Positions 1 through 64,000 of a DNA stretch of 64,000 nt are shown piece after piece. Source of the DNA: a virus. Within the stretch, counting starts at the first letter, position 1; each line of letters opens with the position of its first letter. The translations under genes and the position numbers were made by a program. The notes under the pieces were generated by a model. The model did no database searches. It had not been told where the DNA came from and was given only the letters and a program-made list of their open reading frames with translations. Where the stretch lies: the IMG/VR virus record IMGVR_UViG_3300010371_000028, positions 68,778 through 132,777 of that record, one strand, 5' to 3'.

Positions 1-429
1 GTCGGCTGCGGTGACGGTGACGTTCGTCCCGGCGATGAGGTTGATTTCGGGGCGTACCCCGGCGACGGTGCCGTTGGCGGCGACTTGCACGCCGGTGATG
101 CCGGGCGCGTCCGGGGTCGGCGGCGGAGTGACGAGGAGGCTGGAGAGTTCGTACGGACCGCCGGTGGCGGGCACGACGATGGTAGAGACCGCGCCGCGGC
201 CTTCGGTGACCGTGTAGTACGTGTTCGTCGGGGTGATCGCCGAGTTCGGCGTCAGGGTCGCGCTCCACGCGCCGGTCTGGCTGGCGGAGGTCTGATACGT
301 CTGGACGATCTCGCCGCTGCCCGTGTAGCCGGGGGTCGAGGCGCTGGAGGTGACGAGCGCGATGTGGATTGTGGCGGACGGGATCGGGTTCGAGCCGGCG
401 TCGAGCGCGACTCCTTGGACCTCGGTCAT
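1..429 (-). CDS. Putative virion/tail-associated protein (5' part, runs off left edge; not in ORF track)
   Basis: ATG at 429 with GAGGGG RBS; open frame MTEVQGVALDAGSNPIPSATIHIALVTS..., Thr/Ser/Gly/Val-rich beta-type composition. Confidence 0.5.
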   Translation of the reverse strand, partial: MTEVQGVALDAGSNPIPSATIHIALVTSSASTPGYTGSGEIVQTYQTSASQTGAWSATLTPNSAITPTNTYYTVTEGRGAVSTIVVPATGGPYELSSLLVTPPPTPDAPGITGVQVAANGTVAGVRPEINLIAGTNVTVTAAD

Positions 430-444
430 GTTCGCCCCCTCGGC

Positions 445-948
445 TTATGCGGGCGGTCCGGCTAGCGCGGCGATCTCGGCTGGCGTGACATATCCGGGCC
501 AGTCGGGCTCGAGGACGTCCCAGCCGCCGCGGCGGGCCGCTTCCACGTCGAGTTGCGAGCACAGCATGTGCTTCGTCGAGGCGACGTAGCGGCGCAGCCC
601 CGGGATCGGCAGGTGGATCCGGTGCGCGGCGATTGCCGCGTAGTCGAGGAAGGAGTAGCCGATCTTCTGGTCGGCGAACTCCCGTGCCGCATCTGCGACG
701 CCCTGCCGGTACTGGTCAGGGCAGCGGACCCACACGATCGTGCGGGCGTCGTATTCGCTGAGGTCTGCGATGCGCGCGCCGCCCGGCTCGGCCTCGACGA
801 TCTGGCCGTCGCCGATGTAAACGAACGCGTGCTGGTACTGGGCGAATCGGTCGCCGTTCAGGCGTTCGCCGAGTTTGATGAGCCAGCCGACGTCACCGCG
901 GATCTGCGTACATCCGAGGTCGCCGATTCCGGGCTCACTGCTCGTCAT
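445..948 (-). CDS. Permuted papain-like amidase (YiiX/YaeF, NlpC/P60 superfamily)
   Basis: N-terminal HAFVYIGDG..EA, central YSF, C-terminal CSQL; circularly permuted His-before-Cys order. Confidence 0.7.
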   Translation of the reverse strand: MTSSEPGIGDLGCTQIRGDVGWLIKLGERLNGDRFAQYQHAFVYIGDGQIVEAEPGGARIADLSEYDARTIVWVRCPDQYRQGVADAAREFADQKIGYSFLDYAAIAAHRIHLPIPGLRRYVASTKHMLCSQLDVEAARRGGWDVLEPDWPGYVTPAEIAALAGPPA

Positions 949-1066
949 CTGCTTCCCTCCAGTGCTGGGGGCAGCAGGCATGCCGTCGGATCCGGTACTG
1001 GCCGGTCTCGTCGCGGAACACGGTGCAGCAGCACGGCTCGGCCGGCTTGGGTGCCGACGCCTTCAC
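935..1066 (-). CDS. Small Cys-rich hypothetical protein (43 aa)
   Basis: GTGA overlap with upstream stop; VKASAPKPAEPCCCTVFRDETGQYRIRRHACCPQHWREADDEQ. Confidence 0.45.
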   Translation of the reverse strand: MKASAPKPAEPCCCTVFRDETGQYRIRRHACCPQHWREADDEQ

Positions 1067-1383
1067 CTGGTACGTGCTCGGACGCCGCCGGATGGGCCAA
1101 GCCGCCTGACGATCATCTGAACGAACCGGTCCATGTCCTCGTCGGACATGACGGCGCCGATCGCCGAGATCCGCTGGGTTTCCGGCGCTGCCGCCTCGAC
1201 GGCGATCTCGTCGGCGACGATGACGAGGACTTCGTTATCCGGGAAGTGCGCTTGCAGGTAGTCGCGGTACTCCAGCTGCTGCCGGGGTGTCAGGTTGGCG
1301 TGGCGCACGATGAGCCGGTCGCCGGGTTCGAGGCGGAGGCGGCGGACCTCGTCGGGGATGACCGGTGGTTCTACTTCCGCCAC
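1063..1383 (-). CDS. Hypothetical protein
   Basis: GC3-rich frame in operon; start uncertain. Confidence 0.55.
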   Translation of the reverse strand: MAEVEPPVIPDEVRRLRLEPGDRLIVRHANLTPRQQLEYRDYLQAHFPDNEVLVIVADEIAVEAAAPETQRISAIGAVMSDEDMDRFVQMIVRRLGPSGGVRARTR

Positions 1384-1532
1384 GGCCAGTTCCCGGTGGT
1401 CAGGTGGAGGGCCAGGAGGGCGAGGCATGCGAGGGTGAGCGCACCGGGTGAGAGCCACGCGCTGGTGTGGGCCTTCGAGCCATCGAGGATGTAGCCGACC
1501 AGCGCCAGAACGGCGGCGAGAAGAGCGAACAT
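1371..1532 (-). CDS. Small 2-TM membrane protein (holin-like candidate)
   Basis: TGATG coupling; MFALLAAVLALVGYIL...LTLACLALLALHL, basic C-terminus. Confidence 0.55.
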   Translation of the reverse strand: MFALLAAVLALVGYILDGSKAHTSAWLSPGALTLACLALLALHLTTGNWPWRK

Positions 1533-1855
1533 CAGTCCTCCGTGTTCTGTACCTCTGCGGCGGCTGTCTTGTTGCGCAGTGCCTTCGCTCGCCGTCGAGC
1601 TGACCCGGACGTCGGGATCCACGCGGTGCCTTGCTCGGCCGCGCGGGTCTTGGCGGCCTGGTCGCGTCCGCGCTTCTCGGTCGCGCGGCGCATGTTCGCC
1701 ATCCGGCCGCGTGCCTGGAGCGTCTCGGCGTTCTCGATGGGCCGGGTCGTGGCGTACGCGTCGGCGCGGGCCTGCTCCGGGGTGACGAGCACGATCGGGC
1801 GCGTCGCGAGGTAGTTGATGTGCGGCCTGAGTTCGGCCGCTCGGCCGGTCAGCAT
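1532..1855 (-). CDS. Hypothetical protein
   Basis: ORF track, coupled to neighbours. Confidence 0.5.
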   Translation of the reverse strand: MLTGRAAELRPHINYLATRPIVLVTPEQARADAYATTRPIENAETLQARGRMANMRRATEKRGRDQAAKTRAAEQGTAWIPTSGSARRRAKALRNKTAAAEVQNTED

Positions 1856-2082
1856 GCGGGCACCTCGGCGTCCTCGATGAGCAGGATCGTCTCGAGGAGG
1901 TCTTCGGCGACGGTGAACGTGATGGTCCCGTCGACCTTCTTGAACACCCGCAGGTCGCCGTCGCGCTTGTGGTAGGCGGCGGTGATCTCGAGTTCTTCGA
2001 GGAACTCGGCCTGGTCGGGCGTGCCGGACGGCGGCAGGCTACGCCAGGTGACCTTGAAGAGCCGGTCTTCGGTCTCGATCAC
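1849..2082 (-). CDS. Hypothetical protein
   Basis: Acidic small ORF with typical codon use. Confidence 0.6.
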   Translation of the reverse strand: MIETEDRLFKVTWRSLPPSGTPDQAEFLEELEITAAYHKRDGDLRVFKKVDGTITFTVAEDLLETILLIEDAEVPAC

Positions 2083-2112
2083 GGTGTCTCGTCTCGGTGC
2101 GTGGTGGGTGGG

Positions 2113-2400
2113 TCAGCCTTCGACGCGCTCGGGCCAGTGCCAACTGCCGCCTTCGTGGCCGAGTTCGCTCTGCATGGCGCCCTGGTGGAAGAACATGCCG
2201 GTCGGGTTCAGGACCGCGAGGCCGACTGGTACGGCGATCTGGCTTCGGTCCGCGTTGCTGATGCCGTCCGGGTACTCGCCGACCTCGGTGATGATCGCGG
2301 CGCGGCATGCGGGCGGGAATGCCTGCGTACCGTCCTCGCGGATCGGGGTGCCGTGGGCGACGTAGTGAACGATCTGGCCGATGCTGGGCTGCTGGCCCAT
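2113..2400 (-). CDS. Phage hypothetical protein (PSIGxIVHY type)
   Basis: N-terminal QPSIGQIVHYV and C-terminal WHWPERV resemble a common small phage family. Confidence 0.65.
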   Translation of the reverse strand: MGQQPSIGQIVHYVAHGTPIREDGTQAFPPACRAAIITEVGEYPDGISNADRSQIAVPVGLAVLNPTGMFFHQGAMQSELGHEGGSWHWPERVEG

Positions 2401-2813
2401 CAGGCGCCGGCCTCGGCGGTCGGCTCGGTCGCGGCGGGCTCCGTGGTCGGAGCCTCGCTGGCCGGCCCGGCGACCTGCTCGGTCTCGGCCGGGGTGCTCG
2501 GCGCGGCGGTCTCGACGGCCTGCCCGGCGTCGGTCTTGGCCTCGGTGGCGACAGCCTCGGCGTCGTGCTCCGCGTTCTCGGCGACCGGTTCGGCGGCGGT
2601 CTCGGCCTCGTGCACGACCGACTCCGCGTCCGCTGCGGCCTCGTGCTCGACCACGGGCAGGTCGGACTCGACGACCGACTTGACCTCGTCGAGCTTCTCG
2701 CTCGCGGCGTGCGCGACGGCCTGGACCTCGGCGTCACCGTGGCCGAGAAGCTTCGCAACCTCGGCCTTGGCCTCGGCGAGGAGGTGGTGCAGGTGCTCGA
2801 AGACGCCGGACAT
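2400..2813 (-). CDS. Ala/Glu-rich low-complexity hypothetical protein
   Basis: ATG at 2813 with GGGAGA RBS; TGATG coupling to next gene. Confidence 0.6.
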   Translation of the reverse strand: MSGVFEHLHHLLAEAKAEVAKLLGHGDAEVQAVAHAASEKLDEVKSVVESDLPVVEHEAAADAESVVHEAETAAEPVAENAEHDAEAVATEAKTDAGQAVETAAPSTPAETEQVAGPASEAPTTEPAATEPTAEAGA

Positions 2814-2814
2814 G

Positions 2815-3018
2815 TCAGTTCTCCCATGGTTGAAGTTGGTGTTCGCCAACGCGGCGCAGCACGACCTCGAGGTCGTGCTTGCCCCAGCGGCCGGCGATCA
2901 GGATGTAGCCGCCGTTGTCCGCGACGGTCTCGACGACCACGGTCGCCTCATCGAGGTACGGGTCGGAGGAGCGGACGGCGAGAATGTCGCCGGGGCGCGG
3001 GGGCCGATATTGAGGCAC
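2815..3018 (-). CDS. Hypothetical protein
   Basis: ORF track. Confidence 0.5.
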   Translation of the reverse strand: MPQYRPPRPGDILAVRSSDPYLDEATVVVETVADNGGYILIAGRWGKHDLEVVLRRVGEHQLQPWEN

Positions 3019-3257
3019 AGTTCGGTCCCCGAGGTCTCGGGTGCAGGGCGGCGCTGGTCGTTCGAGTAGTGCGGTGCTGATGTGCTGGTCTCCGGTCGTG
3101 CTAGCGGTTCATGTGCGCGAGGATCTCGCCGAGCATGCAGACGGTGCGGATCAGGACGATCGCGGCGAGGCCTTCGCAGAGCACGGCGAGGACACCGATT
3201 GCGATCAGGCCGTGCAGGAGCAGGCGCCGGAGCGCCCGGCTGATTCCGAGCGGTCGG

Positions 3258-3548
3258 TCACGGCTTCGCCTTCCGGATCGTGGTCCAGTCGATGGCGATC
3301 CGGATGATCCGCTGGCGTTCGTCGATCCCGACGACCTCGGCCGTGGCCTCGCGCTGGTCGGCCAGGTCGCAGGCGTCTACGAGGTCGCCGATCGATGGGG
3401 GCCAGTCGCAGTCGTCGACGTCCACGACGCGCCGGGCCGAGTTCTCGGTGTGCGACAGGTCGACGGCGACACGGCAGCGGGCCGGCTGGGCCGCGCCGAG
3501 GAGAGCGGCAATCGCAAGGTCAGGGCGGCCGGGAGTCAGGTCACTCAT
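3258..3548 (-). CDS. Hypothetical protein (small beta-barrel-like)
   Basis: Start overlaps stop of upstream gene; GDLVDACD...AEVVGID...IAIDW. Confidence 0.55.
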   Translation of the reverse strand: MSDLTPGRPDLAIAALLGAAQPARCRVAVDLSHTENSARRVVDVDDCDWPPSIGDLVDACDLADQREATAEVVGIDERQRIIRIAIDWTTIRKAKP

Positions 3549-3990
3549 CAGCGGTGGCCTCGTCCTCAGCACGGCGCTTGGCCGCAGCCTGGACGCTGGC
3601 GTGGTTGTAGAGCCACAGCGGGTTGCGGAACTGGCCGCCATACGCCTCATTCGCGCTGGTCGCGGCCTGGATTTGAAAGTCGATCGGCAGGCCCGTGACG
3701 CGCTGACCCAATGCGCTGATGGCCGCGTTCAGGAGCGCCCACTTCGCATCGCGCTGGTGCGCGGCCTTGTACCCGGGGAACAGGGCGTGGAACTCGTCGT
3801 CGTCGAGCATGAGCCGCACGTCGACGTCGCGCCACTGCTTGCTGTGGGTGGATGAGCCGACATGGTAGGCGGTCTCGCCGAACGCGTCGTAGATCCACTG
3901 CCCGAAGGCTTCGAGGAGCGTCGTCTCGGGCATGCCGGTGCCGATGAGGATCGTCGGGCGTTCCGTCGGCGTCTCAGGTTCGTCGGTCAC
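3541..3990 (-). CDS. Minimal nucleotidyltransferase (Pol-beta superfamily) like protein
   Basis: hGS-x7-DhDh motif: YHVGSSTHSKQWRDVDVRLMLDD; third acidic candidate in IDFQIQ. Confidence 0.6.
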   Translation of the reverse strand: MTDEPETPTERPTILIGTGMPETTLLEAFGQWIYDAFGETAYHVGSSTHSKQWRDVDVRLMLDDDEFHALFPGYKAAHQRDAKWALLNAAISALGQRVTGLPIDFQIQAATSANEAYGGQFRNPLWLYNHASVQAAAKRRAEDEATADE

Positions 3991-4256
3991 TTCGCCCGCC
4001 TCAGGGTCGCGCCTTCGAGCCAGCTCTTCGCTTTGCAGGCCGGGCACCTTAGGGCCGGAGTCACCGTGAGCGGCTCGGTGAGCACGATCGTCCACTCGCC
4101 GCGTCCATTGCCGTGCCCGCGGAACGGGAAGTTCGCCGCACACCAGGTGCCGTCGGTCCGCTGATGCGTCCACCTGACGCCAGTCGGGCGAGACGAACCG
4201 TCGCGGTAGAGGAGCTCGTACGCGTCGGTCGTCGGCGGGTGGGTGATGGCAGTCAA
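3987..4256 (-). CDS. Hypothetical protein with Cys motifs (DUF6527-like)
   Basis: WTIVLTEPLTVTPALRCPAC; TTG start with GAGGCAGG RBS. Confidence 0.45.
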   Translation of the reverse strand: MTAITHPPTTDAYELLYRDGSSRPTGVRWTHQRTDGTWCAANFPFRGHGNGRGEWTIVLTEPLTVTPALRCPACKAKSWLEGATLRRAK

Positions 4257-4323
4257 AGCCACCTGCCTCGATGAGGGTTTCCCGCGCGAGATCGTTCCGT
4301 GGATGCCGCGCGGGAAAACTAAG

Positions 4324-4394
4324 TGGCCGTGGCAGGGGTCGCACCTGCGTCTCGGCCGGGGGGAGAGGCCGGATTCTCGCTGAACTACACGGCC
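4324..4394 (-). ncRNA. tRNA-like cloverleaf (non-canonical; 9-nt anticodon loop, no CCA)
   Basis: Acceptor GGCCGTG/CACGGCC, D-arm GTTC-AGCGA-GAAT, CGGCC-TCTCCCCCC-GGCCG, T-arm GCAGG-TGCGACC-CCTGC, discriminator A. Confidence 0.65.
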
Positions 4395-4446
4395 ACGCAT
4401 CCCGACACCCGGACCCTCGGCCAGGTGCGGGAAGTCTTGGGAAGCC

Positions 4447-4472
4447 GAAAAGCCGCCCGTAGGCGGCTTCTC
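4447..4472 (-). terminator. Intrinsic terminator/attenuator-like hairpin
   Basis: AGAAGCCGCC-TACG-GGCGGCTTTT on minus strand. Confidence 0.6.
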
Positions 4473-4572
4473 AAGGCGGGCGCTCAGTCCGGTCCGGCCG
4501 GAAGCCGGACGAGCACCACTTCCCGGCCAAACCGGCACGGGCAATTCTTCGGCTGGGCGCTATGCGCTCAAG

Positions 4573-4824
4573 CTACTGCCGAGAATAGGTCATCGAACCG
4601 ACCTGCGCAAACATCTGGGTCCGCTTGGCATGTCTGACCGGATTCCGGTGGCGCTGCTCCCGTTCGACGCGCCCGAGCTCCGTGATGTCGAGGACGAGGA
4701 TACCGTCGCCGCGCTTGTAGACCGTCACGAGGCGCGCGTTCATCCACCGCCTGACGGTCCGTTCGCCCTTACCCAGCCAGAGCGCCGCTTCGGCGACGGT
4801 GAGGTAGGTCGTGGATTCGGTCAC
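4573..4824 (-). CDS. HTH DNA-binding protein (MerR/excisionase-like)
   Basis: YLTVAEAALWLGKGERTVRRWM; GTGA overlap with upstream gene. Confidence 0.75.
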   Translation of the reverse strand: MTESTTYLTVAEAALWLGKGERTVRRWMNARLVTVYKRGDGILVLDITELGRVEREQRHRNPVRHAKRTQMFAQVGSMTYSRQ

Positions 4825-5636
4825 GAGGACGCCCCTGTGGTGACGTGTCCGCCGCTGAGGAGCTGAACCAGCCAACTATACTCAGACTCTTGATACAGCC
4901 TGCCGCAGCCGCCCGCGCGCTCGGCGCACTCCACGTACCAGGGGCGGCCCGCGAACCCCTCCTCCTGGACCAGGGTGAGCATGTCGCACGAAGGGCACGG
5001 CGCCGGCAGATGCCTGCGGACCGGCCTGTTCTTGACCATGCCGACTGCGTCGGAGTGCAGGCGCCAGATCTCCTGGGCGAAGTCCCCGGCGCACTCGGTG
5101 CGCTCGATCATCGCCTTGTAGTTGACGTTGAGGTATTCGACGGACGCGGTGAGGTCCGTGGAACGGTCACCGGTGTCGTGGGCCGCGACGTGGCGCAGGT
5201 GCTGGCGCAGGTCGTCCTCCCACGCGGTGACGGTCCGGCAGATTTCGTCCTGGTGGTCCGCGCCGGGGCTGGGGGAGGGCGCGACGTCGGAGCGTCCGCG
5301 GCGTTCCTCGTCGGCCGACGCGGTGCGCGTGAGGTACTTCATGGAGTTGAGCGCCTTGTATGCGAGCGGCAGTTCCCGCAGCGCGCCGCGGGCGATCGAT
5401 GCGCATTTGCGGCACAGGACGGGCTCGCCGGGCCACGGCTCGGTTTCGACGGGTGCGGGTTCGGTGCCGTGACAACCAACGCCGATCCAGCGGGCCATGG
5501 CTTTGTCGTGGTCTTCGATGGCGTGGCGCCAGCGGGAGTTGCAGCGGAAGGTGCACGGCCCTGCGCTGGGGACGTGGGTTTCTTCGGGGGCGGCGGTTTC
5601 CGAGTGCGGCCAGTACGGGCGCTGGTATTGAGGCAT
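4821..5636 (-). CDS. Zn-finger phage protein, putative late transcription regulator
   Basis: CRKC, CPSC and ECAERAGGC motifs; position just before late-type region, coupled to HTH gene. Confidence 0.55.
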   Translation of the reverse strand: MPQYQRPYWPHSETAAPEETHVPSAGPCTFRCNSRWRHAIEDHDKAMARWIGVGCHGTEPAPVETEPWPGEPVLCRKCASIARGALRELPLAYKALNSMKYLTRTASADEERRGRSDVAPSPSPGADHQDEICRTVTAWEDDLRQHLRHVAAHDTGDRSTDLTASVEYLNVNYKAMIERTECAGDFAQEIWRLHSDAVGMVKNRPVRRHLPAPCPSCDMLTLVQEEGFAGRPWYVECAERAGGCGRLYQESEYSWLVQLLSGGHVTTGASS

Positions 5637-5826
5637 GACGACTCCCAGGGGACGTACCATGAGGGAAGTCGCCTTCGATCCGTCAGGCCGTCCGGGTTGG
5701 TGCCCTGGGCGGCCGTGATCGTCTAGCCCGAGTGTGAGGTTTCCGGGGCGCCCGGTCAAGCCGGGTTCGCGCTGGCGGACGCGCCGGTTGCGCCTACGGG
5801 TTGAGTTGCAGGCTCCGAACACGCGA

Positions 5827-5855
5827 AGAGCCCCGGCCGTGGAGACCGGGGCCCT
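5827..5855 (-). terminator. Intrinsic terminator-like hairpin
   Basis: AGGGCCCCGG-loop-CCGGGGCTCT on minus strand. Confidence 0.5.
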
Positions 5856-6009
5856 CGTGCTTGCGCCTATCCACCATGCCCAGCGGTCGCGTCCGCCGAC
5901 GTGTCATCACGGTACTGCGCGCCGGGCTCGCGTGAAGAGGTTCAGCGCAAGATCTAGCTGCCGTGGTCCGGGGACTCGCGGACCACGGCAGCAGGTCCAT
6001 TGCCTGCCG

Positions 6010-6378
6010 TCAGCGGAGCGAGAGGAAGTAGATCTCCCAGAGGACGTCGTACTCAGGATGATCCTTCTCCGCTTTGGCGATCTGCAGAACGGCCATGCGC
6101 GCACCCTCGAGCCACGCCTCGATTCGCGGGTCCGTAGCTCCGGTGGCATCATGCCGCATCCCGTAGAACAGTTTGTACTGTCGAACGATCTCTTCCTTGG
6201 CTGTGATATCGGCCAGGGCCCGCTCTGGGTTCCATCGCCGGATATGCCGGGCGGAGGGTTCGTCGTAGGTGTAAGCGTCCGGTTCCCAGTCTGCGGCGGC
6301 GGCTTCAGCGAGCGCTCTGGCTTCGCGTAGCCGCGCCTCGACGAACCTGATCAGTTGCGTGGACGTCGTCTCCTCCAT
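6010..6378 (-). CDS. DUF6221-like phage protein
   Basis: LIRFVEARLRE...ARHIRRWNPERALADITAKEEIV...KDHPEYD. Confidence 0.7.
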   Translation of the reverse strand: MEETTSTQLIRFVEARLREARALAEAAAADWEPDAYTYDEPSARHIRRWNPERALADITAKEEIVRQYKLFYGMRHDATGATDPRIEAWLEGARMAVLQIAKAEKDHPEYDVLWEIYFLSLR

Positions 6379-6466
6379 GCCTCAGTCTCGCACCGGGTTG
6401 ACGTCCAAGTCGGATCGGGCGCGACACTGCTGACCCTGTATCGCTACTGAGTGGCGCACAGCGCGG

Positions 6467-7117
6467 TCAGCGGGCGAAGACGAGCAGCGCGACCGTGCCG
6501 GCCATGCACAACGGCGCAAATAGCATCGTCTCCACCCGGTTCCCCGTCCGCTTCACGATCGGGAGCATGTAGTGCCCGCGGCGGGGCCACAGCAGCGGGC
6601 AACCTTCCTTGGTTAGGCAGTCGCCCACGAGATGCGCGGCTATCCCAACGCCGACGGAGAACGGAAGCCAGCCCAGGTCTTGCGGCATCGTGTACCCGAC
6701 CACCGCGGCGAGGACAAACGCGACGGTCGGGGCCAGCCCGCGGGCAAGATGCAGGGCTCGGAGCCCGAACGCGAAGAGCACGTAGATGGCCGATAGTGCG
6801 AACCAGCGGCCGAGTGTCACATCCCCAGCCCACGTGAGCAGCGGCATGAAGGCGGTGAACGCCAGCGAGTGCGTGGCATGGCGGTGACCGCCGGAGATCC
6901 GGTGCACGTACCGCGTCAGGACCCTGGTGATAGAGCCGAAAGTCCAGGCGATAGTGGCCTCCGGATGATCGGCGTCGCAAAGGAGTGCCGCGCCCGCCGT
7001 GGCGAGCAGTCCGGCCGTGATCGCGCCCCAATGCGGATGCACGCCGACCAGAGGCGCGGCGCACGCGAGCGAAGCGAACCCCATCGAACCGCTCAGGGCG
7101 TGCGTCCGGCCCATCAA
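6467..7117 (-). CDS. Metal-dependent membrane hydrolase (YdjM/LexA-binding family)
   Basis: MMGRTHALSG, DADHP, GHRHATHS, HLVGDCLTKEGCPLLWP; several TM segments. Confidence 0.85.
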   Translation of the reverse strand: MMGRTHALSGSMGFASLACAAPLVGVHPHWGAITAGLLATAGAALLCDADHPEATIAWTFGSITRVLTRYVHRISGGHRHATHSLAFTAFMPLLTWAGDVTLGRWFALSAIYVLFAFGLRALHLARGLAPTVAFVLAAVVGYTMPQDLGWLPFSVGVGIAAHLVGDCLTKEGCPLLWPRRGHYMLPIVKRTGNRVETMLFAPLCMAGTVALLVFAR

Positions 7118-7533
7118 GAGGTACCGCCAGGAGCGATAGGGCCGGTGTAGTCCGTCAGGGCGCGTATGAGGGTTTCCAGCGCGAGGTCGCGGTCCGCAGC
7201 GGCCAGACGGTGCAGTTCGTCGAGGAACATCCCGGACCCGTCACGCTCGATCATCTGCGCGATGCGCCGAGCCGTGGGGTCGAGCAGTTGCGCCCCGGCC
7301 GCGCGGCGGATCAGATCCCAGTCCACGGTCCGGTCGCGCAGCGCGATCCTGCCTTCCTGTTCGCGCCCGGCCCGGTAGAGCGCGCTGGCTTCCTCAAGTC
7401 GCATGGCGATCTGCCGCTGCACGCCCGGCACGTCCCAGGACGCGCGGCGTTCGACCGGGACCCCTCGTCGGCGCAGCAGGTATGCGGCGCCGGCTACTGC
7501 GGCGCCCACAAGCATGAATTCGCCGTTGCTCAC
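7114..7533 (-). CDS. Hypothetical protein, N-terminal TM
   Basis: GTG start; FMLVGAAVAGAAYLLRRR; coupled on both sides. Confidence 0.55.
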   Translation of the reverse strand: MSNGEFMLVGAAVAGAAYLLRRRGVPVERRASWDVPGVQRQIAMRLEEASALYRAGREQEGRIALRDRTVDWDLIRRAAGAQLLDPTARRIAQMIERDGSGMFLDELHRLAAADRDLALETLIRALTDYTGPIAPGGTS

Positions 7534-7739
7534 GCCACGCTCCGGCTCATGGCGCCGAATGCCTGTCCGGGCACGGAAACCGGGAACATCGCTGTGATCA
7601 GCGGGCCGAACTCGTCGCGTTCTTCGCGGCTCATCCCGGCGAGGATCCCGGCGGCCATGGCGATGTCGCCTTTGCTGGCGGCGTTCATGGCGATCTCGAC
7701 GCGGGCGCCGCGAGCCAGGTCGGCGTGTTCGATACTCAT
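7530..7739 (-). CDS. Hypothetical protein
   Basis: ORF with GAAGGAG RBS. Confidence 0.6.
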   Translation of the reverse strand: MSIEHADLARGARVEIAMNAASKGDIAMAAGILAGMSREERDEFGPLITAMFPVSVPGQAFGAMSRSVA

Positions 7740-7753
7740 GGGTCTCCTTCAGG

Positions 7754-9772
7754 TCAGGCGGCGCGGCCGTTGTCGGGCGCCCAGAAGCCCGGGTCGACGC
7801 CGGGCGTGGCCCACACACCGTGGGTGATCTTCACTACGTGGCCGGAGGCGCGGTCGCGCTTGAGGGCCTGGGACACGGTGGAGTTCTTGAGTCCGAGTGC
7901 GGTGACGATTTGGCCGGAGGTCACGGGTACGCCGCGGCGGGCGAGGTAGGCGCGGATCGCCTCGCGGGCGCGCTGGGTGTCGAGGGCGTCGTTGTGCCGT
8001 GCGGCAGCGGGCGAGCTGACCGGAGCCGGCACGGTGCCGGGCGCGGTGTCGCCGGCTTCCTCCGCGTCCTCCTGGGTCGCCGCAATCGCCTCCAGGTGCG
8101 CGGTGGTACCGGCGGAGGCCCAGTCGTAGACGACGTTCTCGTCTGCGCAGAACGTCCGGAACAGCGCCGGCTTGACCGCGCCGAGGATGTAGCCGAGACC
8201 GAAGGTCGGCGACTCGTCCGAGAACATCTTCGGAAGCTTGCGCGGGTCGCCGGGCAGATCCGGGAACGCCCCGGCGGTAATCGCCTCGGTGGTACGCAGG
8301 CACACGATCGACATCGCGGCAAGCAGCGGGCGGATCGTGAAGGAGTTGCCGAGTTCGGCGATCGAGGGCACCTGGGTCACCAGGCGCAGCCGGATCCCGC
8401 ACTTGCGGCCCATCTTCAAAATGAACTCGACCATCCGCTTGATCTGCTGGTCGGCCAGCAGCGCGGGCGCTTCCTCGAGCGTGATCGAGAGCAGGGGCAT
8501 CGCGGCGGTCGGGGTGAAGTAGCTCACGCCCTTGCGCTGCCTGCCCTTCGAGTCGGTCCAGATCCGCGCGGACAGTTCCTTGTTGCGCGCGAGCATCTCC
8601 CGGTAGGCGTCTTGAATGAGGGCGCGTGACTCGCCCAGGTTGCGGGCGAAGCGGTCGACCTGGTCCTGCCAGTCCGGCAGCGACTGGCCTTCCTGCGGGT
8701 CGCAGATCTGCGAGACGATCAGGTGGTTGCCGTCGGCGTCGAGGGCGTGTCGCTCGTTGATCAGGGCGTAGTCGATGTACCGGGACTTGCCGGCGCCCGA
8801 CGCGCCGCACACGATCTCATGCCAGGCGCCTGAGCCGGGCTGCCAGAACCGGATCTGGGCCGGGGACAGGTCCGCGCAGCGCCCGACGGTGGCGACGCCG
8901 GTCGTGATGTCGATGGTGGGGCCGGGGAACGGGACGAGTTCCTCGAGCGGGTTGCGGTGGAAGATCGTGAGGATGCCCTGGTCTTCGCGTTGGTTCGTGA
9001 CGGGTTCGACCTGGATGTTGAAAATGGAGGTGCCGCGGGTCGCGGCCATGCGCTTGCGGGCCGCCTCCAGGTTGTCGATGGTGTGCTTGTCGCCGTTGAG
9101 TTGGATGTGCAGGCGGGTACGGTGCGCGCTCGCGTCGACCTCCCCGAGCAGGCGCGCGCCGGTGAGGGGTCCGGATTCGGAGGCGAACTTGCCGAGGAAC
9201 CAGGCGGTCACCTCGGCGCGCTGCGCGGCGAACTCGTCGACCGGTTCGGGCTCGACCTGCGGCGACGGTAGGCGCCTGGCTCGGCGGCGCCGCACGAGGT
9301 GCCGGGCGGACCAGGTGCCGGAGGTCGCGGCGGTCACGGCGGTAAGCGCATCGAGGGCGAAGACGCTCGCCGGCCCGGTCGCGCACGCGATCACCAGCCA
9401 TGCGAGGGACAGCGCGTACGCGCCGGCGTAGTAGGCGCGGCGGGTTGCAGAGGCGGCGGCGATCCGGCTGGACTCGCTGTTCGCGCGGGCGTAGAGCACC
9501 ACCCCCGCGAGGATCACTGCGGCCCAGAGCAGCGGCCAGCCGACCACAGTGCCGTCGACCAGCCCGGCCGTCGTCTCAAGCCCGGCCGCGCCGAGCGCGG
9601 GCGCGAACTCGGCCGGGTGGTGCACTGCGGCAATCACGCCGCGCTTGGCGAGGCGGACGGCGGCGATGGCCGCGTCGTCGAGCATTTCCCCGGCCTTGTC
9701 GGTGGCGCGCTCGCTGAGCGTGGCACGCCGGGCCTTGCTGCCGGGGGGCAGGTAGCCGTCGCGGTCGGTCAT
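7754..9772 (-). CDS. traB: TraB conjugative dsDNA translocase (FtsK/SpoIIIE family)
   Basis: N-terminal TMs, Walker A GASGAGKS, Walker B LSITLEE, GRKCGIRLRLVTQ, C-terminal wHTH; GAAGGAGG RBS. Confidence 0.9.
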   Translation of the reverse strand: MTDRDGYLPPGSKARRATLSERATDKAGEMLDDAAIAAVRLAKRGVIAAVHHPAEFAPALGAAGLETTAGLVDGTVVGWPLLWAAVILAGVVLYARANSESSRIAAASATRRAYYAGAYALSLAWLVIACATGPASVFALDALTAVTAATSGTWSARHLVRRRRARRLPSPQVEPEPVDEFAAQRAEVTAWFLGKFASESGPLTGARLLGEVDASAHRTRLHIQLNGDKHTIDNLEAARKRMAATRGTSIFNIQVEPVTNQREDQGILTIFHRNPLEELVPFPGPTIDITTGVATVGRCADLSPAQIRFWQPGSGAWHEIVCGASGAGKSRYIDYALINERHALDADGNHLIVSQICDPQEGQSLPDWQDQVDRFARNLGESRALIQDAYREMLARNKELSARIWTDSKGRQRKGVSYFTPTAAMPLLSITLEEAPALLADQQIKRMVEFILKMGRKCGIRLRLVTQVPSIAELGNSFTIRPLLAAMSIVCLRTTEAITAGAFPDLPGDPRKLPKMFSDESPTFGLGYILGAVKPALFRTFCADENVVYDWASAGTTAHLEAIAATQEDAEEAGDTAPGTVPAPVSSPAAARHNDALDTQRAREAIRAYLARRGVPVTSGQIVTALGLKNSTVSQALKRDRASGHVVKITHGVWATPGVDPGFWAPDNGRAA

Positions 9773-9804
9773 CGCCGCCTCCTTCTCTTCTCGTCGTGAA
9801 CGGG

Positions 9805-10953
9805 TCAGTCGCCGGCGGGAAGCGCGCCGACGGTGACGGTGGGCAGTGCCATGTTCTGGGTGCTGGCGACGCCGTAGAACTGGCCGTCGGCACCGCCGTG
9901 GCCGGTGGCCATCGCGGCCTCGGCATGCGGCATCTGGTGGGTGTTGACGGTGTCGAGCGCGGCGACGGCGGCCTCGTGGTAGCCGGACGCTGCGGTGGAC
10001 ATGTTCGCGGCGATCGCGGCGAGGTCCTGGCATCCGGCGGCGAACGCGTTCGCGAGTTCCTGGTACGCGCCGCCGGCTTCGTGGAGCCGGTGGTATGCAG
10101 CGGAGGTTTCCGCGTCCACGTTCAGGACCGCCATGGTGGCGATCGCCATCTCGACGGCGCCGGTCTCGTCCTCGATGCGCCGGGCGGTCTCGCCGGCGAA
10201 TTCGGCGGCGGCGATCGTGGAGGCGGAGGCGGCGAGGGCGTCCTCGGATTCCATTCCGGCGAATGCGGCGGCCTGGCCGGTGAACCCGACGAGGGATTCG
10301 AGGTCGGTGATGTCGGCGGACGGCATCGGGGGGTACTCCTTCAGCGGGGGAACGAGGGTGAGGTGGCGCGGGCCCGGCGTGGGCGCGCCGTCGAGGTCGT
10401 GGTCGAGAGGTTCGGCGACGGCGTAGGTGTCGTCACCCGGGTCATCGGTGTCGTCGACGAGTTCGGCGTCGGTCCAGTCGATGACCCCGGACTCGGGTCC
10501 GGAGCTGGGCGGGGCCGTGGCGGTCGGCCGGTCCGGACTCGGGCCCGGTTCCGGGGCTGTGGCGCGCGGAGTCGGCTCGACGGCGTCCGGGCCGGTCATG
10601 TCCGGGCGGCTGCGAGCGGTACGGCGCGTATACGCCAGGCCGGCGCTGCGCCCTCCGGCGCGCCCGGCCCGGTAGACGCGCACGCCGCTGACCCAGCCGG
10701 CGACTGACGCGGCGGTGCCGTCACGACGCGCAGCCCTGGCGCGGCGTACGGCCCGGCGCCCCAACCTGTGGCCGCGGGCGAACGGGGCGCTGCCGTCGGC
10801 CCCGGTCAAGTCCGTGTCCGGCGATCCCGGGCCGGGTGTTGCCGTGGCGGGCGCGGGGTGGGCGGGGCGCAGGCTGGCGCGGACGCCGGAGAACGCACCC
10901 GCGCCCAGCGTGACCATGTAGTAGCCGAAGATGGCGTCGAAAAGATCCGGCAT
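9805..10953 (-). CDS. TraA-like accessory transfer protein
   Basis: Directly upstream of traB; Pro/Asp linker plus Ala-rich helical C-domain. Confidence 0.5.
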   Translation of the reverse strand: MPDLFDAIFGYYMVTLGAGAFSGVRASLRPAHPAPATATPGPGSPDTDLTGADGSAPFARGHRLGRRAVRRARAARRDGTAASVAGWVSGVRVYRAGRAGGRSAGLAYTRRTARSRPDMTGPDAVEPTPRATAPEPGPSPDRPTATAPPSSGPESGVIDWTDAELVDDTDDPGDDTYAVAEPLDHDLDGAPTPGPRHLTLVPPLKEYPPMPSADITDLESLVGFTGQAAAFAGMESEDALAASASTIAAAEFAGETARRIEDETGAVEMAIATMAVLNVDAETSAAYHRLHEAGGAYQELANAFAAGCQDLAAIAANMSTAASGYHEAAVAALDTVNTHQMPHAEAAMATGHGGADGQFYGVASTQNMALPTVTVGALPAGD

Positions 10954-10962
10954 CGTCTCCCC

Positions 10963-11544
10963 CTACACCAGGTGTTGGACGAGCGGGACGATGTGGCTGG
11001 CCATGCCCGCGTACACCCAGGAGGCGCCCTCGCCGAAGTAGCCCGGCACGAGGGTGAAAACCATCGGGCCGAGGAACATCAGCACGTCCGCGCCGCCCTG
11101 GTGGGCCTTGCCCTCGAGGACGTCGCCGAGCAGGTGCAGGCCCTTGTGCAGCGCGATCAGCGCGATGAGCGCGACGCCGACGTTCGTGACGTCCTGGCCG
11201 ATCACGGGCAGGTGCCGGGTGCCGGCCTCGATCAGGCGCGAGACCCACAGCACGAACGAGCCGATGAACGTGCCGGACGCGGCGACCCCGGCAACGCCGA
11301 ACAGCAGGAACGAGCACCAGGCCAGGGCGGTGCGGACGTGCCGGAGGGTCTTGACGGCGCCGCCGGAGCGCTGCACGAGGCTGCGGCGCTCGATCGACGC
11401 GGTGATGCTGGGGGTGCGGCGGCGCAGGAACAGGGCGAAGATCAGGCACAGGACGGTCACCCCGAGCAGGGACATGCTCGCCTGCGTGCGGGTGAGCGCG
11501 GACTGGGCGAGGGGGGCCGCCGCGGTGACGGCGATGTGGTTCAT
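10963..11544 (-). CDS. Multi-TM membrane protein (Spd-like)
   Basis: About four hydrophobic helices; GAAGGAG RBS. Confidence 0.6.
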   Translation of the reverse strand: MNHIAVTAAAPLAQSALTRTQASMSLLGVTVLCLIFALFLRRRTPSITASIERRSLVQRSGGAVKTLRHVRTALAWCSFLLFGVAGVAASGTFIGSFVLWVSRLIEAGTRHLPVIGQDVTNVGVALIALIALHKGLHLLGDVLEGKAHQGGADVLMFLGPMVFTLVPGYFGEGASWVYAGMASHIVPLVQHLV

Positions 11545-11569
11545 GGGGGCTCCTTCGGGGGTTTGAATT

Positions 11570-12064
11570 TCACTGGTTGGTCGGGCTGGTTTTCTGCTGT
11601 TCTTGCAGGTCGCAGGCGTGACTGTCCTGCAGGGTGCCGTGAATTTCACGCGTGAAATCGGGCGCGCCGGCCTTGCGTCCGGGGCACTGGCGGCGGTCTA
11701 GGAGGGCCACGAGCGCGCCGGCCGCGGCGATGGTGGCCGGCGCGCCCTCGATGGCTCGGATCCGGTCGAGGTGCGCCATGAACAGGGCGTGCAGGCGCCT
11801 CTCGGACCGAGCCGCGGCAACCGCTTTGCCACGGAGGTCAGGGGAACTGATCGTGGCCGTCACGGTCGGCGTCCCTTCCAGCCGTGTCGTGTCGGCGTGG
11901 CGGGTGACTGGCGCGACGGCGACGGGGTGACGCCACGGGTCCGGCGACACGTGCCACCGGCCGACGACACGACTCGCGGTTCTGACACGCCTCGGCATTG
12001 CGCCGGGGGTGTCGCGTGCCACGTGCCGCAGGTGGCGTGTCCGGGTGCCCGTGTCGTTCGTCAT
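11570..12064 (-). CDS. Hypothetical protein (start may be GTG 11863)
   Basis: ATGA overlap with upstream stop; alternative start with GGAAGGG RBS. Confidence 0.4.
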   Translation of the reverse strand: MTNDTGTRTRHLRHVARDTPGAMPRRVRTASRVVGRWHVSPDPWRHPVAVAPVTRHADTTRLEGTPTVTATISSPDLRGKAVAAARSERRLHALFMAHLDRIRAIEGAPATIAAAGALVALLDRRQCPGRKAGAPDFTREIHGTLQDSHACDLQEQQKTSPTNQ

Positions 12065-12621
12065 GCGACACGCTCCTTGTCGGTCGTGTCGTCGCCACCC
12101 GTGGCGCTCGCGGCGTTCTGCCGGTCGCGGCTGCGGGTCTTGCGTACGAGAACGTCGTCGACCTTCACGCCGACGACCCCGAGCGCTTTGACGATCTGGG
12201 AGGCGGCGCGGCCGGGCAGGAGCTGGTCTGCGTTGCGGATCGCGTCGGCCTTCGACATCTCCGGCCATGCGCTCACTGTCTCGGTCAGCTGTGCCACATC
12301 GGCGTCGAGGTTCTGCATGGGCAGGTTCGACACGACACGTGCCGGACGGGGACGTGTCGCCACGGTGGGCTTGGGTGTGGCGGCCGGCGGGACCGTGGCA
12401 CGGGCAGGCGTGTCCGTGTCGTCGGTTGTGTCGTTGCCGCGTGTCGTGTCGGCGGGAGCCACCGTGTCGGGTGTCGTGTCGCCGGCCGTGGCAGTGGCGC
12501 AGGGCGCCGTGGCGTGGCGCGTGTCGGTCGGCGTGCCGCCGTGTCGGGGTGTCGCCGTGTCGGCCACGCGTGCCATCCAGGGCGATGGGGTGTCGAGGGT
12601 CGCGAGATCCGATGCGTGTCG
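11884..12621. repeat. Dense array of GTGTCG/CGACAC hexamers (24 copies counted)
   Basis: 19 forward and 5 reverse copies counted by eye in about 740 bp, spanning two ORFs. Confidence 0.85.
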
Positions 12622-13416
12622 GACGGCTGCGATCTCTTGGATCAGCCGGTCGGTGCGAACCCTGTCGTGCGCTGCGCCCGAGACGCGCACGGCGGCGCGC
12701 AGCTTCCGGTTGACGCGCCGGCGCCGCTTGCCGGCGAGGAGCCAGCCGTTGATCGACGCGAGCCGGTCGGCCAGTTCTACGGCGTCGTCGAAGGCGTTGT
12801 TCTGCTGGATCTCCAGCGCGGTCTGGTCGGCCGCGGTGACGCCGAGCGCGGCGAGGAACCGCTGCTGCGCACTCTGCTTGATCTTGGCAAAAACACCGTC
12901 GGCGTCCTTGCCTTCGGCGGCGCGGCGGGCGCGCCGCTCGGGGACCATGCTGCGTTCCCACAGCCACGCGGCCACGAGCGGCGCGCCGAGGCGCACGAGG
13001 GCTTCCTGCGGAGAGGTGGCCTCGGTCGCCGACATGAACCCTGAGGCGCATGTGAGGACCCAGACGGCGAGCCCGTCGGCGCCGGCGTGGCCTTCGCGGG
13101 CGACGGCTGCGCGGGCACGGAGCGCGGATGCGAGCACCGCGATCTCCATGAACGCGAACAGGACGGCTTGGATCCAGACCGGCAGGTGCATGGTGCGGGT
13201 GAAGAAGTGCCACATGCCGGTCGCGGCGACGGAGGAGGCCATGGCGGCGGCCACGACGGTGAGGGTGTCGGCGGCCTTCTTCCCGCGCAGGGAGCGGGTG
13301 GCACGCCAGGCGAGGATCGCGGCTGCGATCACAGCGGCGCCCGACGCGGTAGCGAGCACCGGTACGGGGACCGAGTGGACGAGGTCGCCGAGCCGTTCGG
13401 TGGGTGTTGCGGTCAT
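12061..13416 (-). CDS. SpdB2-like / DUF2637-like spread protein
   Basis: N-terminal TM helices, Thr/Asp/Ala repeat linker, C-terminal HTH-like segment; GAAGGAGG RBS. Confidence 0.7.
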   Translation of the reverse strand: MTATPTERLGDLVHSVPVPVLATASGAAVIAAAILAWRATRSLRGKKAADTLTVVAAAMASSVAATGMWHFFTRTMHLPVWIQAVLFAFMEIAVLASALRARAAVAREGHAGADGLAVWVLTCASGFMSATEATSPQEALVRLGAPLVAAWLWERSMVPERRARRAAEGKDADGVFAKIKQSAQQRFLAALGVTAADQTALEIQQNNAFDDAVELADRLASINGWLLAGKRRRRVNRKLRAAVRVSGAAHDRVRTDRLIQEIAAVRHASDLATLDTPSPWMARVADTATPRHGGTPTDTRHATAPCATATAGDTTPDTVAPADTTRGNDTTDDTDTPARATVPPAATPKPTVATRPRPARVVSNLPMQNLDADVAQLTETVSAWPEMSKADAIRNADQLLPGRAASQIVKALGVVGVKVDDVLVRKTRSRDRQNAASATGGDDTTDKERVA

Positions 13417-13505
13417 GGGTCTCGCCTCCTTCAGTTGGCGTCGGGCGTATCAGGGCTCAGTGTATAACCCGTCATACGTCTTTCGGGGGTGGATATGATC
13501 CGGGC

Positions 13506-13856
13506 GTGGAGCGTGAGGAGATTGAGCGCGCCGCGGAGGCGCTACTCGCCGTCTCCCGCGCCGATGAGCGGGAGCGCGCGGAGTTCGTACGGGCTTTGAA
13601 GCAACGCGCCGAGGCGATCGCAGATGACCGTGAGCGTCTCGATAAGACTCATTCGCTGGTTCGGTTGATGTTGGACGCGATCCCGGCGCTCTCGATGGTG
13701 CGTCATCTCGCGCTGGATCGTCTGCGTGCGCAGGCGGAGGCCGAGGGGGATCCGGAGCGCTGGTCGCACGGAGTGGTGGCGAAGCGATTTGGGATCACGC
13801 GGGCGAGCGCGCAGACGATCGCGAAAGGGCCGCGCGGAAAGGCTCCCAAGGGTTAG
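13506..13856 (+). CDS. Small regulator with C-terminal HTH, divergent from spdB-like gene
   Basis: WSHGVVAKRFGITRASAQTIAK. Confidence 0.65.
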   Translation: MEREEIERAAEALLAVSRADERERAEFVRALKQRAEAIADDRERLDKTHSLVRLMLDAIPALSMVRHLALDRLRAQAEAEGDPERWSHGVVAKRFGITRASAQTIAKGPRGKAPKG

Positions 13857-13972
13857 AGCATCACGCGGGACTGTGATTGCGAGCATCGTGTTCGCCTCCT
13901 CGGCGTGGTCGTGGTCGGTCGTTTGGTCGGTGGCGTCGTGGCTTGCCTTGCGGTGCGCTTCGGCGGGTCGGG

Positions 13973-14143
13973 TCAGAGGCGGAAGCTGGCGCCGTTGCGG
14001 CTCTTACGTCGCCGCCCGGTCTTGGTGCGTCCGGTGAGCGGGATCGCTTTCCAGGCGCGGAATCGGCCGGCGCGTTCGGCGATGTCGAGGTCGACGCCGC
14101 GGCCGGGGCGCCAGTTGAGGCTGATTCTGGGGAGCGGGCTCAT
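13973..14143 (-). CDS. Small basic hypothetical protein (56 aa)
   Basis: MSPLPRISLNWRPGRGVDLDIAERAG..., read from sequence. Confidence 0.45.
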   Translation of the reverse strand: MSPLPRISLNWRPGRGVDLDIAERAGRFRAWKAIPLTGRTKTGRRRKSRNGASFRL

Positions 14144-14144
14144 G

Positions 14145-14288
14145 TCAGCGCCGCCGGCCGTTGTCGCGGGCGGTGGGCATGTCGCTGTCGTTCTCGGCGG
14201 GTGCCGGGGCGGCCTCGACCTCGATCCAGCCTTCGATGTTGTCGCTGTCGGTGGGTGTCTCGGCCGGGGCGGTGGTGTCGGTGGTCAT
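14145..14288 (-). CDS. Small hypothetical protein (47 aa)
   Basis: AGGAGA RBS; GC3-rich. Confidence 0.45.
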   Translation of the reverse strand: MTTDTTAPAETPTDSDNIEGWIEVEAAPAPAENDSDMPTARDNGRRR

Positions 14289-14313
14289 GCGGGTCTCCTG
14301 TCGGCGTGGGTGG

Positions 14314-14562
14314 TTAGGCGTGCGGTCGCAGGTTGGTCGGCGCCCGGTTCTCGCGGATTTCGGCGATCCGGTCGGCGACGGCTTCGAGGAGGTCGGCGTA
14401 GTCGCTGCTGTCGAGCGTGATGGACTCGGGCCAGACCTCGATGTGGGTGCCGACGCGGTCGACGTCGGCGATGGTGGCGTGGGTGCCTTCCTGCGCGATG
14501 ACGCGGCGGGCGAGGTCGGTGACGAGCGCCGGGTCGGGCCGGTGCGGGCTGCGAGTCGGCAT
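14314..14562 (-). CDS. Hypothetical protein
   Basis: ATG 2 nt after upstream stop. Confidence 0.5.
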   Translation of the reverse strand: MPTRSPHRPDPALVTDLARRVIAQEGTHATIADVDRVGTHIEVWPESITLDSSDYADLLEAVADRIAEIRENRAPTNLRPHA

Positions 14563-14564
14563 GG

Positions 14565-14765
14565 CTACTCGGTCCACTGGCGCACGTTGAAGTGGGCGCC
14601 CTCGTCGAGCAGCCCGGCGATGTGCTTGACGGCGAGCATCTCCTCGCCGTCGCGGAAGTGCTTGGGCTCGCCCTTCGGGGTGCCGATGTTCTCGGCGGTG
14701 TCGGGCTGTTCCCAGTCGTACTCGCTGGCGTCGCCGTCGAACTCGGTGATGATGATGCGTGCCAC
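14565..14765 (-). CDS. Hypothetical protein
   Basis: GGAGA RBS; ORF track. Confidence 0.6.
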   Translation of the reverse strand: MARIIITEFDGDASEYDWEQPDTAENIGTPKGEPKHFRDGEEMLAVKHIAGLLDEGAHFNVRQWTE

Positions 14766-14774
14766 GGGGGTCTC

Positions 14775-14975
14775 CTAGAGGCTCGGGAAGGACGGGATGT
14801 CGCCGTTTGTGGCGCGGGCGGACGCCTCGTATTGGGCGCCGATCGTGCAACGGGAGTCGCTGTTGTCGCCTCCGCACTCTCTGCAGGACGCGTCGTGCTT
14901 GGCGAGGGCGAGGCTGGCGTACTCGCCGGCGGTCAGGTCGAACGAGACGCGCGGCGGCGGGATCACGTCGCGCAT
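14775..14975 (-). CDS. Small hypothetical protein with Cys/His
   Basis: TGATG coupling; H-x2-SCREC...RC. Confidence 0.55.
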   Translation of the reverse strand: MRDVIPPPRVSFDLTAGEYASLALAKHDASCRECGGDNSDSRCTIGAQYEASARATNGDIPSFPSL

Positions 14976-15412
14976 CAGCGGTCTCCGATCGGGAAGCGGG
15001 CGGTGACGCGCTTGTGCCCGGAGTCGCGGCGTACCGCGAGGACGGCGCCCATCGCGGCGATGATGGCCAGGCCCCGGCCGGACTCGGTCTCGAGGTCGAA
15101 CGCGAGCGCCGGGTCGGGGCGCGGGATCAGCTGCTCGGGGTGGGAGTCGGTGACGGAGACGATGAGCGCGGTCGCGGTCAACGTGAGGGTGAACCGGTCT
15201 GCGCCGCCGGCGTGCCGCAGGGCGTTGGTGGCGAGTTCGGACGCGGCGAGGATCGCGGCTTCGGCGATGGACGCGGGGGCGTGTTGCCGGACGAGGTCGC
15301 GGGCTTCGCCGGGTGCGGCGGGCGCGGCGATGGAGTAGCGGTGGCTGGCGGGCTGTACGGAGCCGCCTGCAATTGCCGATGGCGTTTGCACGAAGGGCAC
15401 GAACATCAGCAT
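14975..15412 (-). CDS. ATP-binding protein (HATPase_c, RsbW/anti-sigma-like)
   Basis: SELATNALRH, VTD, ESGRGL. Confidence 0.85.
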   Translation of the reverse strand: MLMFVPFVQTPSAIAGGSVQPASHRYSIAAPAAPGEARDLVRQHAPASIAEAAILAASELATNALRHAGGADRFTLTLTATALIVSVTDSHPEQLIPRPDPALAFDLETESGRGLAIIAAMGAVLAVRRDSGHKRVTARFPIGDR

Positions 15413-15717
15413 GAACCGCCTTCGCGCATCGCGGTACCGGTCTTGGGCGCGGCGCCCCTGCGGCCCTCGATGACCTCGACTTTGTCGGCGGGAACGAGTC
15501 CGACGGTGGCGGGCTGCTGGGTGGCGGCGTCGAACCGGACGGGGATCGCGCCCGAGTATTCGACGGTGCCGTGCCCGTACGGGGTGCGGACGCGGGTGCC
15601 GGCGGGGATGGGCTGGGCTTCGAGGCGGGCGTATTCGAGGACGAGGGCGCGGCGGGTGGTCCGGTCGGTGTTCTCGGACAGGATCTTCGTGAGGATCGTG
15701 GACTGGCGCGCGTTCAC
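15406..15717 (-). CDS. Hypothetical protein (KOW/SH3-like C-half)
   Basis: IPAGTRVRTPYGHGTVE; GTGA coupling. Confidence 0.55.
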   Translation of the reverse strand: MNARQSTILTKILSENTDRTTRRALVLEYARLEAQPIPAGTRVRTPYGHGTVEYSGAIPVRFDAATQQPATVGLVPADKVEVIEGRRGAAPKTGTAMREGGSC

Positions 15718-15986
15718 GGCCGGTGCCCGTCGGTCTCGGGACGCAGGATCGCGATGCGGGCGTCGGCGACGATCGACCAGGGGCGGGTGTCGCCGGGGTC
15801 GTCGATCGGCGCGACGATCAGGTTGGCGATGGAGGCGTGGTGCTCGTTCTCGACCAGGACGGGCGCCGCGACCGCGCACCAGGTGCCGGAGAGCGCGACG
15901 ATGTCGCCGATGCGGAGGCGGGCGGCCTTCGCCTGGGTCATGTGCAGGCCGGCGAGGGTCGGCGCGGGCACGGTCAGGGTGGTCAT
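15714..15986 (-). CDS. Hypothetical protein
   Basis: ATGA coupling; AARLRIGDIV. Confidence 0.55.
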   Translation of the reverse strand: MTTLTVPAPTLAGLHMTQAKAARLRIGDIVALSGTWCAVAAPVLVENEHHASIANLIVAPIDDPGDTRPWSIVADARIAILRPETDGHRP

Positions 15987-16327
15987 CGTGCCGCTCCCGT
16001 CTCGTTCGGGACGAGCCACAGGCCGGCGCCGCCGTGCAGGATCACCTGGTCGTACTCGGGCAGCGGCACCGACTGGTACACCTCGACGCGCAGGCCGTCG
16101 ATCACGGCCTCGGTCGACCAGGTGCCCATCCACACGCCCGCCTGGATCTCGTGCGGGGCGTGCTCCTCGACCTCGGCGTGCAGGGCGTTCGCCCAGGCGC
16201 GGATGTCGGCCGGGTTGTTCCCGGCGAGCGTGAACGCGACGGTCGCGGGGGCTGTCGGTCCGTAGGCCGGGGTGAGCGTTACGGACAGGACCGGCGGGAG
16301 GCCCGCGATGTCCAGGTCGCGGATCAT
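15983..16327 (-). CDS. Hypothetical protein
   Basis: ATGA coupling. Confidence 0.6.
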   Translation of the reverse strand: MIRDLDIAGLPPVLSVTLTPAYGPTAPATVAFTLAGNNPADIRAWANALHAEVEEHAPHEIQAGVWMGTWSTEAVIDGLRVEVYQSVPLPEYDQVILHGGAGLWLVPNETGAAR

Positions 16328-16551
16328 GCGGTCACCGGCTCTCCGGCGTTCGCCCGGGTCGCGGTGACGGCGCGCACGATGTTCGGCAGTGCCGCCGTGA
16401 GCCCGAGCTCGATGTGCGCAAGGAGCAGCGCCAGGTAGTAGCCGGGGTCGGCGGCGGCGTTCTGGATCCGCCGGATCACGCGCTCGGCGTGCTCGTACTC
16501 GGCGTCGGACGGGACGCGCGCGGCGGCCTCGGCCTGGTCTACGCTGGACAT
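16324..16551 (-). CDS. Hypothetical protein
   Basis: GAAGGAG RBS. Confidence 0.6.
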   Translation of the reverse strand: MSSVDQAEAAARVPSDAEYEHAERVIRRIQNAAADPGYYLALLLAHIELGLTAALPNIVRAVTATRANAGEPVTA

Positions 16552-16625
16552 GTTCGCTCCTTCTGCTGCTCGCTAGAGGTTCGGACCCCGCCCGGTCGCT
16601 GTTGCTGCAGCGTCCGGGCTTTTAC

Positions 16626-16684
16626 GTGCCCTGCCGGGAATCGAACCCGGGCCCCGACGCCTCCGGAGCGACTGGGTGCGGGCC
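16626..16684 (-). ncRNA. tRNA T-arm-like element in structured intergenic leader
   Basis: CCGGG-TTCGATT-CCCGG followed by CAGGGCAC; acceptor pairing only about 4 bp. Confidence 0.4.
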
Positions 16685-16809
16685 AGACTGATCCCGCAGC
16701 CGCATGGAGTGCGTTCGCGACGTTCGCCAGAACGAGGGCTTGCTGGTGGTGCTGGTTGGTGCCGGGCCCCGTCCGTGGACGGTCGCGCACGGGGCCCGGC
16801 GGTCTGTGG

Positions 16810-17058
16810 TTACGCGGCGGCCGGGACGACCAGGCGACTGCGGATGTACGGGGCGTAGGAGGAGTGGGGAATGCGGTAGCCGCGCCGCGTGCCGATGCGA
16901 ATGACGCCCTGGATCTCGCCATTCGCGATGGCGGCGTAGATGGTTGCCGGCTCGACGCGGACCTTCGCCGCGAACTCGCCGACCGTGTAGAAGCCGTCCG
17001 TGTCGGACGGCCCTAGTGCCGTGTTCTCTGCGAGGTCCATGACTTCAGTCTGGGCCAC
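16810..17058 (-). CDS. Excisionase-like HTH protein (HTH_17 type)
   Basis: FYTVGEFAAKVRVEPATIYAAIANGEI...IRIG...YRIP. Confidence 0.8.
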   Translation of the reverse strand: MAQTEVMDLAENTALGPSDTDGFYTVGEFAAKVRVEPATIYAAIANGEIQGVIRIGTRRGYRIPHSSYAPYIRSRLVVPAAA

Positions 17059-17068
17059 ATCTTTTACT

Positions 17069-17093
17069 ATGTCAAGCTACCTCTTATAGTAGG
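17069..17093 (-). promoter_or_regulatory. -35 TTGACA and adjacent operator-like box CCTCTTATAGTAGG upstream of xis-like gene
   Basis: tgtcaa on + strand at about 17070-17075; box at 17080-17093 resembles those upstream of gntR. Confidence 0.5.
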
Positions 17094-17113
17094 CTGTAGC
17101 TCATGGAAACAGA

Positions 17114-17139
17114 AGAGCCCCGGCCGTAGCCGGGGCTCT
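17114..17139 (-). terminator. Terminator of gntR transcript
   Basis: Perfect 11-bp stem AGAGCCCCGGC/GCCGGGGCTCT followed by TCTGTTT on minus strand. Confidence 0.7.
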
Positions 17140-17156
17140 GGGATCAACCGCGCAGG

Positions 17157-17882
17157 TTAGGAGGTGAATGACCATTGCATGACGTACGCCTCCCCGAGCA
17201 ACACCATGTCGTTGACCTCGACGACACGCCCTTCGGCGGTCGCAGCCGTACGCCGGATCGCCGCAACGGGCTGACCCACGTCGAGATGCAGCAGTTTGCG
17301 CTCGCCAGGCCGCGGCATCCGCACGCGCACCTGCTCAACGAACTTCACCGGCTCATGGCCGAGGTCACGAAGCCGTGCGTACGTCCCACCCGGTCCGGAG
17401 TCTGGCCGCTCAATCGGGCTTCCCGCAACCAAATCGGCCGGAAGGTAGGAGATCGCACTCTGGACGCGACGCCCTTCCACCGCGTAGACACGCTCGCGGG
17501 TCAGGACACGCCTCACGCCGAGGAGAGCCTCGATCTCGGGTGGCGCGTCAATGGTCGAGACCTCAATCGACTCCACCGACATGGGGCGCAAACCCAGGTC
17601 GGCCGACCAGATGGCATGGCCGGCACCCCACTGCTCCGCAGACAGGCGTGTCGTTGCGTCCCGCAGTATCGGCTTGAAGTCGCGCACGAATGCTCCCTTG
17701 CCTCGCTCGATCCGAATGAGGCCCTCGCCGCGCAGGAGGTTCAACGCGGCGCGTGCCGTCGGTTGCGAGTACCCGAACTCACTCACCAGGGCGTTCTCGC
17801 CCGGGACCTGGGCGCCGGGTGCGAGTTCGCCGCTCTCGATCTTCGCGCGCAGGGCTGCCGCAATCTCATCGCGCTTCGACAT
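17157..17882 (-). CDS. GntR-family (HutC/UTRA) repressor, KorSA/TraR-like
   Basis: wHTH PGENALVSEFGYSQPTARAALNLLRGEGLI..RGKGAFV plus UTRA domain; heads the tra module. Confidence 0.9.
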   Translation of the reverse strand: MSKRDEIAAALRAKIESGELAPGAQVPGENALVSEFGYSQPTARAALNLLRGEGLIRIERGKGAFVRDFKPILRDATTRLSAEQWGAGHAIWSADLGLRPMSVESIEVSTIDAPPEIEALLGVRRVLTRERVYAVEGRRVQSAISYLPADLVAGSPIERPDSGPGGTYARLRDLGHEPVKFVEQVRVRMPRPGERKLLHLDVGQPVAAIRRTAATAEGRVVEVNDMVLLGEAYVMQWSFTS

Positions 17883-17936
17883 GCCCGAGTCGCTGGTGTC
17901 CTTCGCCACGGCTCTCCTCTTGCTGTTTCGCGCCTT

Positions 17937-17971
17937 CCTCTTGTAAGAGGTGGCGAACTTCTTGCTAGAGG
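17937..17971. promoter_or_regulatory. Two operator-like 14-bp boxes upstream of gntR
   Basis: CCTCTTGTAAGAGG (17937-17950, palindromic arms) and CTTCTTGCTAGAGG (17958-17971). Confidence 0.55.
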
Positions 17972-18059
17972 TTATCCCCGAACGGCGCCGTACGGCATCT
18001 TCGGGCGTCCCTTGCTGCGGCAATCGGACGTCTGGAGGACGTTGCTGGGCTCGCGAGAT

Positions 18060-18356
18060 CTATGCCGCGCGCGGGTGTCCGTGATCGTCCGCAACGTGCG
18101 CCGCCAAGTCGGCCTTGACGTTCTGCACGACCTGCTGCACGTCGCCGATCCTCGACGTCAAGCGCGCCTCGGCCTGTACGAGGTCCGACCGGACGCCAGC
18201 GACATCGGCCTTCACGCCGGAGATCTCGGTAGCCAGGTGCGCGAACGACGTGGTCATGGCCTCAGCGAGCGCCTGCTGACCTTCGGCAAGCCGCTGGATC
18301 GCAGCCATGATCTGGTAGTTCGAGGGCTCGGGCTCGAAGCCGGGCACGTCCGTCAT
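18060..18356 (-). CDS. Coiled-coil hypothetical protein
   Basis: Heptad pattern; GC3-rich frame. Confidence 0.6.
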   Translation of the reverse strand: MTDVPGFEPEPSNYQIMAAIQRLAEGQQALAEAMTTSFAHLATEISGVKADVAGVRSDLVQAEARLTSRIGDVQQVVQNVKADLAAHVADDHGHPRAA

Positions 18357-18421
18357 GTCACCAAGGTACCCGCTGACGCTGATCGACAGCAGGAGTACGC
18401 CACCATGCGCCTGCACCGGGA

Positions 18422-19429
18422 GTGCCCGTGATCGAGGTGCGGCGTATGCCGCGCAACACCACGGCCGGGTTCGAGCGGATCCCCAACCGGGCGATTCGCA
18501 GCGTGGAGTTGTCGCTCTCCGCCGTCGGACTGCTCGCGCGGCTGCTGGCCGACGGGGAGCAGTACGACTCCATCGACGACATTGCCGCGGCCTACAACCC
18601 TGCCGCGCCCGGTCAGAAAACTCCGTACGGCTTTGGCCGAGACGTCTACCGGAAGGCCGCCCTCGAGCTCGAGGCCGCCGGCTACCTGGTTCGCACCGAG
18701 GAAAAGGGCGCTGGTAACCGCACGCGGTCGCTGGCCAGGGCGATTCCTGAAAAGACGCAGATCGGAGCCGCGACGGACAGTCCGTCGCGGGAACGACGTG
18801 GGCAAACGGGTATCGGCGCAGATCAGGCCCGGGACGGACAGTCCGTCGCGGGGATGACCTGGGAAAACGAGGCATACGAGCACGTCGAGCCCAGGACGGA
18901 CAGTCCGTCCCGGCGCTCACCTGCGGAAACGACCCTTCCTGCACGTCAGTCCCGCGACGGACAGTCCGTCGCGGACTATATACAGACCTCTTTTCAGACC
19001 TCAGACCTCCTCCTCCACAGCGGCGACCAGGACAGCAACGTTCAGATCGGCAAGGAACAGGAGGAGGTGGACGGCGGTGCGTTCCAACCTCACCCCGACG
19101 CGCTCGCCGTCATCGCCGCCGTCGACCTCGGCGGCAAGCCGCTCGTCCCGAAGTCCCGCGATGAAGCCGAACTCACCCTGACGGCAAAGCTCGCCGAGGG
19201 CTGGACCGTGGCCGCCCTGACGCACGCCTTCGAGGGCTGCACCGAAGGCGCCAGAAACCCGCCCGGCGCGTTCATGAGCCGCGTACGCGGACTTGGACCG
19301 CCCCCGCGCCCCGCAACCACCCGCGCTTCGCCGCGATGCCCCGAATGCAACGGCAGCGGCCTAATCGAAAACGACCTCGGCGACCCCGCCCCCTGCCCCA
19401 CCTGCAAAACACCAAGGAGCAACCCGTGA
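18422..19429 (+). CDS. Replication initiator (N-terminal wHTH, C-terminal Zn finger), lambda-O-like
   Basis: FERIPN..LSLSAVGLL..YRKAALELEAAGYLVR; CPEC/CPTC; internal iterons; coupled to dnaB. Confidence 0.8.
   Translation: MPVIEVRRMPRNTTAGFERIPNRAIRSVELSLSAVGLLARLLADGEQYDSIDDIAAAYNPAAPGQKTPYGFGRDVYRKAALELEAAGYLVRTEEKGAGNRTRSLARAIPEKTQIGAATDSPSRERRGQTGIGADQARDGQSVAGMTWENEAYEHVEPRTDSPSRRSPAETTLPARQSRDGQSVADYIQTSFQTSDLLLHSGDQDSNVQIGKEQEEVDGGAFQPHPDALAVIAAVDLGGKPLVPKSRDEAELTLTAKLAEGWTVAALTHAFEGCTEGARNPPGAFMSRVRGLGPPPRPATTRASPRCPECNGSGLIENDLGDPAPCPTCKTPRSNP
18769..18974. repeat. Four palindromic iterons, putative replication origin
   Basis: GACGGAC-A-GTCCGTC at 18772, 18833, 18895, 18956 (61/62/61 bp period). 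Confidence 0.85.
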
Positions 19430-20745
19430 ACGACCGCACTCCCCCGCACGACGAACACGCCGAGATGGCCGTTCTCGGCGGCATGCTCATGTCCCGCACC
19501 GCGATCGAGGAAGTCACCGGGATGCTCGCCGCATCCTCGTTCTACCTGCCCAAGCACGAACACGTCTACGACGCGATCACCGCCGTCGAGTCCCGGGACG
19601 AACCCGTGGACGCCGTCACCGTCGCCGCGGAACTCACCCGCCGCGGCGAACTCGCCAAGATCGGCGGGCCCGTCTACCTGCACGACCTCATGGGGTCCGT
19701 CCCCACCGCGGCCAATGCCGGCTACTACGCCGAGATCGTCCGCGAGCACGCCGTACGCCGACGCCTCATCGAGATCGGCACCCGGTACGTCCAGATGGGC
19801 TACGACACCACCGACCACGCCGACATCCCCGAAATGATCGACCGGGCGCAGGCCATGGCCATGACACTCGAGCACATCGACTACGAAGAAGAAGACCTCC
19901 TCCTCGCTGACGCCTACGTCGAAGTCCTCGAATCCGTCGAACACGGCACCTCGCAAGGACTGCCCACCGGGCTGCGCGACTTCGACGCGTTGACCGGCGG
20001 ACTGCACCCGGGACAACTCATCGTCGTCGCAGCCCGCCCCGCCCTCGGCAAATCGGTCCTCGCCGAGAACTGGGTGCGCCACACCGCGATCGCCACCGGC
20101 CGCCCGGCCGCGATGTTCTCCCTCGAGATGTCCCGCTTCGAAGTCGCCAAGCGCGCCATCGCCGCCGAAGCCGCCGTCCCCCTCCACCACCTCGCCCACG
20201 GGCGCATGGAGGAATCCGACTGGGACCGGGTCAAGCAGCGCACCCACACCATCCCCGCCGCGCCCCTGTACGTGGACGAGAACCCCACCCTCACGATCAC
20301 CTCGATCCGCTCCAAGGCGCGCCGGCTGCGCCGCAAGCACGGCATCGAACTCCTCGCCGTCGACTACCTCCAACTCATGGAGGGCGAGGCCAAGCGGCGC
20401 GGTGGCGAGAACCGGCAGCAGGACGTCTCCGCGATCTCCCGCGGCCTGAAGCTGCTCGCCAAGGAACTGCAGATCCCCGTCATTGCCGTCGCGCAGCTCA
20501 ACCGGGGGCCCGAGTCCCGAGCGGACAAGAAGCCCGCCATGAGCGACCTGCGCGAATCCGGCTCCATCGAGCAGGACGCGGACACCGTCGTCCTGATCCA
20601 CCGGGAAGACGCCTACGAGAAGGAAGGACCGCGAGCAGGCGAAGCAGACCTCATCGTTGCCAAACACCGAGGCGGCCCGACCGCAACGCTGACCGTCGCG
20701 TTCCAGGGGCACTACGCCAGATTCAAGGACATGGGGCGCGGCTGA
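19426..20745 (+). CDS. dnaB: Replicative DNA helicase DnaB
   Basis: AARPALGKS, FSLEM, VDYLQLM, AQLNRGPE, SDLRESGSIEQDAD, AKHRGGPT. Confidence 0.97.
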   Translation: MNDRTPPHDEHAEMAVLGGMLMSRTAIEEVTGMLAASSFYLPKHEHVYDAITAVESRDEPVDAVTVAAELTRRGELAKIGGPVYLHDLMGSVPTAANAGYYAEIVREHAVRRRLIEIGTRYVQMGYDTTDHADIPEMIDRAQAMAMTLEHIDYEEEDLLLADAYVEVLESVEHGTSQGLPTGLRDFDALTGGLHPGQLIVVAARPALGKSVLAENWVRHTAIATGRPAAMFSLEMSRFEVAKRAIAAEAAVPLHHLAHGRMEESDWDRVKQRTHTIPAAPLYVDENPTLTITSIRSKARRLRRKHGIELLAVDYLQLMEGEAKRRGGENRQQDVSAISRGLKLLAKELQIPVIAVAQLNRGPESRADKKPAMSDLRESGSIEQDADTVVLIHREDAYEKEGPRAGEADLIVAKHRGGPTATLTVAFQGHYARFKDMGRG

Positions 20746-20795
20746 TTCCCGCCGAACCACCACGTCAGAACCCCGATCCGAAGGAGTATCCGAAC

Positions 20796-20846
20796 ATGAC
20801 CGACACGATCCCGTACATGCACTGGGCAGAGGACGGCCCGCAGTGA
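20796..20846 (+). CDS. 16-aa micro-ORF coupled to lipoprotein gene
   Basis: GAAGGAG RBS; MTDTIPYMHWAEDGPQ; GTGA overlap. Confidence 0.4.
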   Translation: MTDTIPYMHWAEDGPQ

Positions 20847-21265
20847 TCGCCCGACGAATCCCGGCCGCGCTCCTCGCCGCCGCGCTCACCTGCCCCCTGC
20901 TCGCGGCCTGCGGGCCCACCGGCTACGGCACGGACTGCGGAATGGCCAGCGAGAGCCTCACGATCGACACGCACGTCATGGTTGGGCGCGCCACCGCGAC
21001 CTGTTCCCCGCCACCCGAGACGCACCTGTTCACCCTGCAACTCGTCTACGTTCTGGGCGCCGAATCCGAGATCGAAGCCACCCGGCAGAGTGACGCACTA
21101 CCGGGCCCTACCGGCGTTACGCTGACGGTGCGGCACCTATGCCTGCCGGGCACCTGGATCCTGCGGATATCCGCAGCCGGGCGGTCTTCGGACGGCACGC
21201 CCTACAGCTTCTCCGAATCGAAGACGTACGCGGGAGTGAGCGTCGATGAGTGTAAGAACCGCTAG
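20843..21265 (+). CDS. Putative lipoprotein
   Basis: Basic N-terminus, hydrophobic stretch, lipobox LAAC-G. Confidence 0.65.
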   Translation: MIARRIPAALLAAALTCPLLAACGPTGYGTDCGMASESLTIDTHVMVGRATATCSPPPETHLFTLQLVYVLGAESEIEATRQSDALPGPTGVTLTVRHLCLPGTWILRISAAGRSSDGTPYSFSESKTYAGVSVDECKNR

Positions 21266-21641
21266 GTATGTCGCCATCATCGCGCCCGATGCCGGCGACC
21301 CGGGGACGCTGCGCTACGACATCCGCCGCCTCGTGCCCGCACGGGAAGCCGAGGTCCTGCTGGGTCCGCTCGCGCGCCGTGGCGCGGCACAGTTCCCGGA
21401 CGGCCGCGACCTGCCGATGCCGTTCGCGGATCTCACCACTCCCCCATGCGACCGCGCCATCGCCAGGCGGATCGCCATGGAGTGGATCGGCGCGCACGAC
21501 CCGGGCGCGTTCCACCTCGAGGTCGACTGGCACGACGAACCGATCGTCCCGACCCGTGAGTCCGCGGGCGTGGGCGGGCGCTACGCCGAGCGCGGACGCG
21601 GGAGCCTGTGGCGCCGCTGGCTCGCCGGCCTCACGAGCTAG
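21246..21641 (+). CDS. Hypothetical protein
   Basis: ORF track, GC3-rich. Confidence 0.5.
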   Translation: MSVRTARYVAIIAPDAGDPGTLRYDIRRLVPAREAEVLLGPLARRGAAQFPDGRDLPMPFADLTTPPCDRAIARRIAMEWIGAHDPGAFHLEVDWHDEPIVPTRESAGVGGRYAERGRGSLWRRWLAGLTS

Positions 21642-21668
21642 GCACGAAGGGAAACCCGCGGCGGCGCG

Positions 21669-22037
21669 CTACAGGTCCAGCAGCCTGCGCCCGATCTCCA
21701 CGGCGGCCGTGAGCGCACCGGACTCCACATCGGCACGCAACCGTTCGGAACGCTCCTGGCTGATCCTGCCCGCCGGATGCCCGTTCGCCAGCAGCACGAC
21801 CCGCGCCGCCTCGAGTGCGTACGCCCACGAGTCCGCGCCGTACGGGCGCGTCATGAGTACCAGCTTGTACAGGAGCCCGGCCGCGTACACGGTCGTCGGC
21901 TCTTCTGTATCGGCGACCGCGCCAGCGAGGTGCGCGAGGATCCCCTCTGGTTCGGGCCCGGCCTTCACCCCGAGGTTGCGGGCGATTGCCTCGAGTTCCC
22001 TTGCGGAGGGCAGCCAGCGTGCGGGTCGGTCAGGCAC
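21669..22037 (-). CDS. Degenerate Fic/Doc-like protein
   Basis: AAGLLYKLVLMTRPYGADSWAYALEAARVVLLANG matches Doc helical layout; catalytic motif diverged. Confidence 0.5.
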   Translation of the reverse strand: MPDRPARWLPSARELEAIARNLGVKAGPEPEGILAHLAGAVADTEEPTTVYAAGLLYKLVLMTRPYGADSWAYALEAARVVLLANGHPAGRISQERSERLRADVESGALTAAVEIGRRLLDL

Positions 22038-22239
22038 CGTGGAAGCCGGAGGCTTCGAGGACGGGCCGGTCGATCTCGACGACGATCCGGGAGACGACGT
22101 CGGCGAGCTGGTCCGGGTGGTTGCGGCGGACGTGGTCGATCGCGGCCTCGGTCAGCGCAGCCTGGAGGGCGGAGCGCCCGTCCTGGTCCTGGGCGACCTC
22201 GGCGACGAGCGCGGGGACGTCGAAAGTCACGGCGGTCAT
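22030..22239 (-). CDS. Small protein, putative antitoxin partner
   Basis: 69 aa, acidic, overlaps start of Doc-like gene by 8 nt. Confidence 0.45.
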   Translation of the reverse strand: MTAVTFDVPALVAEVAQDQDGRSALQAALTEAAIDHVRRNHPDQLADVVSRIVVEIDRPVLEASGFHGA

Positions 22240-22372
22240 GTCCACAACGTACCCGCCATACGCCGCCGCGGACACGCAGGCGGACCCGACTGTTACCGAA
22301 ACGGACGCTGGCGCAGGTCCGGCGAATGAGAAGAAACCGCACGTCAAAGCCTATTTTCTGGGAGGATTAGCT

Positions 22373-22648
22373 ATGCCTGAGTTTGCCGTTGCGCCACCCG
22401 AACCGGCCGTGGTCGACCGCATCGCGCGTGCGGCGATCGAGAACGCGATCTGGCTGCTGAAGGAACTCCCGCTCGACCTCACCGGCCCGCTCAAGGCCGA
22501 GATCGCCGAGCATGGACGTCCCGCCTGTGATCCGCACGCGCTGATGGGCGCCGTCTGGCAGCGCATCAAGAACTCCGAGATCACTTACCGGCTTCCGGCG
22601 CAGACCGGCGAGGCCGAGCCGTGCGCTGGGACGGGGGCCAAGCCGTGA
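22373..22648 (+). CDS. Hypothetical protein
   Basis: GGGAGG RBS. Confidence 0.6.
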   Translation: MPEFAVAPPEPAVVDRIARAAIENAIWLLKELPLDLTGPLKAEIAEHGRPACDPHALMGAVWQRIKNSEITYRLPAQTGEAEPCAGTGAKP

Positions 22649-22929
22649 CCGAGCAGATCCCTCTGACGCTGGTCGTCAGCCCCGACCAGCCCGCCGTGGA
22701 AACCACGGTCTCGCCCGCGTGGCTCTACGAGCACTACCGGCTCACGATCCTCGCGGCGGAAGGCTCGTATCCCGACAAGATCCGTCGCGTGCAGGCCGGC
22801 GTGGCGCTTGCCCGGGAGCGTGGCGAGTTCACCCCGGCCCAGTGTGATGACCTTGACCGGCTCGCGGCCAGGGCGCTCCACGCGACGCTGCACCCGGAGG
22901 AGGTGCGGAACGATGACGGCGACTGGTGA
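22645..22929 (+). CDS. Hypothetical protein
   Basis: GTGA coupling. Confidence 0.55.
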   Translation: MTEQIPLTLVVSPDQPAVETTVSPAWLYEHYRLTILAAEGSYPDKIRRVQAGVALARERGEFTPAQCDDLDRLAARALHATLHPEEVRNDDGDW

Positions 22930-23245
22930 GGTTGTCGGCACCCGCTACCGCCTCCGTCAGTCCGAGGTTGAGGCCGTGCGCCTGTCCGATGCGACGTTCG
23001 GCCGGCTCATCCGCGCGATCCCGCTCGAGTGGTTCTACGGGGCGCACAACGGCGACGGCAGCGAGCCGATGCAGATCCTGATCCGGATCTACCCGGGCGC
23101 GTCCGACTGCGTGAAGGCCGTCGAGGGCGACTGGGTCACCCGCGACGCCCACCGGGAGTGGTGGAGCGCCTATTCGCCCGAGGAGTTCGCCGAACGGTAC
23201 GCGGTCGTCCTGCTCGACGCCGACGGGGTCGAGGTGGAGTCGTGA
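22913..23245 (+). CDS. Phage hypothetical protein
   Basis: RYRLRQSEVEAVR...AVEGDWVTR...YSPEEFAERY. Confidence 0.6.
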   Translation: MTATGEVVGTRYRLRQSEVEAVRLSDATFGRLIRAIPLEWFYGAHNGDGSEPMQILIRIYPGASDCVKAVEGDWVTRDAHREWWSAYSPEEFAERYAVVLLDADGVEVES

Positions 23246-23487
23246 CCGCGCTCCGCTTCGAGGACGCCGACGTCGACGAACTGCGCCGCCGTATCGACGG
23301 CGCGCTCATGGACCTGCACTTCCTGCGTGGCCTGGTCTGTGACCGGCCGTATGACGTTGCCCGGGTCACGGCCGCAATCGAGACGCTGAAGAACGGTGCG
23401 CCGGGGATCGAAGCTGGCGACGCCGCGGCGGCCGTTGTCGCATGGAAGGCCGCGCACCCCGACGACGAGGAAGGCGGCACGCGATGA
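23242..23487 (+). CDS. Hypothetical protein
   Basis: GTGA coupling. Confidence 0.55.
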   Translation: MTALRFEDADVDELRRRIDGALMDLHFLRGLVCDRPYDVARVTAAIETLKNGAPGIEAGDAAAAVVAWKAAHPDDEEGGTR

Positions 23488-24035
23488 CCGACATCGCGCA
23501 GTTCCCGACCGGCAGGACCGCCTCAGGCCGCCGCTGGGGCAAAGCAGGGGTCCGGCCGAGTCCCGACGAGATCGAGGCCGCCGAGCGGGACCGGCGCGCG
23601 CGCAACACGGCCCACTGGCGGGCCCTGACCGACGCGCACGCGGCCTGGGAAGCCGGCCGGGTCGTCCCCTGGCTCATCACGATCGCGCTCGACGCCAAGC
23701 GCCTGTACGGGCCCGAAGTCGACGAGGCCTGCGGCGTCGCGGAACCAGGTGTGGACATGTGGGAGGAAGGAACCCTCTACCCGACCTTCGAGCAGCTCTG
23801 CGCGCTGGCCAAGCTGACCGGGAAGACGCCCGGGTACTTCATGAACCGCAAGGGTGTCGTCGGCTTCAAGCCGTCCGACACGACGATGCGGTTCCACGTC
23901 CGCGTGGACGACGAGAAGGAACCGGTGATGGCGTTCAAGCCCGAAGCGATTGCCGCAGCGGTCGCGGGCGACGGGGCATGCCCGACGTGCTGGGTGACCG
24001 GGCGGACCCGCGAGGCGGAAGGCGGCACGTCATGA
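23484..24035 (+). CDS. XRE-like HTH-containing protein
   Basis: GPEVDEACGVAEPGVDMWEEGTLYPTFEQLCALAKL. Confidence 0.6.
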   Translation: MTDIAQFPTGRTASGRRWGKAGVRPSPDEIEAAERDRRARNTAHWRALTDAHAAWEAGRVVPWLITIALDAKRLYGPEVDEACGVAEPGVDMWEEGTLYPTFEQLCALAKLTGKTPGYFMNRKGVVGFKPSDTTMRFHVRVDDEKEPVMAFKPEAIAAAVAGDGACPTCWVTGRTREAEGGTS

Positions 24036-24874
24036 CCACCTATCAGGTCGCGGGCTGGACGCCGCTCGAAGCCCACCTGCCGGCCGAGCTCGGCCGGATC
24101 CCGATGGGGTCGCTCATCGCGTTCGACTACAAGCCCTACCGGCTCATCGAGGTCCGTGAGCGGCCGTTCGACTTGTGGCCCGAGAACATCCAGGCCGAGT
24201 ACGCCCGGATGGGCGGCAGGGACCCGGAGACGTGGTGGGCGCGCGTCCAGTCCATCCGGCTCCAGCCCGACGGGCAGGCATCGGGCGCGAAGGACCGCAG
24301 CCGGCTCGTACGGGCCTGCTACAGCTTCCACGTCCTGCCGGAGCACTACGCGGTCTGCCACCGCTGCGGGGACCTCCCGCCGTGCCGCGAGAGGGTCATG
24401 GACCGGCAGGTCGCCGAAGCGACCGCCGTGATGGAGCAGGCGATGGCGATCCGGCCCGGGGACTGTCACGCCTGCGGGAAGCCCGTCAATGCCCGCCACA
24501 AGGCCATCGTCTTTCCCGGACCGAACCTGATCCGCCCGGACCTGCCTGACGGCACCGTGGTCTTCCACGGCCGCCACGGCGAGTGCGTCAACCGCGCCTA
24601 CCGCTACGACGAGCAGTGGGCTGCGGCGAAGGCCGGCCGACGCCGCCGGTTCGAGTGCGCCGGACGGCAGGTGCAGCACGCCGACGGGACGCTCGAATGC
24701 ACCGAGGGCGCCGGATGCCCGGAAGCGAACGGGCCTACCGGCTGGACTGTGCACCACCAGGCGTATACCTGGCACCGGCCCGGCATAGCGACCGGCGACG
24801 GCGCATGCTGGTGCACGACGGGCGACCTGACTGCGCGGATCGAGCAGCAGATGCGGGACGGGAAGACGATATGA
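24032..24874 (+). CDS. Multi-Cys/His (Zn-finger) hypothetical protein
   Basis: CHRC, CHAC, HGEC and further Cys pairs. Confidence 0.6.
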   Translation: MTTYQVAGWTPLEAHLPAELGRIPMGSLIAFDYKPYRLIEVRERPFDLWPENIQAEYARMGGRDPETWWARVQSIRLQPDGQASGAKDRSRLVRACYSFHVLPEHYAVCHRCGDLPPCRERVMDRQVAEATAVMEQAMAIRPGDCHACGKPVNARHKAIVFPGPNLIRPDLPDGTVVFHGRHGECVNRAYRYDEQWAAAKAGRRRRFECAGRQVQHADGTLECTEGAGCPEANGPTGWTVHHQAYTWHRPGIATGDGACWCTTGDLTARIEQQMRDGKTI

Positions 24875-24981
24875 GCGGCGCGGGATCGGCCGGGACGCCC
24901 CACGCGCCCCGGCCACCGTCCCCACTACGTCTATGTCGAGACTGACCAACGGCGTGCCCGCGCTCACCGCCCGTTACTGGC

Positions 24982-25167
24982 CTATTCCTCTGGGATCTCG
25001 TCGAGCGCCCGCATCTGGGCCTCGAACTCAGCCCGGAGCGCAAGCGCCCGCTTCCTGAGCCGCCGGCTACGCCCGTCGACCCGCAACTCGACACGCATGC
25101 CGTCCATCATCGCCCTCGCCCGGACCATCCACGCCTCGATCGCGTCGAGCTTCGCCTCGTCGTCCAT
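24982..25167 (-). CDS. Hypothetical protein
   Basis: GAGGGG RBS. Confidence 0.5.
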   Translation of the reverse strand: MDDEAKLDAIEAWMVRARAMMDGMRVELRVDGRSRRLRKRALALRAEFEAQMRALDEIPEE

Positions 25168-25243
25168 ACAGCCCCTCCCGTTCCCCTGGGAAGGGTGAGG
25201 CTAGTCCGGCATGGCGAGGCTGGCTAGGCCTGTGCTGTTCGCG

Positions 25244-25747
25244 CTACCAGGCCCGTCCGGTCGGCGGCTGATCCTGCGGCAGGGCCGCCTGGCCGAGCAG
25301 CCGGGCTTTCGCGGCGGCAAACTCTGCGTCGGACAGGGCTCCGGAGTCGCGGAGCGCGGCCAACTGGGCGAGTTGGCCGGCGAGGTCCGGGGCAGCTGGC
25401 GCGGCCACCGCCTGCGGCTGGGCCGGTGCGCCCGCGAGCGCCCGCGTGATCGCGTCGGCGAGCGCCTGGAACTGCGGCAACCGCGACTTACTGAAGATCA
25501 CTGTCAGGGGGTCGTCGCCCGCCGACGACAGCCGCGCCGACCCCCTCGACCCGCGCTGCACCCCGCCAGCCATGACCAGCGTGAACCGGCCGCCCGCCTG
25601 CGTCAGGCGCGGTGGCGAGAGCTGAACGCCGGAGAGCTGCGCAAGCGCGTACGTGTCCCGGCTGTGGCGGCCGGGTGCATTCCGGTCGATCGTGATCGTG
25701 GCACCGTCGAACGTGACAGCCGTGTACTTCGACTCCGCAGTGATCAA
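25244..25747 (-). CDS. DUF4429-like (PH-like) protein with C-terminal SHOCT
   Basis: VTFDGATITI..LAQLSGVQL; DLAGQLAQLAALRDSGALSDAEFAAAKARLL. Confidence 0.7.
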   Translation of the reverse strand: MITAESKYTAVTFDGATITIDRNAPGRHSRDTYALAQLSGVQLSPPRLTQAGGRFTLVMAGGVQRGSRGSARLSSAGDDPLTVIFSKSRLPQFQALADAITRALAGAPAQPQAVAAPAAPDLAGQLAQLAALRDSGALSDAEFAAAKARLLGQAALPQDQPPTGRAW

Positions 25748-25865
25748 CGGTTCCCCCTGGGTCGGCGGTGCGGACACGCGCAGGGTACTGACGTGGCAGT
25801 GGCGTCCGTCGGGGCGTGGCCGAGGCGACGCACGATCGTGACCGTGGGGGAGCGGGTCACGAGGG

Positions 25866-26114
25866 CTACTTCGGCTTGTGCGCGGGCCGTCCGCCGCCGA
25901 CGCCCTTCCCGGGCCGCTTGTCAGCCCAGTCGCGGAGCTCCTGCTCGCGGGCCTGCTCCCAGTAGACAAGCGAGCCGACCTTGCCGTCCGGTTCGGGGAA
26001 CGGGTGCGTCTCATATCGGCCGCCGGGCAGCGAGTCGGCGCGGTAGTGGCGGATCGTGGCCGCTTTGACGCCGAGGAGTTCGGCGACGTCGGCGGTGTAG
26101 AGCACGGCGTGCAT
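25866..26114 (-). CDS. AlpA/MerR-like HTH protein (paralog A)
   Basis: YTADVAELLGVKAATIRHYR...FPEPDG; near-identical motifs to 51701-51961. Confidence 0.8.
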   Translation of the reverse strand: MHAVLYTADVAELLGVKAATIRHYRADSLPGGRYETHPFPEPDGKVGSLVYWEQAREQELRDWADKRPGKGVGGGRPAHKPK

Positions 26115-26165
26115 GTGGCCTCCTTCGGCGTTCGTTGAGTCGAGTATTCCTCATCGCCATGGCTG

Positions 26166-26194
26166 TTGACAAGGTTGAACCTCGTCGCTATCGT
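26166..26194 (+). promoter_or_regulatory. Sigma70-type promoter
   Basis: TTGACA-17 bp-TATCGT. Confidence 0.65.
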
Positions 26195-26266
26195 TAGTGA
26201 TGTAGTTAGGAACGAAGCGAAGAAGGCAGGCCGGACCGACCGGCTGCTACCCAGCGGGAGGCCGCC

Positions 26267-26602
26267 ATGCAGACCATCACCCCGACCCACGGAAAGCCCT
26301 ACGCCCTCATCGGCGCGTCGGACGGCCTGCCCTACGGCTTCCCCGCCGACACCGTCGCCCTCGAAGAGTGGGCCGTCTCCTCCTGGTCCGGCATGGGCCC
26401 GGACGGGCGCAGCCACCAGAGCATGGCCCGCCGCATCGTTCCCGGCTCGGAGAAGACCAAGCCCCACCCCGACCTGTACGGAAAGCTCTTCCCGACGAGC
26501 GCGGACGCCGACCGGGCGCACTACGAGGCAGGCGTGACCGCGTACTTCATCCGCCTGGACTCGCCCGAGTACCAGAAGGCCATGGACATCATCGGGGCCT
26601 GA
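26267..26602 (+). CDS. Hypothetical protein
   Basis: GGGAGG RBS; downstream of promoter. Confidence 0.7.
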   Translation: MQTITPTHGKPYALIGASDGLPYGFPADTVALEEWAVSSWSGMGPDGRSHQSMARRIVPGSEKTKPHPDLYGKLFPTSADADRAHYEAGVTAYFIRLDSPEYQKAMDIIGA

Positions 26603-26617
26603 CCTACCAAGCTTCGG

Positions 26618-26786
26618 GGGCCACCTCCCACCCAGGGGAGTGGTCCACCACCGGGGGTCGCACCCCACGGTGGTCCTCCTCGGGGAGACCCGAGCTCCCA
26701 CCCAGGGAGCCGGCACGGACCCCGAGGAGGCCATGGAAACCGCCCGGCGAGGAGAAGCCGACCGGTTCGAATCCGGTACCGGGCAC
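26618..26786 (+). ncRNA. Candidate structured RNA: four hairpins plus tRNA mini-helix (acceptor + T-arm)
   Basis: Stems listed in findings; ACCGG-TTCGAAT-CCGGT closed by GCCCGG/CCGGGC. Confidence 0.5.
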
Positions 26787-26821
26787 GCACGATTCATCCA
26801 GCTACAAGGAGGGCAGGGCCG

Positions 26822-27022
26822 ATGACCCCGGAGCGGCTGCAAGAGTTCAAGGACCGGGCAACCGGCGGGTCCACCGTCCGCAAGTGGACCGACGCGCAGG
26901 TGCGCGAGCTGATCAACGAGATCGAGGCTCTCGGTCAGTTCCGGAAGCTGGCCAACGCCATATGCGAGTGCGAGGCCGCGAACGCCGCGGAAACGCTGAG
27001 CAAGAGGTTCTTCAAGGACTGA
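26822..27022 (+). CDS. Hypothetical protein
   Basis: GGAGGG RBS. Confidence 0.6.
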   Translation: MTPERLQEFKDRATGGSTVRKWTDAQVRELINEIEALGQFRKLANAICECEAANAAETLSKRFFKD

Positions 27023-27104
27023 CCACCCCGCGCGGCCCGGCGCCCACCCGGGACCGGGCCGCGCACCGACCAGACCATGCCCGCACCGACCGAAGGAGCC
27101 GACG

Positions 27105-27533
27105 GTGGCCGCGACGATCGAGTTCATGTACGCGCACGGGCCGCTCATCGACTCGTTCGGCGAGTTCGTACACCACGCCCCGGCCACCGTCTCGGCCCCG
27201 ACCGAGGGTCCCGCGCCGCTCACCGCCCCGATCGTCGTGCGCTGCGTCGACCGTGACGGACGTGACCTCGCCACGCCGATCACCGTGCGCCCCGACCAGC
27301 CGTTCGCCACCGCGGCGCTGCGCCTCGTCGTCCGCGACCGCGACCAGGGCAGCTGCAGCGCGGACCGGTTCGGACACGTCGTGTTCAACGCCCTGCAAGA
27401 CCTCGACGAGCGGCAGTTGACCGCCCGTAACCGCGCGATCCAGAAGCGGCTGCGCGCACTCGACCACCTCGCCATCGTCGGATTCGACCACGACGGCACC
27501 ATCACCTGGGATGCTGACGATGGCCGCACGTAG
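27105..27533 (+). CDS. Hypothetical protein
   Basis: GAAGGAG RBS. Confidence 0.6.
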   Translation: MAATIEFMYAHGPLIDSFGEFVHHAPATVSAPTEGPAPLTAPIVVRCVDRDGRDLATPITVRPDQPFATAALRLVVRDRDQGSCSADRFGHVVFNALQDLDERQLTARNRAIQKRLRALDHLAIVGFDHDGTITWDADDGRT

Positions 27534-27726
27534 GCCGGAATCCGCCCCGCTGGACTGGCGCTCAGCCCGCGTCGGCGAGCCGCTGCCGTGCCAGGCGTGC
27601 GGACGGCCGGCGCTGCTGAGACACCCGGTCACGAGGCAGCCGCATCACAAAGTCTGCGCTGATGCGACTGGCGAATCGACGATAAGCGCAGTCCAGAAGT
27701 CGTATGCGAGGGATAATCAGGCATGA
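27520..27726 (+). CDS. Small Zn-finger-like protein
   Basis: CQAC...HKVC. Confidence 0.5.
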   Translation: MAARRPESAPLDWRSARVGEPLPCQACGRPALLRHPVTRQPHHKVCADATGESTISAVQKSYARDNQA

Positions 27727-28523
27727 CCGACTCGACGAGCATGGGCGACCGCTTCAAGGCGTACGAGCACGCATACCGGCTCTCGTTCCCGCGCCGCCTC
27801 CCGATCGTGATTCGCGCGGACGGGCGCGCCTTCCATTCCTATCTGCGCGGCGCCACGAAGCCCTTCGACCTGGGCTTCATCGAGGACATGGGCCACGTCG
27901 CGGTCGCGCTCTGTACGGAGATCTCCGGCGCGGTGTTCGCCTACCACCAGTCGGACGAGATCAGCGTGCTCGTGCAGGACTGGGTGGGCGAGCACGCGGA
28001 ACCGTGGTTCGCTGGCGAGTTGCAGAAGATCGTGTCGCTGTCCGCTGCGATAGCCACCTCGGCGCTCGGCGCGCGCCGCCCTGGCCGGCCGCTGTTCGAC
28101 GCCCGCGCGTTCGTCCTGCCGAACACGATCGAGGTAGCGAATTACCTCCTTTGGCGCCAGCGCGATGCCGTCCGCAACTCGATCTCCATGGCGGCGCAGG
28201 CGCACTTCAGCCACAAGCGGCTCCAGGGCGTCAACGGCAACCAGATGCAGGAGATGCTGTTCGCCGAGCACGGGATCAACTGGAACGACTACCCGGCCGA
28301 ATGCAGGCGCGGGCAGGTCGTCATCAAGGCCGGTGGCGAGCGCGAAGTCACCTACATCGACAAGCGCACCGGGCAGGAATGCACGACCAAGGCGTACCGC
28401 ACCTGGTGGGAAGTCCAGGCCGCGCCCAGGTTCACGGCCGAACCGGGCGGCTGGCTCGCCGAGCAGATCCCACCGATGCCGAGCCTGCACGACGTTCCAG
28501 GCAACGACGGAGCCAAGCCGTGA
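27723..28523 (+). CDS. thg1: tRNA(His) guanylyltransferase Thg1-like protein (3'-5' RNA polymerase)
   Basis: IRADGRAFH, YHQSDEIS, QKIVS, FDAR, WRQRDAVRNS, INWND. Confidence 0.92.
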   Translation: MTDSTSMGDRFKAYEHAYRLSFPRRLPIVIRADGRAFHSYLRGATKPFDLGFIEDMGHVAVALCTEISGAVFAYHQSDEISVLVQDWVGEHAEPWFAGELQKIVSLSAAIATSALGARRPGRPLFDARAFVLPNTIEVANYLLWRQRDAVRNSISMAAQAHFSHKRLQGVNGNQMQEMLFAEHGINWNDYPAECRRGQVVIKAGGEREVTYIDKRTGQECTTKAYRTWWEVQAAPRFTAEPGGWLAEQIPPMPSLHDVPGNDGAKP

Positions 28524-29017
28524 CCAACACTCCTGTGGCCGAGGCCGCCGAGCGCCTACGTGCCGCACTGGCGGCCCTCGACGCGGGCGAGAAGGTCAAG
28601 CTTTACCCGGCCGACGTACGAGCCCTGCTGGACTACTATGACCAGCACGCCGAGCCTCAACCACAGCCCGAGCTATTTTCAAAGCCCGCGCCACGGCGTG
28701 AACCAGCCGACCCCGCCGGGGCATCCCTGCCGCAACTCAAGGACGCCGCGCGCGACCTCGGCACCGCCACCGAGCGTCTTGAAGCCCTCATGGCAGACCG
28801 CAAGTTCGACCAGCGCATCACCGGCGTCCTGCTTCCGCTCGTCCGGGCCATGTTCGGGCTCCTCGGCGCCGAACTCGACGGGATCGAACGCGACCGCGTC
28901 CAGATCGCAAACGACGCGTACGAGTCTCTTGTCGCTGCCCAGGACGACGATGATGACGAGTACCACGCCGCGATGCGCGGACGACGAAGCAGCGACAGGG
29001 AAGGTGGCACGCAGTGA
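28520..29017 (+). CDS. Helical hypothetical protein
   Basis: GTGA coupling. Confidence 0.55.
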   Translation: MTNTPVAEAAERLRAALAALDAGEKVKLYPADVRALLDYYDQHAEPQPQPELFSKPAPRREPADPAGASLPQLKDAARDLGTATERLEALMADRKFDQRITGVLLPLVRAMFGLLGAELDGIERDRVQIANDAYESLVAAQDDDDDEYHAAMRGRRSSDREGGTQ

Positions 29018-29277
29018 CCTCGATCGATCTCGCCGAGCCATACCGCAGTAGCGGCGTCACCCTGGAACAGGCTGCAGTCGGCCTACGCGTCCTCGCCACC
29101 CTCGACATCCGCGACCTGCCGCCGCTTCCACTGCCCGAGCCGTTCCGCTGCCACCGATGCCACGACCGCGGGTGGGTCTCGGACTGGGCGAACTGGCCCG
29201 TCGGCTGGGCGTGGCAGCGAGTGGAGCCAGTGCCGCGCAAGCCGTGCCCCGACTGCGTGAGAAAGGACCCGCGATGA
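29014..29277 (+). CDS. Small Zn-finger protein
   Basis: CHRC...CPDC. Confidence 0.55.
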   Translation: MTSIDLAEPYRSSGVTLEQAAVGLRVLATLDIRDLPPLPLPEPFRCHRCHDRGWVSDWANWPVGWAWQRVEPVPRKPCPDCVRKDPR

Positions 29278-29714
29278 CCGACTGGGATGAAGGCCCGACC
29301 GCCAGCCTCGACGACGAACAGCGCGTGCAGGTCGTCGCCTGCGCCAACCTTGTCGGCCGGGCCGGTGCCCGCCAGTTCGAGATCGGATACCTCGACGACG
29401 AACCGCCGCACCGCTGGTACGCGCACGCCATGTACCGCGGCGCACGCATCCAGGTCGAGAACCACGACGACCCGGCGAAAGCGGCGATGGCGCTCGCCGA
29501 GAAGCTGCTGACCGGGGCGCAGTGCCGCTGTGGCCGGCTGGTGGCGTTGAAGGACGGCGGGGCGGTGGCGTTCCAGAAGACGCGGCTCGCCGACGGTACG
29601 GACTGGACCGCGAAGCGGGCGGCGAAGGCGGGGCAGTGCCGGTGGCGGCTGGTCGGCGACCGGTGGGAACCGTCGTGCCCGGTCCCGGCGAACCGACGGG
29701 TAGGGCCGGTATGA
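29274..29714 (+). CDS. Hypothetical protein
   Basis: ATGA coupling. Confidence 0.6.
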   Translation: MTDWDEGPTASLDDEQRVQVVACANLVGRAGARQFEIGYLDDEPPHRWYAHAMYRGARIQVENHDDPAKAAMALAEKLLTGAQCRCGRLVALKDGGAVAFQKTRLADGTDWTAKRAAKAGQCRWRLVGDRWEPSCPVPANRRVGPV

Positions 29715-30223
29715 CCGACGCCGAACCCGATGATGCCCAACTGGCCGAGTGGGAAGCCGCGGCGAACGAGCGCTACAAGTCGCTGCGGACCCACATCTTC
29801 GTCGAACTCGGCCACGTGTGCAGCTTCCCGCACATCAGCAAGGCGGCTGATACTGCGGCGGAAGCGGTGCGGCGCGAACTGACGCAGGTGTTCGTCGCCT
29901 ATCTCGCGGCGTGCGACCAGCGAGACCGGCTCGTTGCCCGCGTTGATGAGCTCGAAGCCGTCCAGGCCAGGACCGTTGCTGGTCCCGTTGCTGACACACT
30001 GCCCGAGGATGAGGCCCGGATCGCGGCTTGGTACGCCGCGACGTACTTCAAGTGCGCGTCCTGCGACACCCCCGAGTCGATCAAGCCGCTCACGTTCCGG
30101 CTGCCCAACGGCGGCGGCGACCTCTGCGCCGACTGCGCCAAGCCCGTCATCAAGAGCACGCGCGCCATTGAGGCAGCGATCGCCCGCAAGAAGGCGCGCG
30201 AAGAGGGATCCTTGAGGCCATGA
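29711..30223 (+). CDS. Hypothetical protein with Zn ribbon
   Basis: CASC...CADC. Confidence 0.6.
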   Translation: MTDAEPDDAQLAEWEAAANERYKSLRTHIFVELGHVCSFPHISKAADTAAEAVRRELTQVFVAYLAACDQRDRLVARVDELEAVQARTVAGPVADTLPEDEARIAAWYAATYFKCASCDTPESIKPLTFRLPNGGGDLCADCAKPVIKSTRAIEAAIARKKAREEGSLRP

Positions 30224-30456
30224 CCGGCGAGAAGCGGATCCCGCTGTGCGACGACCGTGGCGAGCGGATCGGCTGGATCTACACGAACGACCTGCCCGTG
30301 TGCGGCGCAGACTTCTGCGACAGGTGCGGCGACTGCCTGGGCTGCTACGACTGCCCGTGCTCGAACTGGGTCGTGTATGCGGACGGCCTGGCCGGGTTCC
30401 TCGAAGAGCACGAAGACGCCCGGGTCGAGTACGACGAGGAGCGCGTCCATGCCTGA
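30220..30456 (+). CDS. Small Cys-rich protein
   Basis: CGADFCDRCGDCLGCYDCPC. Confidence 0.6.
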   Translation: MTGEKRIPLCDDRGERIGWIYTNDLPVCGADFCDRCGDCLGCYDCPCSNWVVYADGLAGFLEEHEDARVEYDEERVHA

Positions 30457-30814
30457 GCCCGACGAACTGGCCCGCGCCGCCTCCGACGCGATCGACGCGT
30501 ACTGCGCCGCGAACCCAGCGCCAGCATGGCCCACCCTGCCCGAAGGCGTCACCGCGGCGGACTTCACCACGGTCTGGTCCGGCACGCTCAAGCACGACCC
30601 GGCCAGCGGCGAGACGCGGGCGTGGTTCACGGCGCGGACGGAGCCGATCGAGGTCACGTACACGACGGTCCTAGACCAGGCCCGCGCGATGATCGACGCA
30701 TCCCCGGGGCTCCAGCAGTCCATCACCGACCTCGTGCAGGCCGGCGCGACCGAGGACGAAGCACGCGCGGTCATCGAGGCGATGACCATGGCCCGGCTCA
30801 GGAAGGGCGACTGA
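30449..30814 (+). CDS. Hypothetical protein
   Basis: Overlap-coupled. Confidence 0.6.
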   Translation: MPEPDELARAASDAIDAYCAANPAPAWPTLPEGVTAADFTTVWSGTLKHDPASGETRAWFTARTEPIEVTYTTVLDQARAMIDASPGLQQSITDLVQAGATEDEARAVIEAMTMARLRKGD

Positions 30815-31071
30815 TGGCGACCGTTGACCCAGACTTGGTGGGCACGCCGAAGGTGGTAGCTGCACGCAGCACTGGCCCCGAAGACGACCTGACGCCCTCT
30901 CGACTGCTCGCGGTCCTCGCTGCCCTCGCGGGCGAGTATGCGAACGTGGCCGGCGCCCTGTGTGGCGACATCCGGGTGCCAAAGGACCTGCGCGACGAAC
31001 TCGCGGCGCACGTTGCCGAGGTGCTGGCAGAGCTGCCCGAGCAAGTCCGGCTGGCAATCGAACTCGCCTGA
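30814..31071 (+). CDS. Hypothetical protein
   Basis: TGATG coupling. Confidence 0.55.
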   Translation: MATVDPDLVGTPKVVAARSTGPEDDLTPSRLLAVLAALAGEYANVAGALCGDIRVPKDLRDELAAHVAEVLAELPEQVRLAIELA

Positions 31072-31307
31072 CGTGGCGCGGCCCGGCCCCGTCCCACCGG
31101 CGGCCGGACCGCAAGGCCGGTTTCCACGCGGCCAGTACCAGCATCGCGCACCTACCCGACCGGAGTGCGGCCGGACGGGCCGGAGCGCGACGTGCTGATC
31201 GTATGGCCGGAATCGCGCCGCCGGTGCCCAGATTCGCAGAATCTGTCAGCGGGCGATGCCATCATTGGCTACATAAGCGAACGAACATGATCGAACCGGG
31301 AGGAACC

Positions 31308-32573
31308 GTGACTGCCACGCTCACCGCCGTGCCGGTCGGCCAGATATCCGGGATCCCGCTCTACAAGGCCGGTACCGCACCCGCGCACCTACGCACCAAG
31401 GACGGCCTAGCCGCGCGCCGGCTCAAGCCCGCGCCCGGCCAGGCGCCCGCCGCGTACGTCCGGGTCCGCTACTACAAGACGCTGGCCGCGCTCTACGACC
31501 CCGACGCCGCGCAGCCCATGCCCGCGCGCACCATCGGCGAGGACTGGGCATACCGGCTCCGGCGCACCTGCCCCAAGTGCGGGCAGCGCCGCCCCTACGT
31601 GCTCGACGGCGAGACGTGCGGAGACTGCCGCACCGTCGAACGCCAGAAAGCCGCACGGCTGTACACGCGGACCTGCCGCAAGTGCGGGACAGTCGGCGAG
31701 CACCCGTACGCGAAGGACAAGCAGTACCCCGGCTGGCACCGCTGCCCGCCGTGCCGGAAGGACCGCCGCGCGGAACTCGCCGCCGAGTATGCCGCGGGGC
31801 TCGATCGCGCCCAGCACTGCCCCGACTGCGGTGACCGCGTCATGTCGAAGGCTGCGGCGATCAAGCGGCACAAGGCGAACCGCAGCTACTGGGGTCGGAT
31901 CATCTGTCCGCCGTGCGAAGCCAGTCGCGTGGAGCAGCGCGAGCGTGCGGCCCAGGAAGCACGCGAAGCCGAGCATCGGCGATACCAGGCGCGCCGCGAA
32001 CAGCTGGCCGCGCTCAGGCAGTGGGCTATCGACGCGCTCGCCGACCCCGACGTCGTCATTCTCGACACCGAGACCACCGGCCTGCACGACACGGCGCGGA
32101 TCGTGGACATCGCCGTCATCACCGCGGCCGGCGAGACGCTGCTGAACACGCTCGTGAACCCTGGCGAGCCGATCCCCGCCGAAGCCACCGGCATCCATGG
32201 GATCACCGACGCCATGGTGGCCGGCGCGCCGACGTTCGCCGAGACCGCGGCAGAACTCTTCGAAGCGATCCGCGGCAAGCGCGTCCTCGTCTACAACCTC
32301 GGCTACGACCTCGCACGGCTGGACCACGAGTTCTCTCTGCTCGGCGCGGCGGCCGGATCGTGGACCGCGGTCCGGAAGACGTGGACGAAGTGGGAGGACG
32401 CGATGGTCCCGTACTCCGACTGGTACGGCGAGGAAGACGACTGGCACGGCGGGTACCGCTGGCAGCGGCTCGGCGGCGGACACCGGGCGCACGGCGACTG
32501 CCTTGCTGTGATCGAGTGCCTGAAAGCGATGGCGCGGCCGAGCGTCTACAAGGAAGAGGACGACGATGAGTGA
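31308..32573 (+). CDS. DEDDh 3'-5' exonuclease (DnaQ-like) with N-terminal Zn fingers
   Basis: ILDTETTGL, YNLGYD, HRAHGD; several CxxC pairs; GGGAGG RBS. Confidence 0.85.
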   Translation: MTATLTAVPVGQISGIPLYKAGTAPAHLRTKDGLAARRLKPAPGQAPAAYVRVRYYKTLAALYDPDAAQPMPARTIGEDWAYRLRRTCPKCGQRRPYVLDGETCGDCRTVERQKAARLYTRTCRKCGTVGEHPYAKDKQYPGWHRCPPCRKDRRAELAAEYAAGLDRAQHCPDCGDRVMSKAAAIKRHKANRSYWGRIICPPCEASRVEQRERAAQEAREAEHRRYQARREQLAALRQWAIDALADPDVVILDTETTGLHDTARIVDIAVITAAGETLLNTLVNPGEPIPAEATGIHGITDAMVAGAPTFAETAAELFEAIRGKRVLVYNLGYDLARLDHEFSLLGAAAGSWTAVRKTWTKWEDAMVPYSDWYGEEDDWHGGYRWQRLGGGHRAHGDCLAVIECLKAMARPSVYKEEDDDE

Positions 32574-33147
32574 GATTCCCGCCCGTGTCTGGTACGACCC
32601 GCATGACGGTCGCCTTCAGGTCACGATCGAGGGCGCGCACGTTCAACGCCGCCCCGACCTGCGACACGCGAATCTGCGCGTCGAGTGGTCGCATGGTTCG
32701 TGGGCCGAGTCGTCGATCAGCGTTCCGAAGAAGGAGACGACGCCCGCGAGGACTCGGCAGGCCGACAACCTCGACGAGCGCATCGAGCCGTATGCCACGA
32801 CGCCGACGATAGAGCAGGTGCATGCGTACCTCCTCGCCCACGAGTGGGAACGTCGACCCGACGACCCAGCAGGAAAAGAGAACTGGGTCCACCCGACTTA
32901 CGGCGATGGGTACCCGCACAGCGGAATCACCTTTAGGACTGCGCAGGTAGAACGCGACGGTTGGGATCGGCTTGACCTCGAGGTATTCACGATCCACGAA
33001 GGCCGGTGCGAGCACGAGATCCTCGCCGAGATGCTTGGTCGACCCGACACGGCAACGCTGCTTGCGCGGATCGCCGCGTTGGAGTCCCAGCTTGAGGACG
33101 CGAACGACGAACTTGAGTTCCTCCGGCTGCGGGCGACGGAGCACTAA
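32566..33147 (+). CDS. Hypothetical protein
   Basis: GAGGA RBS; coupled. Confidence 0.55.
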   Translation: MSEIPARVWYDPHDGRLQVTIEGAHVQRRPDLRHANLRVEWSHGSWAESSISVPKKETTPARTRQADNLDERIEPYATTPTIEQVHAYLLAHEWERRPDDPAGKENWVHPTYGDGYPHSGITFRTAQVERDGWDRLDLEVFTIHEGRCEHEILAEMLGRPDTATLLARIAALESQLEDANDELEFLRLRATEH

Positions 33148-33151
33148 GGCG

Positions 33152-33541
33152 CTAGTGGCCGAGTAGGTGTCCGCCCTGTTCGAGCCGCTGGATCACGCCC
33201 TCGGCGACCTTGCGGGCCTGACGTACGGTCACATGCGGCGCGGCTTCGGTGATCGCGTCGAGAACGGCGCGTTCCACCGCGTCGGCCGGTACACGGCCGG
33301 AGTGCTCCAGGAACTCCCGGTACATGGCGGTCAGCCTACCCGCGGGCCAGCCGAGCGCCGCCTCGATGGCCGACCACTTCTTGCCGCGCCGCCGCAACTG
33401 GCCGAGTTCCAGCCGGGAGATGGTGTTCTTGTGCGTGCCCGAGCGTTCCGCGAGGTCCTGCTGGGTCGGCATATCGAGGCTGAGGCGGCGAGTGGCGACG
33501 GCGTGTCCGACTTCGCGCCAGGCGGCAGCCTCCGACGACAT
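33152..33541 (-). CDS. XRE/CI-like HTH repressor
   Basis: RRLSLDMPTQQDLAERSGTHKNTISRLELG...IEAALGW. Confidence 0.8.
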   Translation of the reverse strand: MSSEAAAWREVGHAVATRRLSLDMPTQQDLAERSGTHKNTISRLELGQLRRRGKKWSAIEAALGWPAGRLTAMYREFLEHSGRVPADAVERAVLDAITEAAPHVTVRQARKVAEGVIQRLEQGGHLLGH

Positions 33542-33745
33542 CGCATGATCCGTTCTACCTCGAGTTGCCCCGAGGCTAGAGCACACGTGTCACGGCCCTG
33601 CGTTACTTCACCGTGCGCGACGGGAATCGGCAGAGCTATTCCCGAGTGCTCCCGAGAAACTCTTGTCTGAGCGCGCCACGACTGGTTAGGGTGAGGGCTT
33701 CTCAAGACCGGCATGTTCCGCCGGTCCGCCGGTTATCCGTGGGGG

Positions 33746-34210
33746 ATGCTGATGCCTGTCCGAGGGCCGTTCGAGACCGCTCACCAACTCGCCACCGCCG
33801 CCATGTCCCTGGAAGACGCCCTGCGTGCGGCCGACCCAGCCGGCGGACTGTCCGCAGAGTCCCGGCGGGCACGTGCGGGAATCCGCTTCAGGTTCCTGCT
33901 CGACGCGCTCAACGACGCTCGCGTGGCCCTCGGTAACGGGGACATGGCGGTCGCGCGGTCGCTGGCCGGCTCGAGCGTGGAGACGCTCGTGGTGCTCGCG
34001 GACTGGCTGGCTCGGGCGAGCGCGGGCGGGAACGTCGAACTGCTCGCGGAAGCCGCGGAGTACGTCATGCCGTGCGAGCCGGGACCCGGCGGGCAGTGCG
34101 AGCACGGCGTGTGGGCGCGGTGCGAGCGGACGGACGCGGCGTGGCGGCTGCGCGGACTGGACCCGGGCGAAGCGAGACGGCACGCGCTCGAGGCACTGCG
34201 GGAGGACTGA
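33746..34210 (+). CDS. Hypothetical protein divergent from repressor
   Basis: GGGGG RBS; GC3-rich. Confidence 0.55.
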   Translation: MLMPVRGPFETAHQLATAAMSLEDALRAADPAGGLSAESRRARAGIRFRFLLDALNDARVALGNGDMAVARSLAGSSVETLVVLADWLARASAGGNVELLAEAAEYVMPCEPGPGGQCEHGVWARCERTDAAWRLRGLDPGEARRHALEALRED

Positions 34211-34446
34211 CGGCCGGACTCGTGCTTCATCTTCCGGGCGGAAGGCTACGGGACCGACGCCCGATCCGAGAAGCCTTCGCCGTTTCGTAACCGACCGTGG
34301 CCGTCGAGCACCCCAATGCGCCGTTTCGCGCCCCGAGTGCACCCCGCGCCCCCCGTGCGTGCGAATGCATGTGCACGTTGCAGCGGCTAGGTTCCCCCGT
34401 GCAGGGACAGGCTCGCTCTCAGAGCCCCGACACGGAAGGGAAAGCC

Positions 34447-34650
34447 ATGGAGATCACCACCGCCTGGCGCAAGTCCAGCTACAGCGGCGCGAACGGCAAC
34501 TGCCTGGAGATCGCGGCCACGGTCGACGGCCTCGTCGCGATCCGCAACTCGAACCGACCCAACGACGGCGCGATCCTCTACACCAAGGACGAACTGCGCG
34601 CGTTCCTCGCCGGCGCCCGGGACGGCGAGTTCGACGACCTCGCCGCCTGA
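34447..34650 (+). CDS. DUF397 domain protein
   Basis: WRKSSYSGANGNCLEIA...VAIRNS...ELRAFLAGARDGEFD. Confidence 0.92.
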   Translation: MEITTAWRKSSYSGANGNCLEIAATVDGLVAIRNSNRPNDGAILYTKDELRAFLAGARDGEFDDLAA

Positions 34651-34717
34651 CCGAGGCACAGCAACGGCCGCCGCCTCAGCGCACCCCTACTGCGCTGGGA
34701 CGGCGGCCGGCCGCGTC

Positions 34718-35182
34718 CTAACCCCGCCGCCGCGCCGGCTCCCACGGAAGCCCGAACCGGATCGCGTTCGCCTCGTGCGCGAGCCGCTGCGTACCCGGCT
34801 CCATCCCCTCGAACAGATCCGACAGGCAAATCACGAAGCCACGGTCGCCCAGGCACCGCGCGTACACGAACAGGGCGAACGCCGTCTTCCCGACCTCGAA
34901 CGGGATCGCGTTGTGCAACGACGCCCAGTCCAGCACCCTCGCCACCGGGTACGGGTGCGGCTCCGGGTCCGTCGGATCGGTGTACAGCTGGATCGAGAGG
35001 TAGTGCCCGAACTGCCGCCAGGACTTGGCCAGGCCCGAGGCGGTCAACAGGTGTACGACGGCGCGCACGGTCCGTCCGCCGTCCGCCCGGGCCCACGCGT
35101 CGATCGCGTCGGCGAGTTCGTCGGGGGCGAGGTCCGGGCCGGCGACCAGAGTCTCGAATTCGTGTCGGTTTCGATCGCCCAC
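34718..35182 (-). CDS. Hypothetical protein
   Basis: GGAGG RBS, GTG start. Confidence 0.55.
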   Translation of the reverse strand: MGDRNRHEFETLVAGPDLAPDELADAIDAWARADGGRTVRAVVHLLTASGLAKSWRQFGHYLSIQLYTDPTDPEPHPYPVARVLDWASLHNAIPFEVGKTAFALFVYARCLGDRGFVICLSDLFEGMEPGTQRLAHEANAIRFGLPWEPARRRG

Positions 35183-35321
35183 GGTGGTCCTCCGGTTGGT
35201 GGTAGTCGCGCACAGGTTAGCGCCGGGCTGACGGCGTGTCAGTCCCCGAGGCGGGTGAGCCGTGCGAATCTTGTCGGAGGTCGGCGGCAGACTGGATGCA
35301 CCCACCCTCGAGGAGACCCGC

Positions 35322-35693
35322 ATGCCCACCGCCACGATCACGCCGCCCGCCGACCTCGTCGAACTCAAGGCCGACTGGTTCGCCGCCGAGGCCCTCAGCG
35401 CCCGGATCGCGGCCGAGGAGAACGCCGGCGAGAAGGTGTACCTCAACCTCGTGCAGAAGCCGCATCAGGTGCACGAGGCGAGCGCCGCGGAGAACTGGCT
35501 GAAGCTGCAGTCCGAGGACCAGCGGGCCCGGCGCGCCGCGGCCCAGGACGAACTGATGCGGCTCACGCTGGCAATTGCCGACCACGAGTGGTGGCCCACG
35601 CTCCCGTTCGGCACCCGCCTCGACGCCGAGATCGCTGTGCGCCGGGCCGCGCAGGCACTGCACGACGCCGACCGTGCAGTCGCAGCCGGATAG
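35322..35693 (+). CDS. Hypothetical protein
   Basis: GAGGAG RBS. Confidence 0.6.
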   Translation: MPTATITPPADLVELKADWFAAEALSARIAAEENAGEKVYLNLVQKPHQVHEASAAENWLKLQSEDQRARRAAAQDELMRLTLAIADHEWWPTLPFGTRLDAEIAVRRAAQALHDADRAVAAG

Positions 35694-35696
35694 CGC

Positions 35697-36164
35697 CTAC
35701 TCGGCCGTCGGCCCCTGCTCCGGGTCCGGCGCGGGCTTTAGTGCGACGGCCTGCATATACCCAGGCAGCGTTCCCGCGGCCTCGCGCATCGCGACGTTGA
35801 TTTCCGAGTCCTCGTGCCAGCCGTTCCAGAGCGCGCCCTCGTAGAGCACCTGCGGCGGCGTACGCGGCTTGACCCGTGTCGGATCGAGCACGTACCAGCC
35901 GAAGCGCGCTCGCTCGCTCTGATGCGGACCTTTCTCGCTCATCCAATGCCCGGCCCACGCGAGGAGCACGGCCCAGCGTCCGTCGGGCATGCGGGCCCAC
36001 GCCACGATTACGGCCTCGCGTCCGCCGTCGGGTTTCTTCCCACCCGGCTCGCCGTACACGCGGACCAGCTTGGCGCCATAGATGACGATGCGGTCCAGCG
36101 GGGGAGCGGGGACGGCGTCGGGCAGGAGCGGGGGCTCAGTCCACTTCCCTTGATCGCCGCCCAT
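35697..36164 (-). CDS. Hypothetical protein
   Basis: ORF track; Trp-rich globular sequence. Confidence 0.5.
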   Translation of the reverse strand: MGGDQGKWTEPPLLPDAVPAPPLDRIVIYGAKLVRVYGEPGGKKPDGGREAVIVAWARMPDGRWAVLLAWAGHWMSEKGPHQSERARFGWYVLDPTRVKPRTPPQVLYEGALWNGWHEDSEINVAMREAAGTLPGYMQAVALKPAPDPEQGPTAE

Positions 36165-36224
36165 GGGGCGAGCCTACCCGCCGCACATCTGACACCAGCT
36201 CGCGCAAGGTGACAAAATCAGTTT

Positions 36225-36734
36225 GTGACCTCATCCACTGACCACCATGCAGCCGCAGCCGACCTGCTCCACGCTGCCGCCGCGAAGCTCCGCGGCAACG
36301 CCGACGGCGCAACCCCCGGGCAGCGCGACATCGAGATCCGCGGCATCGCCGTCCACGTCGCCACATTCGACGGCCGGGATACCGCATACACCGGCACGAC
36401 GGACGAGACCCCCGCCGTCCCCAACGCCGCGCACTACGCGTCGTGGCCGCCGGAAGCCGCGGTCGCGCTCGCCGACTGGATCGACGCCGCGGCGGAACGC
36501 GGAAACCCGGAGGAGACCGCGAGCGCCGTCGCGCTCGCCCGGATCCTGCTCGACGGCACGCCCATGCTCGACGACTACGACGCCGCCTGCCTCCGCTTGG
36601 AGCGTGAGCAGATCGTTCACGACGACCCGGCGCTGGCCGCGCAGATCCGCAAGGGCATCGCCGAGGCCGAACGCGGCGAGACCGTGCATCTCGGGTCGTT
36701 CGCGCAGTACGCCGAGGACGGCGACGATGGCTGA
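36225..36734 (+). CDS. Hypothetical protein
   Basis: GC3-rich; C-terminus LAAQIRKGIAEAERGE. Confidence 0.55.
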   Translation: MTSSTDHHAAAADLLHAAAAKLRGNADGATPGQRDIEIRGIAVHVATFDGRDTAYTGTTDETPAVPNAAHYASWPPEAAVALADWIDAAAERGNPEETASAVALARILLDGTPMLDDYDAACLRLEREQIVHDDPALAAQIRKGIAEAERGETVHLGSFAQYAEDGDDG

Positions 36735-36969
36735 CGACGACCACGAGGACCTCGATGTCCGCACCCGCGCCGACCTTGCCGAACTCGACGGACCCGCGTA
36801 CACGGTCGCGTGCGTCCTCGACGACTGGAACCGGCGGCTGCACGGCATCACGTCGAGCCACCACGGCGCCGGCCTGTTCCTGGATCTCCTCGCGGCCGAG
36901 GGGTGGCGGGTCGAGCCGATCGGACCGCTGCCGCCTCTTAGCCAACTGCTACCGCCGCCATCGGAGTGA
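36727..36969 (+). CDS. Hypothetical protein
   Basis: Overlap-coupled. Confidence 0.55.
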   Translation: MADDDHEDLDVRTRADLAELDGPAYTVACVLDDWNRRLHGITSSHHGAGLFLDLLAAEGWRVEPIGPLPPLSQLLPPPSE

Positions 36970-37680
36970 CGATGCCTGAGCGCGGACTGGTGCCCGCAGT
37001 CCTGATCGACGGGCCGTCGGTCGGTCAGGTCATCCATACGGCCCCCGAAGTGACGGCCTGGTACGTGAGGAAACCGCCGGAACCGCTCGAACTCTCGCCG
37101 ACGCTGAACCTCTCACACTGGGTGCTGCCCGAGCCCACCGTGTACCGGTTCGAGTGGCGTACCGCCTGCCTCGAGGTCCCCGGCTCGCCGCACCCGGCGT
37201 TGCTCCGGCTGCGGTTCGGATGGTCCGAGCCCGGCGAAGCCAACGATGACGCGATCCGCCGGTACGGCCGCGCCGCGCTGCTCGAGCATCCCGAACTGAT
37301 ACCCGCGGGCGCGGTCCTGTGGCCCGCCGACCCCGCCGACGACGAACCGATCCGGGTCCTCGACCACGGACACGGGCCGTTCCCCGGCTGCCGGGACATC
37401 TTCGAGATGCACCCGCGTACCCGGCTGATACGCGGCACGTGCCCGTGCGGGTGGCGCACTGAAGACGTCGAATCGCGCCGGTTCGAGGAACTGGGGGCAC
37501 TCACCGCCGAGCACGGGCGCGCCGGAGCGGAGGCGTTGGAGGCACTCGCCCGACGAGGGCCGACTGTTCGACGCCATGAATGCGGGCGCGCTCGCCGTCA
37601 ACGACGTGCGGTGGGTGCAGCTCGCCAGCGAAGCGATCAAGGCGCTCACGGCGGCGATGGAGGTGGTGGAGCATGCCTGA
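36966..37680 (+). CDS. Hypothetical protein, possibly frameshifted near 37545
   Basis: Coding-like frame to about 37545; a +1 frame then ends at 37680 overlapping the next ATG. Confidence 0.4.
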
Positions 37681-38179
37681 CACACCGACGGTCGAGGAAC
37701 GCGGCCCGTTCCGGATCCTGCACCACGGCGGCAGCCGCTGGCTCGTCTGTGCCCGCTGCGTTCCTGACGGGCTCACCGCCCTGCTCGACATCCGCGTCGA
37801 GAACGAGAACGAGGACGAGGACGAGGAGGCTGAGCGATACCTGGCCGAGGCGATGGCCAGCCACCTCGCCGAGGCGCACCCGCCGACGATCCTCGGTCAC
37901 CTCGCGGACGTGCGTCCCGGCTGGCGCGACCTACTCTTGGACCTGCACGGCCGCCTGGTCGAAGTCGATCCGGATTACCGGATTAGCGGGCTGGAGGAGA
38001 AGCTCGGGGAACTGCGCGTCACCATGAGCAGCAACGAGTCCCGCGAGGTCGAGGCGCTGCTCGACGCATCCAAGGCTGAGTCCAGGAAGATCTGCGTGTT
38101 CTGCGGCGCGAAGCCGGCGCGGCCAACGCCCGGGTTCGTCAGTGGCGTCCTCGCCTGCTGCAAGGCGCACGGTGCCTGA
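37673..38179 (+). CDS. Phage hypothetical protein with Zn ribbon
   Basis: PGWRDLLLDL...EEKLGELR...SRKICVFCG. Confidence 0.65.
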   Translation: MPDTPTVEERGPFRILHHGGSRWLVCARCVPDGLTALLDIRVENENEDEDEEAERYLAEAMASHLAEAHPPTILGHLADVRPGWRDLLLDLHGRLVEVDPDYRISGLEEKLGELRVTMSSNESREVEALLDASKAESRKICVFCGAKPARPTPGFVSGVLACCKAHGA

Positions 38180-38390
38180 CGAGGAGTCCCCGTTCCGCCC
38201 GTTCGCGTTCGGCCCGATCCCCGCTGACCATCCGATACTGGACGCGGGCGGGTTCGTCGACCTCGTCGCGGCGTACGGACCTGATGCCGGGCGGCCTGTG
38301 GCCGAAGCCGGGCTGTACGCGGGGCTCATGTCCGACGACTGGCTGCTGCGGCTCGCATACCCCAACCGATCAGGAGAAGACGATGGCTGA
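38172..38390 (+). CDS. Hypothetical protein
   Basis: Overlap-coupled. Confidence 0.5.
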   Translation: MPDEESPFRPFAFGPIPADHPILDAGGFVDLVAAYGPDAGRPVAEAGLYAGLMSDDWLLRLAYPNRSGEDDG

Positions 38391-38802
38391 GCACAAGACA
38401 AAGGGCGGACACCCGTCCGGCGACACGCCCGTGAGCGCGATGTCGTTCCCGGAAGCGTTCACGCGCCCCGCGATGCGGTCGAGTTCGGTCGACCTGCTCG
38501 ACGCCGCAACAAGGTTCAGCTTCGGAGCGGTCGGATCCCAGAACCCGCATGCGCAGATCGATGTCGAGGTCCGCCGCAACGCGTTCGAACCCGGCAGCGT
38601 CCGCTGGATCATCACATGCGCGGGCTGGACCTACACGCACGACGGCCGTTGGCTGTACGAGAACATCCCGGGCGAGCGCACCGAAGAGTACATCGAGGCG
38701 ACACGATGGCGGAGCCGCGACGAGGCGATCAGCGTCGCCCGCGGGCTCCTCGTGGACGGACACCCGAACAACGACGCGTGGACGAGAGGGCGGCGGTTGT
38801 AG
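38383..38802 (+). CDS. Hypothetical protein
   Basis: AGGAGA RBS. Confidence 0.6.
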   Translation: MAEHKTKGGHPSGDTPVSAMSFPEAFTRPAMRSSSVDLLDAATRFSFGAVGSQNPHAQIDVEVRRNAFEPGSVRWIITCAGWTYTHDGRWLYENIPGERTEEYIEATRWRSRDEAISVARGLLVDGHPNNDAWTRGRRL

Positions 38803-38835
38803 CCGGCGGCCCGTACGCTGATCCCAGCCGACCGA

Positions 38836-38997
38836 ATGGAGCCCGCCGTGGACACCGCCCCCGCCGAGACCGTCGCCGCCATCGATGACACCCGTGAGGC
38901 GCCCCTCGGTACGCTGTCGGCCGCTCCGGTCCTGCGCCGGCTCAAGCCCGCCGACACCAAGCGCGTCCCGGTCGCCGCGTTCAACGCATCGCTCTGA
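38836..38997 (+). CDS. FxSxx-COOH-like precursor peptide (53 aa, ends VAAFNASL; not in ORF track)
   Basis: MEPAVDTAPAETVAAIDDTREAPLGTLSAAPVLRRLKPADTKRVPVAAFNASL*. Confidence 0.65.
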   Translation: MEPAVDTAPAETVAAIDDTREAPLGTLSAAPVLRRLKPADTKRVPVAAFNASL

Positions 38998-39015
38998 CGT
39001 CCCCACGCACGAAAC

Positions 39016-39046
39016 CGCCCCGCTCACCTGGATGGTGGGCGGGGCG
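39016..39046 (+). terminator. Hairpin after peptide gene
   Basis: CGCCCCGCTCACC-TGGAT-GGTGGGCGGGGCG. Confidence 0.55.
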
Positions 39047-39183
39047 AAACGTTCCCAGGACCAGTGCGACGGACGTACCCTGGGCGGTGAGACAGCCAAC
39101 AGCAGTCTAGGCGCCCCAACCGACACGCGGCAGCCAGTCGCGCGGCGCACGGGCACAGACCGCACGCCCAAAGGACGGCACGC

Positions 39184-40410
39184 ATGGAGCAGCCGCACGC
39201 CGACATGCCCATCGGCGAACGCATCGCGCACTACCGGGCCCGCAAAGGCCTGACGCAACTCGGTCTCGGCGGGATGGTGAACCGCAGCGAGGACTGGGTC
39301 TCCAAGGTCGAACGCGGGGTGATCCCCGTATCCTCGTTCTCGATGCTCGTCGACCTCGCCCACGCCCTCGGAGTCAAAGACCTCGTGAAGTTGACCGGGC
39401 ACCCCCTCGCCCTCGCGCCGAACGGCTCAGCGGAACACCAGTCGGTCGCGGGCATCCGCGCGGCGATGTCCGGGCTCCCCGCGACCCGCGGCGACGAGGT
39501 CCAGGCTCTCGCCGTGGGTGATCTCGCCCGCCAGGTGGCGGACGCCTGGAAGATCTACGACACCGACAAAGCGCGCTATTCTCGCCTCGGCCCGGTGCTG
39601 CCCGGCCTACTCGGGCAGGCGCACCGCGCCGTGCGCGACGCGAGCGCCGAGGACGCCCCGCTTGCCACCCGGGGCTTGGTCGAGACATACCACCTGCTAC
39701 AGGTGTTCTTGAAGCGTCTGGGCGAGCCTGAACTCGCGCGCCTAGCTGCGGACCGAGCACTAACGTTGGCGTCCGATTCCGGCGACCTGGTGCTGATGGG
39801 TGCGAGCGCCTGGAATCTCGGCGCCATCATGTTGAACCGGGGCGAAGGCGACCTCGCGCTCGACCTGGCACGGCAGATGATCGGGCTGATGAACCCGATC
39901 CCGGACGACGCGCCGGCCGAATACGTGTCCGTGTACGGCGCGCTGCATCTGGTCGCCACGATCGCCTGTGCCCGCTCGGGCCAGTCGCCGCGCGGATGGG
40001 ACTTCCTGGAGCAGGCTCGGCAGATCGGCGCCCGACTCGGGCAGGACCGCAACGACTGGCGCACCTCCTTCGGCCCGACGAACGTGGCGATGCACGGCGT
40101 CCACCTGGCCGGCGAAGAGGGCGACCCGACCGAGGCGCTGCGCCTGGCCGACGACGTCGAGGTCATCGACGGGGTCCTGCCGCTGGAGCGCACGACCCGG
40201 TACTTCGTCGAGGTGATGCAGGCGAACCGGCTAAGGAAGGACGATGTCGGGACGTTGTACATGCTGCAGAAGATCGAGCGCCAGTCCCCGGACGAGATCA
40301 GGTACTTTCCGGTGGCGCGGGAGGCGATCAGGGATCTGCTGAAGCGGGAGCGGTCGTTCTACCGGCAGGACCTGCGAGCGCTGGCGACCCGCGTGGGCGT
40401 GATCGGGTAG
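39184..40410 (+). CDS. XRE-HTH regulator with long all-helical (TPR-like) C-domain
   Basis: IGERIAHYRARKGLTQLGLGGMVNRSEDWVSKVERG; about 330 aa Ala/Leu helical repeats. Confidence 0.85.
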   Translation: MEQPHADMPIGERIAHYRARKGLTQLGLGGMVNRSEDWVSKVERGVIPVSSFSMLVDLAHALGVKDLVKLTGHPLALAPNGSAEHQSVAGIRAAMSGLPATRGDEVQALAVGDLARQVADAWKIYDTDKARYSRLGPVLPGLLGQAHRAVRDASAEDAPLATRGLVETYHLLQVFLKRLGEPELARLAADRALTLASDSGDLVLMGASAWNLGAIMLNRGEGDLALDLARQMIGLMNPIPDDAPAEYVSVYGALHLVATIACARSGQSPRGWDFLEQARQIGARLGQDRNDWRTSFGPTNVAMHGVHLAGEEGDPTEALRLADDVEVIDGVLPLERTTRYFVEVMQANRLRKDDVGTLYMLQKIERQSPDEIRYFPVAREAIRDLLKRERSFYRQDLRALATRVGVIG

Positions 40411-40458
40411 CCCGGAAGGGCGAAGACCCGGAACCGGGTTCCGGGTCAGTGGCCTGAC

Positions 40459-40779
40459 GTGCCGTTACTTTCACGGAGAGTGGAGACGGCGATACGTCAG
40501 GAGACCGCGGTGATCACCAGACCTGATCCGGAGTGGCAGCTGCAGTTGGAGCGCGAGCCCCGCACCACCCATGCTGGGCGCATCGCGCTGCCGATAACGC
40601 TCCGGGCGCACGGCGAGATGCTCGCGGTCGTCGATCTCGTACTCGATGGCGCCACGGCGACCCGGCTGCACGCGGCGCTTACCGCGCACCTGAGCGGCCA
40701 TGGCGCCGGTCCGAGCGCGTCGGTGCGGAGCAGGGCGGATCTGCTCGAAGCGTGCACGGCGATCGGCGCGGCCCGGTGA
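40459..40779 (+). CDS. Hypothetical protein
   Basis: ORF track, coupled to next gene. Confidence 0.5.
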   Translation: MPLLSRRVETAIRQETAVITRPDPEWQLQLEREPRTTHAGRIALPITLRAHGEMLAVVDLVLDGATATRLHAALTAHLSGHGAGPSASVRSRADLLEACTAIGAAR

Positions 40780-41249
40780 GCCTCGCGGAGGCGGTGCGCG
40801 CGGATCTCCCGGCAACCACCGAGGCGCCCGGGCTGGCCCGCGGCGAGGTCCGCGGCGCACTGTCCAAACTGGGTCTCGACCATCTCACGGACGAGGCGGA
40901 ACTGATCGCCTCGGAGATCACGACGAACGCGGTCATTCACGGCCGCGGCCCGATCCGGCTGTGCGTGTACGAAGACGCCGGCCTCCTGTTCGTCGAGGTC
41001 GAAGACGGCGGCGGAGAGCAGGAACCGGCCCTGCGTGAGCCGGACGCTGGCGCGGAGTCGGGCCGCGGCCTGGAGATCGTGGAGGCGCTCGCCGCGGACT
41101 GGGGTGTCGAGGCGCTCCCGGGCGGCGTGCGCGTGTGGGCGTCGCTCGAGACCGCGCTGCGGCTGAACGACGAGCCTGCCGACCCGGGGCCCTCGCGTGC
41201 GCATACGGAGGAGCTCGTGGCCGCTGTGACGGCAGGGGCGGTGCGGTGA
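40776..41249 (+). CDS. ATP-binding protein (HATPase_c, RsbW-like)
   Basis: SEITTNAVIHG, VED, ESGRGL. Confidence 0.85.
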   Translation: MSLAEAVRADLPATTEAPGLARGEVRGALSKLGLDHLTDEAELIASEITTNAVIHGRGPIRLCVYEDAGLLFVEVEDGGGEQEPALREPDAGAESGRGLEIVEALAADWGVEALPGGVRVWASLETALRLNDEPADPGPSRAHTEELVAAVTAGAVR

Positions 41250-41467
41250 TGTTCCACGCCAGCAACGGGATCATCGCGGTGATTCTCACTGCCGACGAGG
41301 CACTCAAGATCTTCCACGCCCACGAGAAGTCCCGGGTCGGCAGCCCCACCCAGGGCTTTACCGTCTGGCCCGTCGGCGAGATGGGCCGCATCATCACGTG
41401 TGCCTGGACGCGCGTCGAACCGATCGAGGGTATCCCGGCGGAACTGCTCGAGCGGTTCGAGTTCTGA
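41249..41467 (+). CDS. Hypothetical protein
   Basis: TGATG coupling. Confidence 0.55.
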   Translation: MFHASNGIIAVILTADEALKIFHAHEKSRVGSPTQGFTVWPVGEMGRIITCAWTRVEPIEGIPAELLERFEF

Positions 41468-41490
41468 GCCCTGGCGGAACACCCGGAACT

Positions 41491-41518
41491 AGCGGCCCCC
41501 GGTAGGAGCGGGGGCCGC
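41491..41518 (+). terminator. Hairpin ending regulator operon
   Basis: GCGGCCCCC...GGGGGCCGC. Confidence 0.55.
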
Positions 41519-41818
41519 GTGCCGAAACCGTTGGCCGGCAGCCGCAATCCAACGGCCGTCAAAGGTCATACGTCCGACCGATCGAGGGCGCATACTGGTG
41601 CGGTGCCTGACACCACGCCCCCTCTGTGCATTCGCATCCTGAAGCGCCCGCGCCGCCTGTGCGCTGGCAGTCCGCCAGCCGCCGCTGGGCTCCCGCCGGT
41701 TCGCTCCTGTTCCTGGCGAAGGAGCTCGAGGAGGCCGAGGCCGAGTCCCCGGGCGAACTCCGTGCTGTTGCCAGGCGGGCCGCGTACGCGCTCCGGGCCC
41801 TCGCGGCAGGGGTCGACG

Positions 41819-42028
41819 ATGACTGAGCCGCTGTTTCCCGAGTCTGCCGCCGCGTTCCTGGGCGAGATCCTCGGCCGCCCGAAGCCGCCCGTCGAGCAGG
41901 ACGGTCCGCCGTGGGTCCACACGTTCACGCAGCCCGGGCCCGACGGGGCCGACGAGGACGGCCGGCCGTACTGGCTGCCGCCGAAAATGTTCACGATCGA
42001 GCCGATCGGAGGCCACGATGCCGCGTAA
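41819..42028 (+). CDS. Hypothetical protein
   Basis: Overlap-coupled. Confidence 0.45.
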   Translation: MTEPLFPESAAAFLGEILGRPKPPVEQDGPPWVHTFTQPGPDGADEDGRPYWLPPKMFTIEPIGGHDAA

Positions 42029-42209
42029 GCGTCCGGGCTCCTGGGCCCGGCACCGGCGCTCCTACGTGCTCGCGCCTTATCGGCGGGTCACCGACGTCCG
42101 TACCGGCGTGGCGTCGGCCGACCCGCAGGCCGTCCTTGACGGTCAGATAGACGAGTTCATCGACGCCGGAATCCGGCAGCGGGCAACGGAAAGACGGGAC
42201 TCGAAGTGA
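42018..42209 (+). CDS. Hypothetical protein
   Basis: GGAGG RBS. Confidence 0.5.
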   Translation: MPRKRPGSWARHRRSYVLAPYRRVTDVRTGVASADPQAVLDGQIDEFIDAGIRQRATERRDSK

Positions 42210-42733
42210 TCCACGTCCTGATCGCGTGCGCGAAGTCGACCGGCCGGACCGTCTCGGCGCCCGAGAGTGGCTGCCCCGAGTTCCAGGCGACGCTCGCACC
42301 CCACAACATCGAAGCCTGGGTCGAGAAGACGCTCGCGGAGAACGGCTGGTACACCCACCCCGACCGCGACGACTACTACTGCCCCGCGCACAATCCCACC
42401 GACCAGGGCGTCGTCATGCCGGTCGACCACGCCTACCGGCCTCTCGGCGACTCCGGGTGGGAAGCGCGCCTCCCGCAGGGTTTCCTCGCCGGCGTAGAAA
42501 TCGAGATCCGCCCGCGCCGCTGGCTGACCTCCGCCGACCCCGAGCCGGGCCGGGACGTCGTCGTCGAGGAGACGGACGGCACCCGCTGGCACCGCACCGA
42601 CGACGATGACCGCGACGGCTCAGCGAACTGGGAGAAGGTCGGCGTCGACTACTTCGAGCCCGAAACCTGGACGCACGTCGCCGGGAACTGCGGGCCCGTC
42701 AGGGTGGCGGGCGATGGGACGGACGAGTCATGA
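42206..42733 (+). CDS. Hypothetical protein
   Basis: GTGA coupling. Confidence 0.55.
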   Translation: MIHVLIACAKSTGRTVSAPESGCPEFQATLAPHNIEAWVEKTLAENGWYTHPDRDDYYCPAHNPTDQGVVMPVDHAYRPLGDSGWEARLPQGFLAGVEIEIRPRRWLTSADPEPGRDVVVEETDGTRWHRTDDDDRDGSANWEKVGVDYFEPETWTHVAGNCGPVRVAGDGTDES

Positions 42734-43311
42734 CACGCACCTTCTACGACTGCGAGTTCCTCGAGGACGGTTCCACCATCGACCTCATTTCCATCGGCAT
42801 CGTTACCGAGGACGGCCGGGAGTACTACGCCGTCAACGCAGACGCCGACTGGGACCGGATCCGCAAGAGCGACTGGCTCGTCCGCAACGTCGTGCCGACG
42901 CTCCCGGTCCTCAACCGGGCCGCGTTGGAGACGTACATCGCGCACTCTCCGAACAGCTACCCGAGACCCCCGATCGACCTGGTGGATGTCGACAAGCGAA
43001 GCACCTGCGTCAAGCCGCACTGGGTGATAGCGAACGAGGTCCGCGAGTTCATCACGGCAGACCCGGACCCGCAACTGTGGGCCTGGTACAGCGCCTACGA
43101 CCATGTGACCCTCGCGCAACTGTGGGGACGCATGATCGATCTCCCGGCCGGAATACCCATGTGGACGAACGACCTCAAGCAGGAGTGCGTGCGCCTTGGC
43201 AATCCCCGCGTACCCGAACAAGGAGAGGGCGAACACAACGCGCTCGCCGACGCCAGGCACAACCTGACGATTGCCCGGTTCCTCGATCAGATTGGACAAG
43301 ACGATGGCTAA
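42730..43311 (+). CDS. DEDDh 3'-5' exoribonuclease, Rv2179c/RNase AS-like
   Basis: FYDCEFLEDG.TIDLISIG, LWAWYSAYDHV, PMWTNDLKQ, HNALADARH. Confidence 0.88.
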   Translation: MTRTFYDCEFLEDGSTIDLISIGIVTEDGREYYAVNADADWDRIRKSDWLVRNVVPTLPVLNRAALETYIAHSPNSYPRPPIDLVDVDKRSTCVKPHWVIANEVREFITADPDPQLWAWYSAYDHVTLAQLWGRMIDLPAGIPMWTNDLKQECVRLGNPRVPEQGEGEHNALADARHNLTIARFLDQIGQDDG

Positions 43312-43534
43312 CCGCTGGCCCGGCCGTCCGATGCGCGAAACGGTCCGCACGGTCGCCGCGAAGTACGCGCCCCGCGACCGTATCCGGCTGCGCGACTGCC
43401 CCGACCCGGGCACGGTCGTCGAGGTGCGCTGCGAGGCCGGGCAGATCCAGTACCGGGCCGACTGGGACCGGACGCCGTCGGATGACCGCTGGTACGACGA
43501 GGTACGGCTGCTCGACGGAGGCGACGATGACTGA
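43304..43534 (+). CDS. Small SH3/KOW-like hypothetical protein
   Basis: DRIRL...GTVVEV...YRADWD. Confidence 0.5.
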   Translation: MANRWPGRPMRETVRTVAAKYAPRDRIRLRDCPDPGTVVEVRCEAGQIQYRADWDRTPSDDRWYDEVRLLDGGDDD

Positions 43535-44102
43535 CCGCGGACCCTGGTGGGATACCGGCCGACTTGCGGAAAACGGCCACCCCGCCTACTACGCCACGAC
43601 CGAACTGCGCACCCTGCTGATCCTCGAAGTGTGGATCGACGGCGAACCGGTCACGTTCCGGGACGCGGTCGAGACGTTCATCTGGATCGAGCAGTTCGCC
43701 GATCCGGAGCGGCGCGAGTCCTACCTGACGTACTGGATCCGCAAGCAGGTCGGGATGCTCGCGGCCGACCCGGACCGGCTTGCCCGGCTGCGGCAGAAGC
43801 TGATGGTGGTCGAGCCGAAGGACCAGCACGACTACCCGCGGTGCAAGACGTCCAGCGAGAACGCGATCATGTTCGTCAGGTGTAGCCGCGAAACGATCGT
43901 CCGCGTCCCGCTCATGCCGTTCTTCGACGGCAGCGAGAGCCTGCTTCCGCCTGAGCCGACACCGCTCGGCGCCTGCCCGTGCCGGTGCCACAACATGCAG
44001 CGCCGAGCCATGGGCGGGCCGCCGCGGATGCTGCCCGCGGATCAGTACTTCCGCGAGTCGATGCTGTCCGAGGAGGAGGCGTTGCAGTATGGCTGCTACT
44101 GA
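43527..44102 (+). CDS. Hypothetical protein
   Basis: GGAGG RBS. Confidence 0.55.
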   Translation: MTDRGPWWDTGRLAENGHPAYYATTELRTLLILEVWIDGEPVTFRDAVETFIWIEQFADPERRESYLTYWIRKQVGMLAADPDRLARLRQKLMVVEPKDQHDYPRCKTSSENAIMFVRCSRETIVRVPLMPFFDGSESLLPPEPTPLGACPCRCHNMQRRAMGGPPRMLPADQYFRESMLSEEEALQYGCY

Positions 44103-44460
44103 CTTGGCGCAGCAGATCCGCGACCGTCTCGACGAGTGGACGCACTCGAACGGCGAGGCCCCGCCAGCGTTCACCGAACCGGCCGACATCAACCCGGAGC
44201 AGGCGGCCGTGATCCAAGCCGCGTGGGACATGCTCTTCAAGGCCGACCCGGGTCCGCACCGGATCGTCGTCCTGCCGCCGTCGCCATTCGACCTGATGCG
44301 CCGGGCGATCCGCGCTGTCGTCGACTACGCGGCCCCGGGCGAGCCGTTCCCTCAGGACAGCCGCGACCACGCCGAGAAGGCGATCGACGCGGAAGTCGAC
44401 GCCGTGCTCGCCCGCGTGCTCGAGCTCATCGGCGAAGGCATCGGGATCGAGGCGCCGTGA
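44089..44460 (+). CDS. Hypothetical protein
   Basis: GGAGG RBS. Confidence 0.55.
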   Translation: MAATDLAQQIRDRLDEWTHSNGEAPPAFTEPADINPEQAAVIQAAWDMLFKADPGPHRIVVLPPSPFDLMRRAIRAVVDYAAPGEPFPQDSRDHAEKAIDAEVDAVLARVLELIGEGIGIEAP

Positions 44461-45029
44461 CTCAGCCCCACGTCATTCTGCTCGATGGCCCGCTCGCCGG
44501 CCAGCGCATCAAGGCGCCACTGAAAGCCGACACATACAAGCACCGCGAGACCGGCACCGAATACCAGCTCGGCTTCACCGTCGTGTTCCGCTGCCACTTC
44601 CGCGTCGGCTGGTCCACGCCAGGCCGTGAGCCCGACGCACTGGACTGCGCACGCTGGCTCACCTCCGAGGTCGTCAAGCAGCAACTCGACGACCTGTGGC
44701 GCGGCTCCGGCGTAGGCGCGCTCACGGCAGACGCGCGGGTCGCGCGCGCCGAGTATGAGGCAAACGCCGCGATCCCGCCGCTCGAGCGACCGGTCGACCA
44801 CAAGAGCCTCGCCGAAGTCATCCGCCGGGCCGAGCGGTTCGTGCAGGCGCGTCGCAGGGCCAGGGAAAGCGCTCCCGGGTCGTACCGGGACGGGAAGGTC
44901 GCCGAGATATTCGTGCTCGACGACGGCCCCGAGGACGGAAGTGGCTTCACGCCGCTCTTGGAAGCCGACGTGGTCGGCCTGATCGCCGCAGCCCGGCTGG
45001 CGCTTGGGATCGAGGTGGCGGATGCCTGA
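44457..45029 (+). CDS. Hypothetical protein
   Basis: GTGA coupling. Confidence 0.55.
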   Translation: MTQPHVILLDGPLAGQRIKAPLKADTYKHRETGTEYQLGFTVVFRCHFRVGWSTPGREPDALDCARWLTSEVVKQQLDDLWRGSGVGALTADARVARAEYEANAAIPPLERPVDHKSLAEVIRRAERFVQARRRARESAPGSYRDGKVAEIFVLDDGPEDGSGFTPLLEADVVGLIAAARLALGIEVADA

Positions 45030-45399
45030 CGAGATGCCAACCGGCATACGCGCCTACGACCTGACCGTACCAACCCAGCCGCTCGCGCTGGCGTGGACGC
45101 CGCTGCGGTTCGACCCGGCGCAGATGGAAGCCAACGCGCGCCGTGCCGCCGCAGAGCGCCGCGAGACCGAGAAACGCATCTCCCGCGACGCCAGCCGCGC
45201 GATAGCCGGATGGCAGGCGCTGAGCGACCGGCTCGCCAACAACCCGGTCGCCACCGCCGCGCTCAGACTGCACCAGCCCCAGGCCGGACGCCAGCACGTC
45301 GTGTGTATCGAATGCCTCGAAGAGGACTACGACAGCGGTACGCCCGCACCATGGCCGTGCCGCACGTTCGAAGCGATGGAGGACGCCGCAGGTGCCTGA
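45022..45399 (+). CDS. Hypothetical protein
   Basis: C-terminal LH..CIEC..WPCRT motif typical of actinophage small proteins. Confidence 0.6.
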   Translation: MPDEMPTGIRAYDLTVPTQPLALAWTPLRFDPAQMEANARRAAAERRETEKRISRDASRAIAGWQALSDRLANNPVATAALRLHQPQAGRQHVVCIECLEEDYDSGTPAPWPCRTFEAMEDAAGA

Positions 45400-45703
45400 T
45401 TCCATCGCACCCGAGCCCGGCTGGGGCCGCGGGTTCCTCATGCAGTGCGACATCGACCCCGACGACCCGGCTGACGTCCGCGCCGCCTACGAGTCCTGCC
45501 GCACCTCCTATGCCCTGTGGCTGTGGCTGTGGCGGGGTAAGGGCGAGATCGACGACGAGGCGTACTGGATGCTCGTGGACGCGATCAAGGACCTGTACGG
45601 CTGGACGGAACTGCCGCTCGACTGGCCCGCGCCGATCCTGTTCCTCCAGGACAAGCCGTTCCGCAACCTGCTCCCGCGCATCAAGCCGACGGAGGCGACG
45701 TGA
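45392..45703 (+). CDS. Hypothetical protein
   Basis: Overlap-coupled. Confidence 0.55.
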   Translation: MPDSIAPEPGWGRGFLMQCDIDPDDPADVRAAYESCRTSYALWLWLWRGKGEIDDEAYWMLVDAIKDLYGWTELPLDWPAPILFLQDKPFRNLLPRIKPTEAT

Positions 45704-46164
45704 CCGGTCTGCCCGACGACATCCTCGCCGCGCTGGCGGCTGAGGAGACGATGCTCGCCGAGCCGTGGGCCGGGCTGCTCGACGCGTACAACCGGCCGGC
45801 TGAGCCAGTGACCCCGGCCGAGTTCGCCGCGATGGTCGAGAAGGCGATGCGGGACATGTGGAACTACCCGCCGCGTCCCAGCGAGCCGTCGCCGTGGCGC
45901 TGCGTCGTTCATCCCGGCGAGTGGGTCGATGCAGCAGGGTGCCCGGCGTGCTGCCGTATCGGACGCCAGCGTGCCGACCGCCGCGACTGGATCGAGTCTG
46001 TGCGCGAACGTCTCCAGTCCGCCGTCTACGCCGCGTCCAACGGCTACGTGTGGTCGTGGACCGCGCCGGGGGTGTTCGGCGTCCCAGGACTGCCCGAGAC
46101 GCTCCAGGTGCGGCACGAGGGCCAGCCGTGGCGGCCGACCGACGGCAAGGAGGTAGCCCGGTGA
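45700..46164 (+). CDS. Hypothetical protein
   Basis: GGAGG RBS, GTGA coupling. Confidence 0.55.
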   Translation: MTGLPDDILAALAAEETMLAEPWAGLLDAYNRPAEPVTPAEFAAMVEKAMRDMWNYPPRPSEPSPWRCVVHPGEWVDAAGCPACCRIGRQRADRRDWIESVRERLQSAVYAASNGYVWSWTAPGVFGVPGLPETLQVRHEGQPWRPTDGKEVAR

Positions 46165-46586
46165 CTGACTGCGAGGAATTCGACGTCCAGCTCCGGGCGT
46201 GGCTGGCCGAGGACCGCAGCCTCGCGCAGGACGCCGAGTACGCGTTCATGTACTTCGACACGGACGACGACAGCGCCGTTGCCTACTATCGGCGCCAGGA
46301 CCCGATCCGGGTTCTCGCGGACATCGCCGGGAAGGTCGCGCTCCTCGACCATGTTGCGTCGTGGCCGCACGAGTATGTGGACGGCGACACCTGGTTCTCG
46401 TGCTCGCAGGCCACCGGTTCTCACGACGCAGACGAGGTGCCCGGGTCCGGGTGTGCGGACGAGAAGCGCGCGGGTAAGCCATGCGACTGCGGGCTCGACG
46501 GGCGCCGGATCGCGGTCCTGAAGTGCGTCGCCGCCGGGTACGTCGAACGGCCCGAATTCAAGCCTGCCTGGAGGATCGATGCCTGA
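46161..46586 (+). CDS. DUF6221-like phage protein (second copy)
   Basis: LRAWLAED...DPIRVLADIAGKVALL...AAGYVERPEFKPAW. Confidence 0.65.
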   Translation: MTDCEEFDVQLRAWLAEDRSLAQDAEYAFMYFDTDDDSAVAYYRRQDPIRVLADIAGKVALLDHVASWPHEYVDGDTWFSCSQATGSHDADEVPGSGCADEKRAGKPCDCGLDGRRIAVLKCVAAGYVERPEFKPAWRIDA

Positions 46587-47433
46587 CCAGTTCCCCGAGC
46601 GCGACGGCTACCCGCCCATGCCGGTAGACGGTGGCTTCGAGGCGCTGCAGGAGTACGCGTGCGTCAGCTTCTACGCGGAGATGCTGCGCGCCGAGGAGGA
46701 CGCCGACGAGAAAGCGTTCGGCATTCCGGTACCGCGGAAGTCGCCGGCTGAGCATTGGGCGCTGGCGCAGCGGATCCACCGCGAGTCGATGGACGCGAAG
46801 GCGCTGCGGGAGCGGCGCGACACGAACGCCGCTGAGCGGGCCGCCGCGGATCCGCGACTGGCCCTCGCCGAGGAACGCTTCAACGCGGCGAAGGAGGCGT
46901 GCCGCACGGGCCACGATGCGGGCTGTACGTACGGCGGGATGTCCTATCAGAACGGCTACTGGCTCGCCCTCGAGGAATGCGACCTCAACCACGGCAGCCT
47001 GTGCGATCTGCGGGTGGCGTGTGACGGCGCGGAGGCTGCGACGGGGTTCGCGGGCCGGGCGGAGGACGGTTCGCTGTGGGGCTGGATCTGGTCGGTCGCG
47101 GTCTGCCAGCCGTGCGCCGACCTGTATGTGACGTTGCGGCCCGAGTGGACGCGCCCCACGCCCGAAGAGAAAGCCGAGCGGGACCGGGAAGCGGAAGCGC
47201 TGCTCGCCGAGATGCACGCCAGCGCGGGCACGGCTGAACACGGCGAGACACGGCTGAACGAGGCTGAACACAGCAGGCTCTCACCGGACATCGCCGAGCA
47301 AGTCGGCGCCGCGGCCGAAGCCACCGGGCACATGCAGCCGATGCTGGGATTCGCCGCGCTGTTCGGCGAGCCGGTTCGGCTCATCCCCACGGTCACGCCG
47401 TTCCGGGACGCGCCGAGAAGGAGGCGGCGGTGA
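46579..47433 (+). CDS. Hypothetical protein
   Basis: GGAGG RBS. Confidence 0.55.
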   Translation: MPDQFPERDGYPPMPVDGGFEALQEYACVSFYAEMLRAEEDADEKAFGIPVPRKSPAEHWALAQRIHRESMDAKALRERRDTNAAERAAADPRLALAEERFNAAKEACRTGHDAGCTYGGMSYQNGYWLALEECDLNHGSLCDLRVACDGAEAATGFAGRAEDGSLWGWIWSVAVCQPCADLYVTLRPEWTRPTPEEKAERDREAEALLAEMHASAGTAEHGETRLNEAEHSRLSPDIAEQVGAAAEATGHMQPMLGFAALFGEPVRLIPTVTPFRDAPRRRRR

Positions 47434-48155
47434 GCGACGGCGAGTTCGAGCAATGCGTCCGCTGCCTTCACGTACGGCCGATCGCAGAACTGTACCGGCC
47501 CAAGGGCAGTCTCGTCCGGGACATGAACCCGCCGATCTACGAATGGCAGTGCGTGGACTACGAGCGCTGCTCGGCGGCCGTGATCTGCGGCCACTGCGAC
47601 CGCCCGATCACGCAGGCATCCCGCGGTATCGCTGCGGACGGCACGGTTCTCTGCCACACCGGAACGCTCCCGCCCGGCAACGAACCGCAGGACTGCTACA
47701 GGCTCGTGACTCAGTACTCCCACGCCGCTGATGGCTCCTGCTGCCGCGACCAGCCCAAGCCGCCCTGGAAGTCGTTCGCGGACACACCGGACGACTTCGC
47801 CGGCTGTTCCCGCAGTGGCTGCCGACGGACTGGCGTGCACTCCCTGAAGTATGGCGAGTGCGAGTACGGGCAACGGCCGTCGCCCGAGTTCGGGTTCTGG
47901 CGCACGTTCACCGCGGAGGACGGCTACCCGTCGATCGGCATGGCGTCGATCCCGCTGCTCGCTGTGTTGCCGTGGGCCAAGAATCTGACCGTGGGCGAGC
48001 AGGACCGGATGCTTGAGGCGACCGCAGACAGCCACGACCCGGCTGAGATGGTCGAACGCTGGCGTCAGTACGCCGAAGCGAAGGACGGCGGCGAAGAGTG
48101 GGCGCGCGTCGTGGGCCTGGAACTCGGGATACCCGGCATTGAGGCGGCACCATGA
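47430..48155 (+). CDS. Cys-rich hypothetical protein
   Basis: Multiple CxxC; GTGA coupling. Confidence 0.55.
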   Translation: MSDGEFEQCVRCLHVRPIAELYRPKGSLVRDMNPPIYEWQCVDYERCSAAVICGHCDRPITQASRGIAADGTVLCHTGTLPPGNEPQDCYRLVTQYSHAADGSCCRDQPKPPWKSFADTPDDFAGCSRSGCRRTGVHSLKYGECEYGQRPSPEFGFWRTFTAEDGYPSIGMASIPLLAVLPWAKNLTVGEQDRMLEATADSHDPAEMVERWRQYAEAKDGGEEWARVVGLELGIPGIEAAP

Positions 48156-48421
48156 AGACCCTGAAACGCAGCCGCGGCCGCGACGAACCGTGGCCGCGCC
48201 CGGGCGACCGTCGCCGTATCGACGGCACCCGGTACCTGCTGACGCACATATCGTTCTCGGACGACGACTGGGGGAGCAGGCTCGGCCTGGAGTACGTGGA
48301 AGAGAAGCCGTACCTGGCCGCGCAGATGGTGCCGCGGGCGCCGTGGTGGAGGCGGGCGCTCGACTGGCCGCGCCGGGCCTTGAGGACGGGCCGGAACAGC
48401 GAAGCGGCCCCGGATCGGTGA
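48152..48421 (+). CDS. Hypothetical protein
   Basis: ATGA coupling; last gene of rightward arm. Confidence 0.5.
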   Translation: MKTLKRSRGRDEPWPRPGDRRRIDGTRYLLTHISFSDDDWGSRLGLEYVEEKPYLAAQMVPRAPWWRRALDWPRRALRTGRNSEAAPDR

Positions 48422-48473
48422 TCGACGGGGCCGCTCGCGGAGCCCGAGGCTCCCCTTACTGGCGTGCGCCAGC

Positions 48474-48677
48474 CTAGCCGATCACGCGCACGTCGGCCGC
48501 CTGCGGGCCCTTGGCTCCCTGTGTGGTCGAAAACTCCACGCGCTGCCCCTCTTCGAGGCTGCGGTAGCCGTCGCCGACCACTGCCGAGTAATGGACGAAG
48601 ACGTCCGGGCCGCCGCCGTCGACCGTGATGAAGCCGAAGCCCTTCTCGCCGAACCACTTCACTGAACCTGTTGCCAC
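48474..48677 (-). CDS. cspA: Cold-shock protein (CspA family)
   Basis: [12 protein letters not shown]1 KGFGFI, RNP2 VFVHYS, GPQAADV. Confidence 0.93.
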
Positions 48678-48747
48678 TGCTTTGCCCGTTCTCTACGAAA
48701 AGTCTGACGTAGATCAGTGTGACACCGCGTGAGCGTTTCGCACCAGC

Positions 48748-49212
48748 CTAGATCCCGGTCGACCCCGTGAACGGTGACCGTGGCCACGGGTGCAGCGCCA
48801 GCCACATCTTCCGCTCGTGTTCCTGGCGCGCCTCTTCCTCCATCTCGACGCGCAGCCGCTCCATGTCGACGGCGGCTTGTTCGCGCATCGCCGTCAGCAT
48901 CTCGGCCCGGCCGGCTTCGAGCATCCGCTCCGTGTCGGCTTCCACGGCCGCCTCGGACGCCATCAGGTACGCCTGATCCGGTTCCAGCCACGCGTGCCCG
49001 ACCACGGTCACCGCATGCCCCAGCCCGGCCGCCCGGACCGCCGCCTCGAACTCTGCGACCCGCTCGGTCGGCACGACCAGCCGTTTCTTGTGCCGTTCGA
49101 ACGAGGCGAGGAGCGCGCTGAGATCCTCGGGCGTCGCGGGCGGCTGCTGCGTGTACCCGGCGCCCTCGGCCAAGTCCTCGAAGACCAACCGGTCGAAGCC
49201 GTCGTCAGCCAC
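48748..49212 (-). CDS. Hypothetical protein
   Basis: ORF track; overlap-coupled. Confidence 0.55.
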   Translation of the reverse strand: MADDGFDRLVFEDLAEGAGYTQQPPATPEDLSALLASFERHKKRLVVPTERVAEFEAAVRAAGLGHAVTVVGHAWLEPDQAYLMASEAAVEADTERMLEAGRAEMLTAMREQAAVDMERLRVEMEEEARQEHERKMWLALHPWPRSPFTGSTGI

Positions 49213-49546
49213 CGTCGATCTCCTTGCCGTCCCGCCCGAACCTGTGCCCGCACGGCTCGCACCGGTACGCGGCCGGGCCTACGCCAACCACCTGGAACGT
49301 GACCGTATCGCCGTCGCCGATGCCCTTGAACGGGACCAACGTCGCGCCCTCCACCACGACCGCTGTCGCCGGCTCAAGGCACGCCGGGCACGTCCTGCCC
49401 GCATCCTCGGCGAAGTCAACGCGCATGTCGTGGCGTGGCGGCTCAGCGAGGCCCATCAGCCCGGCGAACGCCTCCGGGTCGTCGAGCGTGAAGTCGAACG
49501 TGCCGGACACCTCAAGGGAACCGGCGCCGAAGAAGGACTCACTCAT
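49205..49546 (-). CDS. Hypothetical protein with Zn ribbon
   Basis: CPAC...CEPCGH. Confidence 0.55.
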   Translation of the reverse strand: MSESFFGAGSLEVSGTFDFTLDDPEAFAGLMGLAEPPRHDMRVDFAEDAGRTCPACLEPATAVVVEGATLVPFKGIGDGDTVTFQVVGVGPAAYRCEPCGHRFGRDGKEIDGG

Positions 49547-50040
49547 CGGCGGTACAGCCCCACGTTCACGTAACTGTCGGGGTCCGAGCACCACTGGTCG
49601 TACGCGTAGTCCTGGTCCGATGGGCGCTGCCACCGGTCGTCCATGAACTCGTAGATCCCTGCCGGGGCGCCTGACTTCACCTGCGCCGCGAGCACCCACG
49701 CGGCGTCGAAGTCGCCGTGCCATGAGAAACAGTCGTCGGCGCGGTCGCCCCAATAAGCCAGGTCCCTGCCCTTGCCGCCGAACTCCGTATAGCCGAAGCC
49801 CGGATTGTCGCGGTGCGATTCGACGAGCAGGATCTCTCCGAGTTCGAACGGCCAGTCGCGGCCCGGGTCGAACGCGGGCTCGCAGCCGTCGTTCGGGTCG
49901 GGCCGGTAGTCGGCCACGATGACCCAGATGGAGAGCGAGTCGAGGTTCACGGTCCGGCAGCCGGCCGCGATGAACAGGGCTTCAGCGGCGGTGAGGGTTC
50001 TGCTTGCGACGAGCGCGGGGCGCGTGTCGATGGTCGTCAT
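49543..50040 (-). CDS. Hypothetical protein
   Basis: ATG 50040; GC3-rich. Confidence 0.55.
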   Translation of the reverse strand: MTTIDTRPALVASRTLTAAEALFIAAGCRTVNLDSLSIWVIVADYRPDPNDGCEPAFDPGRDWPFELGEILLVESHRDNPGFGYTEFGGKGRDLAYWGDRADDCFSWHGDFDAAWVLAAQVKSGAPAGIYEFMDDRWQRPSDQDYAYDQWCSDPDSYVNVGLYRR

Positions 50041-50230
50041 GCCCACCAGTGTCCACCAAAAGAGGCATCGGCTGACGTAGCACCAGTTGCGGTGAACAGC
50101 CTGATTTGCCGGGCGCGGGGTGAGATCATAGAACGAACGAGCGGGCCCGATCCGTGAGGACCAGGCCCGCTCGAAGACCAGCGAGTTCTCAGCTCGCCGA
50201 TCAATCTCCCGCTGAAGGAGCACTTCAAAC

Positions 50231-51055
50231 ATGACCGTAGCAGCAGCAGCCGTCGATGGTGCACCAGAAGCCAAGAACAGCTTCGTCTACGTCATCGGCC
50301 ACGACGGCAGCAACGTCGTGAAGATCGGAAAGGCAGATGACCCCGTCTTCCGTCTCGGCACCATCCAGCGCATGTCGCCGGTCAAACTCGAGGAGCGCGC
50401 CCGATTCGACGGTGGTTACAGGCTTGAGACGGCACTCCACCGCAAGTTCAAACACCTCCGCATCCACGGTGAATGGTTCGATTTCGGAGGCCTTGACCCG
50501 CTAGCCGAAGTCAAGCGCGCTGTCGACGACATCCAGGCCGAGTGGGACGTAGAAAGCTACGAGACCTTCGAGGCCGAGTTTGAAGCCAGATCCCGCGCGG
50601 ACGTCTTCCTCATCGAGGGACGCCTTCGCGTCATGCCGGACCGGAACGACGGCGGGTGGCGGTGCGTTGGCCGCAGCAACACGACCGGCGAGAGGCGACA
50701 CTTCAGCAAGGGCAGATGCCTCAACGACTTCGACGTCCGCCATGGCGACGACGTGGCAGCAGCGTTGTGGGTAATCCCTGGTCTCGGCATCGTTGACGGC
50801 TGGGATCTCGACGCCGGGGACGAGAAGATCCGCGAACGAGCACTGGGCCAGCTATGTCTTCGCCACTTTGAGACGCCCGTTGAATGCGCCGAACCTTGGG
50901 CGATCCGCCTCCCGTCCTGGGAGATCTTCGATCCGAGACGGCATGCCCATCTGATCAGGCGATTTGGTCGGGGGGCTGGTCCAGCAGTGGCGCCGGGCTT
51001 CAAGAGTCTCGAGGGCGAGGTCTACCAGTACGTGCTGGGCAACCTCCGGCGGTGA
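50231..51055 (+). CDS. T5orf172/MUG113 (GIY-YIG-like) domain protein
   Basis: FVYVIG...VKIG.ADDP..RL..IQ...SP...LETALH.KF..LRIHGEWF. Confidence 0.85.
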   Translation: MTVAAAAVDGAPEAKNSFVYVIGHDGSNVVKIGKADDPVFRLGTIQRMSPVKLEERARFDGGYRLETALHRKFKHLRIHGEWFDFGGLDPLAEVKRAVDDIQAEWDVESYETFEAEFEARSRADVFLIEGRLRVMPDRNDGGWRCVGRSNTTGERRHFSKGRCLNDFDVRHGDDVAAALWVIPGLGIVDGWDLDAGDEKIRERALGQLCLRHFETPVECAEPWAIRLPSWEIFDPRRHAHLIRRFGRGAGPAVAPGFKSLEGEVYQYVLGNLRR

Positions 51056-51213
51056 AGGCGTTCCTGTGCACCTCGGCGAGCGGAGTATGGCACGAGTGCC
51101 TGACGGACCCGCTCGACGCCGTAGACGACGCGTAGGAGGCCAAAGCGAACGGCCCCGAGCCGAAGCCCGGGGCCGCCGCTGGCCGGTCGGTGGTTGGTGC
51201 CATAGCGATGCTC

Positions 51214-51597
51214 TCAGGCGTGGTCGTAGGGCGCGCATTCCACGCGGCCGAGCGCGTGCGCCCAGTAGGTGCCGCCCTTGGGGGCACCGTAGACATTGAT
51301 CGTTGAACCACAGGTGCAGCGCGCGGCCGACGAGGTGTACTGGTGCTCGACGGTGGCGTGGATCAAGTCGGCGCACGCGGGGGCGTCCTGGAACATGCGC
51401 GGGCCGGCGACCGACTCGATGGCGTAGGGGTTGACGTCGTCGTAGCGGATGATGTTGCGACCGGTGCGCGGGTTGACGTGCCAGCTGTAGCCGCTGGCCT
51501 CGTAGTAGCGGGCGCGGCCGGGGAGGTAGTGCAGGTCCTCGTCGGCAACGATCTCGAAGGCGGTGAACGTCTGGCCTGCGGCCTTCATGGTGGTCAT
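51214..51597 (-). CDS. Hypothetical protein
   Basis: GAGGGAG RBS; downstream of promoter. Confidence 0.65.
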   Translation of the reverse strand: MTTMKAAGQTFTAFEIVADEDLHYLPGRARYYEASGYSWHVNPRTGRNIIRYDDVNPYAIESVAGPRMFQDAPACADLIHATVEHQYTSSAARCTCGSTINVYGAPKGGTYWAHALGRVECAPYDHA

Positions 51598-51648
51598 AGT
51601 CGGCTCCCTCGGCTTGATACTTAGTAGTCACTCCGTGCTCTAGGTACG

Positions 51649-51677
51649 AGATTACGGCCCGCGCTATACCTTGTCAA
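51649..51677 (-). promoter_or_regulatory. Sigma70-type promoter
   Basis: TTGACA-17 bp-TAATCT on minus strand. Confidence 0.65.
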
Positions 51678-51700
51678 CACTCCATGCGTAAGGAATACTC

Positions 51701-51961
51701 GTGAGCATGGACAAACTGCTCACCACCGCCGACGTGGCGAACCTCCTCGGCGTGAAGCCCGCGACGATCCGCCTCTACCGCACGTCGTCACGCCCCGGAG
51801 GCCGATACGAGCAGCACCCCTTCCCCGAGCCCGATAGCCATGTGGGCATCAACCCGGTATGGCTCGCAGGGCGGGAGGAAGAGATCCTCAAGTGGGCAAT
51901 GACGCGGATCGGCAAGGGCGTGGGCGGCGGCAAGCCGGCGCACAAGACGGCCACCGAGTAG
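51701..51961 (+). CDS. AlpA/MerR-like HTH protein (paralog B)
   Basis: LTTADVANLLGVKPATIRLYR...PGGRYEQHPFPEPD...GKGVGGGKPAHK. Confidence 0.8.
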   Translation: MSMDKLLTTADVANLLGVKPATIRLYRTSSRPGGRYEQHPFPEPDSHVGINPVWLAGREEEILKWAMTRIGKGVGGGKPAHKTATE

Positions 51962-52266
51962 CCCAGTCGTTGCGATGCTTCCGCCGCGCCCGTTACCACG
52001 CCCTGCTACCGTGGAACCGCTCCCCAAGAAAGACCGAGTGGCGAGAAGAGACCTGTCTACCTCGCCCGCAAGCCTTGTCGATAGCAGCGCAGAAACTGCC
52101 GTAGACGTCGAGGCCCGTAGTACCTGGAACAGGGTGCGGGGAGCGCTCAAAGCTCGACGCGCCTCGTACGCTGCATTCGTGCCTTCGGCCAGGCGCGCGA
52201 GAAGGCCCCGCCCGCGGTCCAACCGGGAGGGGCCGTCTCGTTGCACGGATCGGCGGCGGCCGGAGA

Positions 52267-52515
52267 CTACCTGCCGACAGCCGCAGCGGTCGCCTGGAAC
52301 AGCCCCGGGTGGTCGGCTGGCCAGAACGGCTTGCCATCGAGCCCGTGGCGTTCCGCGTAGTCCGCGAAGCCGGGAAGGAGCGCTGCGGTCAGCTCCGCCA
52401 GCAACGACGGGATGCCGCACGAGCAGCCGTTCGCACAGAGATCCCCGTGAATCTGCCGGCGGTCCAAGAACGCCGCTGCGAGAGACTCGGCGAGGCCCTT
52501 CGACAACTGATCCAC
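52267..52515 (-). CDS. Hypothetical protein
   Basis: ORF track; weak support. Confidence 0.35.
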   Translation of the reverse strand: MDQLSKGLAESLAAAFLDRRQIHGDLCANGCSCGIPSLLAELTAALLPGFADYAERHGLDGKPFWPADHPGLFQATAAAVGR

Positions 52516-52698
52516 GGGTAGGTTCTATCGCAGATCGCTCCGATTCGGCGGAAACGCAACGCAATCGCAGCCACCGCGCTACCGTGGATACAGCGGCCCT
52601 GACTCTCCCCCCGGTCGGGCCCGCCACCGCACAACCCCGCTGACCACTCGCGGGACCGCCGCCCCGGCCGTCGTGCTCGGCCCGGGGCGGTCGTGCGT

Positions 52699-53460
52699 TC
52701 AGCGCGCCGCCACCTCGTCAGGCGCGGGACGCTTCTTCCCGGTCAGCAGCATGCTTAACGCGCCACGCGTATAGCCCACCTCGGCAGCGAGCGCGGTCAC
52801 GGACTCGCCGGAATGCCGCCGCGCACTCAACTCGGCGACCTGCGACACGGTCAGGCACTTACGCCCGAAGTTGTCCGTCCCGGCCCGGGAGAACAAGCGC
52901 CGGTCCGGTGGCATCTGGCGTGGGGTCTCGTGCTCGTGCCACAGCTCGCGCACGGACGCGCGGGCCTTGCTCAGCCGGGACGCGTAACCGCTCTGCGTCA
53001 GCCCGAGTGCTGCAGCGGCCGTGTCATGGTCGTCCGTGGCGGCCAGGACCCGCAGCACCTGCTGGTGATGCTCGGCGACGGACGGCCAGATCTGTGCGAG
53101 GGCGACCCGGGCGGTGACGCGCTCGTCGAACGGCTCCCGGTCCACGCCGCGCCAGAACACCTGGAAGCGACCCATCCCGCCCGCGCCGGCACCGTAGTCG
53201 TTGCTGTCCCAGCCGGCGTGGTGCATCTCGGCGCGTACGTAGAGGTCCACGGCGGTGGTCGCTGCCCGCAGCAGGTCCGGGCGGGTTGGCTGTTCCTCGG
53301 CGGTGAGGACGTGTTCGACGATCGCGTGCCACATCACCGCGTACCTCTCGTCCGCGTCTGCCGCGGTGTGCCAGCGGGATGTGGCGAACGCGGTCCGGGT
53401 GAGGCGTTCGATGTCTGCGAGGGTGTAGCCGTGGCGGATCTCGTCTCGGTCCGCGTTCAC
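52699..53460 (-). CDS. Sigma-factor-like / tandem HTH DNA-binding protein
   Basis: Region-4-like AAAALGLTQSGYASRLSKAR and second HTH SVTALAAEVGYTRGALSMLL. Confidence 0.55.
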   Translation of the reverse strand: MNADRDEIRHGYTLADIERLTRTAFATSRWHTAADADERYAVMWHAIVEHVLTAEEQPTRPDLLRAATTAVDLYVRAEMHHAGWDSNDYGAGAGGMGRFQVFWRGVDREPFDERVTARVALAQIWPSVAEHHQQVLRVLAATDDHDTAAAALGLTQSGYASRLSKARASVRELWHEHETPRQMPPDRRLFSRAGTDNFGRKCLTVSQVAELSARRHSGESVTALAAEVGYTRGALSMLLTGKKRPAPDEVAAR

Positions 53461-53858
53461 GGGTCGCGCCCTTCGAGCGCGTCGTGCAGTGCCTGCATCG
53501 GCAGGGTCTTGCGCTTGCGGTCGTAGAGTGCCCACAGCCGCTTGACCATGGCCCGGGTGGGCGCCTCCTGGGCCGCGTGGTGCTCGGTAATCCGGCGCTT
53601 CTCGTCCTGCGCTGCAAACCGCTCGTACTCGAGGCCCGCGAGGCACATGGCGACCGCGGCTGCGGTGTCCGCCGGCGTCCGGCTGCCGTCGAGCACGAGC
53701 GCAACGATGTCCCGGGACCGGTCGGTCAAGTCCCATTTGACCTGGGCAAGGATGTCGTCGATGGCTACCGTGGTCTTGCGGGTGTCGTCGCGTGGCGCGT
53801 CGGGATCCTCGCCGTGCTCCAGCGTGGCGAGTTGCTGACGGCTGTATCCGTAGGTCAC
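53457..53858 (-). CDS. Hypothetical protein
   Basis: GAAAGGA RBS, GTGA coupling. Confidence 0.55.
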   Translation of the reverse strand: MTYGYSRQQLATLEHGEDPDAPRDDTRKTTVAIDDILAQVKWDLTDRSRDIVALVLDGSRTPADTAAAVAMCLAGLEYERFAAQDEKRRITEHHAAQEAPTRAMVKRLWALYDRKRKTLPMQALHDALEGRDP

Positions 53859-54205
53859 GGTCGTTCCTTTCGTTCGATCAGCCACGCCTCGATCGTGGCC
53901 AGGTCCGTCGCGTCCGGCATGTAACCATTCCGCAAGCGAGACAGGACGCTGAACGCCACGCCGGCCTGGGACGCCATGCGGAAGGAAGACATCCGCTCCC
54001 GTCGCAGCATCGCGTATAGCCGCCCCCACAGCGCCACGGCAGCCGGATCCGGCGGGTGCTCGGCCGCCCTCCTCGCCCGGGCCGCAGCAACCACCTCGCC
54101 GAGCGCCGCGACCGCCTCCGGGCCCATCGGGTCAGCGCCACGCACACGGATCGGCTCGCCCGACGGCAGCAGCACCGGGCGGCAGGAGTCGCCGGGCTCA
54201 GGCAT
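53855..54205 (-). CDS. Cro/XRE-like HTH protein
   Basis: MSSFRMASQAGVAFSVLSRLRNGYMPD. Confidence 0.6.
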   Translation of the reverse strand: MPEPGDSCRPVLLPSGEPIRVRGADPMGPEAVAALGEVVAAARARRAAEHPPDPAAVALWGRLYAMLRRERMSSFRMASQAGVAFSVLSRLRNGYMPDATDLATIEAWLIERKERP

Positions 54206-54569
54206 CGTCCACCTCGCTGTAGACCTTCTCCATCGCCAGCCGGTAGACCTCCGGGCCGTAGTGCAGCAGGCCCTTGCCCAACCGGTCCTCGACGATCGGC
54301 CCCAGGATGCGCTCAGCCGCCGCCTTGTCGACGCCGAGCGTGTGGGCGCGGGCGAAGAACTCCTCGCGCTCCACGATGGCTTTGAGCGCGTCCGGATATA
54401 GGTGCGCGGCCATCAGGTTTGCGCCTGCCGCCCGAAGTGCGCCGAGCGACGGGCCAGGCATCGACTCGATCGACTCGTCCGCCCCGCAGTTGCAGGAACC
54501 CGAGCAGCCGCCGTCCTGCGCGCATGGGGAGAGCAGCGAACGGCAGCACCAGGACTCGTGGTCAGCCAC
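54198..54569 (-). CDS. Hypothetical protein, Cys-rich N-terminus
   Basis: GTG start overlapping upstream stop. Confidence 0.5.
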   Translation of the reverse strand: MADHESWCCRSLLSPCAQDGGCSGSCNCGADESIESMPGPSLGALRAAGANLMAAHLYPDALKAIVEREEFFARAHTLGVDKAAAERILGPIVEDRLGKGLLHYGPEVYRLAMEKVYSEVDDA

Positions 54570-54771
54570 GACGACCGCCGAAGCTGAGCCGCGCCGCCAG
54601 CGCGATGACCCCGACCGCCGCGAAGCAGTAGACAATGCCCGCGACCGAACGGACCGTGCCATGAGTCCCGAGCGCGACACCGAACGCGGCTAGCGCCACC
54701 GGCAGCAGCGCCAGCAGTACGACACCGCGCCAGCCAGAGCGGGTAGCGGAACGCGCGAGGCGGCTACTCAT
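54562..54771 (-). CDS. Small 2-TM membrane protein
   Basis: GAGGAGG RBS; two hydrophobic segments. Confidence 0.6.
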   Translation of the reverse strand: MSSRLARSATRSGWRGVVLLALLPVALAAFGVALGTHGTVRSVAGIVYCFAAVGVIALAARLSFGGRRG

Positions 54772-55114
54772 CGTCTTCCTCCTCGAGTCCGCGCGCGTCG
54801 AACGCGCGCCACGCCGGGTACAGGTCGGAGAACTCGCGCAGGTCGTGCAGCGCGTCCCGGAACACGCGGCCATCCGGCAGCATGTCGGCCTTGCCGCCGC
54901 CGGCCTGCCATACGCCATGTGCGAACGCCGCAACCGCGGTCTCCCGGATCATCCGGGCGAGGTACGCGGCCAGGTGCTCGTCGTCGGCAAACGCCTCGAT
55001 AAACCCGGCCATCTGCCGCTCGAGGGCCGGGTAGGCCTCGGCGATCTCCTGCTGGCGCTGTTTGTCCCGCGTGTCGAAGTATGCGTTGAGCATGGCCGGG
55101 GTCACGTCAGGCAT
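54764..55114 (-). CDS. Hypothetical protein
   Basis: GGAG RBS; overlap-coupled. Confidence 0.55.
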   Translation of the reverse strand: MPDVTPAMLNAYFDTRDKQRQQEIAEAYPALERQMAGFIEAFADDEHLAAYLARMIRETAVAAFAHGVWQAGGGKADMLPDGRVFRDALHDLREFSDLYPAWRAFDARGLEEEDDE

Positions 55115-55116
55115 CG

Positions 55117-55320
55117 TCAGCTCCGGCGTTCGTTCGTTGCGGCGAGGTAGAGCGCCCCGAGCCAGCCGAAGACCTTCTCGGCCGGGGCGCCGTGATCGAG
55201 CATCTGTGCGGCGGCCAGTTCGTACGTCCGCTGGTTGCTGTCGAACGACCAGCCCCACCGGCCGGGGATCCGCTCGATGTACTCACGGACGTCGTCGGGC
55301 AGCTTGGGTGCGGTATCCAT
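55117..55320 (-). CDS. Hypothetical protein
   Basis: GAAGGAG RBS. Confidence 0.6.
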   Translation of the reverse strand: MDTAPKLPDDVREYIERIPGRWGWSFDSNQRTYELAAAQMLDHGAPAEKVFGWLGALYLAATNERRS

Positions 55321-55377
55321 GCGTCTCCTTCGGGGATGGCCGGGGCCCGTAGACCCCGGCCGGGCAAGTGCGGTCGG

Positions 55378-55923
55378 TCAGAAAGGCGGTGCCTCGTCGT
55401 ATCCTGCGCGCCCGCCACCGGTCGCCCACGGGTCGTCCTGCGGAGCCGGGCCGGACTGCTGCCCACCGGAGCGCTGCACGCCACCGGACTGGCCCCAGTT
55501 ACCGCCGCCGTTGCCGCCCGAGTTGCCCTGGCCGCTGTTGCCGCCACCGGAGCCACCGCCGCGCTGCGCCTTGGTGACCTTCGCCGTCGCGAACCGCAGC
55601 GTCGGGCCCACGTCCTCCACGTCGAGCTCGATCACGGTCCGCTGCTGGCCGTCCTTCTCGTACGACCGCTGCTTGAGCCGGCCCGACACGATGACCTGCA
55701 TGCCTTTGGTGAGCGATTCCGCAACGTTCTCAGCGTATTGACGCCAGACCGAGCACGACATGAAGAGGCTCTCACCGTCGGTCCAAGCGTTCGTGGTCTT
55801 GTCGAACGTGCGGGGCGTCGAGGCGATGCGGAAGCTGGCGACCGCCGCGCCGGACTGGGTGAATCGGAGTTCGGGATCCGCCACCAGCGTCCCGATCATC
55901 GTCGTGACTGTCTCTCCGGCCAA
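55378..55923 (-). CDS. ssb: Single-stranded DNA-binding protein
   Basis: [28 protein letters not shown], Gly-rich linker, acidic DEAPPF tail. Confidence 0.97.
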
Positions 55924-55951
55924 TGTGATCTCTCCTTAGGTAGTTCGATGG

Positions 55952-56164
55952 TCAGTTCGCGCCATTGATGGCGCGGATCCGCCGCCGGATCTCGGCGCGC
56001 GAGTTCTTCAAAGACCGCGGACACGACGGCGTACCCGCGATCACAGCCACGGTCCGGCCCTGATACGTGACCCGCCAATGGTGCTTGCGGGTGCGTGTTA
56101 CCTCGCAGCCGAGCGACCGCGCCCACCTGATCAGCGGGCGCGCCGCAGCGTTGCGGGACGTCAC
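55952..56164 (-). CDS. HicA-like small basic protein
   Basis: GCEVTRTRKHHWRVT..GRTVAVIAGTPS..RSLKNSRAEIRR. Confidence 0.5.
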   Translation of the reverse strand: MTSRNAAARPLIRWARSLGCEVTRTRKHHWRVTYQGRTVAVIAGTPSCPRSLKNSRAEIRRRIRAINGAN

Positions 56165-56463
56165 GGCTTGTCCCGCTCGGCGAGCAGCCGATCCCGGTCC
56201 TGTTCGATCTCGGTAGCGACCCGCTTCCAGTGGTCGCCGCGCTCGGACTCCAGCGCGCGGATCAGCGGCGCGAGGACGCCGACCGCGATCGTCAGGCTCA
56301 CGCCCAGATCCCACTGGTCGGCCTTATATCCACTCGCGCAGGCGTCCGGCCAGCCGTCGCACAGGCACAGGTCCTCGTGGTACGCGTCGTTGATCGCCTT
56401 GTTGACCGCCTCAGTCCACTCCTCGGGGACAGCCGGGACGTCGCGGCCGGGAACGATGCTCAT
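56161..56463 (-). CDS. Hypothetical protein
   Basis: GTGA coupling. Confidence 0.55.
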   Translation of the reverse strand: MSIVPGRDVPAVPEEWTEAVNKAINDAYHEDLCLCDGWPDACASGYKADQWDLGVSLTIAVGVLAPLIRALESERGDHWKRVATEIEQDRDRLLAERDKP

Positions 56464-56467
56464 CGGC

Positions 56468-56923
56468 TCATCCCCACCACGACGCGACCCACCAGCCGGG
56501 CTGATTCTCACCCGGCGGCGCCTCGATGCCCTGCGACTCCAGGAACGCGTCCAGCCGCGGCTTCCACGCCGGGTCCACGTCGATCGAGGTCACCGGACGC
56601 GGGCTGCCACGCCACGCAGTGGTCTTCGTGCCGGGGATGAACAGGAGCGGCATCGGGCAGCCGTCGGAACAATGCGAGTCCCAGTCGACCCCCAACTCCT
56701 CCTCGACCTGCTTCTCCAACTCGCGGTACGCGGCGAATTCGGACTCGTGGGCCGCCGCGTAGGTGCGGTAGTTGCTGCCATCCGGGCAGCCGTCCCACGG
56801 GTCGGCGTGGCCGCGTTCGGCGAGGATCGCCTTGACGGTCTCGCTCATGTCGGTGCCGAACTCGGTGTCTTCGTCGTCCCAGCAGTAGCCGTAGAAGACG
56901 TATGCATCGGTGGACTGGCCCAT
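56468..56923 (-). CDS. Hypothetical protein
   Basis: GGAGG RBS. Confidence 0.6.
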   Translation of the reverse strand: MGQSTDAYVFYGYCWDDEDTEFGTDMSETVKAILAERGHADPWDGCPDGSNYRTYAAAHESEFAAYRELEKQVEEELGVDWDSHCSDGCPMPLLFIPGTKTTAWRGSPRPVTSIDVDPAWKPRLDAFLESQGIEAPPGENQPGWWVASWWG

Positions 56924-56924
56924 C

Positions 56925-57158
56925 TCAGGCCTCCTTGATCTCGTAGCTGATGATGATTTCGTCGTCGCCGACGTGGAACCGGATCAGATCGTCGGACGGC
57001 TCGGAGCCCTCAGGGATTCGGCCCGCGTCGCGCAACTCCCGCTCGGCCTGGCCGTAGGCCTGGAACACCTGCGCCCAGTCCGCGCCGAACGGTGCCGGTG
57101 CCGGGACGGTCCACTCGACGGTCCGGGTGACGCGCTCACGGCGCGACCAGGTGGCCAT
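56925..57158 (-). CDS. Hypothetical protein
   Basis: TGATG coupling. Confidence 0.55.
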   Translation of the reverse strand: MATWSRRERVTRTVEWTVPAPAPFGADWAQVFQAYGQAERELRDAGRIPEGSEPSDDLIRFHVGDDEIIISYEIKEA

Positions 57159-57538
57159 CAGGCGTTGTCCTCTCTGGCAGGACCCCAGGCGAGCCGCGCC
57201 TCCTCGTGCGCCACGGTCCGGCCGCGGACAGTCCAGCGCTCGGCGAGCACCTGGCCTTCGCCGTAGACCGGATCCCAGTCGACCCGCAAGCTGCCCGTGA
57301 ACTCGTGCTTCGGGTGCGAGTCGATCAGGAACTGCAACTCCTGCCCGGTGCCCGCGGACCATGAGTCGGACGAACGCGCCGGAATGACGGCGACCGCGGT
57401 CAGGAGCCGGCCGTCCGGCCCGTCTTCCTCGTGGATGTCGAGCTTTACGTCCTCGACCCCGGGCGAGACCTTGCACTCCCGCCAGGTCAGCGGCGGTGTG
57501 ATCGTGACGCGGCCGGACCAGGTGTTGTCGGCGCTCAT
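57158..57538 (-). CDS. Hypothetical protein (DUF6205-like)
   Basis: GRVTITPPLTW N-terminal motif. Confidence 0.5.
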   Translation of the reverse strand: MSADNTWSGRVTITPPLTWRECKVSPGVEDVKLDIHEEDGPDGRLLTAVAVIPARSSDSWSAGTGQELQFLIDSHPKHEFTGSLRVDWDPVYGEGQVLAERWTVRGRTVAHEEARLAWGPAREDNA

Positions 57539-57540
57539 CG

Positions 57541-57987
57541 TCAGTTCCCTTTGTTGTTGTCGTTGCCGCCGGTCGCGGCCTGCTCGTCCTGCGCCGGACC
57601 GGCCGGCTGCCACTCCCCGACGAGGCGCCACGTGACGTCCTCGTCGACGGCGGCGGTGCCGAACCGGTCTTTGGTGGCGGCGGCGAGCGCTTCGGCTTTG
57701 GTGTCGTATTCGTCGTTGCTGTAGATGGACTCCCAGACGACCTTGAGTCCGGCCAGCTGCTGCCGCATCGTCTCGTTCTCGGCCAGGACGGCGCGGAGGT
57801 CGGCCTTCGCAGCCATGACGTGGGTGCTGTCCGGCAAGCGGTCGAGCAGCGCTTCGAGTCGAGCCGTGGCCTGCGTTACGAACCCGGCTTCCATCGCGTC
57901 GACCTTGGCGCGTTCGGCCTCCAGCAGTCGCCGAGACTCGGGGGTGTCGCGGAACCAGCCTGCCTCGTTGTCGTGGCTGTCGTTCAC
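57541..57987 (-). CDS. Hypothetical coiled-coil protein
   Basis: GGGAG RBS. Confidence 0.55.
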   Translation of the reverse strand: MNDSHDNEAGWFRDTPESRRLLEAERAKVDAMEAGFVTQATARLEALLDRLPDSTHVMAAKADLRAVLAENETMRQQLAGLKVVWESIYSNDEYDTKAEALAAATKDRFGTAAVDEDVTWRLVGEWQPAGPAQDEQAATGGNDNNKGN

Positions 57988-58436
57988 TGTGCGCTCCCGT
58001 CGCTGCGGTCCGGTGCGGCTGGCTGCGGTTCGTCGTGCATGTGGTCGAGGCAGGCGGCGATCTGGTCGAGCATCTGGAGTTTCGCGGCGATGGTGGCGGA
58101 CTGTGGGTTTTCGCGTTGGCGGTCGGCGAGGATGTGCTGGTGTACGCGGATGTGGCTGCGGATGGCGCGGGTCTTGTCTTCGAGTTCGGCGACGCGGGCA
58201 CGGGCCTGGTCACGCTCGGCGGTGAGCTGCCGGAGGTTGGCGAGTGCCTGGGTGAAGTCGGCGTCGTCGCGCGCTTCGGCGAGTGCCGTGGTGAGCCGGT
58301 CGACCTCGGCGAGCAGCTCCCGGCGGTGCGCGTAGACGCGGGTCGGGAACGGGTGCGGCTTCGTGGTGTCGAACGCGGCGTCGATCTCGCGGATCTCGGC
58401 GAGTCGCTGGGCGCTGATGACGTCCTGGCCGGTCAC
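57984..58436 (-). CDS. Hypothetical coiled-coil protein (ead/Ea22-like position)
   Basis: ELLAEVDRL motif; GTGA coupling. Confidence 0.5.
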   Translation of the reverse strand: MTGQDVISAQRLAEIREIDAAFDTTKPHPFPTRVYAHRRELLAEVDRLTTALAEARDDADFTQALANLRQLTAERDQARARVAELEDKTRAIRSHIRVHQHILADRQRENPQSATIAAKLQMLDQIAACLDHMHDEPQPAAPDRSDGSAQ

Positions 58437-58792
58437 GATCCGGCCCCGGTGGCGTGCAAGTCGGCCAGTCGGGCGAACGCGCGGCGGCTGATCGGGTTCG
58501 TGTTGATGGCGTCGATCATGGTCTGAGTAAGCGAGTCGGCCCCAGTAGCGCTCGTCTCCTCGGTGCCGGACGGGATCGTGACGGTGACGGTCGCGGTGCG
58601 GGCCAGTTCGGCGATGCGGCGGCACGGGTCCACCTGGTCGTGGCGTGAGAGGCCTTCGAGCTCGGGAACGTCCGGGAGTCGCATGCTCACGGCGTGCCAG
58701 TCGATGTAGGGGAGGTACTCCGCTCCGGACTCGGACACGATGTCCTGCGCCACTCGCTCGGCGAGTTCTCTTTCGCGTTCGGGGGTCAGCAT
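58433..58792 (-). CDS. Hypothetical protein
   Basis: GAGGAG RBS. Confidence 0.55.
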   Translation of the reverse strand: MLTPERERELAERVAQDIVSESGAEYLPYIDWHAVSMRLPDVPELEGLSRHDQVDPCRRIAELARTATVTVTIPSGTEETSATGADSLTQTMIDAINTNPISRRAFARLADLHATGAGS

Positions 58793-59118
58793 CCGGACTC
58801 CTCGGTGCCGGACGGGACGGCGGCGGTGGGCAGCCACTCGTCGATGACGACGGTGCGCTGGTGCTTCTCGACGCGAACCGCGTCCACGGCGTCGAGGTAG
58901 TCGGGGAACGGCGTCACGCCGTCCTGCTGGCTTTCGCTCTTCGGCTCGTCCCACTCGACGGCGTAGTGGTGGCCGTCGTCGGCGAGGAACACGCCGCGGT
59001 GGACGCGTACCCAGCGTCGCTCGCCCACCTCCTCGTCGTGAACGAAGTTGTCCCACGGCAGCCCGTAGCGGTGCTCGAGTTCGTCGATGGTGAAGGTCCG
59101 GGTGATCTGGTTGCCCAT
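58786..59118 (-). CDS. Hypothetical protein
   Basis: GGAGA RBS. Confidence 0.6.
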   Translation of the reverse strand: MGNQITRTFTIDELEHRYGLPWDNFVHDEEVGERRWVRVHRGVFLADDGHHYAVEWDEPKSESQQDGVTPFPDYLDAVDAVRVEKHQRTVVIDEWLPTAAVPSGTEESGC

Positions 59119-59137
59119 GTCCGTCTCCGTGTGGTTG

Positions 59138-59377
59138 TCAGTGGGATTGGTCGGATGTCTGGCCGTCGGCGGCCGTGGTGGTGGCGCGCGGCGTGACGAG
59201 GCTGCCGTCCTGGAGCGGGTTCGCGCCCTCGCACCACGCGTTGGTGTGGCGGATCACGCCAGGCGGTAGCGGGGCGTGGCGGATCATGTGCATCTTGGGT
59301 CGGCCGCTGGGGCGCAGCTTCACGGTGTCGTGGCAGACGGGGCATTCGCCCTCGGGCGCTGGCGGGTAGCGCGTCAC
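59138..59377 (-). CDS. Small Zn-finger protein
   Basis: CPVC...H...C; GAAGGA RBS. Confidence 0.5.
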   Translation of the reverse strand: MTRYPPAPEGECPVCHDTVKLRPSGRPKMHMIRHAPLPPGVIRHTNAWCEGANPLQDGSLVTPRATTTAADGQTSDQSH

Positions 59378-59451
59378 GTCTCGTTCCTTCGGTCGTCGTG
59401 TCGTGTCGTGGTGGCCCCGTGGCGGGGCTGTGGGGCTGGGATGGCGGCGCG

Positions 59452-59553
59452 TCAGGCGGCAGGAAGCGGGTGCTTCGCATCGAGATGCACGCTCATGTCG
59501 TCCTCGGGAACGAAGCGGCGCTGAGTCAGCGACAAGGCGAGCAGCGTCCGCAC
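59452..59553 (-). CDS. 33-aa micro-ORF
   Basis: GGAGG RBS; GTG 1 nt after MTase stop. Confidence 0.35.
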   Translation of the reverse strand: MRTLLALSLTQRRFVPEDDMSVHLDAKHPLPAA

Positions 59554-59554
59554 G

Positions 59555-60883
59555 TCAGGCCTCCGTAGATGCGGCAGCGGGAACCGGGATGCCGGTCGCG
59601 GCGGACAGGACATGCAGGGCCAGCAGGGCCGGCACGGCGTTTCCGACCTGCAAAAACTTCTGCGTCTTCGTCCCCTGCCACGGGTAATCGCGCGGGAACG
59701 ACTGAAGGACGGCAGCTTCCTCGACAGAGATGCGGACCGAGTCCGGCGCTGCGCTCTCCGCGCCCGCCTCGCTCTTCTTCGGCTCGCGCTGCACCCACGA
59801 GACGTCGTTGCAGCGCGAGCCGAAGAAGAGCGAGGCGGCAGGCTCGTCCAGGCCGCGAACCGCCGCGTTCGCCTGCGTGTTGTTCCGCAACGCCCACTCG
59901 ATGCCGTTGTTCGAGTGGTTGCCGAAGACGAGCGTGGAGGCGGGTTCCTCGGTCGTGCGGACCGTGCCCCGGTCGCGATCCCCGGCCTTCAGCACCCACT
60001 GGCCGCCGGACTTGCCCGTCAACGACGGCGCGGGCGCCCCGTAGGGATCGGCGGTCTGCCGTGTTCCGTCGGGCCGCTGATCGCGGTTGGTGTGCAGCAC
60101 CCAGGAACGCGTCTTCTCGGTCAGTGCCCATGACGGCTGGTCGGCCGAGAACTCGTTGCCGCCGGGTGTCTTGCGCTCGCCGCGGGTGTTGACGATTCCA
60201 GCCGGTATCCAGCCGAGCGCCTCGGCCATCGAGACCCAGCGCTGCCGGCCGGGACCGAACAGGGTGTCGGGCTCCGCGACCTTTGCATGCGTCGGCTCGG
60301 GCGGGGCGACTTCGCGCACTCGAGAGGCGATCAGGATCGCGCGGCGCCTGGTTTGCGGCACGCCGAAATCAGCGGCGTTCAAGATCCCGCACCAGGCCGA
60401 GTACCCGAAGCTACGAAGGATCCTGGCCATGTGCTCCCACAGCGGCAGGACGGCGGGCACCTGCTCGAGCGCGATCCACTCGGGGTGGATCGCCAGGGCG
60501 TAGCGCAGCGGCTCGACGACCAAGGGGGTGCGCGGATCCGAGCATGCCGCAGCGAGTTCGGGGCGCGGATCATTGCCCGCAGCGAGGTCGTCGAGCGCCC
60601 GGTGCAGCAGCGGCAGGTCGCCGACGCCCTCCTGCTTGCCGGCCGCGGAGAACGTACCGCACGGCGGGGAACCTATCTGGCCCTTGACCTTGCCGCGCAT
60701 CGGACGCGGGTCGAGCGTGGAGACGTCCGCGCGGACCGTAAGATGCCCTGCGGCGGCCCGGGTGGCGCAGGCGTGGGAGTCGAGTTCGAACCCGACCACG
60801 CGCCGGCCCAGGGCGCGGCAAGCCAGATCCCACCCGCCGGGGCCTGCGAAGAGATCGAAGTCGTCAATCGGAGTGGCGGCCAC
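59555..60883 (-). CDS. C5 DNA cytosine methyltransferase
   Basis: DLFAGPGG (I), GSPPC (IV), LEQV (VI), LNAADFGVPQTRRR (VIII), QVGNAVP (X). Confidence 0.93.
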   Translation of the reverse strand: MAATPIDDFDLFAGPGGWDLACRALGRRVVGFELDSHACATRAAAGHLTVRADVSTLDPRPMRGKVKGQIGSPPCGTFSAAGKQEGVGDLPLLHRALDDLAAGNDPRPELAAACSDPRTPLVVEPLRYALAIHPEWIALEQVPAVLPLWEHMARILRSFGYSAWCGILNAADFGVPQTRRRAILIASRVREVAPPEPTHAKVAEPDTLFGPGRQRWVSMAEALGWIPAGIVNTRGERKTPGGNEFSADQPSWALTEKTRSWVLHTNRDQRPDGTRQTADPYGAPAPSLTGKSGGQWVLKAGDRDRGTVRTTEEPASTLVFGNHSNNGIEWALRNNTQANAAVRGLDEPAASLFFGSRCNDVSWVQREPKKSEAGAESAAPDSVRISVEEAAVLQSFPRDYPWQGTKTQKFLQVGNAVPALLALHVLSAATGIPVPAAASTEA

Positions 60884-60884
60884 G

Positions 60885-61136
60885 TCAGCCCTCCTCGACC
60901 GCGCCGGCCGGCACCGGGTACCAAGGCTGGCGCGGGTCAGCCGGCGTCCATTGCGCGAGGGTGATCCCGCGCTCGCCATGCTTGAGTCCGGGCCGCGGGC
61001 CGTACTCGGTCGGAATGTCGGTCGGGCCATCGAACGACCACACCTCGAGCCCGGCGGGCAGCGCGGGCCTGGACCGGTCCTCATTCTCGGGAATGGGCTC
61101 GGTCACGATCAGGCGGTGGAAGGGACGGGCGGCCAT
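60885..61136 (-). CDS. Hypothetical protein
   Basis: TGATG coupling. Confidence 0.55.
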   Translation of the reverse strand: MAARPFHRLIVTEPIPENEDRSRPALPAGLEVWSFDGPTDIPTEYGPRPGLKHGERGITLAQWTPADPRQPWYPVPAGAVEEG

Positions 61137-61354
61137 CAGGACTCCTCGGCCGGGAACACCGGGTTCGCCCGGTAGTACTCGATCTGGGCCTGCAACGCCT
61201 CGATCCGCTCGAGAGCGCCCGCGAACGCGTCGTCATCCTCCCCGGCGTCGGCAGCCAGGACCGGCCCGGGCGGCTGAATCGCGGCGACGAACGGCAGCCA
61301 CGCCGCGTAGGTGCCGAGCACTGCGTCACGCACTTCCTGCGGAATCCCGGACAT
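61136..61354 (-). CDS. Hypothetical protein
   Basis: GGAGGA RBS. Confidence 0.55.
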   Translation of the reverse strand: MSGIPQEVRDAVLGTYAAWLPFVAAIQPPGPVLAADAGEDDDAFAGALERIEALQAQIEYYRANPVFPAEES

Positions 61355-61356
61355 GA

Positions 61357-61599
61357 TCAGTCCTCCTGCTCGTCGTGGTTGCAGTCGTACGGCTCGCATC
61401 GGCAGCCGGTCGGGTGGTTCTCGCGTTCGTGCGCGTCGACGGCAGCGATCTGGTCCGCGAGGTCCACGGCGCGCTCCGGGGCGGTCCAGACGAGCGCGCC
61501 CGGCCAGCCCTCCGCGTCGCGGCAGTCGTCGCACGCCAGCGCGGGCCTGCCCGTGTCCGGGTCGACGACGGGGCGGTAACGCTCATACGTGGTCGCCAT
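61357..61599 (-). CDS. Small Cys/His protein
   Basis: CDDC..H..H..CRC. Confidence 0.55.
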   Translation of the reverse strand: MATTYERYRPVVDPDTGRPALACDDCRDAEGWPGALVWTAPERAVDLADQIAAVDAHERENHPTGCRCEPYDCNHDEQED

Positions 61600-61600
61600 G

Positions 61601-61975
61601 TCAGGTTCCTTCCGAATCGTCTTCGGGCTTCGCCACGCCGGCGAGCCAGTCGTCACCGTCGGCCAGGTCGGGGCGGCGTGCGAGCCACTTCGCCACTGCT
61701 TCCTCGAGCCAGGGCCGCGTGTAGTCGGACAGGCCGTGCTGGCCCACATGCCAGCGCCAGGAGTCGCGGGCGCGCTCGTACGCGGCGGCCGACCACTCGT
61801 ATCCGCTCGCCGGGTCGATGTCCTCGATCGCGACGCCCTTCGCGAAGCAGAGGGCGGTGCGGGCGTCGGCCATGCTGGTGCGGGCGTCGGCGCGGGCTAC
61901 CGGGTCGGCGTCCCGGGTGTTGCCGTTCGCGTAGCGGCGGATGAGGGCGGCGGCGTCACGCACAGCGCGGTCCAT
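61601..61975 (-). CDS. Hypothetical protein
   Basis: GGAG RBS. Confidence 0.55.
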   Translation of the reverse strand: MDRAVRDAAALIRRYANGNTRDADPVARADARTSMADARTALCFAKGVAIEDIDPASGYEWSAAAYERARDSWRWHVGQHGLSDYTRPWLEEAVAKWLARRPDLADGDDWLAGVAKPEDDSEGT

Positions 61976-61976
61976 C

Positions 61977-62246
61977 TCAGGCTCCGATCCGCGCGTCGGA
62001 GGCGTCGAGCAGGATGCAGGCGTCGGTGCGAGGATCGCGCTTGATCCGCAGTTGGATGTCGGGGTTGCGGCGGTACTCGTGGACGTAGCCGCGGATCGAC
62101 TCAAGCCATGCCGGGCTCGGCTTGCGCGCGCAGTGGGCGAGGACGGCCGCGAGCCTCTCGTCGGTCGGCTCATCCTCGGGCCGGGCAATGTTGAAGTGAA
62201 TCGCGTACATCAGGAACGTGCACTCCATGCGCGGGGAACTGGGCAT
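61977..62246 (-). CDS. Hypothetical protein
   Basis: ORF track. Confidence 0.5.
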   Translation of the reverse strand: MPSSPRMECTFLMYAIHFNIARPEDEPTDERLAAVLAHCARKPSPAWLESIRGYVHEYRRNPDIQLRIKRDPRTDACILLDASDARIGA

Positions 62247-62247
62247 C

Positions 62248-62805
62248 TCAAGCTCCGATCATCGCGGCGAGGCGCGGGTAGTTGGCGACACCGGCCTGCA
62301 TGTCGGCGACGTCGATGTACCGGTTGGTGCGCCACAGCCGGCCGCGGAGCCAGACGAGGCCGCCGGAGTCGGGCTCGGCGTGGTGGTTGGCGCGGTAGGT
62401 GGCGGCGACCTTGCGGCCGAACGCGGACTCGTATTGGTCGATCCATGCGGCGTCCATGCCGAGCGAGGCGAGGAAGTCGCGGGCGAGGATCCGGCCGGAG
62501 TTGCGGACGGCGATCAGGGCGCGCTGCCAGTGGCTGCCGACGCGGACGCGGGCGGCGCGGCCGGTCTTGACCGGGGCGGCCTCGCCCTTGCGGAGGTGGT
62601 CGAGCGGCTTCGGCCGGGCCGGGGCGGTGATGGTGGCGGGCGTGACGCCGTTGAGCCGGTCGCGGACCGCGGCGGCAGCCTCGAACGAGGTGTAGTCGAT
62701 GCCGTCCACGGACTTGCCGCCGGAGTCGACCGACGCGAGCTGCCAGTGGCCGGGCGTGGTGTGCTGCACGAGGAACCGGGGGTTCGGGGTGGTGGTGACG
62801 GTCAC
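62248..62805 (-). CDS. Hypothetical protein
   Basis: GAGGAG RBS, GTG start. Confidence 0.6.
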   Translation of the reverse strand: MTVTTTPNPRFLVQHTTPGHWQLASVDSGGKSVDGIDYTSFEAAAAVRDRLNGVTPATITAPARPKPLDHLRKGEAAPVKTGRAARVRVGSHWQRALIAVRNSGRILARDFLASLGMDAAWIDQYESAFGRKVAATYRANHHAEPDSGGLVWLRGRLWRTNRYIDVADMQAGVANYPRLAAMIGA

Positions 62806-62841
62806 GGCGGGCTCCTCGGTGTCGCGTTCCCTGACACCTCC

Positions 62842-62890
62842 ATCATCAGGCCTACATGTTGGCCTGTCAATAGGCCCACGCGTAGGCCAA
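62842..62890 (-). promoter_or_regulatory. Promoter with flanking inverted operator-like motifs
   Basis: TTGACA-17 bp-GATGAT on minus; GGCCTAC-N4-(T/G)GGCC on both sides of the -35, in opposite orientation. Confidence 0.55.
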
Positions 62891-62970
62891 CAAGATTCTT
62901 TAGATGGCTGATGAGGCACCCGTGGCGTAGCACCTGGCGTTGGCCAACGTGTTGTGCGAAACTCGGAAGC

Positions 62971-63231
62971 ATGGCGACCTACAAGCCCGACGACGAGACA
63001 GCCGCGCTCTTCGCCCGCTACAAAAAGGCGAAGGAACTCGAAGAAGAGCTGCGACCCCGCGTCAAGGAACGCGCCGTCCGCGAGATGCGCGACGCCGGCG
63101 CGACCGTAGGTGTGCTTCACGACCTCACCGCCATGACTGACGAGGTCTTCCGCAGGCTCGCCCGCGACAACGGCATCGAGCGGCGGCGCGAACCCACCGT
63201 CGGCAAGGACGCCAAGCCGAAGCCCGAGTAG
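62971..63231 (+). CDS. Small regulator (HTH-like), divergent
   Basis: ATVGVLHDLTAMTDEVFRRLAR; opposite strand to all neighbours. Confidence 0.6.
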   Translation: MATYKPDDETAALFARYKKAKELEEELRPRVKERAVREMRDAGATVGVLHDLTAMTDEVFRRLARDNGIERRREPTVGKDAKPKPE

Positions 63232-63233
63232 CC

Positions 63234-63365
63234 TCACCGCCGCACCAGCCATCCCAGGACGTGCCAGGCCCCGTCGACCGCGAACGCGACGGCGGCGAGC
63301 GCCGCCGGTGCGGCAATGCCCTGCCAGCAGCGGATGGCGAACGTCGACTTCCGGCGGTGGGTCAC
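63234..63365 (-). CDS. Small membrane peptide
   Basis: GTGA coupling; one hydrophobic helix. Confidence 0.4.
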   Translation of the reverse strand: MTHRRKSTFAIRCWQGIAAPAALAAVAFAVDGAWHVLGWLVRR

Positions 63366-63658
63366 CGCGTGCTCTCCTGACATGCCGGGCAGAACAGTTC
63401 CTCGTCCTCGCCGAACTCGGCCGGGTCGATGACGCGTTCGGCGCACCGCCAGCAGGGGGCGAGCATCCCGGCCGGCCTCGGATACCAGATCGCGTACCTA
63501 CCGCAGCCGTCGCATACGCGCTGCTCGTGGGTGCGGTTCATCCGCTCGCACCACGACCACCAGTCGGCGTAACCGGTCGGGCAGGGCGTGTGCTCGGCCT
63601 CGTTCGGGCACGACGGTTCCGGGCTCGGCCGGGGCTTCAGTGGCACGCCGCGGCTCAC
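63362..63658 (-). CDS. Zn-finger hypothetical protein
   Basis: CDGC, CWRC, CPAC. Confidence 0.55.
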   Translation of the reverse strand: MSRGVPLKPRPSPEPSCPNEAEHTPCPTGYADWWSWCERMNRTHEQRVCDGCGRYAIWYPRPAGMLAPCWRCAERVIDPAEFGEDEELFCPACQESTR

Positions 63659-63915
63659 CGTCCACCGCCGGTCAGGTCGGTCCAGCAGACGTCGCACACG
63701 GTCTGGCCGTCCACGTCGAGCGGCAGGTTCACGCGGAACGCGGGGGAGATCCAGCCGCCGCGGTCGCCCGGGTCGTCCGCGTTCCGGTCCCAGCGGGTGA
63801 TGCAGTCGACGGCCATGTGCCAGCACGGGAGTCCGGCGGCTTTCAGCGTCCACATCAGCGGGGTGCCGTACGCGGCGACCCAGCCGGTCGGGTCGCGCCA
63901 GATCAGGTGCTTCAT
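63655..63915 (-). CDS. Hypothetical protein
   Basis: CWH...CDVC; GTGA coupling. Confidence 0.5.
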   Translation of the reverse strand: MKHLIWRDPTGWVAAYGTPLMWTLKAAGLPCWHMAVDCITRWDRNADDPGDRGGWISPAFRVNLPLDVDGQTVCDVCWTDLTGGGR

Positions 63916-64000
63916 CGGGTGGTCCGTGCCGTTGTTGTGGCGCAGGGGGCACGGGGCGAGCTGGTGGATGCTGGGGACCGGACGCGGCATCAGCCCACCG

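Follow-up and report, generated by a model that had tools for sequence, protein, structure and literature searches.

What is the tRNA-shaped element in this phage DNA: a working tRNA gene, an RNA kept for its shape, or a tRNA gene that has stopped decoding? The window analysed here, a stretch of 64,000 nt, covers the latter half of a 132,777-bp IMG/VR virus contig (record G000) with a G+C content of about 69–70%, and its source is a temperate actinophage from soil. A sequence-only reading of the locus had described a full cloverleaf with stems of 7, 4, 5 and 5 bp, correct T8–A9 spacing and several odd loops, and had taken this combination to suggest a maintained tRNA mimic. Our preferred answer, to which we give a probability of about 0.6, is that the cloverleaf is a phage tRNA gene that no longer decodes, a relic or pseudo-tRNA in a variable slot of the genome.

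The cloverleaf lies on the minus strand, where it runs from 4394 to 4324, and its 71 nt form the stems and the T8–A9 spacing that had been described (Table 1). All 21 stem pairs are intact, 19–20 of them Watson–Crick and one G–U, and one spacer base separates the D arm from the anticodon arm. Direct reading also bore out the 5-nt D-loop, the 9-nt C-rich anticodon loop, the T-loop TGCGACC and the lack of CCA. The bases of the tertiary contacts read directly as in place are U8, A14, G15:C48, G53:C61, T54:A58, C56 and R57. The acceptor/T helix is intact over 12 bp, and position −1 is a U. The anticodon loop can alternatively be drawn as a 7-nt CUCCCCC closed by a U–C mismatch, with U33, CCC at 34–36 and C at 37.

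Table 1. Parts of the cloverleaf and neighbouring features, in window positions.
Feature	Position	Strand	Basis or remark
tRNA-derived cloverleaf, 71 nt	4324..4394	-	ARAGORN, Rfam RF00005, free-energy minimum, shuffle controls
Acceptor stem, 7 bp	4394-4388 / 4331-4325	-	
U8-A9	4387-4386	-	
D arm	4385-4373	-	stem GUUC/GAAU, 4 bp, one G-U
D-loop AGCGA, 5 nt	4377..4381	-	without GG, without in-register A18-G19
Anticodon arm	4371-4353	-	stem CGGCC/GGCCG, 5 bp, all G-C
Anticodon loop UCUCCCCCC, 9 nt	4358..4366	-	
Variable loop AGAC, 4 nt	4352-4349	-	
T arm	4348-4332	-	stem GCAGG/CCUGC, 5 bp
T-loop UGCGACC (G55 variant)	4337..4343	-	keeps T54, C56, R57, A58
G53-C61, pair closing the T-loop	4344/4336	-	kept
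Discriminator A73	4324	-	followed by CUU where CCA would stand
Extra 117 nt relative to L008, carrying the cloverleaf	4310..4433	-	alignment; direct repeat TTCCCGC at 4433-4427 and 4316-4310
HTH_17 / excisionase-like or MerR-like regulator, upstream gene	4573..4875	-	Pfam HTH_17 E = 8.6e-5, below curated cut-off; PHROG 2474 and 66
Post-HTH region with two GC-rich hairpins (~4450-4469, ~4488-4510)	4440..4572	-	conserved in L001 and L006
10-bp hairpin, other edge of the slot	4278..4315	-	3' of the cloverleaf, 5' of the Zn-protein gene
Zn-protein gene (89-aa Cys-rich protein), downstream	3987..4256	-	without family match; homologues in L001 and L008
Small NTase-like protein gene	3541..3945, start approximate	-	sole support for the name: DNA match to Arthrobacter phage RadFad gene 51, annotated nucleotidyl transferase

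Sequence scoring of the kind that the sequence-only reading had called for identified the element as tRNA-like with both programs used. ARAGORN labels it tRNA-Gly(CCC); its drawing slides the anticodon arm by one position, giving four anticodon pairs plus the U–C mismatch and a 7-nt loop with U33 immediately 5' of CCC. The Rfam tRNA model (RF00005), run on 101 nt, matched over the full length (model positions 1–71) with 42.3 bits and E = 2e-8, above the gathering cut-off of 29 bits, which makes the element a structural member of the family. A score of 42 bits falls within the low end of tRNA scores in the arrays of a related phage. The RF00005 match was absent when the whole window was scanned at the gathering threshold, when 601 nt were scanned at E <= 10 and when the phage's own genome was scanned; these misses on longer DNA are probably due to speed filtering within the programs. 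Rfam scans that take in long DNA can in this way overlook tRNAs that are GC-rich and odd.

That a cloverleaf of this quality arose by chance in DNA of 70% G+C seems extremely improbable. Its minimum-free-energy fold is the cloverleaf itself (-30.3 kcal/mol, z = -2.1). Sixty dinucleotide shuffles of the 133-kb genome yielded 0.13 ARAGORN calls per genome, none of them equally clean, and a scan of the genome for 5-bp T arms that have a T-loop motif and lie between the strands of a 7-bp acceptor stem returned a single site, the cloverleaf, where 0.05 were expected. Together with the Rfam E-value and the conserved tertiary bases, these controls outweigh the one observation that favours chance, namely that ARAGORN makes a second, obviously false call in the window. 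That candidate (54663–54740, minus strand, 78 nt, tRNA-Gly(GCC)) has six G–U pairs, leaves several stem positions unpaired and lies within what appears to be a coding frame; it was rejected as a false positive. By its sequence, the cloverleaf at 4324–4394 clearly descends from a tRNA gene.

The T-loop had been described as altered; its sequence was correctly given, and the alteration turned out to be a natural variant. A tRNA-Val(GAC) on a 235-kb jumbo-phage contig (L133, IMGVR_UViG_3300031997_000001), in which positions 1999–6393 hold an array of 21 mostly CCA-ended tRNAs, has exactly the same 17-nt T arm. Seven of the 21 carry G55, and all seven have AG for GG in the D-loop. For a wider view we used 663 distinct ARAGORN tRNAs from all fetched loci, a comparison set whose composition is biased by the fetching: the D-loop has AG without GG in 45 of the 55 tRNAs with G55 and has GG in 593 of the 601 with T55. 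The co-variation is seen at loci L133, L099, L104 and L043, and the G55/AG pairing also occurs in cellular tRNAs of Planctomycetes and Verrucomicrobia genomes. We therefore reject decay of the T-loop, because the same T arm stands in the L133 tRNA-Val and G55 co-varies with the D-loop AG. On this comparison, TGCGACC is a G55 variant found in apparently working tRNAs.

The short D-loop and the missing CCA are equally familiar features. Members of the G55 class in L099 have 5-nt D-loops (AGCAG, AGGAG and AAGAG, all ending in AG), a Planctomycetales genome holds apparently normal G55-type tRNAs with D-loops of this length, and the CCA end is missing in nearly all of the ~37 tRNAs listed for G002, a related phage. 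Of the four oddities, three are ordinary or have been seen before. The elbow of the cloverleaf combines G55–C56 in the T-loop with a D-loop that has neither GG nor an in-register AG; it reads AGCGA instead of ending in AG, which puts the partner that G55 usually has out of register. The real defects number three: the D-loop, the anticodon loop and an acceptor end unlike that of tRNA-Gly. As a separate observation, ARAGORN called tRNA-Met(CAT) genes with 5-nt D-loops and without bases 8–9 between acceptor and D stems at L061, L071, L086, L091, L104 and L107; the sources are mostly Planctomycetota, plus one Bacteroidia and one Actinomycetes, and one of these genes has the T-loop TGCGACC.

The anticodon loop bears on whether the element could be an unorthodox tRNA that still works, either as a tRNA-Gly(CCC) that reads GGG with an anticodon stem of six "pairs" or as a four- or five-base frameshift type. 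The ARAGORN drawing, in which U33 directly precedes CCC in a 7-nt loop, suits the first version, and of the Gly codons in long ORFs of the phage, 20% are GGG. For the second, anticodon loops with an extra nucleotide cause +1 frameshifting in SufB2-type tRNAs. Against both stands the lack of the combination expected of a decoding tRNA, a 7-nt loop with U33 and a purine at 37. In the biased comparison set, ARAGORN draws 7-nt anticodon loops in 655 of 663 tRNAs, and position 37 is a purine in 654 (98.6%); in the cloverleaf it is C. Among 441 acceptor/T-arm matches in 2 Mb of fetched DNA there was no genuine 9-nt anticodon loop, all apparent cases being a normal 7-nt loop plus one more base pair. 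A frameshift suppressor would be expected to have one extra loop base and to be intact and chargeable in all other respects, and here two extra bases, C37 and a deviant D-loop are found.

The acceptor end does not fit the label tRNA-Gly. In E. coli, GlyRS needs U73 and C2:G71. Of 41 comparison tRNA-Gly, 31 start with GC and 33 have U73, and none combines the G1–G2 and A73 of the cloverleaf, which lacks both the G1–C2 start and U73. With the elbow partner missing from the D-loop and no retention in relatives (below), a working tRNA appears quite improbable. Overall similarity was tried as a guide to the isotype and rejected: in the biased comparison set the best identities are tRNA-Met(CAT) and tRNA-Gly(UCC), both 56/71, and tRNA-Val(GAC), 54/71, which rank Met, Gly(UCC) and Val as equals. 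An initiator-tRNA reading was likewise discarded on inspection, as G1–C72 is paired and the anticodon stem has no run of three G–C pairs.

On the minus strand the cloverleaf follows a DNA-binding-type gene, the HTH gene and ~130 nt with two GC-rich hairpins, and it is itself followed by a 10-bp hairpin, the Cys-rich gene and the NTase-like gene. The DNA-binding-type protein upstream of the HTH gene has 279–333 aa (PHROG 1568/1467). The region at 4440–4572 is probably the terminator region of the HTH gene, and the variable slot starts directly downstream; a scan of 3900–4950 for consensus promoters and terminators flagged none, 4440–4572 included. The cloverleaf had been placed at the head of the late transcript, which the gene order contradicts: it sits after the terminator-like region of the HTH gene and before a small two-gene unit.

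Both flanks of the slot have features of their own. The ~130-nt post-HTH region is near-identical in relatives (window 4440–4572; L001 ~2185–2312; L006 ~1150–1254), and the DNA downstream of it diverges. The hairpin on the other side is kept in three phages (window 4278–4315; L001 2907–2945; L008 ~734–782). Its inner pairs differ in L008 in a way that, by sequence, looks like compensatory change; the hairpin may have a regulatory or processing role in a 5'-UTR. Six further homologues of the Zn-protein were found (P0002–P0007); Pfam and PHROG searches returned no match for the NTase-like protein. A functional tie between the cloverleaf and the NTase-like gene was considered and dropped, given the lack of family matches, the presence in L001 of the Zn-protein/NTase pair without an intact cloverleaf and the presence in L008 of the Zn gene without either.

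What does the slot hold in related phages? Relatives were reached through the neighbouring protein genes, and four extend to the end of the HTH gene (L006, L001/L002, L008 and L003). The nearest by neighbouring protein, L006 (81% identity), stops just short of the slot. L001/L002, from the provirus record G001, have 68–78% protein identity, and L001 is the closest relative that covers the slot. Here the post-HTH hairpin region matches nearly base for base and then diverges, and the slot has only a 3' tRNA-type fragment, consisting of the variable loop and a T arm whose loop is the canonical TTCGAAT and whose stem has one T too many; ARAGORN and Rfam both find no tRNA in it. Some 200 nt further on, an unrelated 116-aa ORF (PHROG 10659) precedes the conserved hairpin, beyond which lies the Zn-protein gene. 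In L008 (73% identity) the terminator-like hairpin is joined directly to the downstream hairpin and the slot holds no tRNA; this phage keeps the Zn gene and has neither cloverleaf nor NTase gene. The 117-nt difference from L008 fits either an insertion in the phage studied or a repeat-mediated deletion in L008. In L003 (record G002, 48% identity) the slot contains a T5orf172/MUG113-type gene and then a canonical tRNA-Met(CAU) whose T stem is also GCAGG/CCUGC.

Since the slot contains nothing, a 3' fragment or a normal tRNA-Met in three relatives, we take it to be a tRNA site of this phage group with changing content. The numbers of tRNA matches per record range from ~40 in G002 through one above the cut-off plus three weak ones in G001 to the cloverleaf alone in the phage studied, and the part of the lineage around this phage looks tRNA-poor and eroded. 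Other odd elements were noted in G001 (L012 1500–1588 and ~1600–1680, both minus strand; L014 1503–1575; L016 1500–1571). They include an 88-nt tRNA of 47 bits with ~17 extra bases in the anticodon region, a 24.7-bit cloverleaf that has a CCA end and a 7-bp anticodon stem and lacks bases 8–9, and fragments comprising a T arm only. The T5orf172/MUG113-type (GIY-YIG-like) gene of L003, at 4939–5503, ends 3 nt before the tRNA-Met, an arrangement that resembles that of homing-endonuclease genes in phage tRNA clusters.

A further reading of the cloverleaf is that it is an attP copy, or a recombination scar, of a tRNA gene from the host. In its favour, the phage is temperate and encodes a tyrosine integrase, an excisionase-like HTH gene adjoins the cloverleaf, the fragment in L001 is of the kind found in att sites, and the segment is flanked by a 7-nt direct repeat. 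An attP would call for an integrase gene close by and for a host tRNA whose 3' half it matches exactly. The integrase lies ~46 kb away, a whole cloverleaf is present rather than a 3' half, and a degenerate variable-loop/T-arm scan of 185,579 species genomes returned many ordinary tRNAs and none sharing the 3' half of the cloverleaf. We consider an attachment-site origin very unlikely.

The rival that deserves most discussion is that of the sequence-only reading, a non-decoding mimic under maintenance. It would act as an RNase P/Z signal that keeps apart the transcripts of the HTH gene and of the Zn-protein/NTase pair, or be a decoy for, or a substrate of, a tRNA-directed enzyme. Perfect stems with deviant loops fit this proposal, as do the U at −1 beside an intact acceptor/T helix and a position that falls exactly between the terminator-like region and the hairpin at the 5' end of the next operon. 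Related phages also have other non-decoding tRNA-shaped elements. One example, at G002:C1:94616–94683 (minus strand, within L035), scores 31.3 bits and has an intact acceptor stem and T arm; its D arm has 6 bp, and its "anticodon" stem of 5 bp ends in a 4-nt loop, with which it cannot decode.

Conservation points the other way. Three relatives cover the slot, and the cloverleaf is kept in none of them: L001 and L008 have a fragment or nothing and L003 has a tRNA-Met instead, so that none of the three offers a copy with compensatory changes. The Zn-protein/NTase pair of L001 and the Zn gene of L008 do without it. In IMG/VR, exact patterns taken from the anticodon, T and D arms and from the 5' end brought up no full-length homologue. 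None of the 55 IMG/VR matches to the D-arm 15-mer and none of the 67 to the 5' 15-mer lies in a tRNA, and of five matches to the T-arm 18-mer one is a tRNA, the L133 tRNA-Val. A blastn search of 50,697 phage records gave no full-length relative of the cloverleaf. A separate search of species-genome contigs with the neighbouring protein found no relatives. With no homologue from these searches there is no covariation to weigh, and anticodon nucleases are not known to target a poly-C loop.

The sequence-only reading had made maintenance depend on homologues with compensatory changes and on a discrete RNA or processing site; as to the first half, the phage records and IMG/VR patterns searched contained no such homologues. 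It was right that the element is tRNA-like and that the deviations lie in the loops. The case for maintenance is weakened by a T-loop variant that is natural, a lack of CCA that is normal in G002, the reduction of the element to a fragment in L001 and its absence from L008, and a position other than the head of a late transcript. On balance, a maintained mimic with a processing or decoy role seems unlikely. More doubtful still is the broader idea of a selected mimic whose anticodon loop was deliberately disabled and which belongs to a wider, undescribed phage set with G55-type T-loops.

We return to the relic as the preferred reading. The element is tRNA-derived by its RF00005 match, its decoding determinants are lost by comparison with other tRNAs, and synteny indicates that relatives dispense with it; by sequence, the loss or truncation of the slot content in both close relatives covering it (L001 and L008) supports this reading. 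In the course of events that we propose, an indel would have cut the D-loop down to 5 nt and taken away the partner that G55 normally has there. The anticodon loop would have expanded into a C-rich loop without a purine at 37; the acceptor end does not suit the isotype that the "anticodon" suggests. The acceptor/T-arm helix and most tertiary-contact bases are retained, and the intergenic slot in which they lie changes fast.

The main counterpoint is that 21 intact stem pairs with deviant loops would also fit selection for shape. A further one is that the T-loop "defect" works elsewhere and that 5-nt D-loops occur in apparently normal tRNAs. One D-loop deletion and a few anticodon-loop changes suffice, however, so that recent inactivation explains the intact stems as well as selection does. 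Given read-through from the upstream gene, RNase P would be predicted to cut the 5' end and RNase Z to cut after A73. The cloverleaf could then serve passively as a cut site between two transcription units, with no need to be charged or to enter the ribosome. This role is possible because, judging from known RNase P and RNase Z substrates, a transcript that has an intact acceptor/T helix and U at −1 and lacks CCA would be expected to remain cleavable. Such a passive site would shade into the maintained mimic discussed above.

The value of the finding lies mainly in annotation: gene finders will label the cloverleaf tRNA-Gly(CCC), probably wrongly. Four contents in four relatives also provide one data point on the turnover of phage tRNA slots. 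Should the cloverleaf prove to be processed and maintained, it would bear on the role of non-decoding tRNA look-alikes in phages.

Among known systems, viral tRNA-like structures and YrlA mimics share with the cloverleaf a tRNA shape that does not decode. In the Rfam consensus of the tymovirus element, G likewise stands where U55 of the T-loop would be, but the cloverleaf scores only 13.2 against a cut-off of 40 with Tymo_tRNA-like, and it had no Rfam match to YrlA. In the same context, we repeatedly came across a tRNA-like RNA, left uncalled by ARAGORN, in which a GGWTACTTCG-type motif precedes a canonical T arm. This RNA occurs at L049, L050, L053, L054, L062, L064, L069, L074, L098 and others (Acidobacteriota), at L059, L070 and L100 (Nocardia) and at G002 1382–1452 and 2024–2090. 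Identifying this RNA as a Y-RNA-like mimic was not accepted: the resemblance is unconfirmed, and Rfam at the gathering threshold gave only a 32.5-bit tRNA match, in L054.

Suppressor tRNAs of the +1 frameshift type (sufD/SufB2) likewise have an expanded anticodon loop with a run of C. They have 8-nt loops and keep the synthetase identity of the parent tRNA, and SufB2 has a modified G37; the cloverleaf differs in its two extra bases, its lack of a purine at 37 and its unmatched acceptor identity.

Closer in sequence are the tRNA-Val(GAC) genes with an A18/G55 elbow (L133 3212–3285; L099; L104). The T arm is identical to that of L133, the D stem and variable loop are similar, and A73 is common to L133 and L104 (L099 has U73). 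These tRNAs have a D-loop with a 3' AG, a 7-nt anticodon loop, A37 and mostly CCA, in contrast to the AGCGA loop and 9-nt anticodon loop of the cloverleaf.

The last comparison is with the tRNA genes and pseudo-tRNAs of actinophage and jumbo-phage clusters. The cloverleaf departs from them in standing alone, in its poly-C expanded anticodon loop and 5-nt D-loop, and in that no orthologue was found. It resembles them in being tRNA-derived, in lying in an accessory region and in having no encoded CCA; the corresponding slot of a relative holds a tRNA-Met, and the relatives carry good and eroded tRNAs side by side.

Follow-up and report, generated by a model that had tools for sequence, protein, structure and literature searches.

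A putative TraB transfer and spread module beside an iteron/DnaB replicon in a tailed-phage genome

What a plasmid-type transfer block is doing in a virus genome is the question raised by IMG/VR record IMGVR_UViG_3300010371_000028, a single metagenome-derived virus record of 132,777 bp that CheckV rates as 89% complete and 'linear'. The window analysed here is the right half of this record and is 64,000 nucleotides long. A preliminary description of the window proposed a conjugative phage-plasmid, with TraB, TraA-like, Spd-like and KorSA-like genes lying between a phage late-regulator region and an iteron-containing initiator/DnaB pair. The other half of the record encodes a terminase, portal, tape measure, minor tail protein, GH25 endolysin and tyrosine integrase, and the virion genes therefore share a contig with the transfer block. 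The genome is predicted to be that of a temperate tailed phage of the siphovirus type, approximately 133 kb in size, with a soil actinomycete host whose habit is presumably mycelial, judging from the relatives. Two of these relatives, G001 (111 kb) and G002 (127 kb), are independent IMG/VR metagenome records.

Composition and borders of the block

The gene that was described as KorSA-like does encode a regulator with GntR and UTRA domains (Table 1). Its ORF spans 17157–18023 on the minus strand, but translation probably begins at the ATG at 17882, the position at which the block was taken to end. The product matches phrog_10724 (E 4.8e-45) and exhibits 48% identity with its counterpart in G001. 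The leftward tra operon opens with the gene for an 82-aa HTH_17 protein, which scored 26.7 bits against a cut-off of 27 and matched phrog_66, annotated 'excisionase and transcriptional regulator', with an E-value of 1e-4. The order GntR then HTH_17 is also found in G001.

Table 1. Features of the transfer block and the adjoining regions (positions in the window)
Feature	Position	Strand	Basis
333-aa DNA-binding protein	4821–5822	-	phrog_1568 'DNA binding protein', E 1.2e-19
GC-rich hairpin, downstream end of tra operon	5827–5853	-	hairpin
YdjM-like membrane metal-dependent hydrolase	6467–7117	-	Pfam YdjM E 2.8e-20; 3 TM segments
Two small genes (131 aa and 69 aa), directly downstream of traB	7114–7739	-	ORFs
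TraB-like FtsK-family dsDNA translocase	7754–9772	-	672 aa from MTDRDG start; motifs, profile, fold
382-aa protein, directly upstream of traB	9805–10953	-	conserved neighbour
193-aa polytopic membrane protein, 4–5 TM	10963–11544	-	Spd-like by architecture and position
164-aa ORF, uncertain gene, overlaps downstream part of repeat field	11570–12064	-	ORF
Repeat field, candidate cis-acting site (clt-like or SpdB-bound)	11883–12621		CGACACG/CGTGTCG, 19 copies
451-aa SpdB-like protein	12061–13416	-	TM prediction, ESM-Atlas leads, architecture
145-aa HATPase_c_2 (anti-sigma-factor-like) regulator	14975–15412	-	Pfam E 5.5e-10; phrog_12354 'transcriptional regulator'
82-aa HTH_17 (excisionase/MerR-type) protein	16810–17058	-	Pfam HTH_17 E 6.9e-6; phrog_66
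Strong terminator-like hairpin, 11-bp stem, directly after GntR gene	17114–17139	-	hairpin
GntR/UTRA (HutC-type) regulator, TraR/KorSA-like by family and position	17157–17882	-	Pfam GntR E 1.7e-18, UTRA E 5.2e-21
335-aa DNA-binding initiator candidate	18422–19429	+	ORF holding origin iterons
Four 34-nt iterons, core GACGGACAGTCCGTC	18757–18974		61–62-bp spacing
DnaB replicative helicase, copy 1	19426–20745	+	Pfam DnaB_C E 9.2e-95

An exact 16-nt direct repeat (5825–5840 and 17112–17127) brackets the operon from HTH_17 to YdjM, as might be expected if an independent AICE had been inserted or mis-joined here as an assembly chimera and were able to excise by itself. Both copies, however, are arms of two similar terminator-like hairpins, and the block is not flanked by clear att-like repeats, this being the sole exact 16-nt pair. 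No integrase or RCR Rep gene lies within the block, as originally noted, nor is there an integrase beside it; the late operon ends with the tyrosine integrase, which lies past the structural genes and approximately 50 kb away. The GC content is even. In G001 and G002 the left and right junctions are the same as here, and the recurrence of the same block and junctions in two independent records excludes a misassembly or a one-off insertion. The idea of a nested element or chimera is thus largely refuted and keeps almost no probability. The rightward and leftward arms do converge near 48.45 kb, but G001 and G002 show them in the same relative orientation, so that an insertion or inversion of the central 42 kb is unsupported.

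The first conserved gene from the block toward the packaging genes encodes the 333-aa protein, which exhibits 79% identity in G001 and 70% in G002. The supposed late-regulator region stands as a position only, represented by this PHROG 'DNA binding protein' between the block and the terminase. The order common to G001 and G002 is SpdB-like gene with repeat field, 4–5-TM protein, 382-aa protein, TraB, YdjM and 333-aa protein, with the terminase 11–12 kb beyond the last of these.

The TraB-like translocase and its neighbours

The product assigned as TraB has two to three N-terminal transmembrane helices, an FtsK motor and a C-terminal winged helix (helix-helix-helix-strand-strand). The Walker A motif is GASGAGKS, FtsK-type motifs are present, and Walker A, DPQ, EE, RKxGI and TQVPS are invariant among 20 homologues. 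The sole NCBIfam match was to plasmid_TraB (E 3.8e-11, 42 bits), a score far under the 800-bit equivalog cut-off of that family. Pfam FtsK_SpoIIIE gave no match even at E <= 1, and judged by its sequence the protein is diverged beyond the reach of this profile; no match to PDB chains was detectable by sequence. The motor domain of the AF2 model has a pLDDT of 80–95, and Foldseek analysis against the PDB placed FtsK motors at the top (E 1.6e-14, TM-score by target 0.63–0.67), with the conjugative coupling protein TcpA of pCW3 next in rank. The structural similarity to FtsK/SpoIIIE and TcpA covers TraB residues ~180–560, with Walker A/B and TQxPS in common, whereas the N-terminal anchor and C-terminal DNA-binding domain differ. 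These results bear out the original TraB assignment.

HerA-type defence ATPases are among the weaker fold matches, which could point to counter-defence, exclusion or another FtsK-like role, such as that of a HerA/FtsK-type defence ATPase, unrelated to DNA transfer. Such a role is very improbable given that FtsK and TcpA lead the fold matches, that the genes around it are of tra and spd type, and that PADLOC returned nothing for the block proteins except a marginal Csa3 match on the GntR regulator.

TraB homologues were found on 141 actinomycete plasmids, with identities of up to 37%. In the tree, 19 TraBs form one clade (SH-aLRT 100, stem 0.68, identity down to 48%) that takes in all three with known phage context and is separate from the TraBs of plasmids and chromosomes. 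The depth of this clade and its phage context suggest a long association of TraB with phage. Outside it, the nearest homologues lie in plasmid and AICE tra regions. S. monomycini has a GntR gene (44% identity) adjoining TraB (36%), with a homologue of the 451-aa SpdB-like gene (33%) between the two, in the same order as here.

The YdjM-like protein is the conserved partner 3' of traB, with 83% identity in G001 and 62% in G002, and the 69-aa protein next to it shows 76% identity in G001. On the upstream side, the 382-aa protein exhibits 43% identity in both G001 (by tblastn) and G002. Family searches with it gave no match, and the proposed TraA-like gene was not confirmed as a distinct gene. 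The 193-aa membrane protein shows 68% identity in G001 and 46% in G002, and its position in a third relative, G003, is taken by a 153-aa protein with four TM segments. The 451-aa protein is composed of an N-terminal TM domain, a T/D/P-rich linker and a C-terminal helical (HTH-like) domain. For the Spd-like genes the original assignment stands in part: two TM proteins of fitting architecture are encoded upstream of traB and weak ESM-Atlas leads point to DUF2637/SpdB, but searches with Pfam and DUF2637 were negative. No homologue of the 164-aa ORF was found in the relatives.

The absence of homologues in the relatives for several block genes, the variable replication module beside the block and the mosaic nature of phage genomes would all fit a passenger relic, a fragment of an AICE or plasmid that an ancestral phage picked up and from which the phage gains nothing. 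This explanation is improbable. The genes for TraB, the 382-aa protein, the 4–5-TM protein and YdjM have stayed intact and in synteny although the TraBs of these genomes are only 50–57% identical, every motor motif is invariant, and the repeat field described below is retained in the same position in every relative. Useless DNA also tends to be lost from capsid-limited genomes.

The repeat field and the replication module

Within 739 bp there are 19 of the 84 copies of CGACACG in the genome, which makes this field the strongest k-mer cluster of the whole genome. The copies are found on either strand and in each of the three frames, and some lie outside the ORF; the field is carried by the DNA for the T/D/P-rich linker of the SpdB-like gene, and since this linker is of low complexity, the repeats may partly have originated at the peptide level. 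Syntenic fields with other motifs are kept in the relatives (GACACCC, 14 copies, in G002; CGAGCGC, 11 copies, or GAGCGC, 16 copies, in G001; CGGACCG, 12 copies, in G003), which makes the field a candidate clt-like cis site. A repeat field also lies inside a DUF2637 gene of a Streptomyces plasmid, and clt regions are known to contain 8-bp repeats (PMC4447253). The TraB recognition helix is near-identical in this genome, G001 and G002 while the motifs differ, so the repeats may be bound by the C-terminal domain of the SpdB-like protein or by another protein rather than by TraB.

The field is also relevant to a role in segregation, in which TraB, the repeats and the SpdB-like protein would distribute an episome along hyphae and into spore compartments without conjugation, acting like FtsK/SpoIIIE or the SpdA2/sps stability function of pIJ101. 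SpdA2/sps alters segregational stability and not transfer (PMC4170104), and the field, like sps, falls within the coding sequence of a membrane protein that putatively binds DNA. Neither ParA nor ParB was found in this genome, its flanks included, although such genes may lie in the portion missing from the 89%-complete record; no ParA was found in G001 or G002. Such a role is nonetheless unlikely, given that the integrase already secures inheritance, that the complete GntR-spd-traB operon is arranged as in transfer regions, and that the TraB homologues nearest to the clade belong to tra regions.

On the other side of the GntR gene, the described initiator/DnaB pair was recovered, with the iterons inside the initiator ORF and the helicase gene directly after it. 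This resembles a lambda O/P-type origin, but there is no Phage_rep_O match, and the phage encodes its own DnaB rather than a loader for the host helicase. A second DnaB (positions 5171–6502 of the genome, 50% identity to copy 1) gives the genome two replication modules. The module adjoining the block differs in each relative: opposite GntR, G001 has a divergent Prim-Pol gene and G002 a NUDIX gene with an AAA_25 helicase, Prim-Pol and Nudix both being AICE hallmarks. A search for a Nudix/Pif gene in this genome found none.

Known relatives of the arrangement and a model for its function

The Streptomyces plasmid-phages pZL12, pSLE1 and pSAM1 (~86–99 kb) likewise combine virion genes and an FtsK-like tra gene on one replicon, with tra upstream of the packaging genes as here, and pZL12 transfer requires one major tra gene and two neighbours (PMC3583192). 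The TraB-family gene is 1.3–3 kb from the terminase in pZL12-like plasmids (1.3 kb in pSAM1) as opposed to 10.6 kb here, and identity with the pZL12 type is 28% for TraB and 39% over 184 aa for the terminase. Only ~9 proteins are shared with pSAM1, and the present genome is larger, at 133 kb, with its two replication modules. The pZL12 type has ParA/ParB (PMC4487206), with ParA present in all three of the plasmids examined, in contrast to the tyrosine integrase found here. The pZL12-type phage-plasmids are the known precedent, and by gene content and sequence identity this genome is a separate, integrase-bearing lineage. The proposed transfer and spread module in a real tailed-phage genome beside an iteron/DnaB replicon is upheld, but the label of phage-plasmid is not; the lack of ParA and the presence of an integrase bring its architecture closer to that of a temperate phage with which an AICE backbone has been fused.

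Streptomyces plasmids move dsDNA from hypha to hypha with the aid of TraB and helper genes. AICEs (pSAM2, SLP1, pMEA300) and the conjugative Streptomyces plasmids pSVH1 and pIJ101 share a GntR repressor, Xis-like HTH, replication module, spd operon and TraB with this locus, as well as a dsDNA pump with a wHTH domain and short repeats clustered in the transfer region (PMC2440964, PMC3218068, PMC4447253). AICEs are ~9–24 kb in size and lack virion genes; in this genome the integrase is separated from the block by approximately 50 kb. The replication protein of this phage falls outside the RepSA, RepAM and Prim-Pol types, and its TraB is below the family cut-offs. TraB alone is enough for dsDNA transfer, with spreading driven by spd operons (PMC4447253).

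With moderate confidence, window positions 6.4–20.7 kb represent a complete backbone of the Streptomyces-plasmid/AICE type that is a stable part of a temperate siphovirus-type genome and provides virion-independent hyphal spread. Leftward from a divergent control region, the TraR/KorSA-like repressor would be made from a separate transcript, followed by one operon for the Xis-like HTH protein, small regulators, SpdB-like and Spd-like proteins, the 382-aa partner, TraB and the YdjM-type hydrolase; the iteron origin within the initiator gene and then DnaB would be read rightward. Upon relief of the repressor, the circular phage genome would replicate from the iteron origin, and membrane-anchored TraB hexamers would assemble at the cis repeats and drive the genome, double-stranded and unprocessed, into the adjoining hypha. 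The Spd-like membrane proteins would then take the genome through septal cross-walls, and chromosomal lysogeny via the tyrosine integrase would replace a ParAB partition system. Dual transmission is the natural reading of a tra/spread module embedded in a tailed-phage genome next to an iteron/DnaB replicon. The phage probably has two routes of spread, through virions and through cell contact: a mycelium would be colonised without lysis, and virions, made with the terminase, portal, tail and lysin, would reach unconnected hosts.

Gene content of the candidate transfer region

The transfer region is composed of a leftward tra/spd operon and a rightward replication pair, with genes called using a GC3/GC1>GC2 filter; its features are listed below with others of the same genome. 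A 16-nt repeat with one copy on either side of the operon might have marked att sites; this was rejected, the copies belonging to paired terminator-like hairpins. An exact 18-nt direct repeat, CGCGCCCGGCCCGGTAGA, is also present in the block, at 7362–7379 and 10659–10676, each copy within a separate coding region. An Rfam search was negative, and the block had no megablast match among the phages of GenBank or the plasmids of PLSDB.

Features of the transfer region and of the genome carrying it. Positions are those of the window unless marked genome; identities are protein identities to G001 (111 kb) and G002 (127 kb), the closest IMG/VR relatives.
Feature	Position	Strand	Identity G001/G002	Remarks
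GntR+UTRA regulator	17157–18023	-		probable start ATG 17882, the end coordinate of the region in the preliminary description
Hairpin after GntR gene	17139–17114	-		11-bp stem
HTH_17 excisionase-type protein	16810–17058	-
HATPase_c_2 anti-sigma-like protein	14975–15412	-		among several small genes
SpdB-like protein, 451 aa	12061–13416	-		N-terminal TM helices, T/D/P-rich linker, helical C-terminus
CGACACG/CGTGTCG field	11883–12621			2.1 kb upstream of traB
164-aa ORF	between 451-aa and 193-aa genes	-
193-aa protein	between 164-aa ORF and 382-aa gene	-	68%/46%	4–5 TM segments
382-aa protein	between 193-aa gene and traB	-	43%/43%	no family match
TraB-like protein, 672 aa	7754–9772	-	57%/50%
Two small genes	between traB and YdjM gene	-
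YdjM-type membrane hydrolase	6467–7117	-	83%/62%
Second hairpin	5827–5853	-		closes the unit; resembles the first, with an exact 16-nt arm common to both
333-aa DNA-binding protein			79%/70%
335-aa DNA-binding protein, initiator candidate	18422–19429	+		rightward from divergent region
DnaB copy 1	directly after 335-aa gene	+		module with the 335-aa gene, 18422–20745
Second replication module	genome 5171–7940 (left half)	-		phrog_2149 'replication initiation protein' (E 5.9e-32), 125-aa protein, DnaB copy 2
Large terminase	left half of genome	-		Terminase_6N/6C
Portal fused to 2H phosphoesterase	left half of genome	-
Tape-measure protein, 1320 aa	left half of genome	-
Minor tail protein	left half of genome	-
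GH25 endolysin	left half of genome	-		peptidoglycan-binding domains
Tyrosine integrase, 472 aa	left half of genome	-		phrog_1 E 6.7e-49
N6/N4 methylase	left half of genome	-
tRNA-Gly(ccc)	4323–4394	-		ARAGORN
tRNA-Gly(gcc)	54663–54740			ARAGORN
Pair of small genes	21669–22275	-	97% and 92% (G001)
DUF4429 and SHOCT protein	25244–26014	-		opposite strand inside rightward arm
Thg1-like tRNA-His guanylyltransferase	27723–28523	+		Pfam Thg1 E 1e-19 and Thg1C; unusual in a phage early arm
C-5 cytosine DNA methylase	59555–60979	-		E 3e-31
Direct repeat of contig ends, 120 bp	genome 1–120 and 132658–132777 (window 63881–64000)			105/120 identical (87.5%)

The 451-aa gene (two or more transmembrane segments) and the 164-, 193- and 382-aa genes are co-oriented with traB in the layout of a Spd operon, and a stop-start overlap at 12061/12064 is of the kind often found in such operons. 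Pfam provided no match for the Spd-like proteins, including none to DUF2637 at E <= 1. ESM-Atlas leads to Spd-type families scored 0.85–0.92, with PF10935 present in one of 52 homologues, and the N-terminal domain of an Actinospica robiniae protein is 90% identical to that of the SpdB-like protein.

The 335-aa ORF of the rightward pair harbours four iterons of 34 nt each with a spacing of 61 bp. Origin iterons within the initiator gene are a likeness to lambda O-type initiators, but the Phage_rep_O domain is missing: the protein matches neither this nor any other Pfam family, and its only match is phrog_1456 'DNA binding protein' (E 4e-6). The DnaB proteins of the two replication modules are 50% identical to each other, and the single DnaB of G001 is 34% identical to both. 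The two tRNA genes identified by ARAGORN stand beside an Rfam search at gathering score that found no tRNA in the window.

The TraB-like translocase and the repeat field upstream

The product of traB carries the motifs GASGAGKS, CDPQ, LEE, RKCGI and TQVPS, which are invariant across 20 aligned homologues and correspond to the Walker A, IDPK, Walker B, RAAGI and TQRPS motifs of FtsK, respectively. The sole NCBIfam match is plasmid_TraB (E 3.8e-11), scoring 42 bits where the equivalog cut-off is 800, and PHROGs returned a weak FtsK/SpoIIIE-like match. Pfam FtsK_SpoIIIE (PF01580) was not matched even at E <= 1, and phmmer against PDB sequences gave no match at E <= 1. The AlphaFold2 model of the protein has a mean pLDDT of 76, with 80–95 in the motor domain, and a Foldseek search of the PDB with this model placed FtsK motor domains first (E 1.6e-14, TM-score by target 0.63–0.67), followed by TcpA, an FtsK-like conjugative coupling protein. 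The N-terminus is modelled as helices, two of which are transmembrane by hydropathy within residues 71–138. The C-terminus is modelled as a helix-helix-helix-strand-strand winged helix (helices at 588–642 and two strands, pLDDT ~87), and the protein also matches Pfam MarR_2 weakly.

Homologues of TraB were detected by tblastn on 141 plasmids from actinomycetes, of which 125 are from Streptomyces, at up to 37% identity, and none among 50,697 GenBank phage records. The nearest cultured homologues belong to Streptomyces, Kitasatospora and Actinacidiphila (up to 41% identity). Apart from TraB, none of the proteins of the block is similar to the best plasmid match. The translocase is therefore classed as TraB-like, a diverged protein within the FtsK superfamily, and is not treated as equivalog to the TraB of plasmids.

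CGACACG/CGTGTCG was the strongest signal in a scan of the whole 133 kb for locally clustered k-mers, and 19 of its 84 copies lie in the field upstream of traB. The count over the window is ordinary (47 observed, 35 ± 6 expected), so the signal is one of clustering. The copies occur on both strands, in three codon phases and also beyond the 451-aa ORF, which points to a motif at the DNA level. Syntenic fields with a different motif in each relative are located in or beside the SpdB-like gene upstream of traB: GACACCC in G002 (14 copies), CGAGCGC and GAGCGC in G001 (11 and 16 copies, respectively) and CGGACCG in a further IMG/VR record, G003 (12 copies). The plasmid of Streptomyces sp. NBC_00841 (L005:6504–8234) also features an AGCCGAG field of eight copies at ~7397–8200, within a DUF2637 gene upstream of its TraB homologue, and repeat fields in SpdB/DUF2637-type genes may be a general trait of such transfer regions.

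Precedents for the field as a candidate cis site are the clt loci, whose 8-bp repeats are bound by the cognate TraB, and the sps sites, which lie within spdA genes and are visible as peptide motifs (PMC4447253, PMC4170104). Co-variation of the TraB recognition helix with the repeat motif was sought and rejected, as the helix is nearly constant in the genome under study, G001 and G002 while the motifs differ. The C-terminal domain of the SpdB-like protein is similar in the genome under study and G002, whose motifs have GACAC as a common core, but differs in G001. With the nearly constant TraB helix, this suggests that the repeats may be bound by the SpdB-like protein rather than TraB. The agreement between this C-terminus and the GACAC core was rejected as independent evidence because the repeats are part of the SpdB-like gene and are inherited along with it.

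Phage context and relatives of the block

The preliminary description took the region for a TraB conjugation module inside a phage-like genome, a candidate conjugative phage-plasmid, and the flanks bear out its phage part. The window covers positions 68778–132777, the right-hand half of one virus record of 132,777 bp. The left half of the contig, with all genes on the minus strand, encodes terminase, portal, tape measure, minor tail protein and endolysin, and the same half carries a tyrosine integrase at genome 26.6–28.0 kb, approximately 50 kb from the tra block. The flanks were also checked for ParA/ParB, and AAA_31, CbiA and ParB_N were all without a match in the genome; a segregation role for the module, substituting for ParAB, is considered unlikely. 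The GC content is 65–73% along the whole window, with no compositional break at the block.

A protein search with TraB identified a tight homologue group (48–79% identity), several members of which are on 128–129-kb contigs. The single-protein search of IMG/VR gave no match and the alignment-driven scan gave ten records, at least six of which also match tape measure and/or Terminase_6C. G001 (CheckV 100%) and G002 (97%) are collinear with the genome under study across most of its length, and both keep the gene order around TraB (SpdB-like, 4–5-TM, 382-aa, TraB, YdjM, 333-aa, terminase) with 11–12 kb between terminase and TraB. The order GntR then HTH_17 is also retained in G001 (48 and 45% identity). 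On this shared order, the tra block is part of the phage genome. Since the arms have the same orientation in the relatives, there is no support for the idea in the preliminary description that the central 42 kb was inserted or inverted as a unit; a nested element or chimera is largely refuted. The pair of small genes at 21669–22275, with its high identity to G001 against ~35–87% elsewhere in the shared genome, has the look of a mosaic exchange that took place recently.

In a maximum-likelihood tree of 49 TraB-like sequences, the proteins of the genome under study, G001 and G002 form one clade with 16 metagenomic proteins (SH-aLRT 100, stem 0.68), to which the copies from chromosomes, plasmids and the pZL12 type do not belong. 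Genome context is known for three of the 19 TraBs of this clade.

The record is designated linear by IMG/VR with a CheckV completeness estimate of 89%. G001 runs unbroken over the contig break, positions 132139 and 313 of the genome corresponding to 94850 and 94288 of G001, and from this continuity the record is judged to be an essentially complete, circularly permuted genome. The direct repeat at its ends, an inexact overlap, spans the N-terminus of a small gene (MPRPVP...) and may represent a tandem pair of paralogues or heterogeneity among strains where a circular assembly closes. The three records end at different points of the collinear circular map, none adjoining the integrase, which fits non-integrated DNA but falls short of demonstrating a plasmid state. 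No att-like repeats were found at the ends of G001–G003. The 22-kb TraB locus of G002 (L007) recurs at 100% identity, with coordinates offset by 46.8 kb, on a contig of 130,535 bp from another metagenome (L058). Either one circular genome was assembled in two permutations, or the two overlap as parts of a larger region.

Relation to known elements and proposed mode of spread

Like AICEs, the integrative and conjugative elements of actinomycetes, this genome unites a tyrosine integrase, a GntR regulator, an initiator with DnaB and TraB on one element. AICEs are ~9–24 kb, free of virion genes and have the integrase adjoining rep/xis, whereas this genome is 132.8 kb and carries terminase, portal, tape measure and lysin. 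The Nudix (Pif-type) hydrolase found in most AICEs is also missing, with no match to PF00293. Divergent from GntR, G001 encodes a Prim-Pol and a DUF3987 protein, and the corresponding region of G002, beside the block, encodes a NUDIX protein together with an AAA_25 helicase. Replication of the Prim-Pol type is among those known from AICEs, for which Nudix (Pif) is a hallmark (PMC3218068, PMC2440964). Streptomyces monomycini has GntR (44%), SpdB-like (33%) and TraB (36%) genes in the same order with no phage genes nearby. Accordingly, the phage carries a replication/regulator/Xis-like/spd/tra backbone, in which the replication cassette is exchanged among relatives and the transfer genes are retained.

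Tailed phages that carry a tra gene of the Streptomyces type are already known as a kind of element. The characterised Streptomyces plasmid-phage pZL12 is, to our knowledge, essentially the one studied case of an element encoding both conjugation and virion routes, and the genome under study resembles its type in joining virion genes and a plasmid-type transfer gene on one replicon. Terminases related to that of the genome occur on 35 Streptomyces plasmids, several of those listed being ~88–99 kb. All three pZL12-like plasmids examined have a TraB-family gene, located 1.3–3 kb from the terminase in pSAM1 and a S. janthinus plasmid. All three also have ParA (AAA_31) and a tyrosine recombinase; the presence of ParA is a difference from the genome under study, which has no ParA/ParB match, and AAA_31 is likewise absent by profile match in G001 and G002. 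There is little similarity to the pZL12 type: TraB is 28% identical, the terminase is 39% identical across 184 aa, and ~9 proteins are shared. The genome is therefore placed in a separate lineage of a known kind of element. It has a TraB clade of its own, two replication modules, and an integrase with no partition genes detected. The C-5 cytosine DNA methylase is 57% identical to a pSAM1 gene, far exceeding the rest of the two genomes.

In the best-supported reading, which is considered probable, TraB and the Spd-like proteins would spread the double-stranded phage genome by contact, under the control of GntR and in addition to transfer in virions. A module carried as a passenger relic is quite unlikely, as the motifs are intact and the synteny and repeat fields are all conserved. 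A role in defence or another process is very improbable, PADLOC having returned no hits for defence. A further reading, quite possible though put forward tentatively, takes this deep-branching lineage of large (111–133 kb) temperate siphophages of actinomycetes to be true 'conjugative phages'. With an integrase, no ParAB, a long-held AICE-type backbone and a TraB clade of their own, they would pass their genome along a mycelium and on to others with neither virions nor lysis, by a second, contact-dependent route unseen by detectors of the Pfam/CONJscan type.

In reviews of how plasmids move, conjugation and transfer in virions figure as alternatives to each other (PMC12282955). The genome described here belongs to a second, unrelated and seemingly old phage lineage with a conserved TraB/Spd module. 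The lineage-specific repeat fields offer a concrete, testable candidate for a cis site and its binding protein. As this TraB is missed by the Pfam model used to detect AICE and Streptomyces conjugation, elements of this sort are under-counted. Since at least six of the ten TraB-bearing IMG/VR records have virion hallmarks, dual-route transmission may be a recurrent strategy among phages of mycelial bacteria.

Follow-up and report, generated by a model that had tools for sequence, protein, structure and literature searches.

A phage gene for a peptide of about 50 residues with an FxSxx-COOH-like C-terminus, located 5' of a regulator that combines a helix-turn-helix with helical repeats, raises the question of which partner this peptide has. 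The original prediction had proposed a repurposed peptide, acting either as ligand of the adjacent regulator or as decoy of host Fxs systems. The window, that is, the whole stretch of DNA analysed, comprises 64,000 nucleotides (positions 68,778 to 132,777 of the IMG/VR virus record IMGVR_UViG_3300010371_000028), and all coordinates are given on it. FxsA is the precursor peptide of actinomycetes whose gene immediately precedes that of FxsB, a radical SAM/SPASM maturase that forms cyclophanes; FxsA and FxsB constitute a chemically characterised RiPP pair, the products of which are strained cyclophanes.

Extent and coding evidence of the peptide gene

The features of the locus are the following.

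38848..38997, + strand: FxsA-like orphan precursor gene (FxSxx-COOH family, FNASL tail), 49 aa from GTG 38848, with a GGAG ribosome-binding site
38998..41560, no strand assigned: accessory cassette (hairpin, leader, regulator, small ORF, HATPase and 72-aa ORF), missing in L004
39016..39046, + strand: conserved hairpin; stem of 13 bp, UGGAU loop, -32.6 kcal/mol (z = -3.0)
39047..39183, + strand: highly conserved non-coding leader or promoter of the regulator, containing invariant boxes, e.g. CAGCAGTCTAGG and GCGGCAGCCAG
39184..40410, + strand: XRE-type HTH_31 + TPR-solenoid transcriptional regulator, 408 aa, phrog_5823 (HTH_31 E 8e-11)
40510..40779, + strand: small ORF, 89 aa (106 aa from GTG 40459), phrog_28759, constant downstream partner of the regulator family
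40776..41249, + strand: HATPase_c_2 anti-sigma-factor-like ATP-binding protein, 157 aa, phrog_12354 (family matches)
41249..41467, + strand: 72-aa ORF, last gene of the indel cassette, matching no family

The 53-aa reading frame originally reported was present at 38836–38997 (+), starting from an ATG at 38836 and with the C-terminal end ...PVLRRLKPADTKRVPVAAFNASL-stop. From the DNA, GTG 38848 is judged the likelier start; the pair of GGAG and GTG is also kept in the relative L023, and the 49-aa form was chosen by gene callers on a near-identical 29-kb contig. The peptide ends in RVPVAAFNASL, with Phe at -5 and Ala at -3, so that the Ala noted earlier at the position of Ser was correctly read and the tail departs from strict F-x-S-x-x-COOH. 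Read directly, the sequence shows an acidic N-terminus and no signal peptide, the latter in agreement with the earlier observation.

It is extremely improbable that this frame is no gene at all, arising by chance in GC-rich DNA or as the 3' tail of the transcript of the upstream gene. Such an origin would suit the very short length of the ORF, its being in frame with the upstream ORF in four lineages and the lack of a family for the peptide itself in Pfam and PHROGs; against it, the GC contents at codon positions 1, 2 and 3 (0.74/0.57/0.89) follow the coding pattern of a genome of ~70% GC, the GGAG-GTG start is conserved, homologues are annotated as genes in many genomes, and substitutions are mostly synonymous. 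The dN/dS ratio was 0.19 against L004 and 0.39 against L030, and the last 15 codons carried five synonymous and 0–1 non-synonymous changes (five and none against L004). These patterns indicate a real gene under purifying selection. Stop-codon read-through from the upstream gene was considered and rejected: the upstream stops are a mixture of TAG, TGA and TAA and thus bear no read-through signature, and the peptide has a start of its own.

The peptide gene sits in a mosaic region dense with small accessory genes, in which indels are frequent. Among public sequencing runs, the stretch was present in DNA runs of soil metagenomes only, none of them RNA: those of the probable source sample and those of a second study, the latter with shares of 0.66–0.69.

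Relationship of the peptide with FxsB-linked precursors

A profile search recovered ~19 peptides of 45–56 aa and one of 91 aa; in every case the alignment ran up to the C-terminal end of the peptide. TIGR04268 was touched by 18 of the 21 members of the peptide family (best E 6.5e-8) and the SjiA model NF040585 by five. Comparison with TIGR04268, which had been suggested as a check, gave a divided result for the peptide of the window: at 10.8 bits for the 53-aa form and 11.7 bits for the 49-aa form (E 0.24–0.48) it scores under the curated cut-off of 28 bits, and its alignment does reach the end of the model on the C-terminal side. The last 12 residues were cut from 13 cellular peptides that adjoin FxsB, and the resulting leader-only HMM scored 29.7 bits (E 2.7e-8) on the leader of the phage peptide; among ~1,200 other segments from the six-frame translation of the window, the highest score was 9.1 bits. 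The leader motifs D-x-R-x-x-P-L ... L-R-R-x-x-P are common to the FxsB-linked cellular precursors, and the core V-x-V-A-A-F-N-A/S-S-L likewise matches theirs. On this sequence evidence the peptide is homologous to RiPP precursors of FxsA type in both leader and tail.

All 13 cellular actinomycete loci that encode homologues have the peptide just 5' of an ORF of 750–825 aa. Five of these large ORFs were tested (L010, L012, L013, L018 and L019) and all were true FxsB, with TIGR04269 scores of 516–580 bits (cut-off 370); an AAC(3)-like acetyltransferase and a TIR-like FxsC come next downstream in the cellular loci tested. The tail FNASL itself terminates precursors of FxsB-linked loci in Actinospica and Actinocrinis (L010, L011 and L012), and FNSSI-tailed homologues lie directly 5' of FxsB in Planobispora, Microbispora and Planotetraspora. 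Because FNASL precursors adjoin FxsB, Ala at this position is a natural variant of FxsA and no mark of repurposing, contrary to what the substitution had been taken to mean, and not every FxsB-linked precursor has the strict FxSxx motif.

The phage peptide resembles FxsA, TIGR04268 and SjiA (NF040585) peptides in its size of ~50 aa, its leader motifs and its C-terminal ...V-A-A-F-N-x-S-L; the FxsB-linked homologues from Actinospica and Actinocrinis are up to 55% identical to it, and some of them share the identical FNASL tail. It differs from them by its encoding in a phage that has no FxsB, FxsC or radical SAM gene in 132.8 kb, as well as by Ala for Ser at -3 and the score under the TIGR04268 cut-off. 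The peptide subfamily was present in 4 of the 401 sampled genomes of the class.

The regulator cassette and its separability from the peptide

The 408-aa regulator, the small ORF and the HATPase gene were all present in the order described earlier, with HTH_31, TPR, phrog_28759 and HATPase_c_2 matches. The hairpin once assigned to the peptide is real, with compensatory changes at three base pairs among five relatives; its assignment did not hold. It also precedes regulators that have no upstream peptide (L034 and L032), and L004 lacks the cassette, its peptide gene running straight into the counterpart of position 41561 onward (L004 179–301 corresponds to 38871–38993 of the window and L004 347–497 to 41561–41710). 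By these comparisons the hairpin is placed as the left edge of the regulator cassette and as no part of the peptide gene; its probable role is that of an intrinsic terminator or insulator. The leader that follows it has a mean column identity of 78% across five phages whose upstream peptide genes differ.

Homologues of the regulator numbered at least 396, mostly from Streptomyces and its phages. Small ORFs of ~73–96 aa homologous to that of the window stand 3' of the regulator in L001, L002 and L007, which are SF1-like phage loci, as well as in prophages of Streptomyces, and in L032 a STAS protein takes the place of the HATPase. Cassettes with hairpin, leader, regulator and small ORF, and with no FxsA-like ORF, were found in ~20 phage or prophage loci, including relatives of 69–75% identity. 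Conversely, the peptide occurs without the cassette in four phage lineages, as in L004 and the viral contigs L027–L029, and in the 13 cellular loci. By locus comparison the cassette is therefore a separable module independent of the peptide; the regulator, the small ORF and the HATPase_c_2 gene form an accessory regulatory unit with their own hairpin and leader.

The peptide and the regulator are nevertheless neighbours in five related phage lineages (the window, L023–26, L030, L031 and L033), in which the FxsA-like gene lies ~190 nt 5' of the regulator and the flanking genes differ, and within one clade of ~115–130 kb phages the peptide is always just 5' of the cassette. Conservation beside such regulators, the lack of which had been named as part of a refutation, is seen in five lineages of one phage clade and fails in L004 and L027–L029. 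This clade-wide adjacency could mean a functional link; the reading favoured below takes it as synteny.

Such a link would exist if the unmodified peptide were the cognate ligand of the adjacent regulator, in a switch like those of RRNPP or arbitrium systems. Besides the adjacency despite differing flanks, the HTH+TPR architecture speaks for it: the AlphaFold2 model of the regulator (pLDDT 89.7) is an all-helical solenoid, and Foldseek matched it to TPR peptide binders, PlcR, Rap and Rgg2 (E 1e-4 to 2e-3, TM-scores ~0.2–0.45), although generic TPR proteins match it as well as or better than RRNPP receptors. Against it stand the persistence of the peptide where the cassette is lacking, the ~20 loci in which the cassette does without the peptide, the hairpin interposed between the two genes, the acidic N-terminus with no signal peptide, and the fact that the conserved residues of the peptide are those conserved in FxsB-linked cellular precursors. 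Co-variation of peptide and regulator, another check suggested at the outset, was not observed: the closest regulator, that of L033, is 88% identical, yet its peptide is the most divergent (47% identical, FGSSI type). Complex prediction of the TPR domain of the regulator (residues 70–408) with the peptide gave 0.00 in both runs, which were made without controls and have no bearing either way. We consider this reading very unlikely, and the claim of a ligand is not upheld; the peptide is probably not the ligand of the neighbouring regulator, and the supposed switch most likely consists of two unrelated modules that are neighbours by chance.

The RRNPP systems (PlcR-PapR, Rap-Phr, Rgg-SHP and the AimR-AimP arbitrium) are among the closest known relatives in design. 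The phage regulator shares with them the N-terminal XRE HTH and the TPR solenoid; PlcR-PapR, Rgg2 and Rap, among them the Rap of phage phi3T, can be aligned with its model, and a small gene adjoins it. However, these systems have a secreted propeptide and Firmicute hosts, whereas here the phage probably infects an actinomycete and the peptide carries no signal sequence. The peptide gene is located upstream with a hairpin in between, the cassette can do without it, and the peptide does not co-vary with the regulator; the structural matches are weak.

Gene sets with WhiJ, BldB (DUF397) and AbaA-like anti-sigma proteins are developmental loci of Streptomyces. The phage cassette is like them in the XRE HTH_31 regulator with a HATPase_c_2 anti-sigma-like protein, and the same phage has a DUF397 gene at 34297–34650; in L030 a DUF397 gene lies directly 5' of the peptide. 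It differs from them in that the C-terminal domain of WhiJ-type proteins is shorter than the ~320-aa TPR solenoid of the phage regulator, the constant partner of which is instead an unrelated small ORF of ~75–106 aa (phrog_28759). The regulator also gave a weak NsdA-like match.

Orphan precursors in viruses and the host Fxs system

No match to TIGR04269 or PF04055 (FxsB/radical SAM) was found across the whole 132,777-bp virus record, which extends to the complete record the earlier observation that the window has no radical SAM gene. The peptide gene is accordingly an orphan, since the record has no FxsB maturase, and its description as an FxsA-like orphan agrees with the homology of leader and tail and with FxsB standing beside its cellular homologues. 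Orphan copies recur across four or more separate viral records and several more phage-like metagenomic contigs; the peptides have two types of C-terminal tail, and some copies stand in tandem. The three other viral records with orphan copies likewise had no FxsB/radical SAM gene, one of them being 100% complete (CheckV). The scan of viral contigs that found three orphan-bearing contigs used a 21-sequence alignment; a 2-sequence version, the patterns of which were too specific, confirmed nothing. When the peptide was compared by tblastn with the 50,697 phage records of GenBank, nothing matched at E <= 1, a result of little information with so short and low-complexity a query, and the literature searched contained no report of an FxsA encoded by a phage.

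These copies bear on whether the gene is a captured passenger, namely a fragment of a host Fxs locus that is functionless or has a function unrelated to Fxs, e.g. as a small protein of the phage that acts on some other target. The indel-rich surroundings full of small accessory genes and the missing partner enzyme would fit such a capture, but the purifying selection, with a core invariant despite many synonymous changes, the recurrence of orphan copies and the retention of the core together with the recognition motifs of the leader do not, and we regard it as unlikely.

We lean instead towards a phage-borne orphan FxsA precursor that acts via the FxsB/Fxs system of the host, as borrowed substrate or decoy. 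The gene is a selectively kept phage homologue of FxsA, predicted to be translated; since the phage has no maturase, its product would most likely work through the host Fxs machinery. An interaction with host FxsB, together with any anti-defence or signalling outcome, is what we infer: the enzyme would bind the phage peptide, the leader motifs and core of which are kept as in FxsB-linked precursors. The peptide may then be processed as a borrowed substrate, giving a host-type peptide of phage origin, or it may compete for host FxsB, and by either route the host Fxs system would be steered or blunted. The decoy, which had been one of the two roles originally proposed, is therefore plausible for an FxsA-like orphan with FxsB beside its cellular homologues and no maturase in the record. 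The sub-cut-off TIGR04268 score, the rarity of the subfamily among the sampled genomes and an Fxs immune role that is only predicted set limits on this reading.

That immune role comes from a comparative-genomics preprint of 2026 in which FxsC (an active TIR) and FxsT (ParA with an inactive TIR) are predicted to form an apoptosis-type immune system, the FxsAB peptide is suggested to be an antiviral molecule or an alarm signal, and the predicted suicide-type FxsC/FxsT immunity is placed in multicellular actinomycetes (10.64898/2026.10.19.760177). Phages with the precursor only, in which the enzyme-recognition leader and the core are conserved, would be expected if the Fxs system matters during infection, and a phage orphan FxsA would offer a direct experimental handle on its role.

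Peptide and cassette could also belong to one circuit, in which host FxsB matures the phage peptide and the HTH+TPR regulator binds the cyclophane product, with the small partner and the anti-sigma-like ATPase taking part. The phage would then sense an active host Fxs (TIR-ParA) immune locus and switch its programme. We judge this highly improbable; what speaks for it is the conserved adjacency in the 115–130 kb phage clade, across two tail types.

The phage probably has its host among soil actinomycetes that are Streptomyces-like or Catenulisporales-like. When 20 kb of the window were searched at DNA level against five Fxs-bearing genomes, the matches fell mainly in two multi-copy genes, those of the cold-shock CSD and DUF397 proteins.

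Peptide gene and phage record

The IMG/VR virus record (132,777 bp, linear), of which the window covers bases 68778-132777, was 89% complete according to CheckV, and the GC content of the window was about 70%. The window encodes a DnaB-like helicase, a DNA polymerase exonuclease subunit, a DNA methyltransferase, a Thg1-like enzyme and an Rv2179c-like exoribonuclease, a gene content of phage replication and nucleotide metabolism, interspersed with numerous small ORFs on the same strand. Near-identical DNA was present in soil metagenomes of at least two studies. The Thg1-like tRNA-His guanylyltransferase is located at 27723-28523 (+) (phrog_4717, E 3.4e-73), two tRNA-Gly genes (anticodons CCC and GCC) at 4323-4394 and 54663-54740 (-), and a cold-shock-domain protein (CSD, E 1.7e-27) at 48474-48677 (-), its DNA 70-77% identical to many actinomycete genome copies.

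The ORF of 53 aa, the regulator, the small ORF and the HATPase of the original prediction were all confirmed in place:

38836-38997 (+): peptide ORF, 53 aa, C-terminus ...RVPVAAFNASL
39016-39046: hairpin, 13-bp stem, -32.6 kcal/mol, z -3.0
39184-40410: regulator carrying HTH_31
40510-40779: small ORF, phrog_28759
40776-41249: HATPase_c_2 protein

By codon position (1/2/3), the GC content of the peptide ORF (0.74/0.57/0.89) follows the pattern of coding DNA in this genome. Translation more probably begins at GTG 38848 (49 aa), preceded at six bases by GGAG, an arrangement kept in the relative L023 and adopted in the gene calls of a near-identical 29-kb contig. A word-based search retrieved a 70%-identical homologue (P0002, on contig L004). 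When 1.84 billion representatives were searched in full with a HMMER profile, about 19 peptides 45-56 aa long and one 91-aa form emerged, each aligned end-to-end as far as its own C-terminus, ...V(P/A)VAAFN(A/S)SL or a close variant. The last 15 codons showed 5 synonymous and 0 non-synonymous substitutions against L004 (dN/dS 0.19 over 40 codons) and 5 and 1 against the relative L030 (dN/dS 0.39 over 40 codons), patterns that show purifying selection. The ORF is a genuine, conserved gene. The main rival explanation, a passenger gene with some other function or none, is rather unlikely, as this selection speaks against it.

FxsA-type precursors and their association with FxsB

The TIGR04268 profile, proposed as a check, left the peptide itself below the cut-off (10.8-11.7 bits against 28), but was touched by 18 of 21 members of its family (best E 6.5e-8); the SjiA model was touched by 5. 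On a leader-only HMM built from 13 cellular peptides, the window leader reached 29.7 bits (E 2.7e-8), against a maximum of 9.1 bits among some 1,200 further six-frame segments of the window; by this profile the likeness to FxsA extends beyond the tail into the leader.

The decisive evidence for FxsA-type identity is genomic: the homologues adjoin FxsB. When one genome was scanned for each GTDB species, 13 loci with homologues were found, and the cellular genera bearing them were Actinospica, Actinocrinis, Planobispora, Streptosporangium, Microbispora and Planotetraspora. An ORF of 750-825 aa lies immediately 3' of the peptide in 11 of the 13, the sequence of the other two (L015 and L017) stopping just past the peptide. 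Each of the five ORFs tested was a true FxsB carrying a fused aKG-HExxH hydroxylase domain (TIGR04269, 516-580 bits, cut-off 370), followed in the tested loci by an AAC(3)-like acetyltransferase and a TIR-like FxsC. The AAC(3)-like N-acetyltransferase genes between FxsB and FxsC (L010 10707-11537, L012 3557-4360, L019 10436-11272) remained below the cut-off of the AAC(3) model (270), with scores of 142-182 bits.

Three FxsB-linked precursors (L010, L011 and L012) end in FNASL and one (L018) in FNASI, so that alanine at the 'Ser' position is a natural variant of Fxs precursors and no mark of the repurposing once read from it. By sequence comparison, the window ORF is classified as an FxsA-type precursor. 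The reported lack of a radical SAM gene in the window was correct and extends, for FxsB as well, to the entire 132.8-kb record.

Regulator cassette and its relation to the peptide

The AlphaFold2 model of the regulator (pLDDT 89.7) consists of an HTH and then a TPR solenoid. Its non-coding leader of about 140 nt (39047-39183) is strikingly conserved, with invariant boxes such as CAGCAGTCTAGG and GCGGCAGCCAG, and is kept among phages with 75-88% identical regulators (L023, L030, L031, L033, L034 and L032 were examined); this conservation points to operator sites or to a structured 5' UTR. Hairpin and leader align in five phages despite differing upstream peptide genes, with 3 compensatory pairs, and also precede the peptide-less regulators of L034 and L032. 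Since both travel with the regulator, the hairpin, correctly detected, is the left edge of the cassette and not the peptide's own.

As far as examined, soil phages, SF1/SF3-like loci of Streptomyces phages and Streptomyces prophages have a small ORF (phrog_28759, about 73-106 aa) 3' of the regulator. This ORF is a better candidate for the partner or ligand of the regulator than the upstream peptide. Copies in related loci are:

L001 4202-4492
L007 4300-4566
L050 5309-5566
L051 5307-5576

In L032, a 60-kb viral contig with a serine recombinase gene upstream, a STAS protein (anti-sigma-antagonist, 4104-4478) replaces the HATPase_c_2 gene 3' of a 69%-identical regulator, which hints at a partner-switching logic. 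The cassette resembles Streptomyces developmental regulator sets in its XRE-TPR regulator, constant small partner and anti-sigma-like ATPase, with a further parallel in the phage's DUF397 gene, located elsewhere in its genome. It probably serves the phage or prophage as a regulatory module of the partner-switching type. DUF397 (BldB-like) genes in this phage clade are found in the window (34297-34650, +), L030 (825-1028, directly 5' of the FxsA-like gene) and L023 (1620-1823).

Peptide and regulator had been interpreted as a peptide-controlled switch, which is now improbable. In its favour, an FxsA-like gene lies about 190 nt 5' of every regulator at least 75% identical that has enough upstream DNA (L023-26, L030, L031 with two in tandem, and L033; L034, the exception, has just 711 nt upstream), and the regulator model weakly resembles, besides peptide-binding TPR proteins, the RRNPP receptors PlcR, Rap and Rgg2 (E 1e-4 to 2e-3, TM-scores about 0.2-0.45), generic TPR proteins scoring equally or higher. 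Against it, L004 keeps the peptide gene and lacks window 38998-41560 (hairpin, leader, regulator, small ORF, HATPase and a 72-aa ORF), homology restarting at 41561. The regulator family has at least 396 members, chiefly in Streptomyces and its phages; in SF1-like phage loci (L001, L002, L007) and Streptomyces prophages it lies 3' of lysis genes, with a homologous ORF of about 73-96 aa downstream as its partner, and no FxsA-like ORF was found in about 20 such loci; the family usually lacks the peptide. Moreover, the anticipated co-variation is missing: in L033, whose regulator is nearest to that of the window (88% identity), the peptide upstream is the most divergent one, with 47% identity, a longer leader and an FGSSI tail, and three further viral contigs carry the peptide without regulator. 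Sensing of the matured peptide by the regulator is less probable still.

Peptide and cassette are separable modules. Genes farther upstream vary among L023-26, L030, L031 and L033, and the adjacency pattern is compatible with an accessory-gene hot spot at the left border of the cassette in one mosaic phage clade. The 139-aa ORF immediately 5' of the peptide gene (38383-38802, +), without family match and missing from L023, is a further small indel of this region. In Streptomyces phage SF3 (L002 7327-7550), a B12-binding radical SAM protein, by annotation not FxsB-type, is located about 3 kb 3' of the regulator copy.

Possible action on the host Fxs system

An orphan Fxs precursor acting on the system of the host is the favoured reading, held with moderate confidence. 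The leader and core positions kept in the phage copies are exactly those conserved among FxsB-linked precursors, and a maturase is lacking, so recognition by host FxsB would be the most economical reading. Once bound, the peptide could act as borrowed substrate or as competitor, and such a look-alike might mute, saturate or counterfeit the host Fxs signal. A 2026 preprint predicts FxsC to be an active TIR protein that degrades NAD+ and FxsT to combine a ParA with an inactive TIR domain, the two forming an antiviral, apoptosis-type system in multicellular actinomycetes, in which the FxsAB peptide may itself be antiviral or serve as a diffusible alarm signal (10.64898/2026.10.19.760177).

The regulator-free viral contigs are L027 (122.7 kb, 100% complete by CheckV, FNSSL tail), L028 (40 kb, temperate-looking) and L029 (two peptide copies in tandem); FxsB is absent from all three records. 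Tandem FxsA-like genes with differing tails occur in L031 (1941-2301), L029 (5791-6386) and L020/L022 (7532-8159), the tail pairs on the phage contigs being FNASL with FGSSI and FNASL with FQSYI. Planotetraspora Fxs loci likewise have two precursors.
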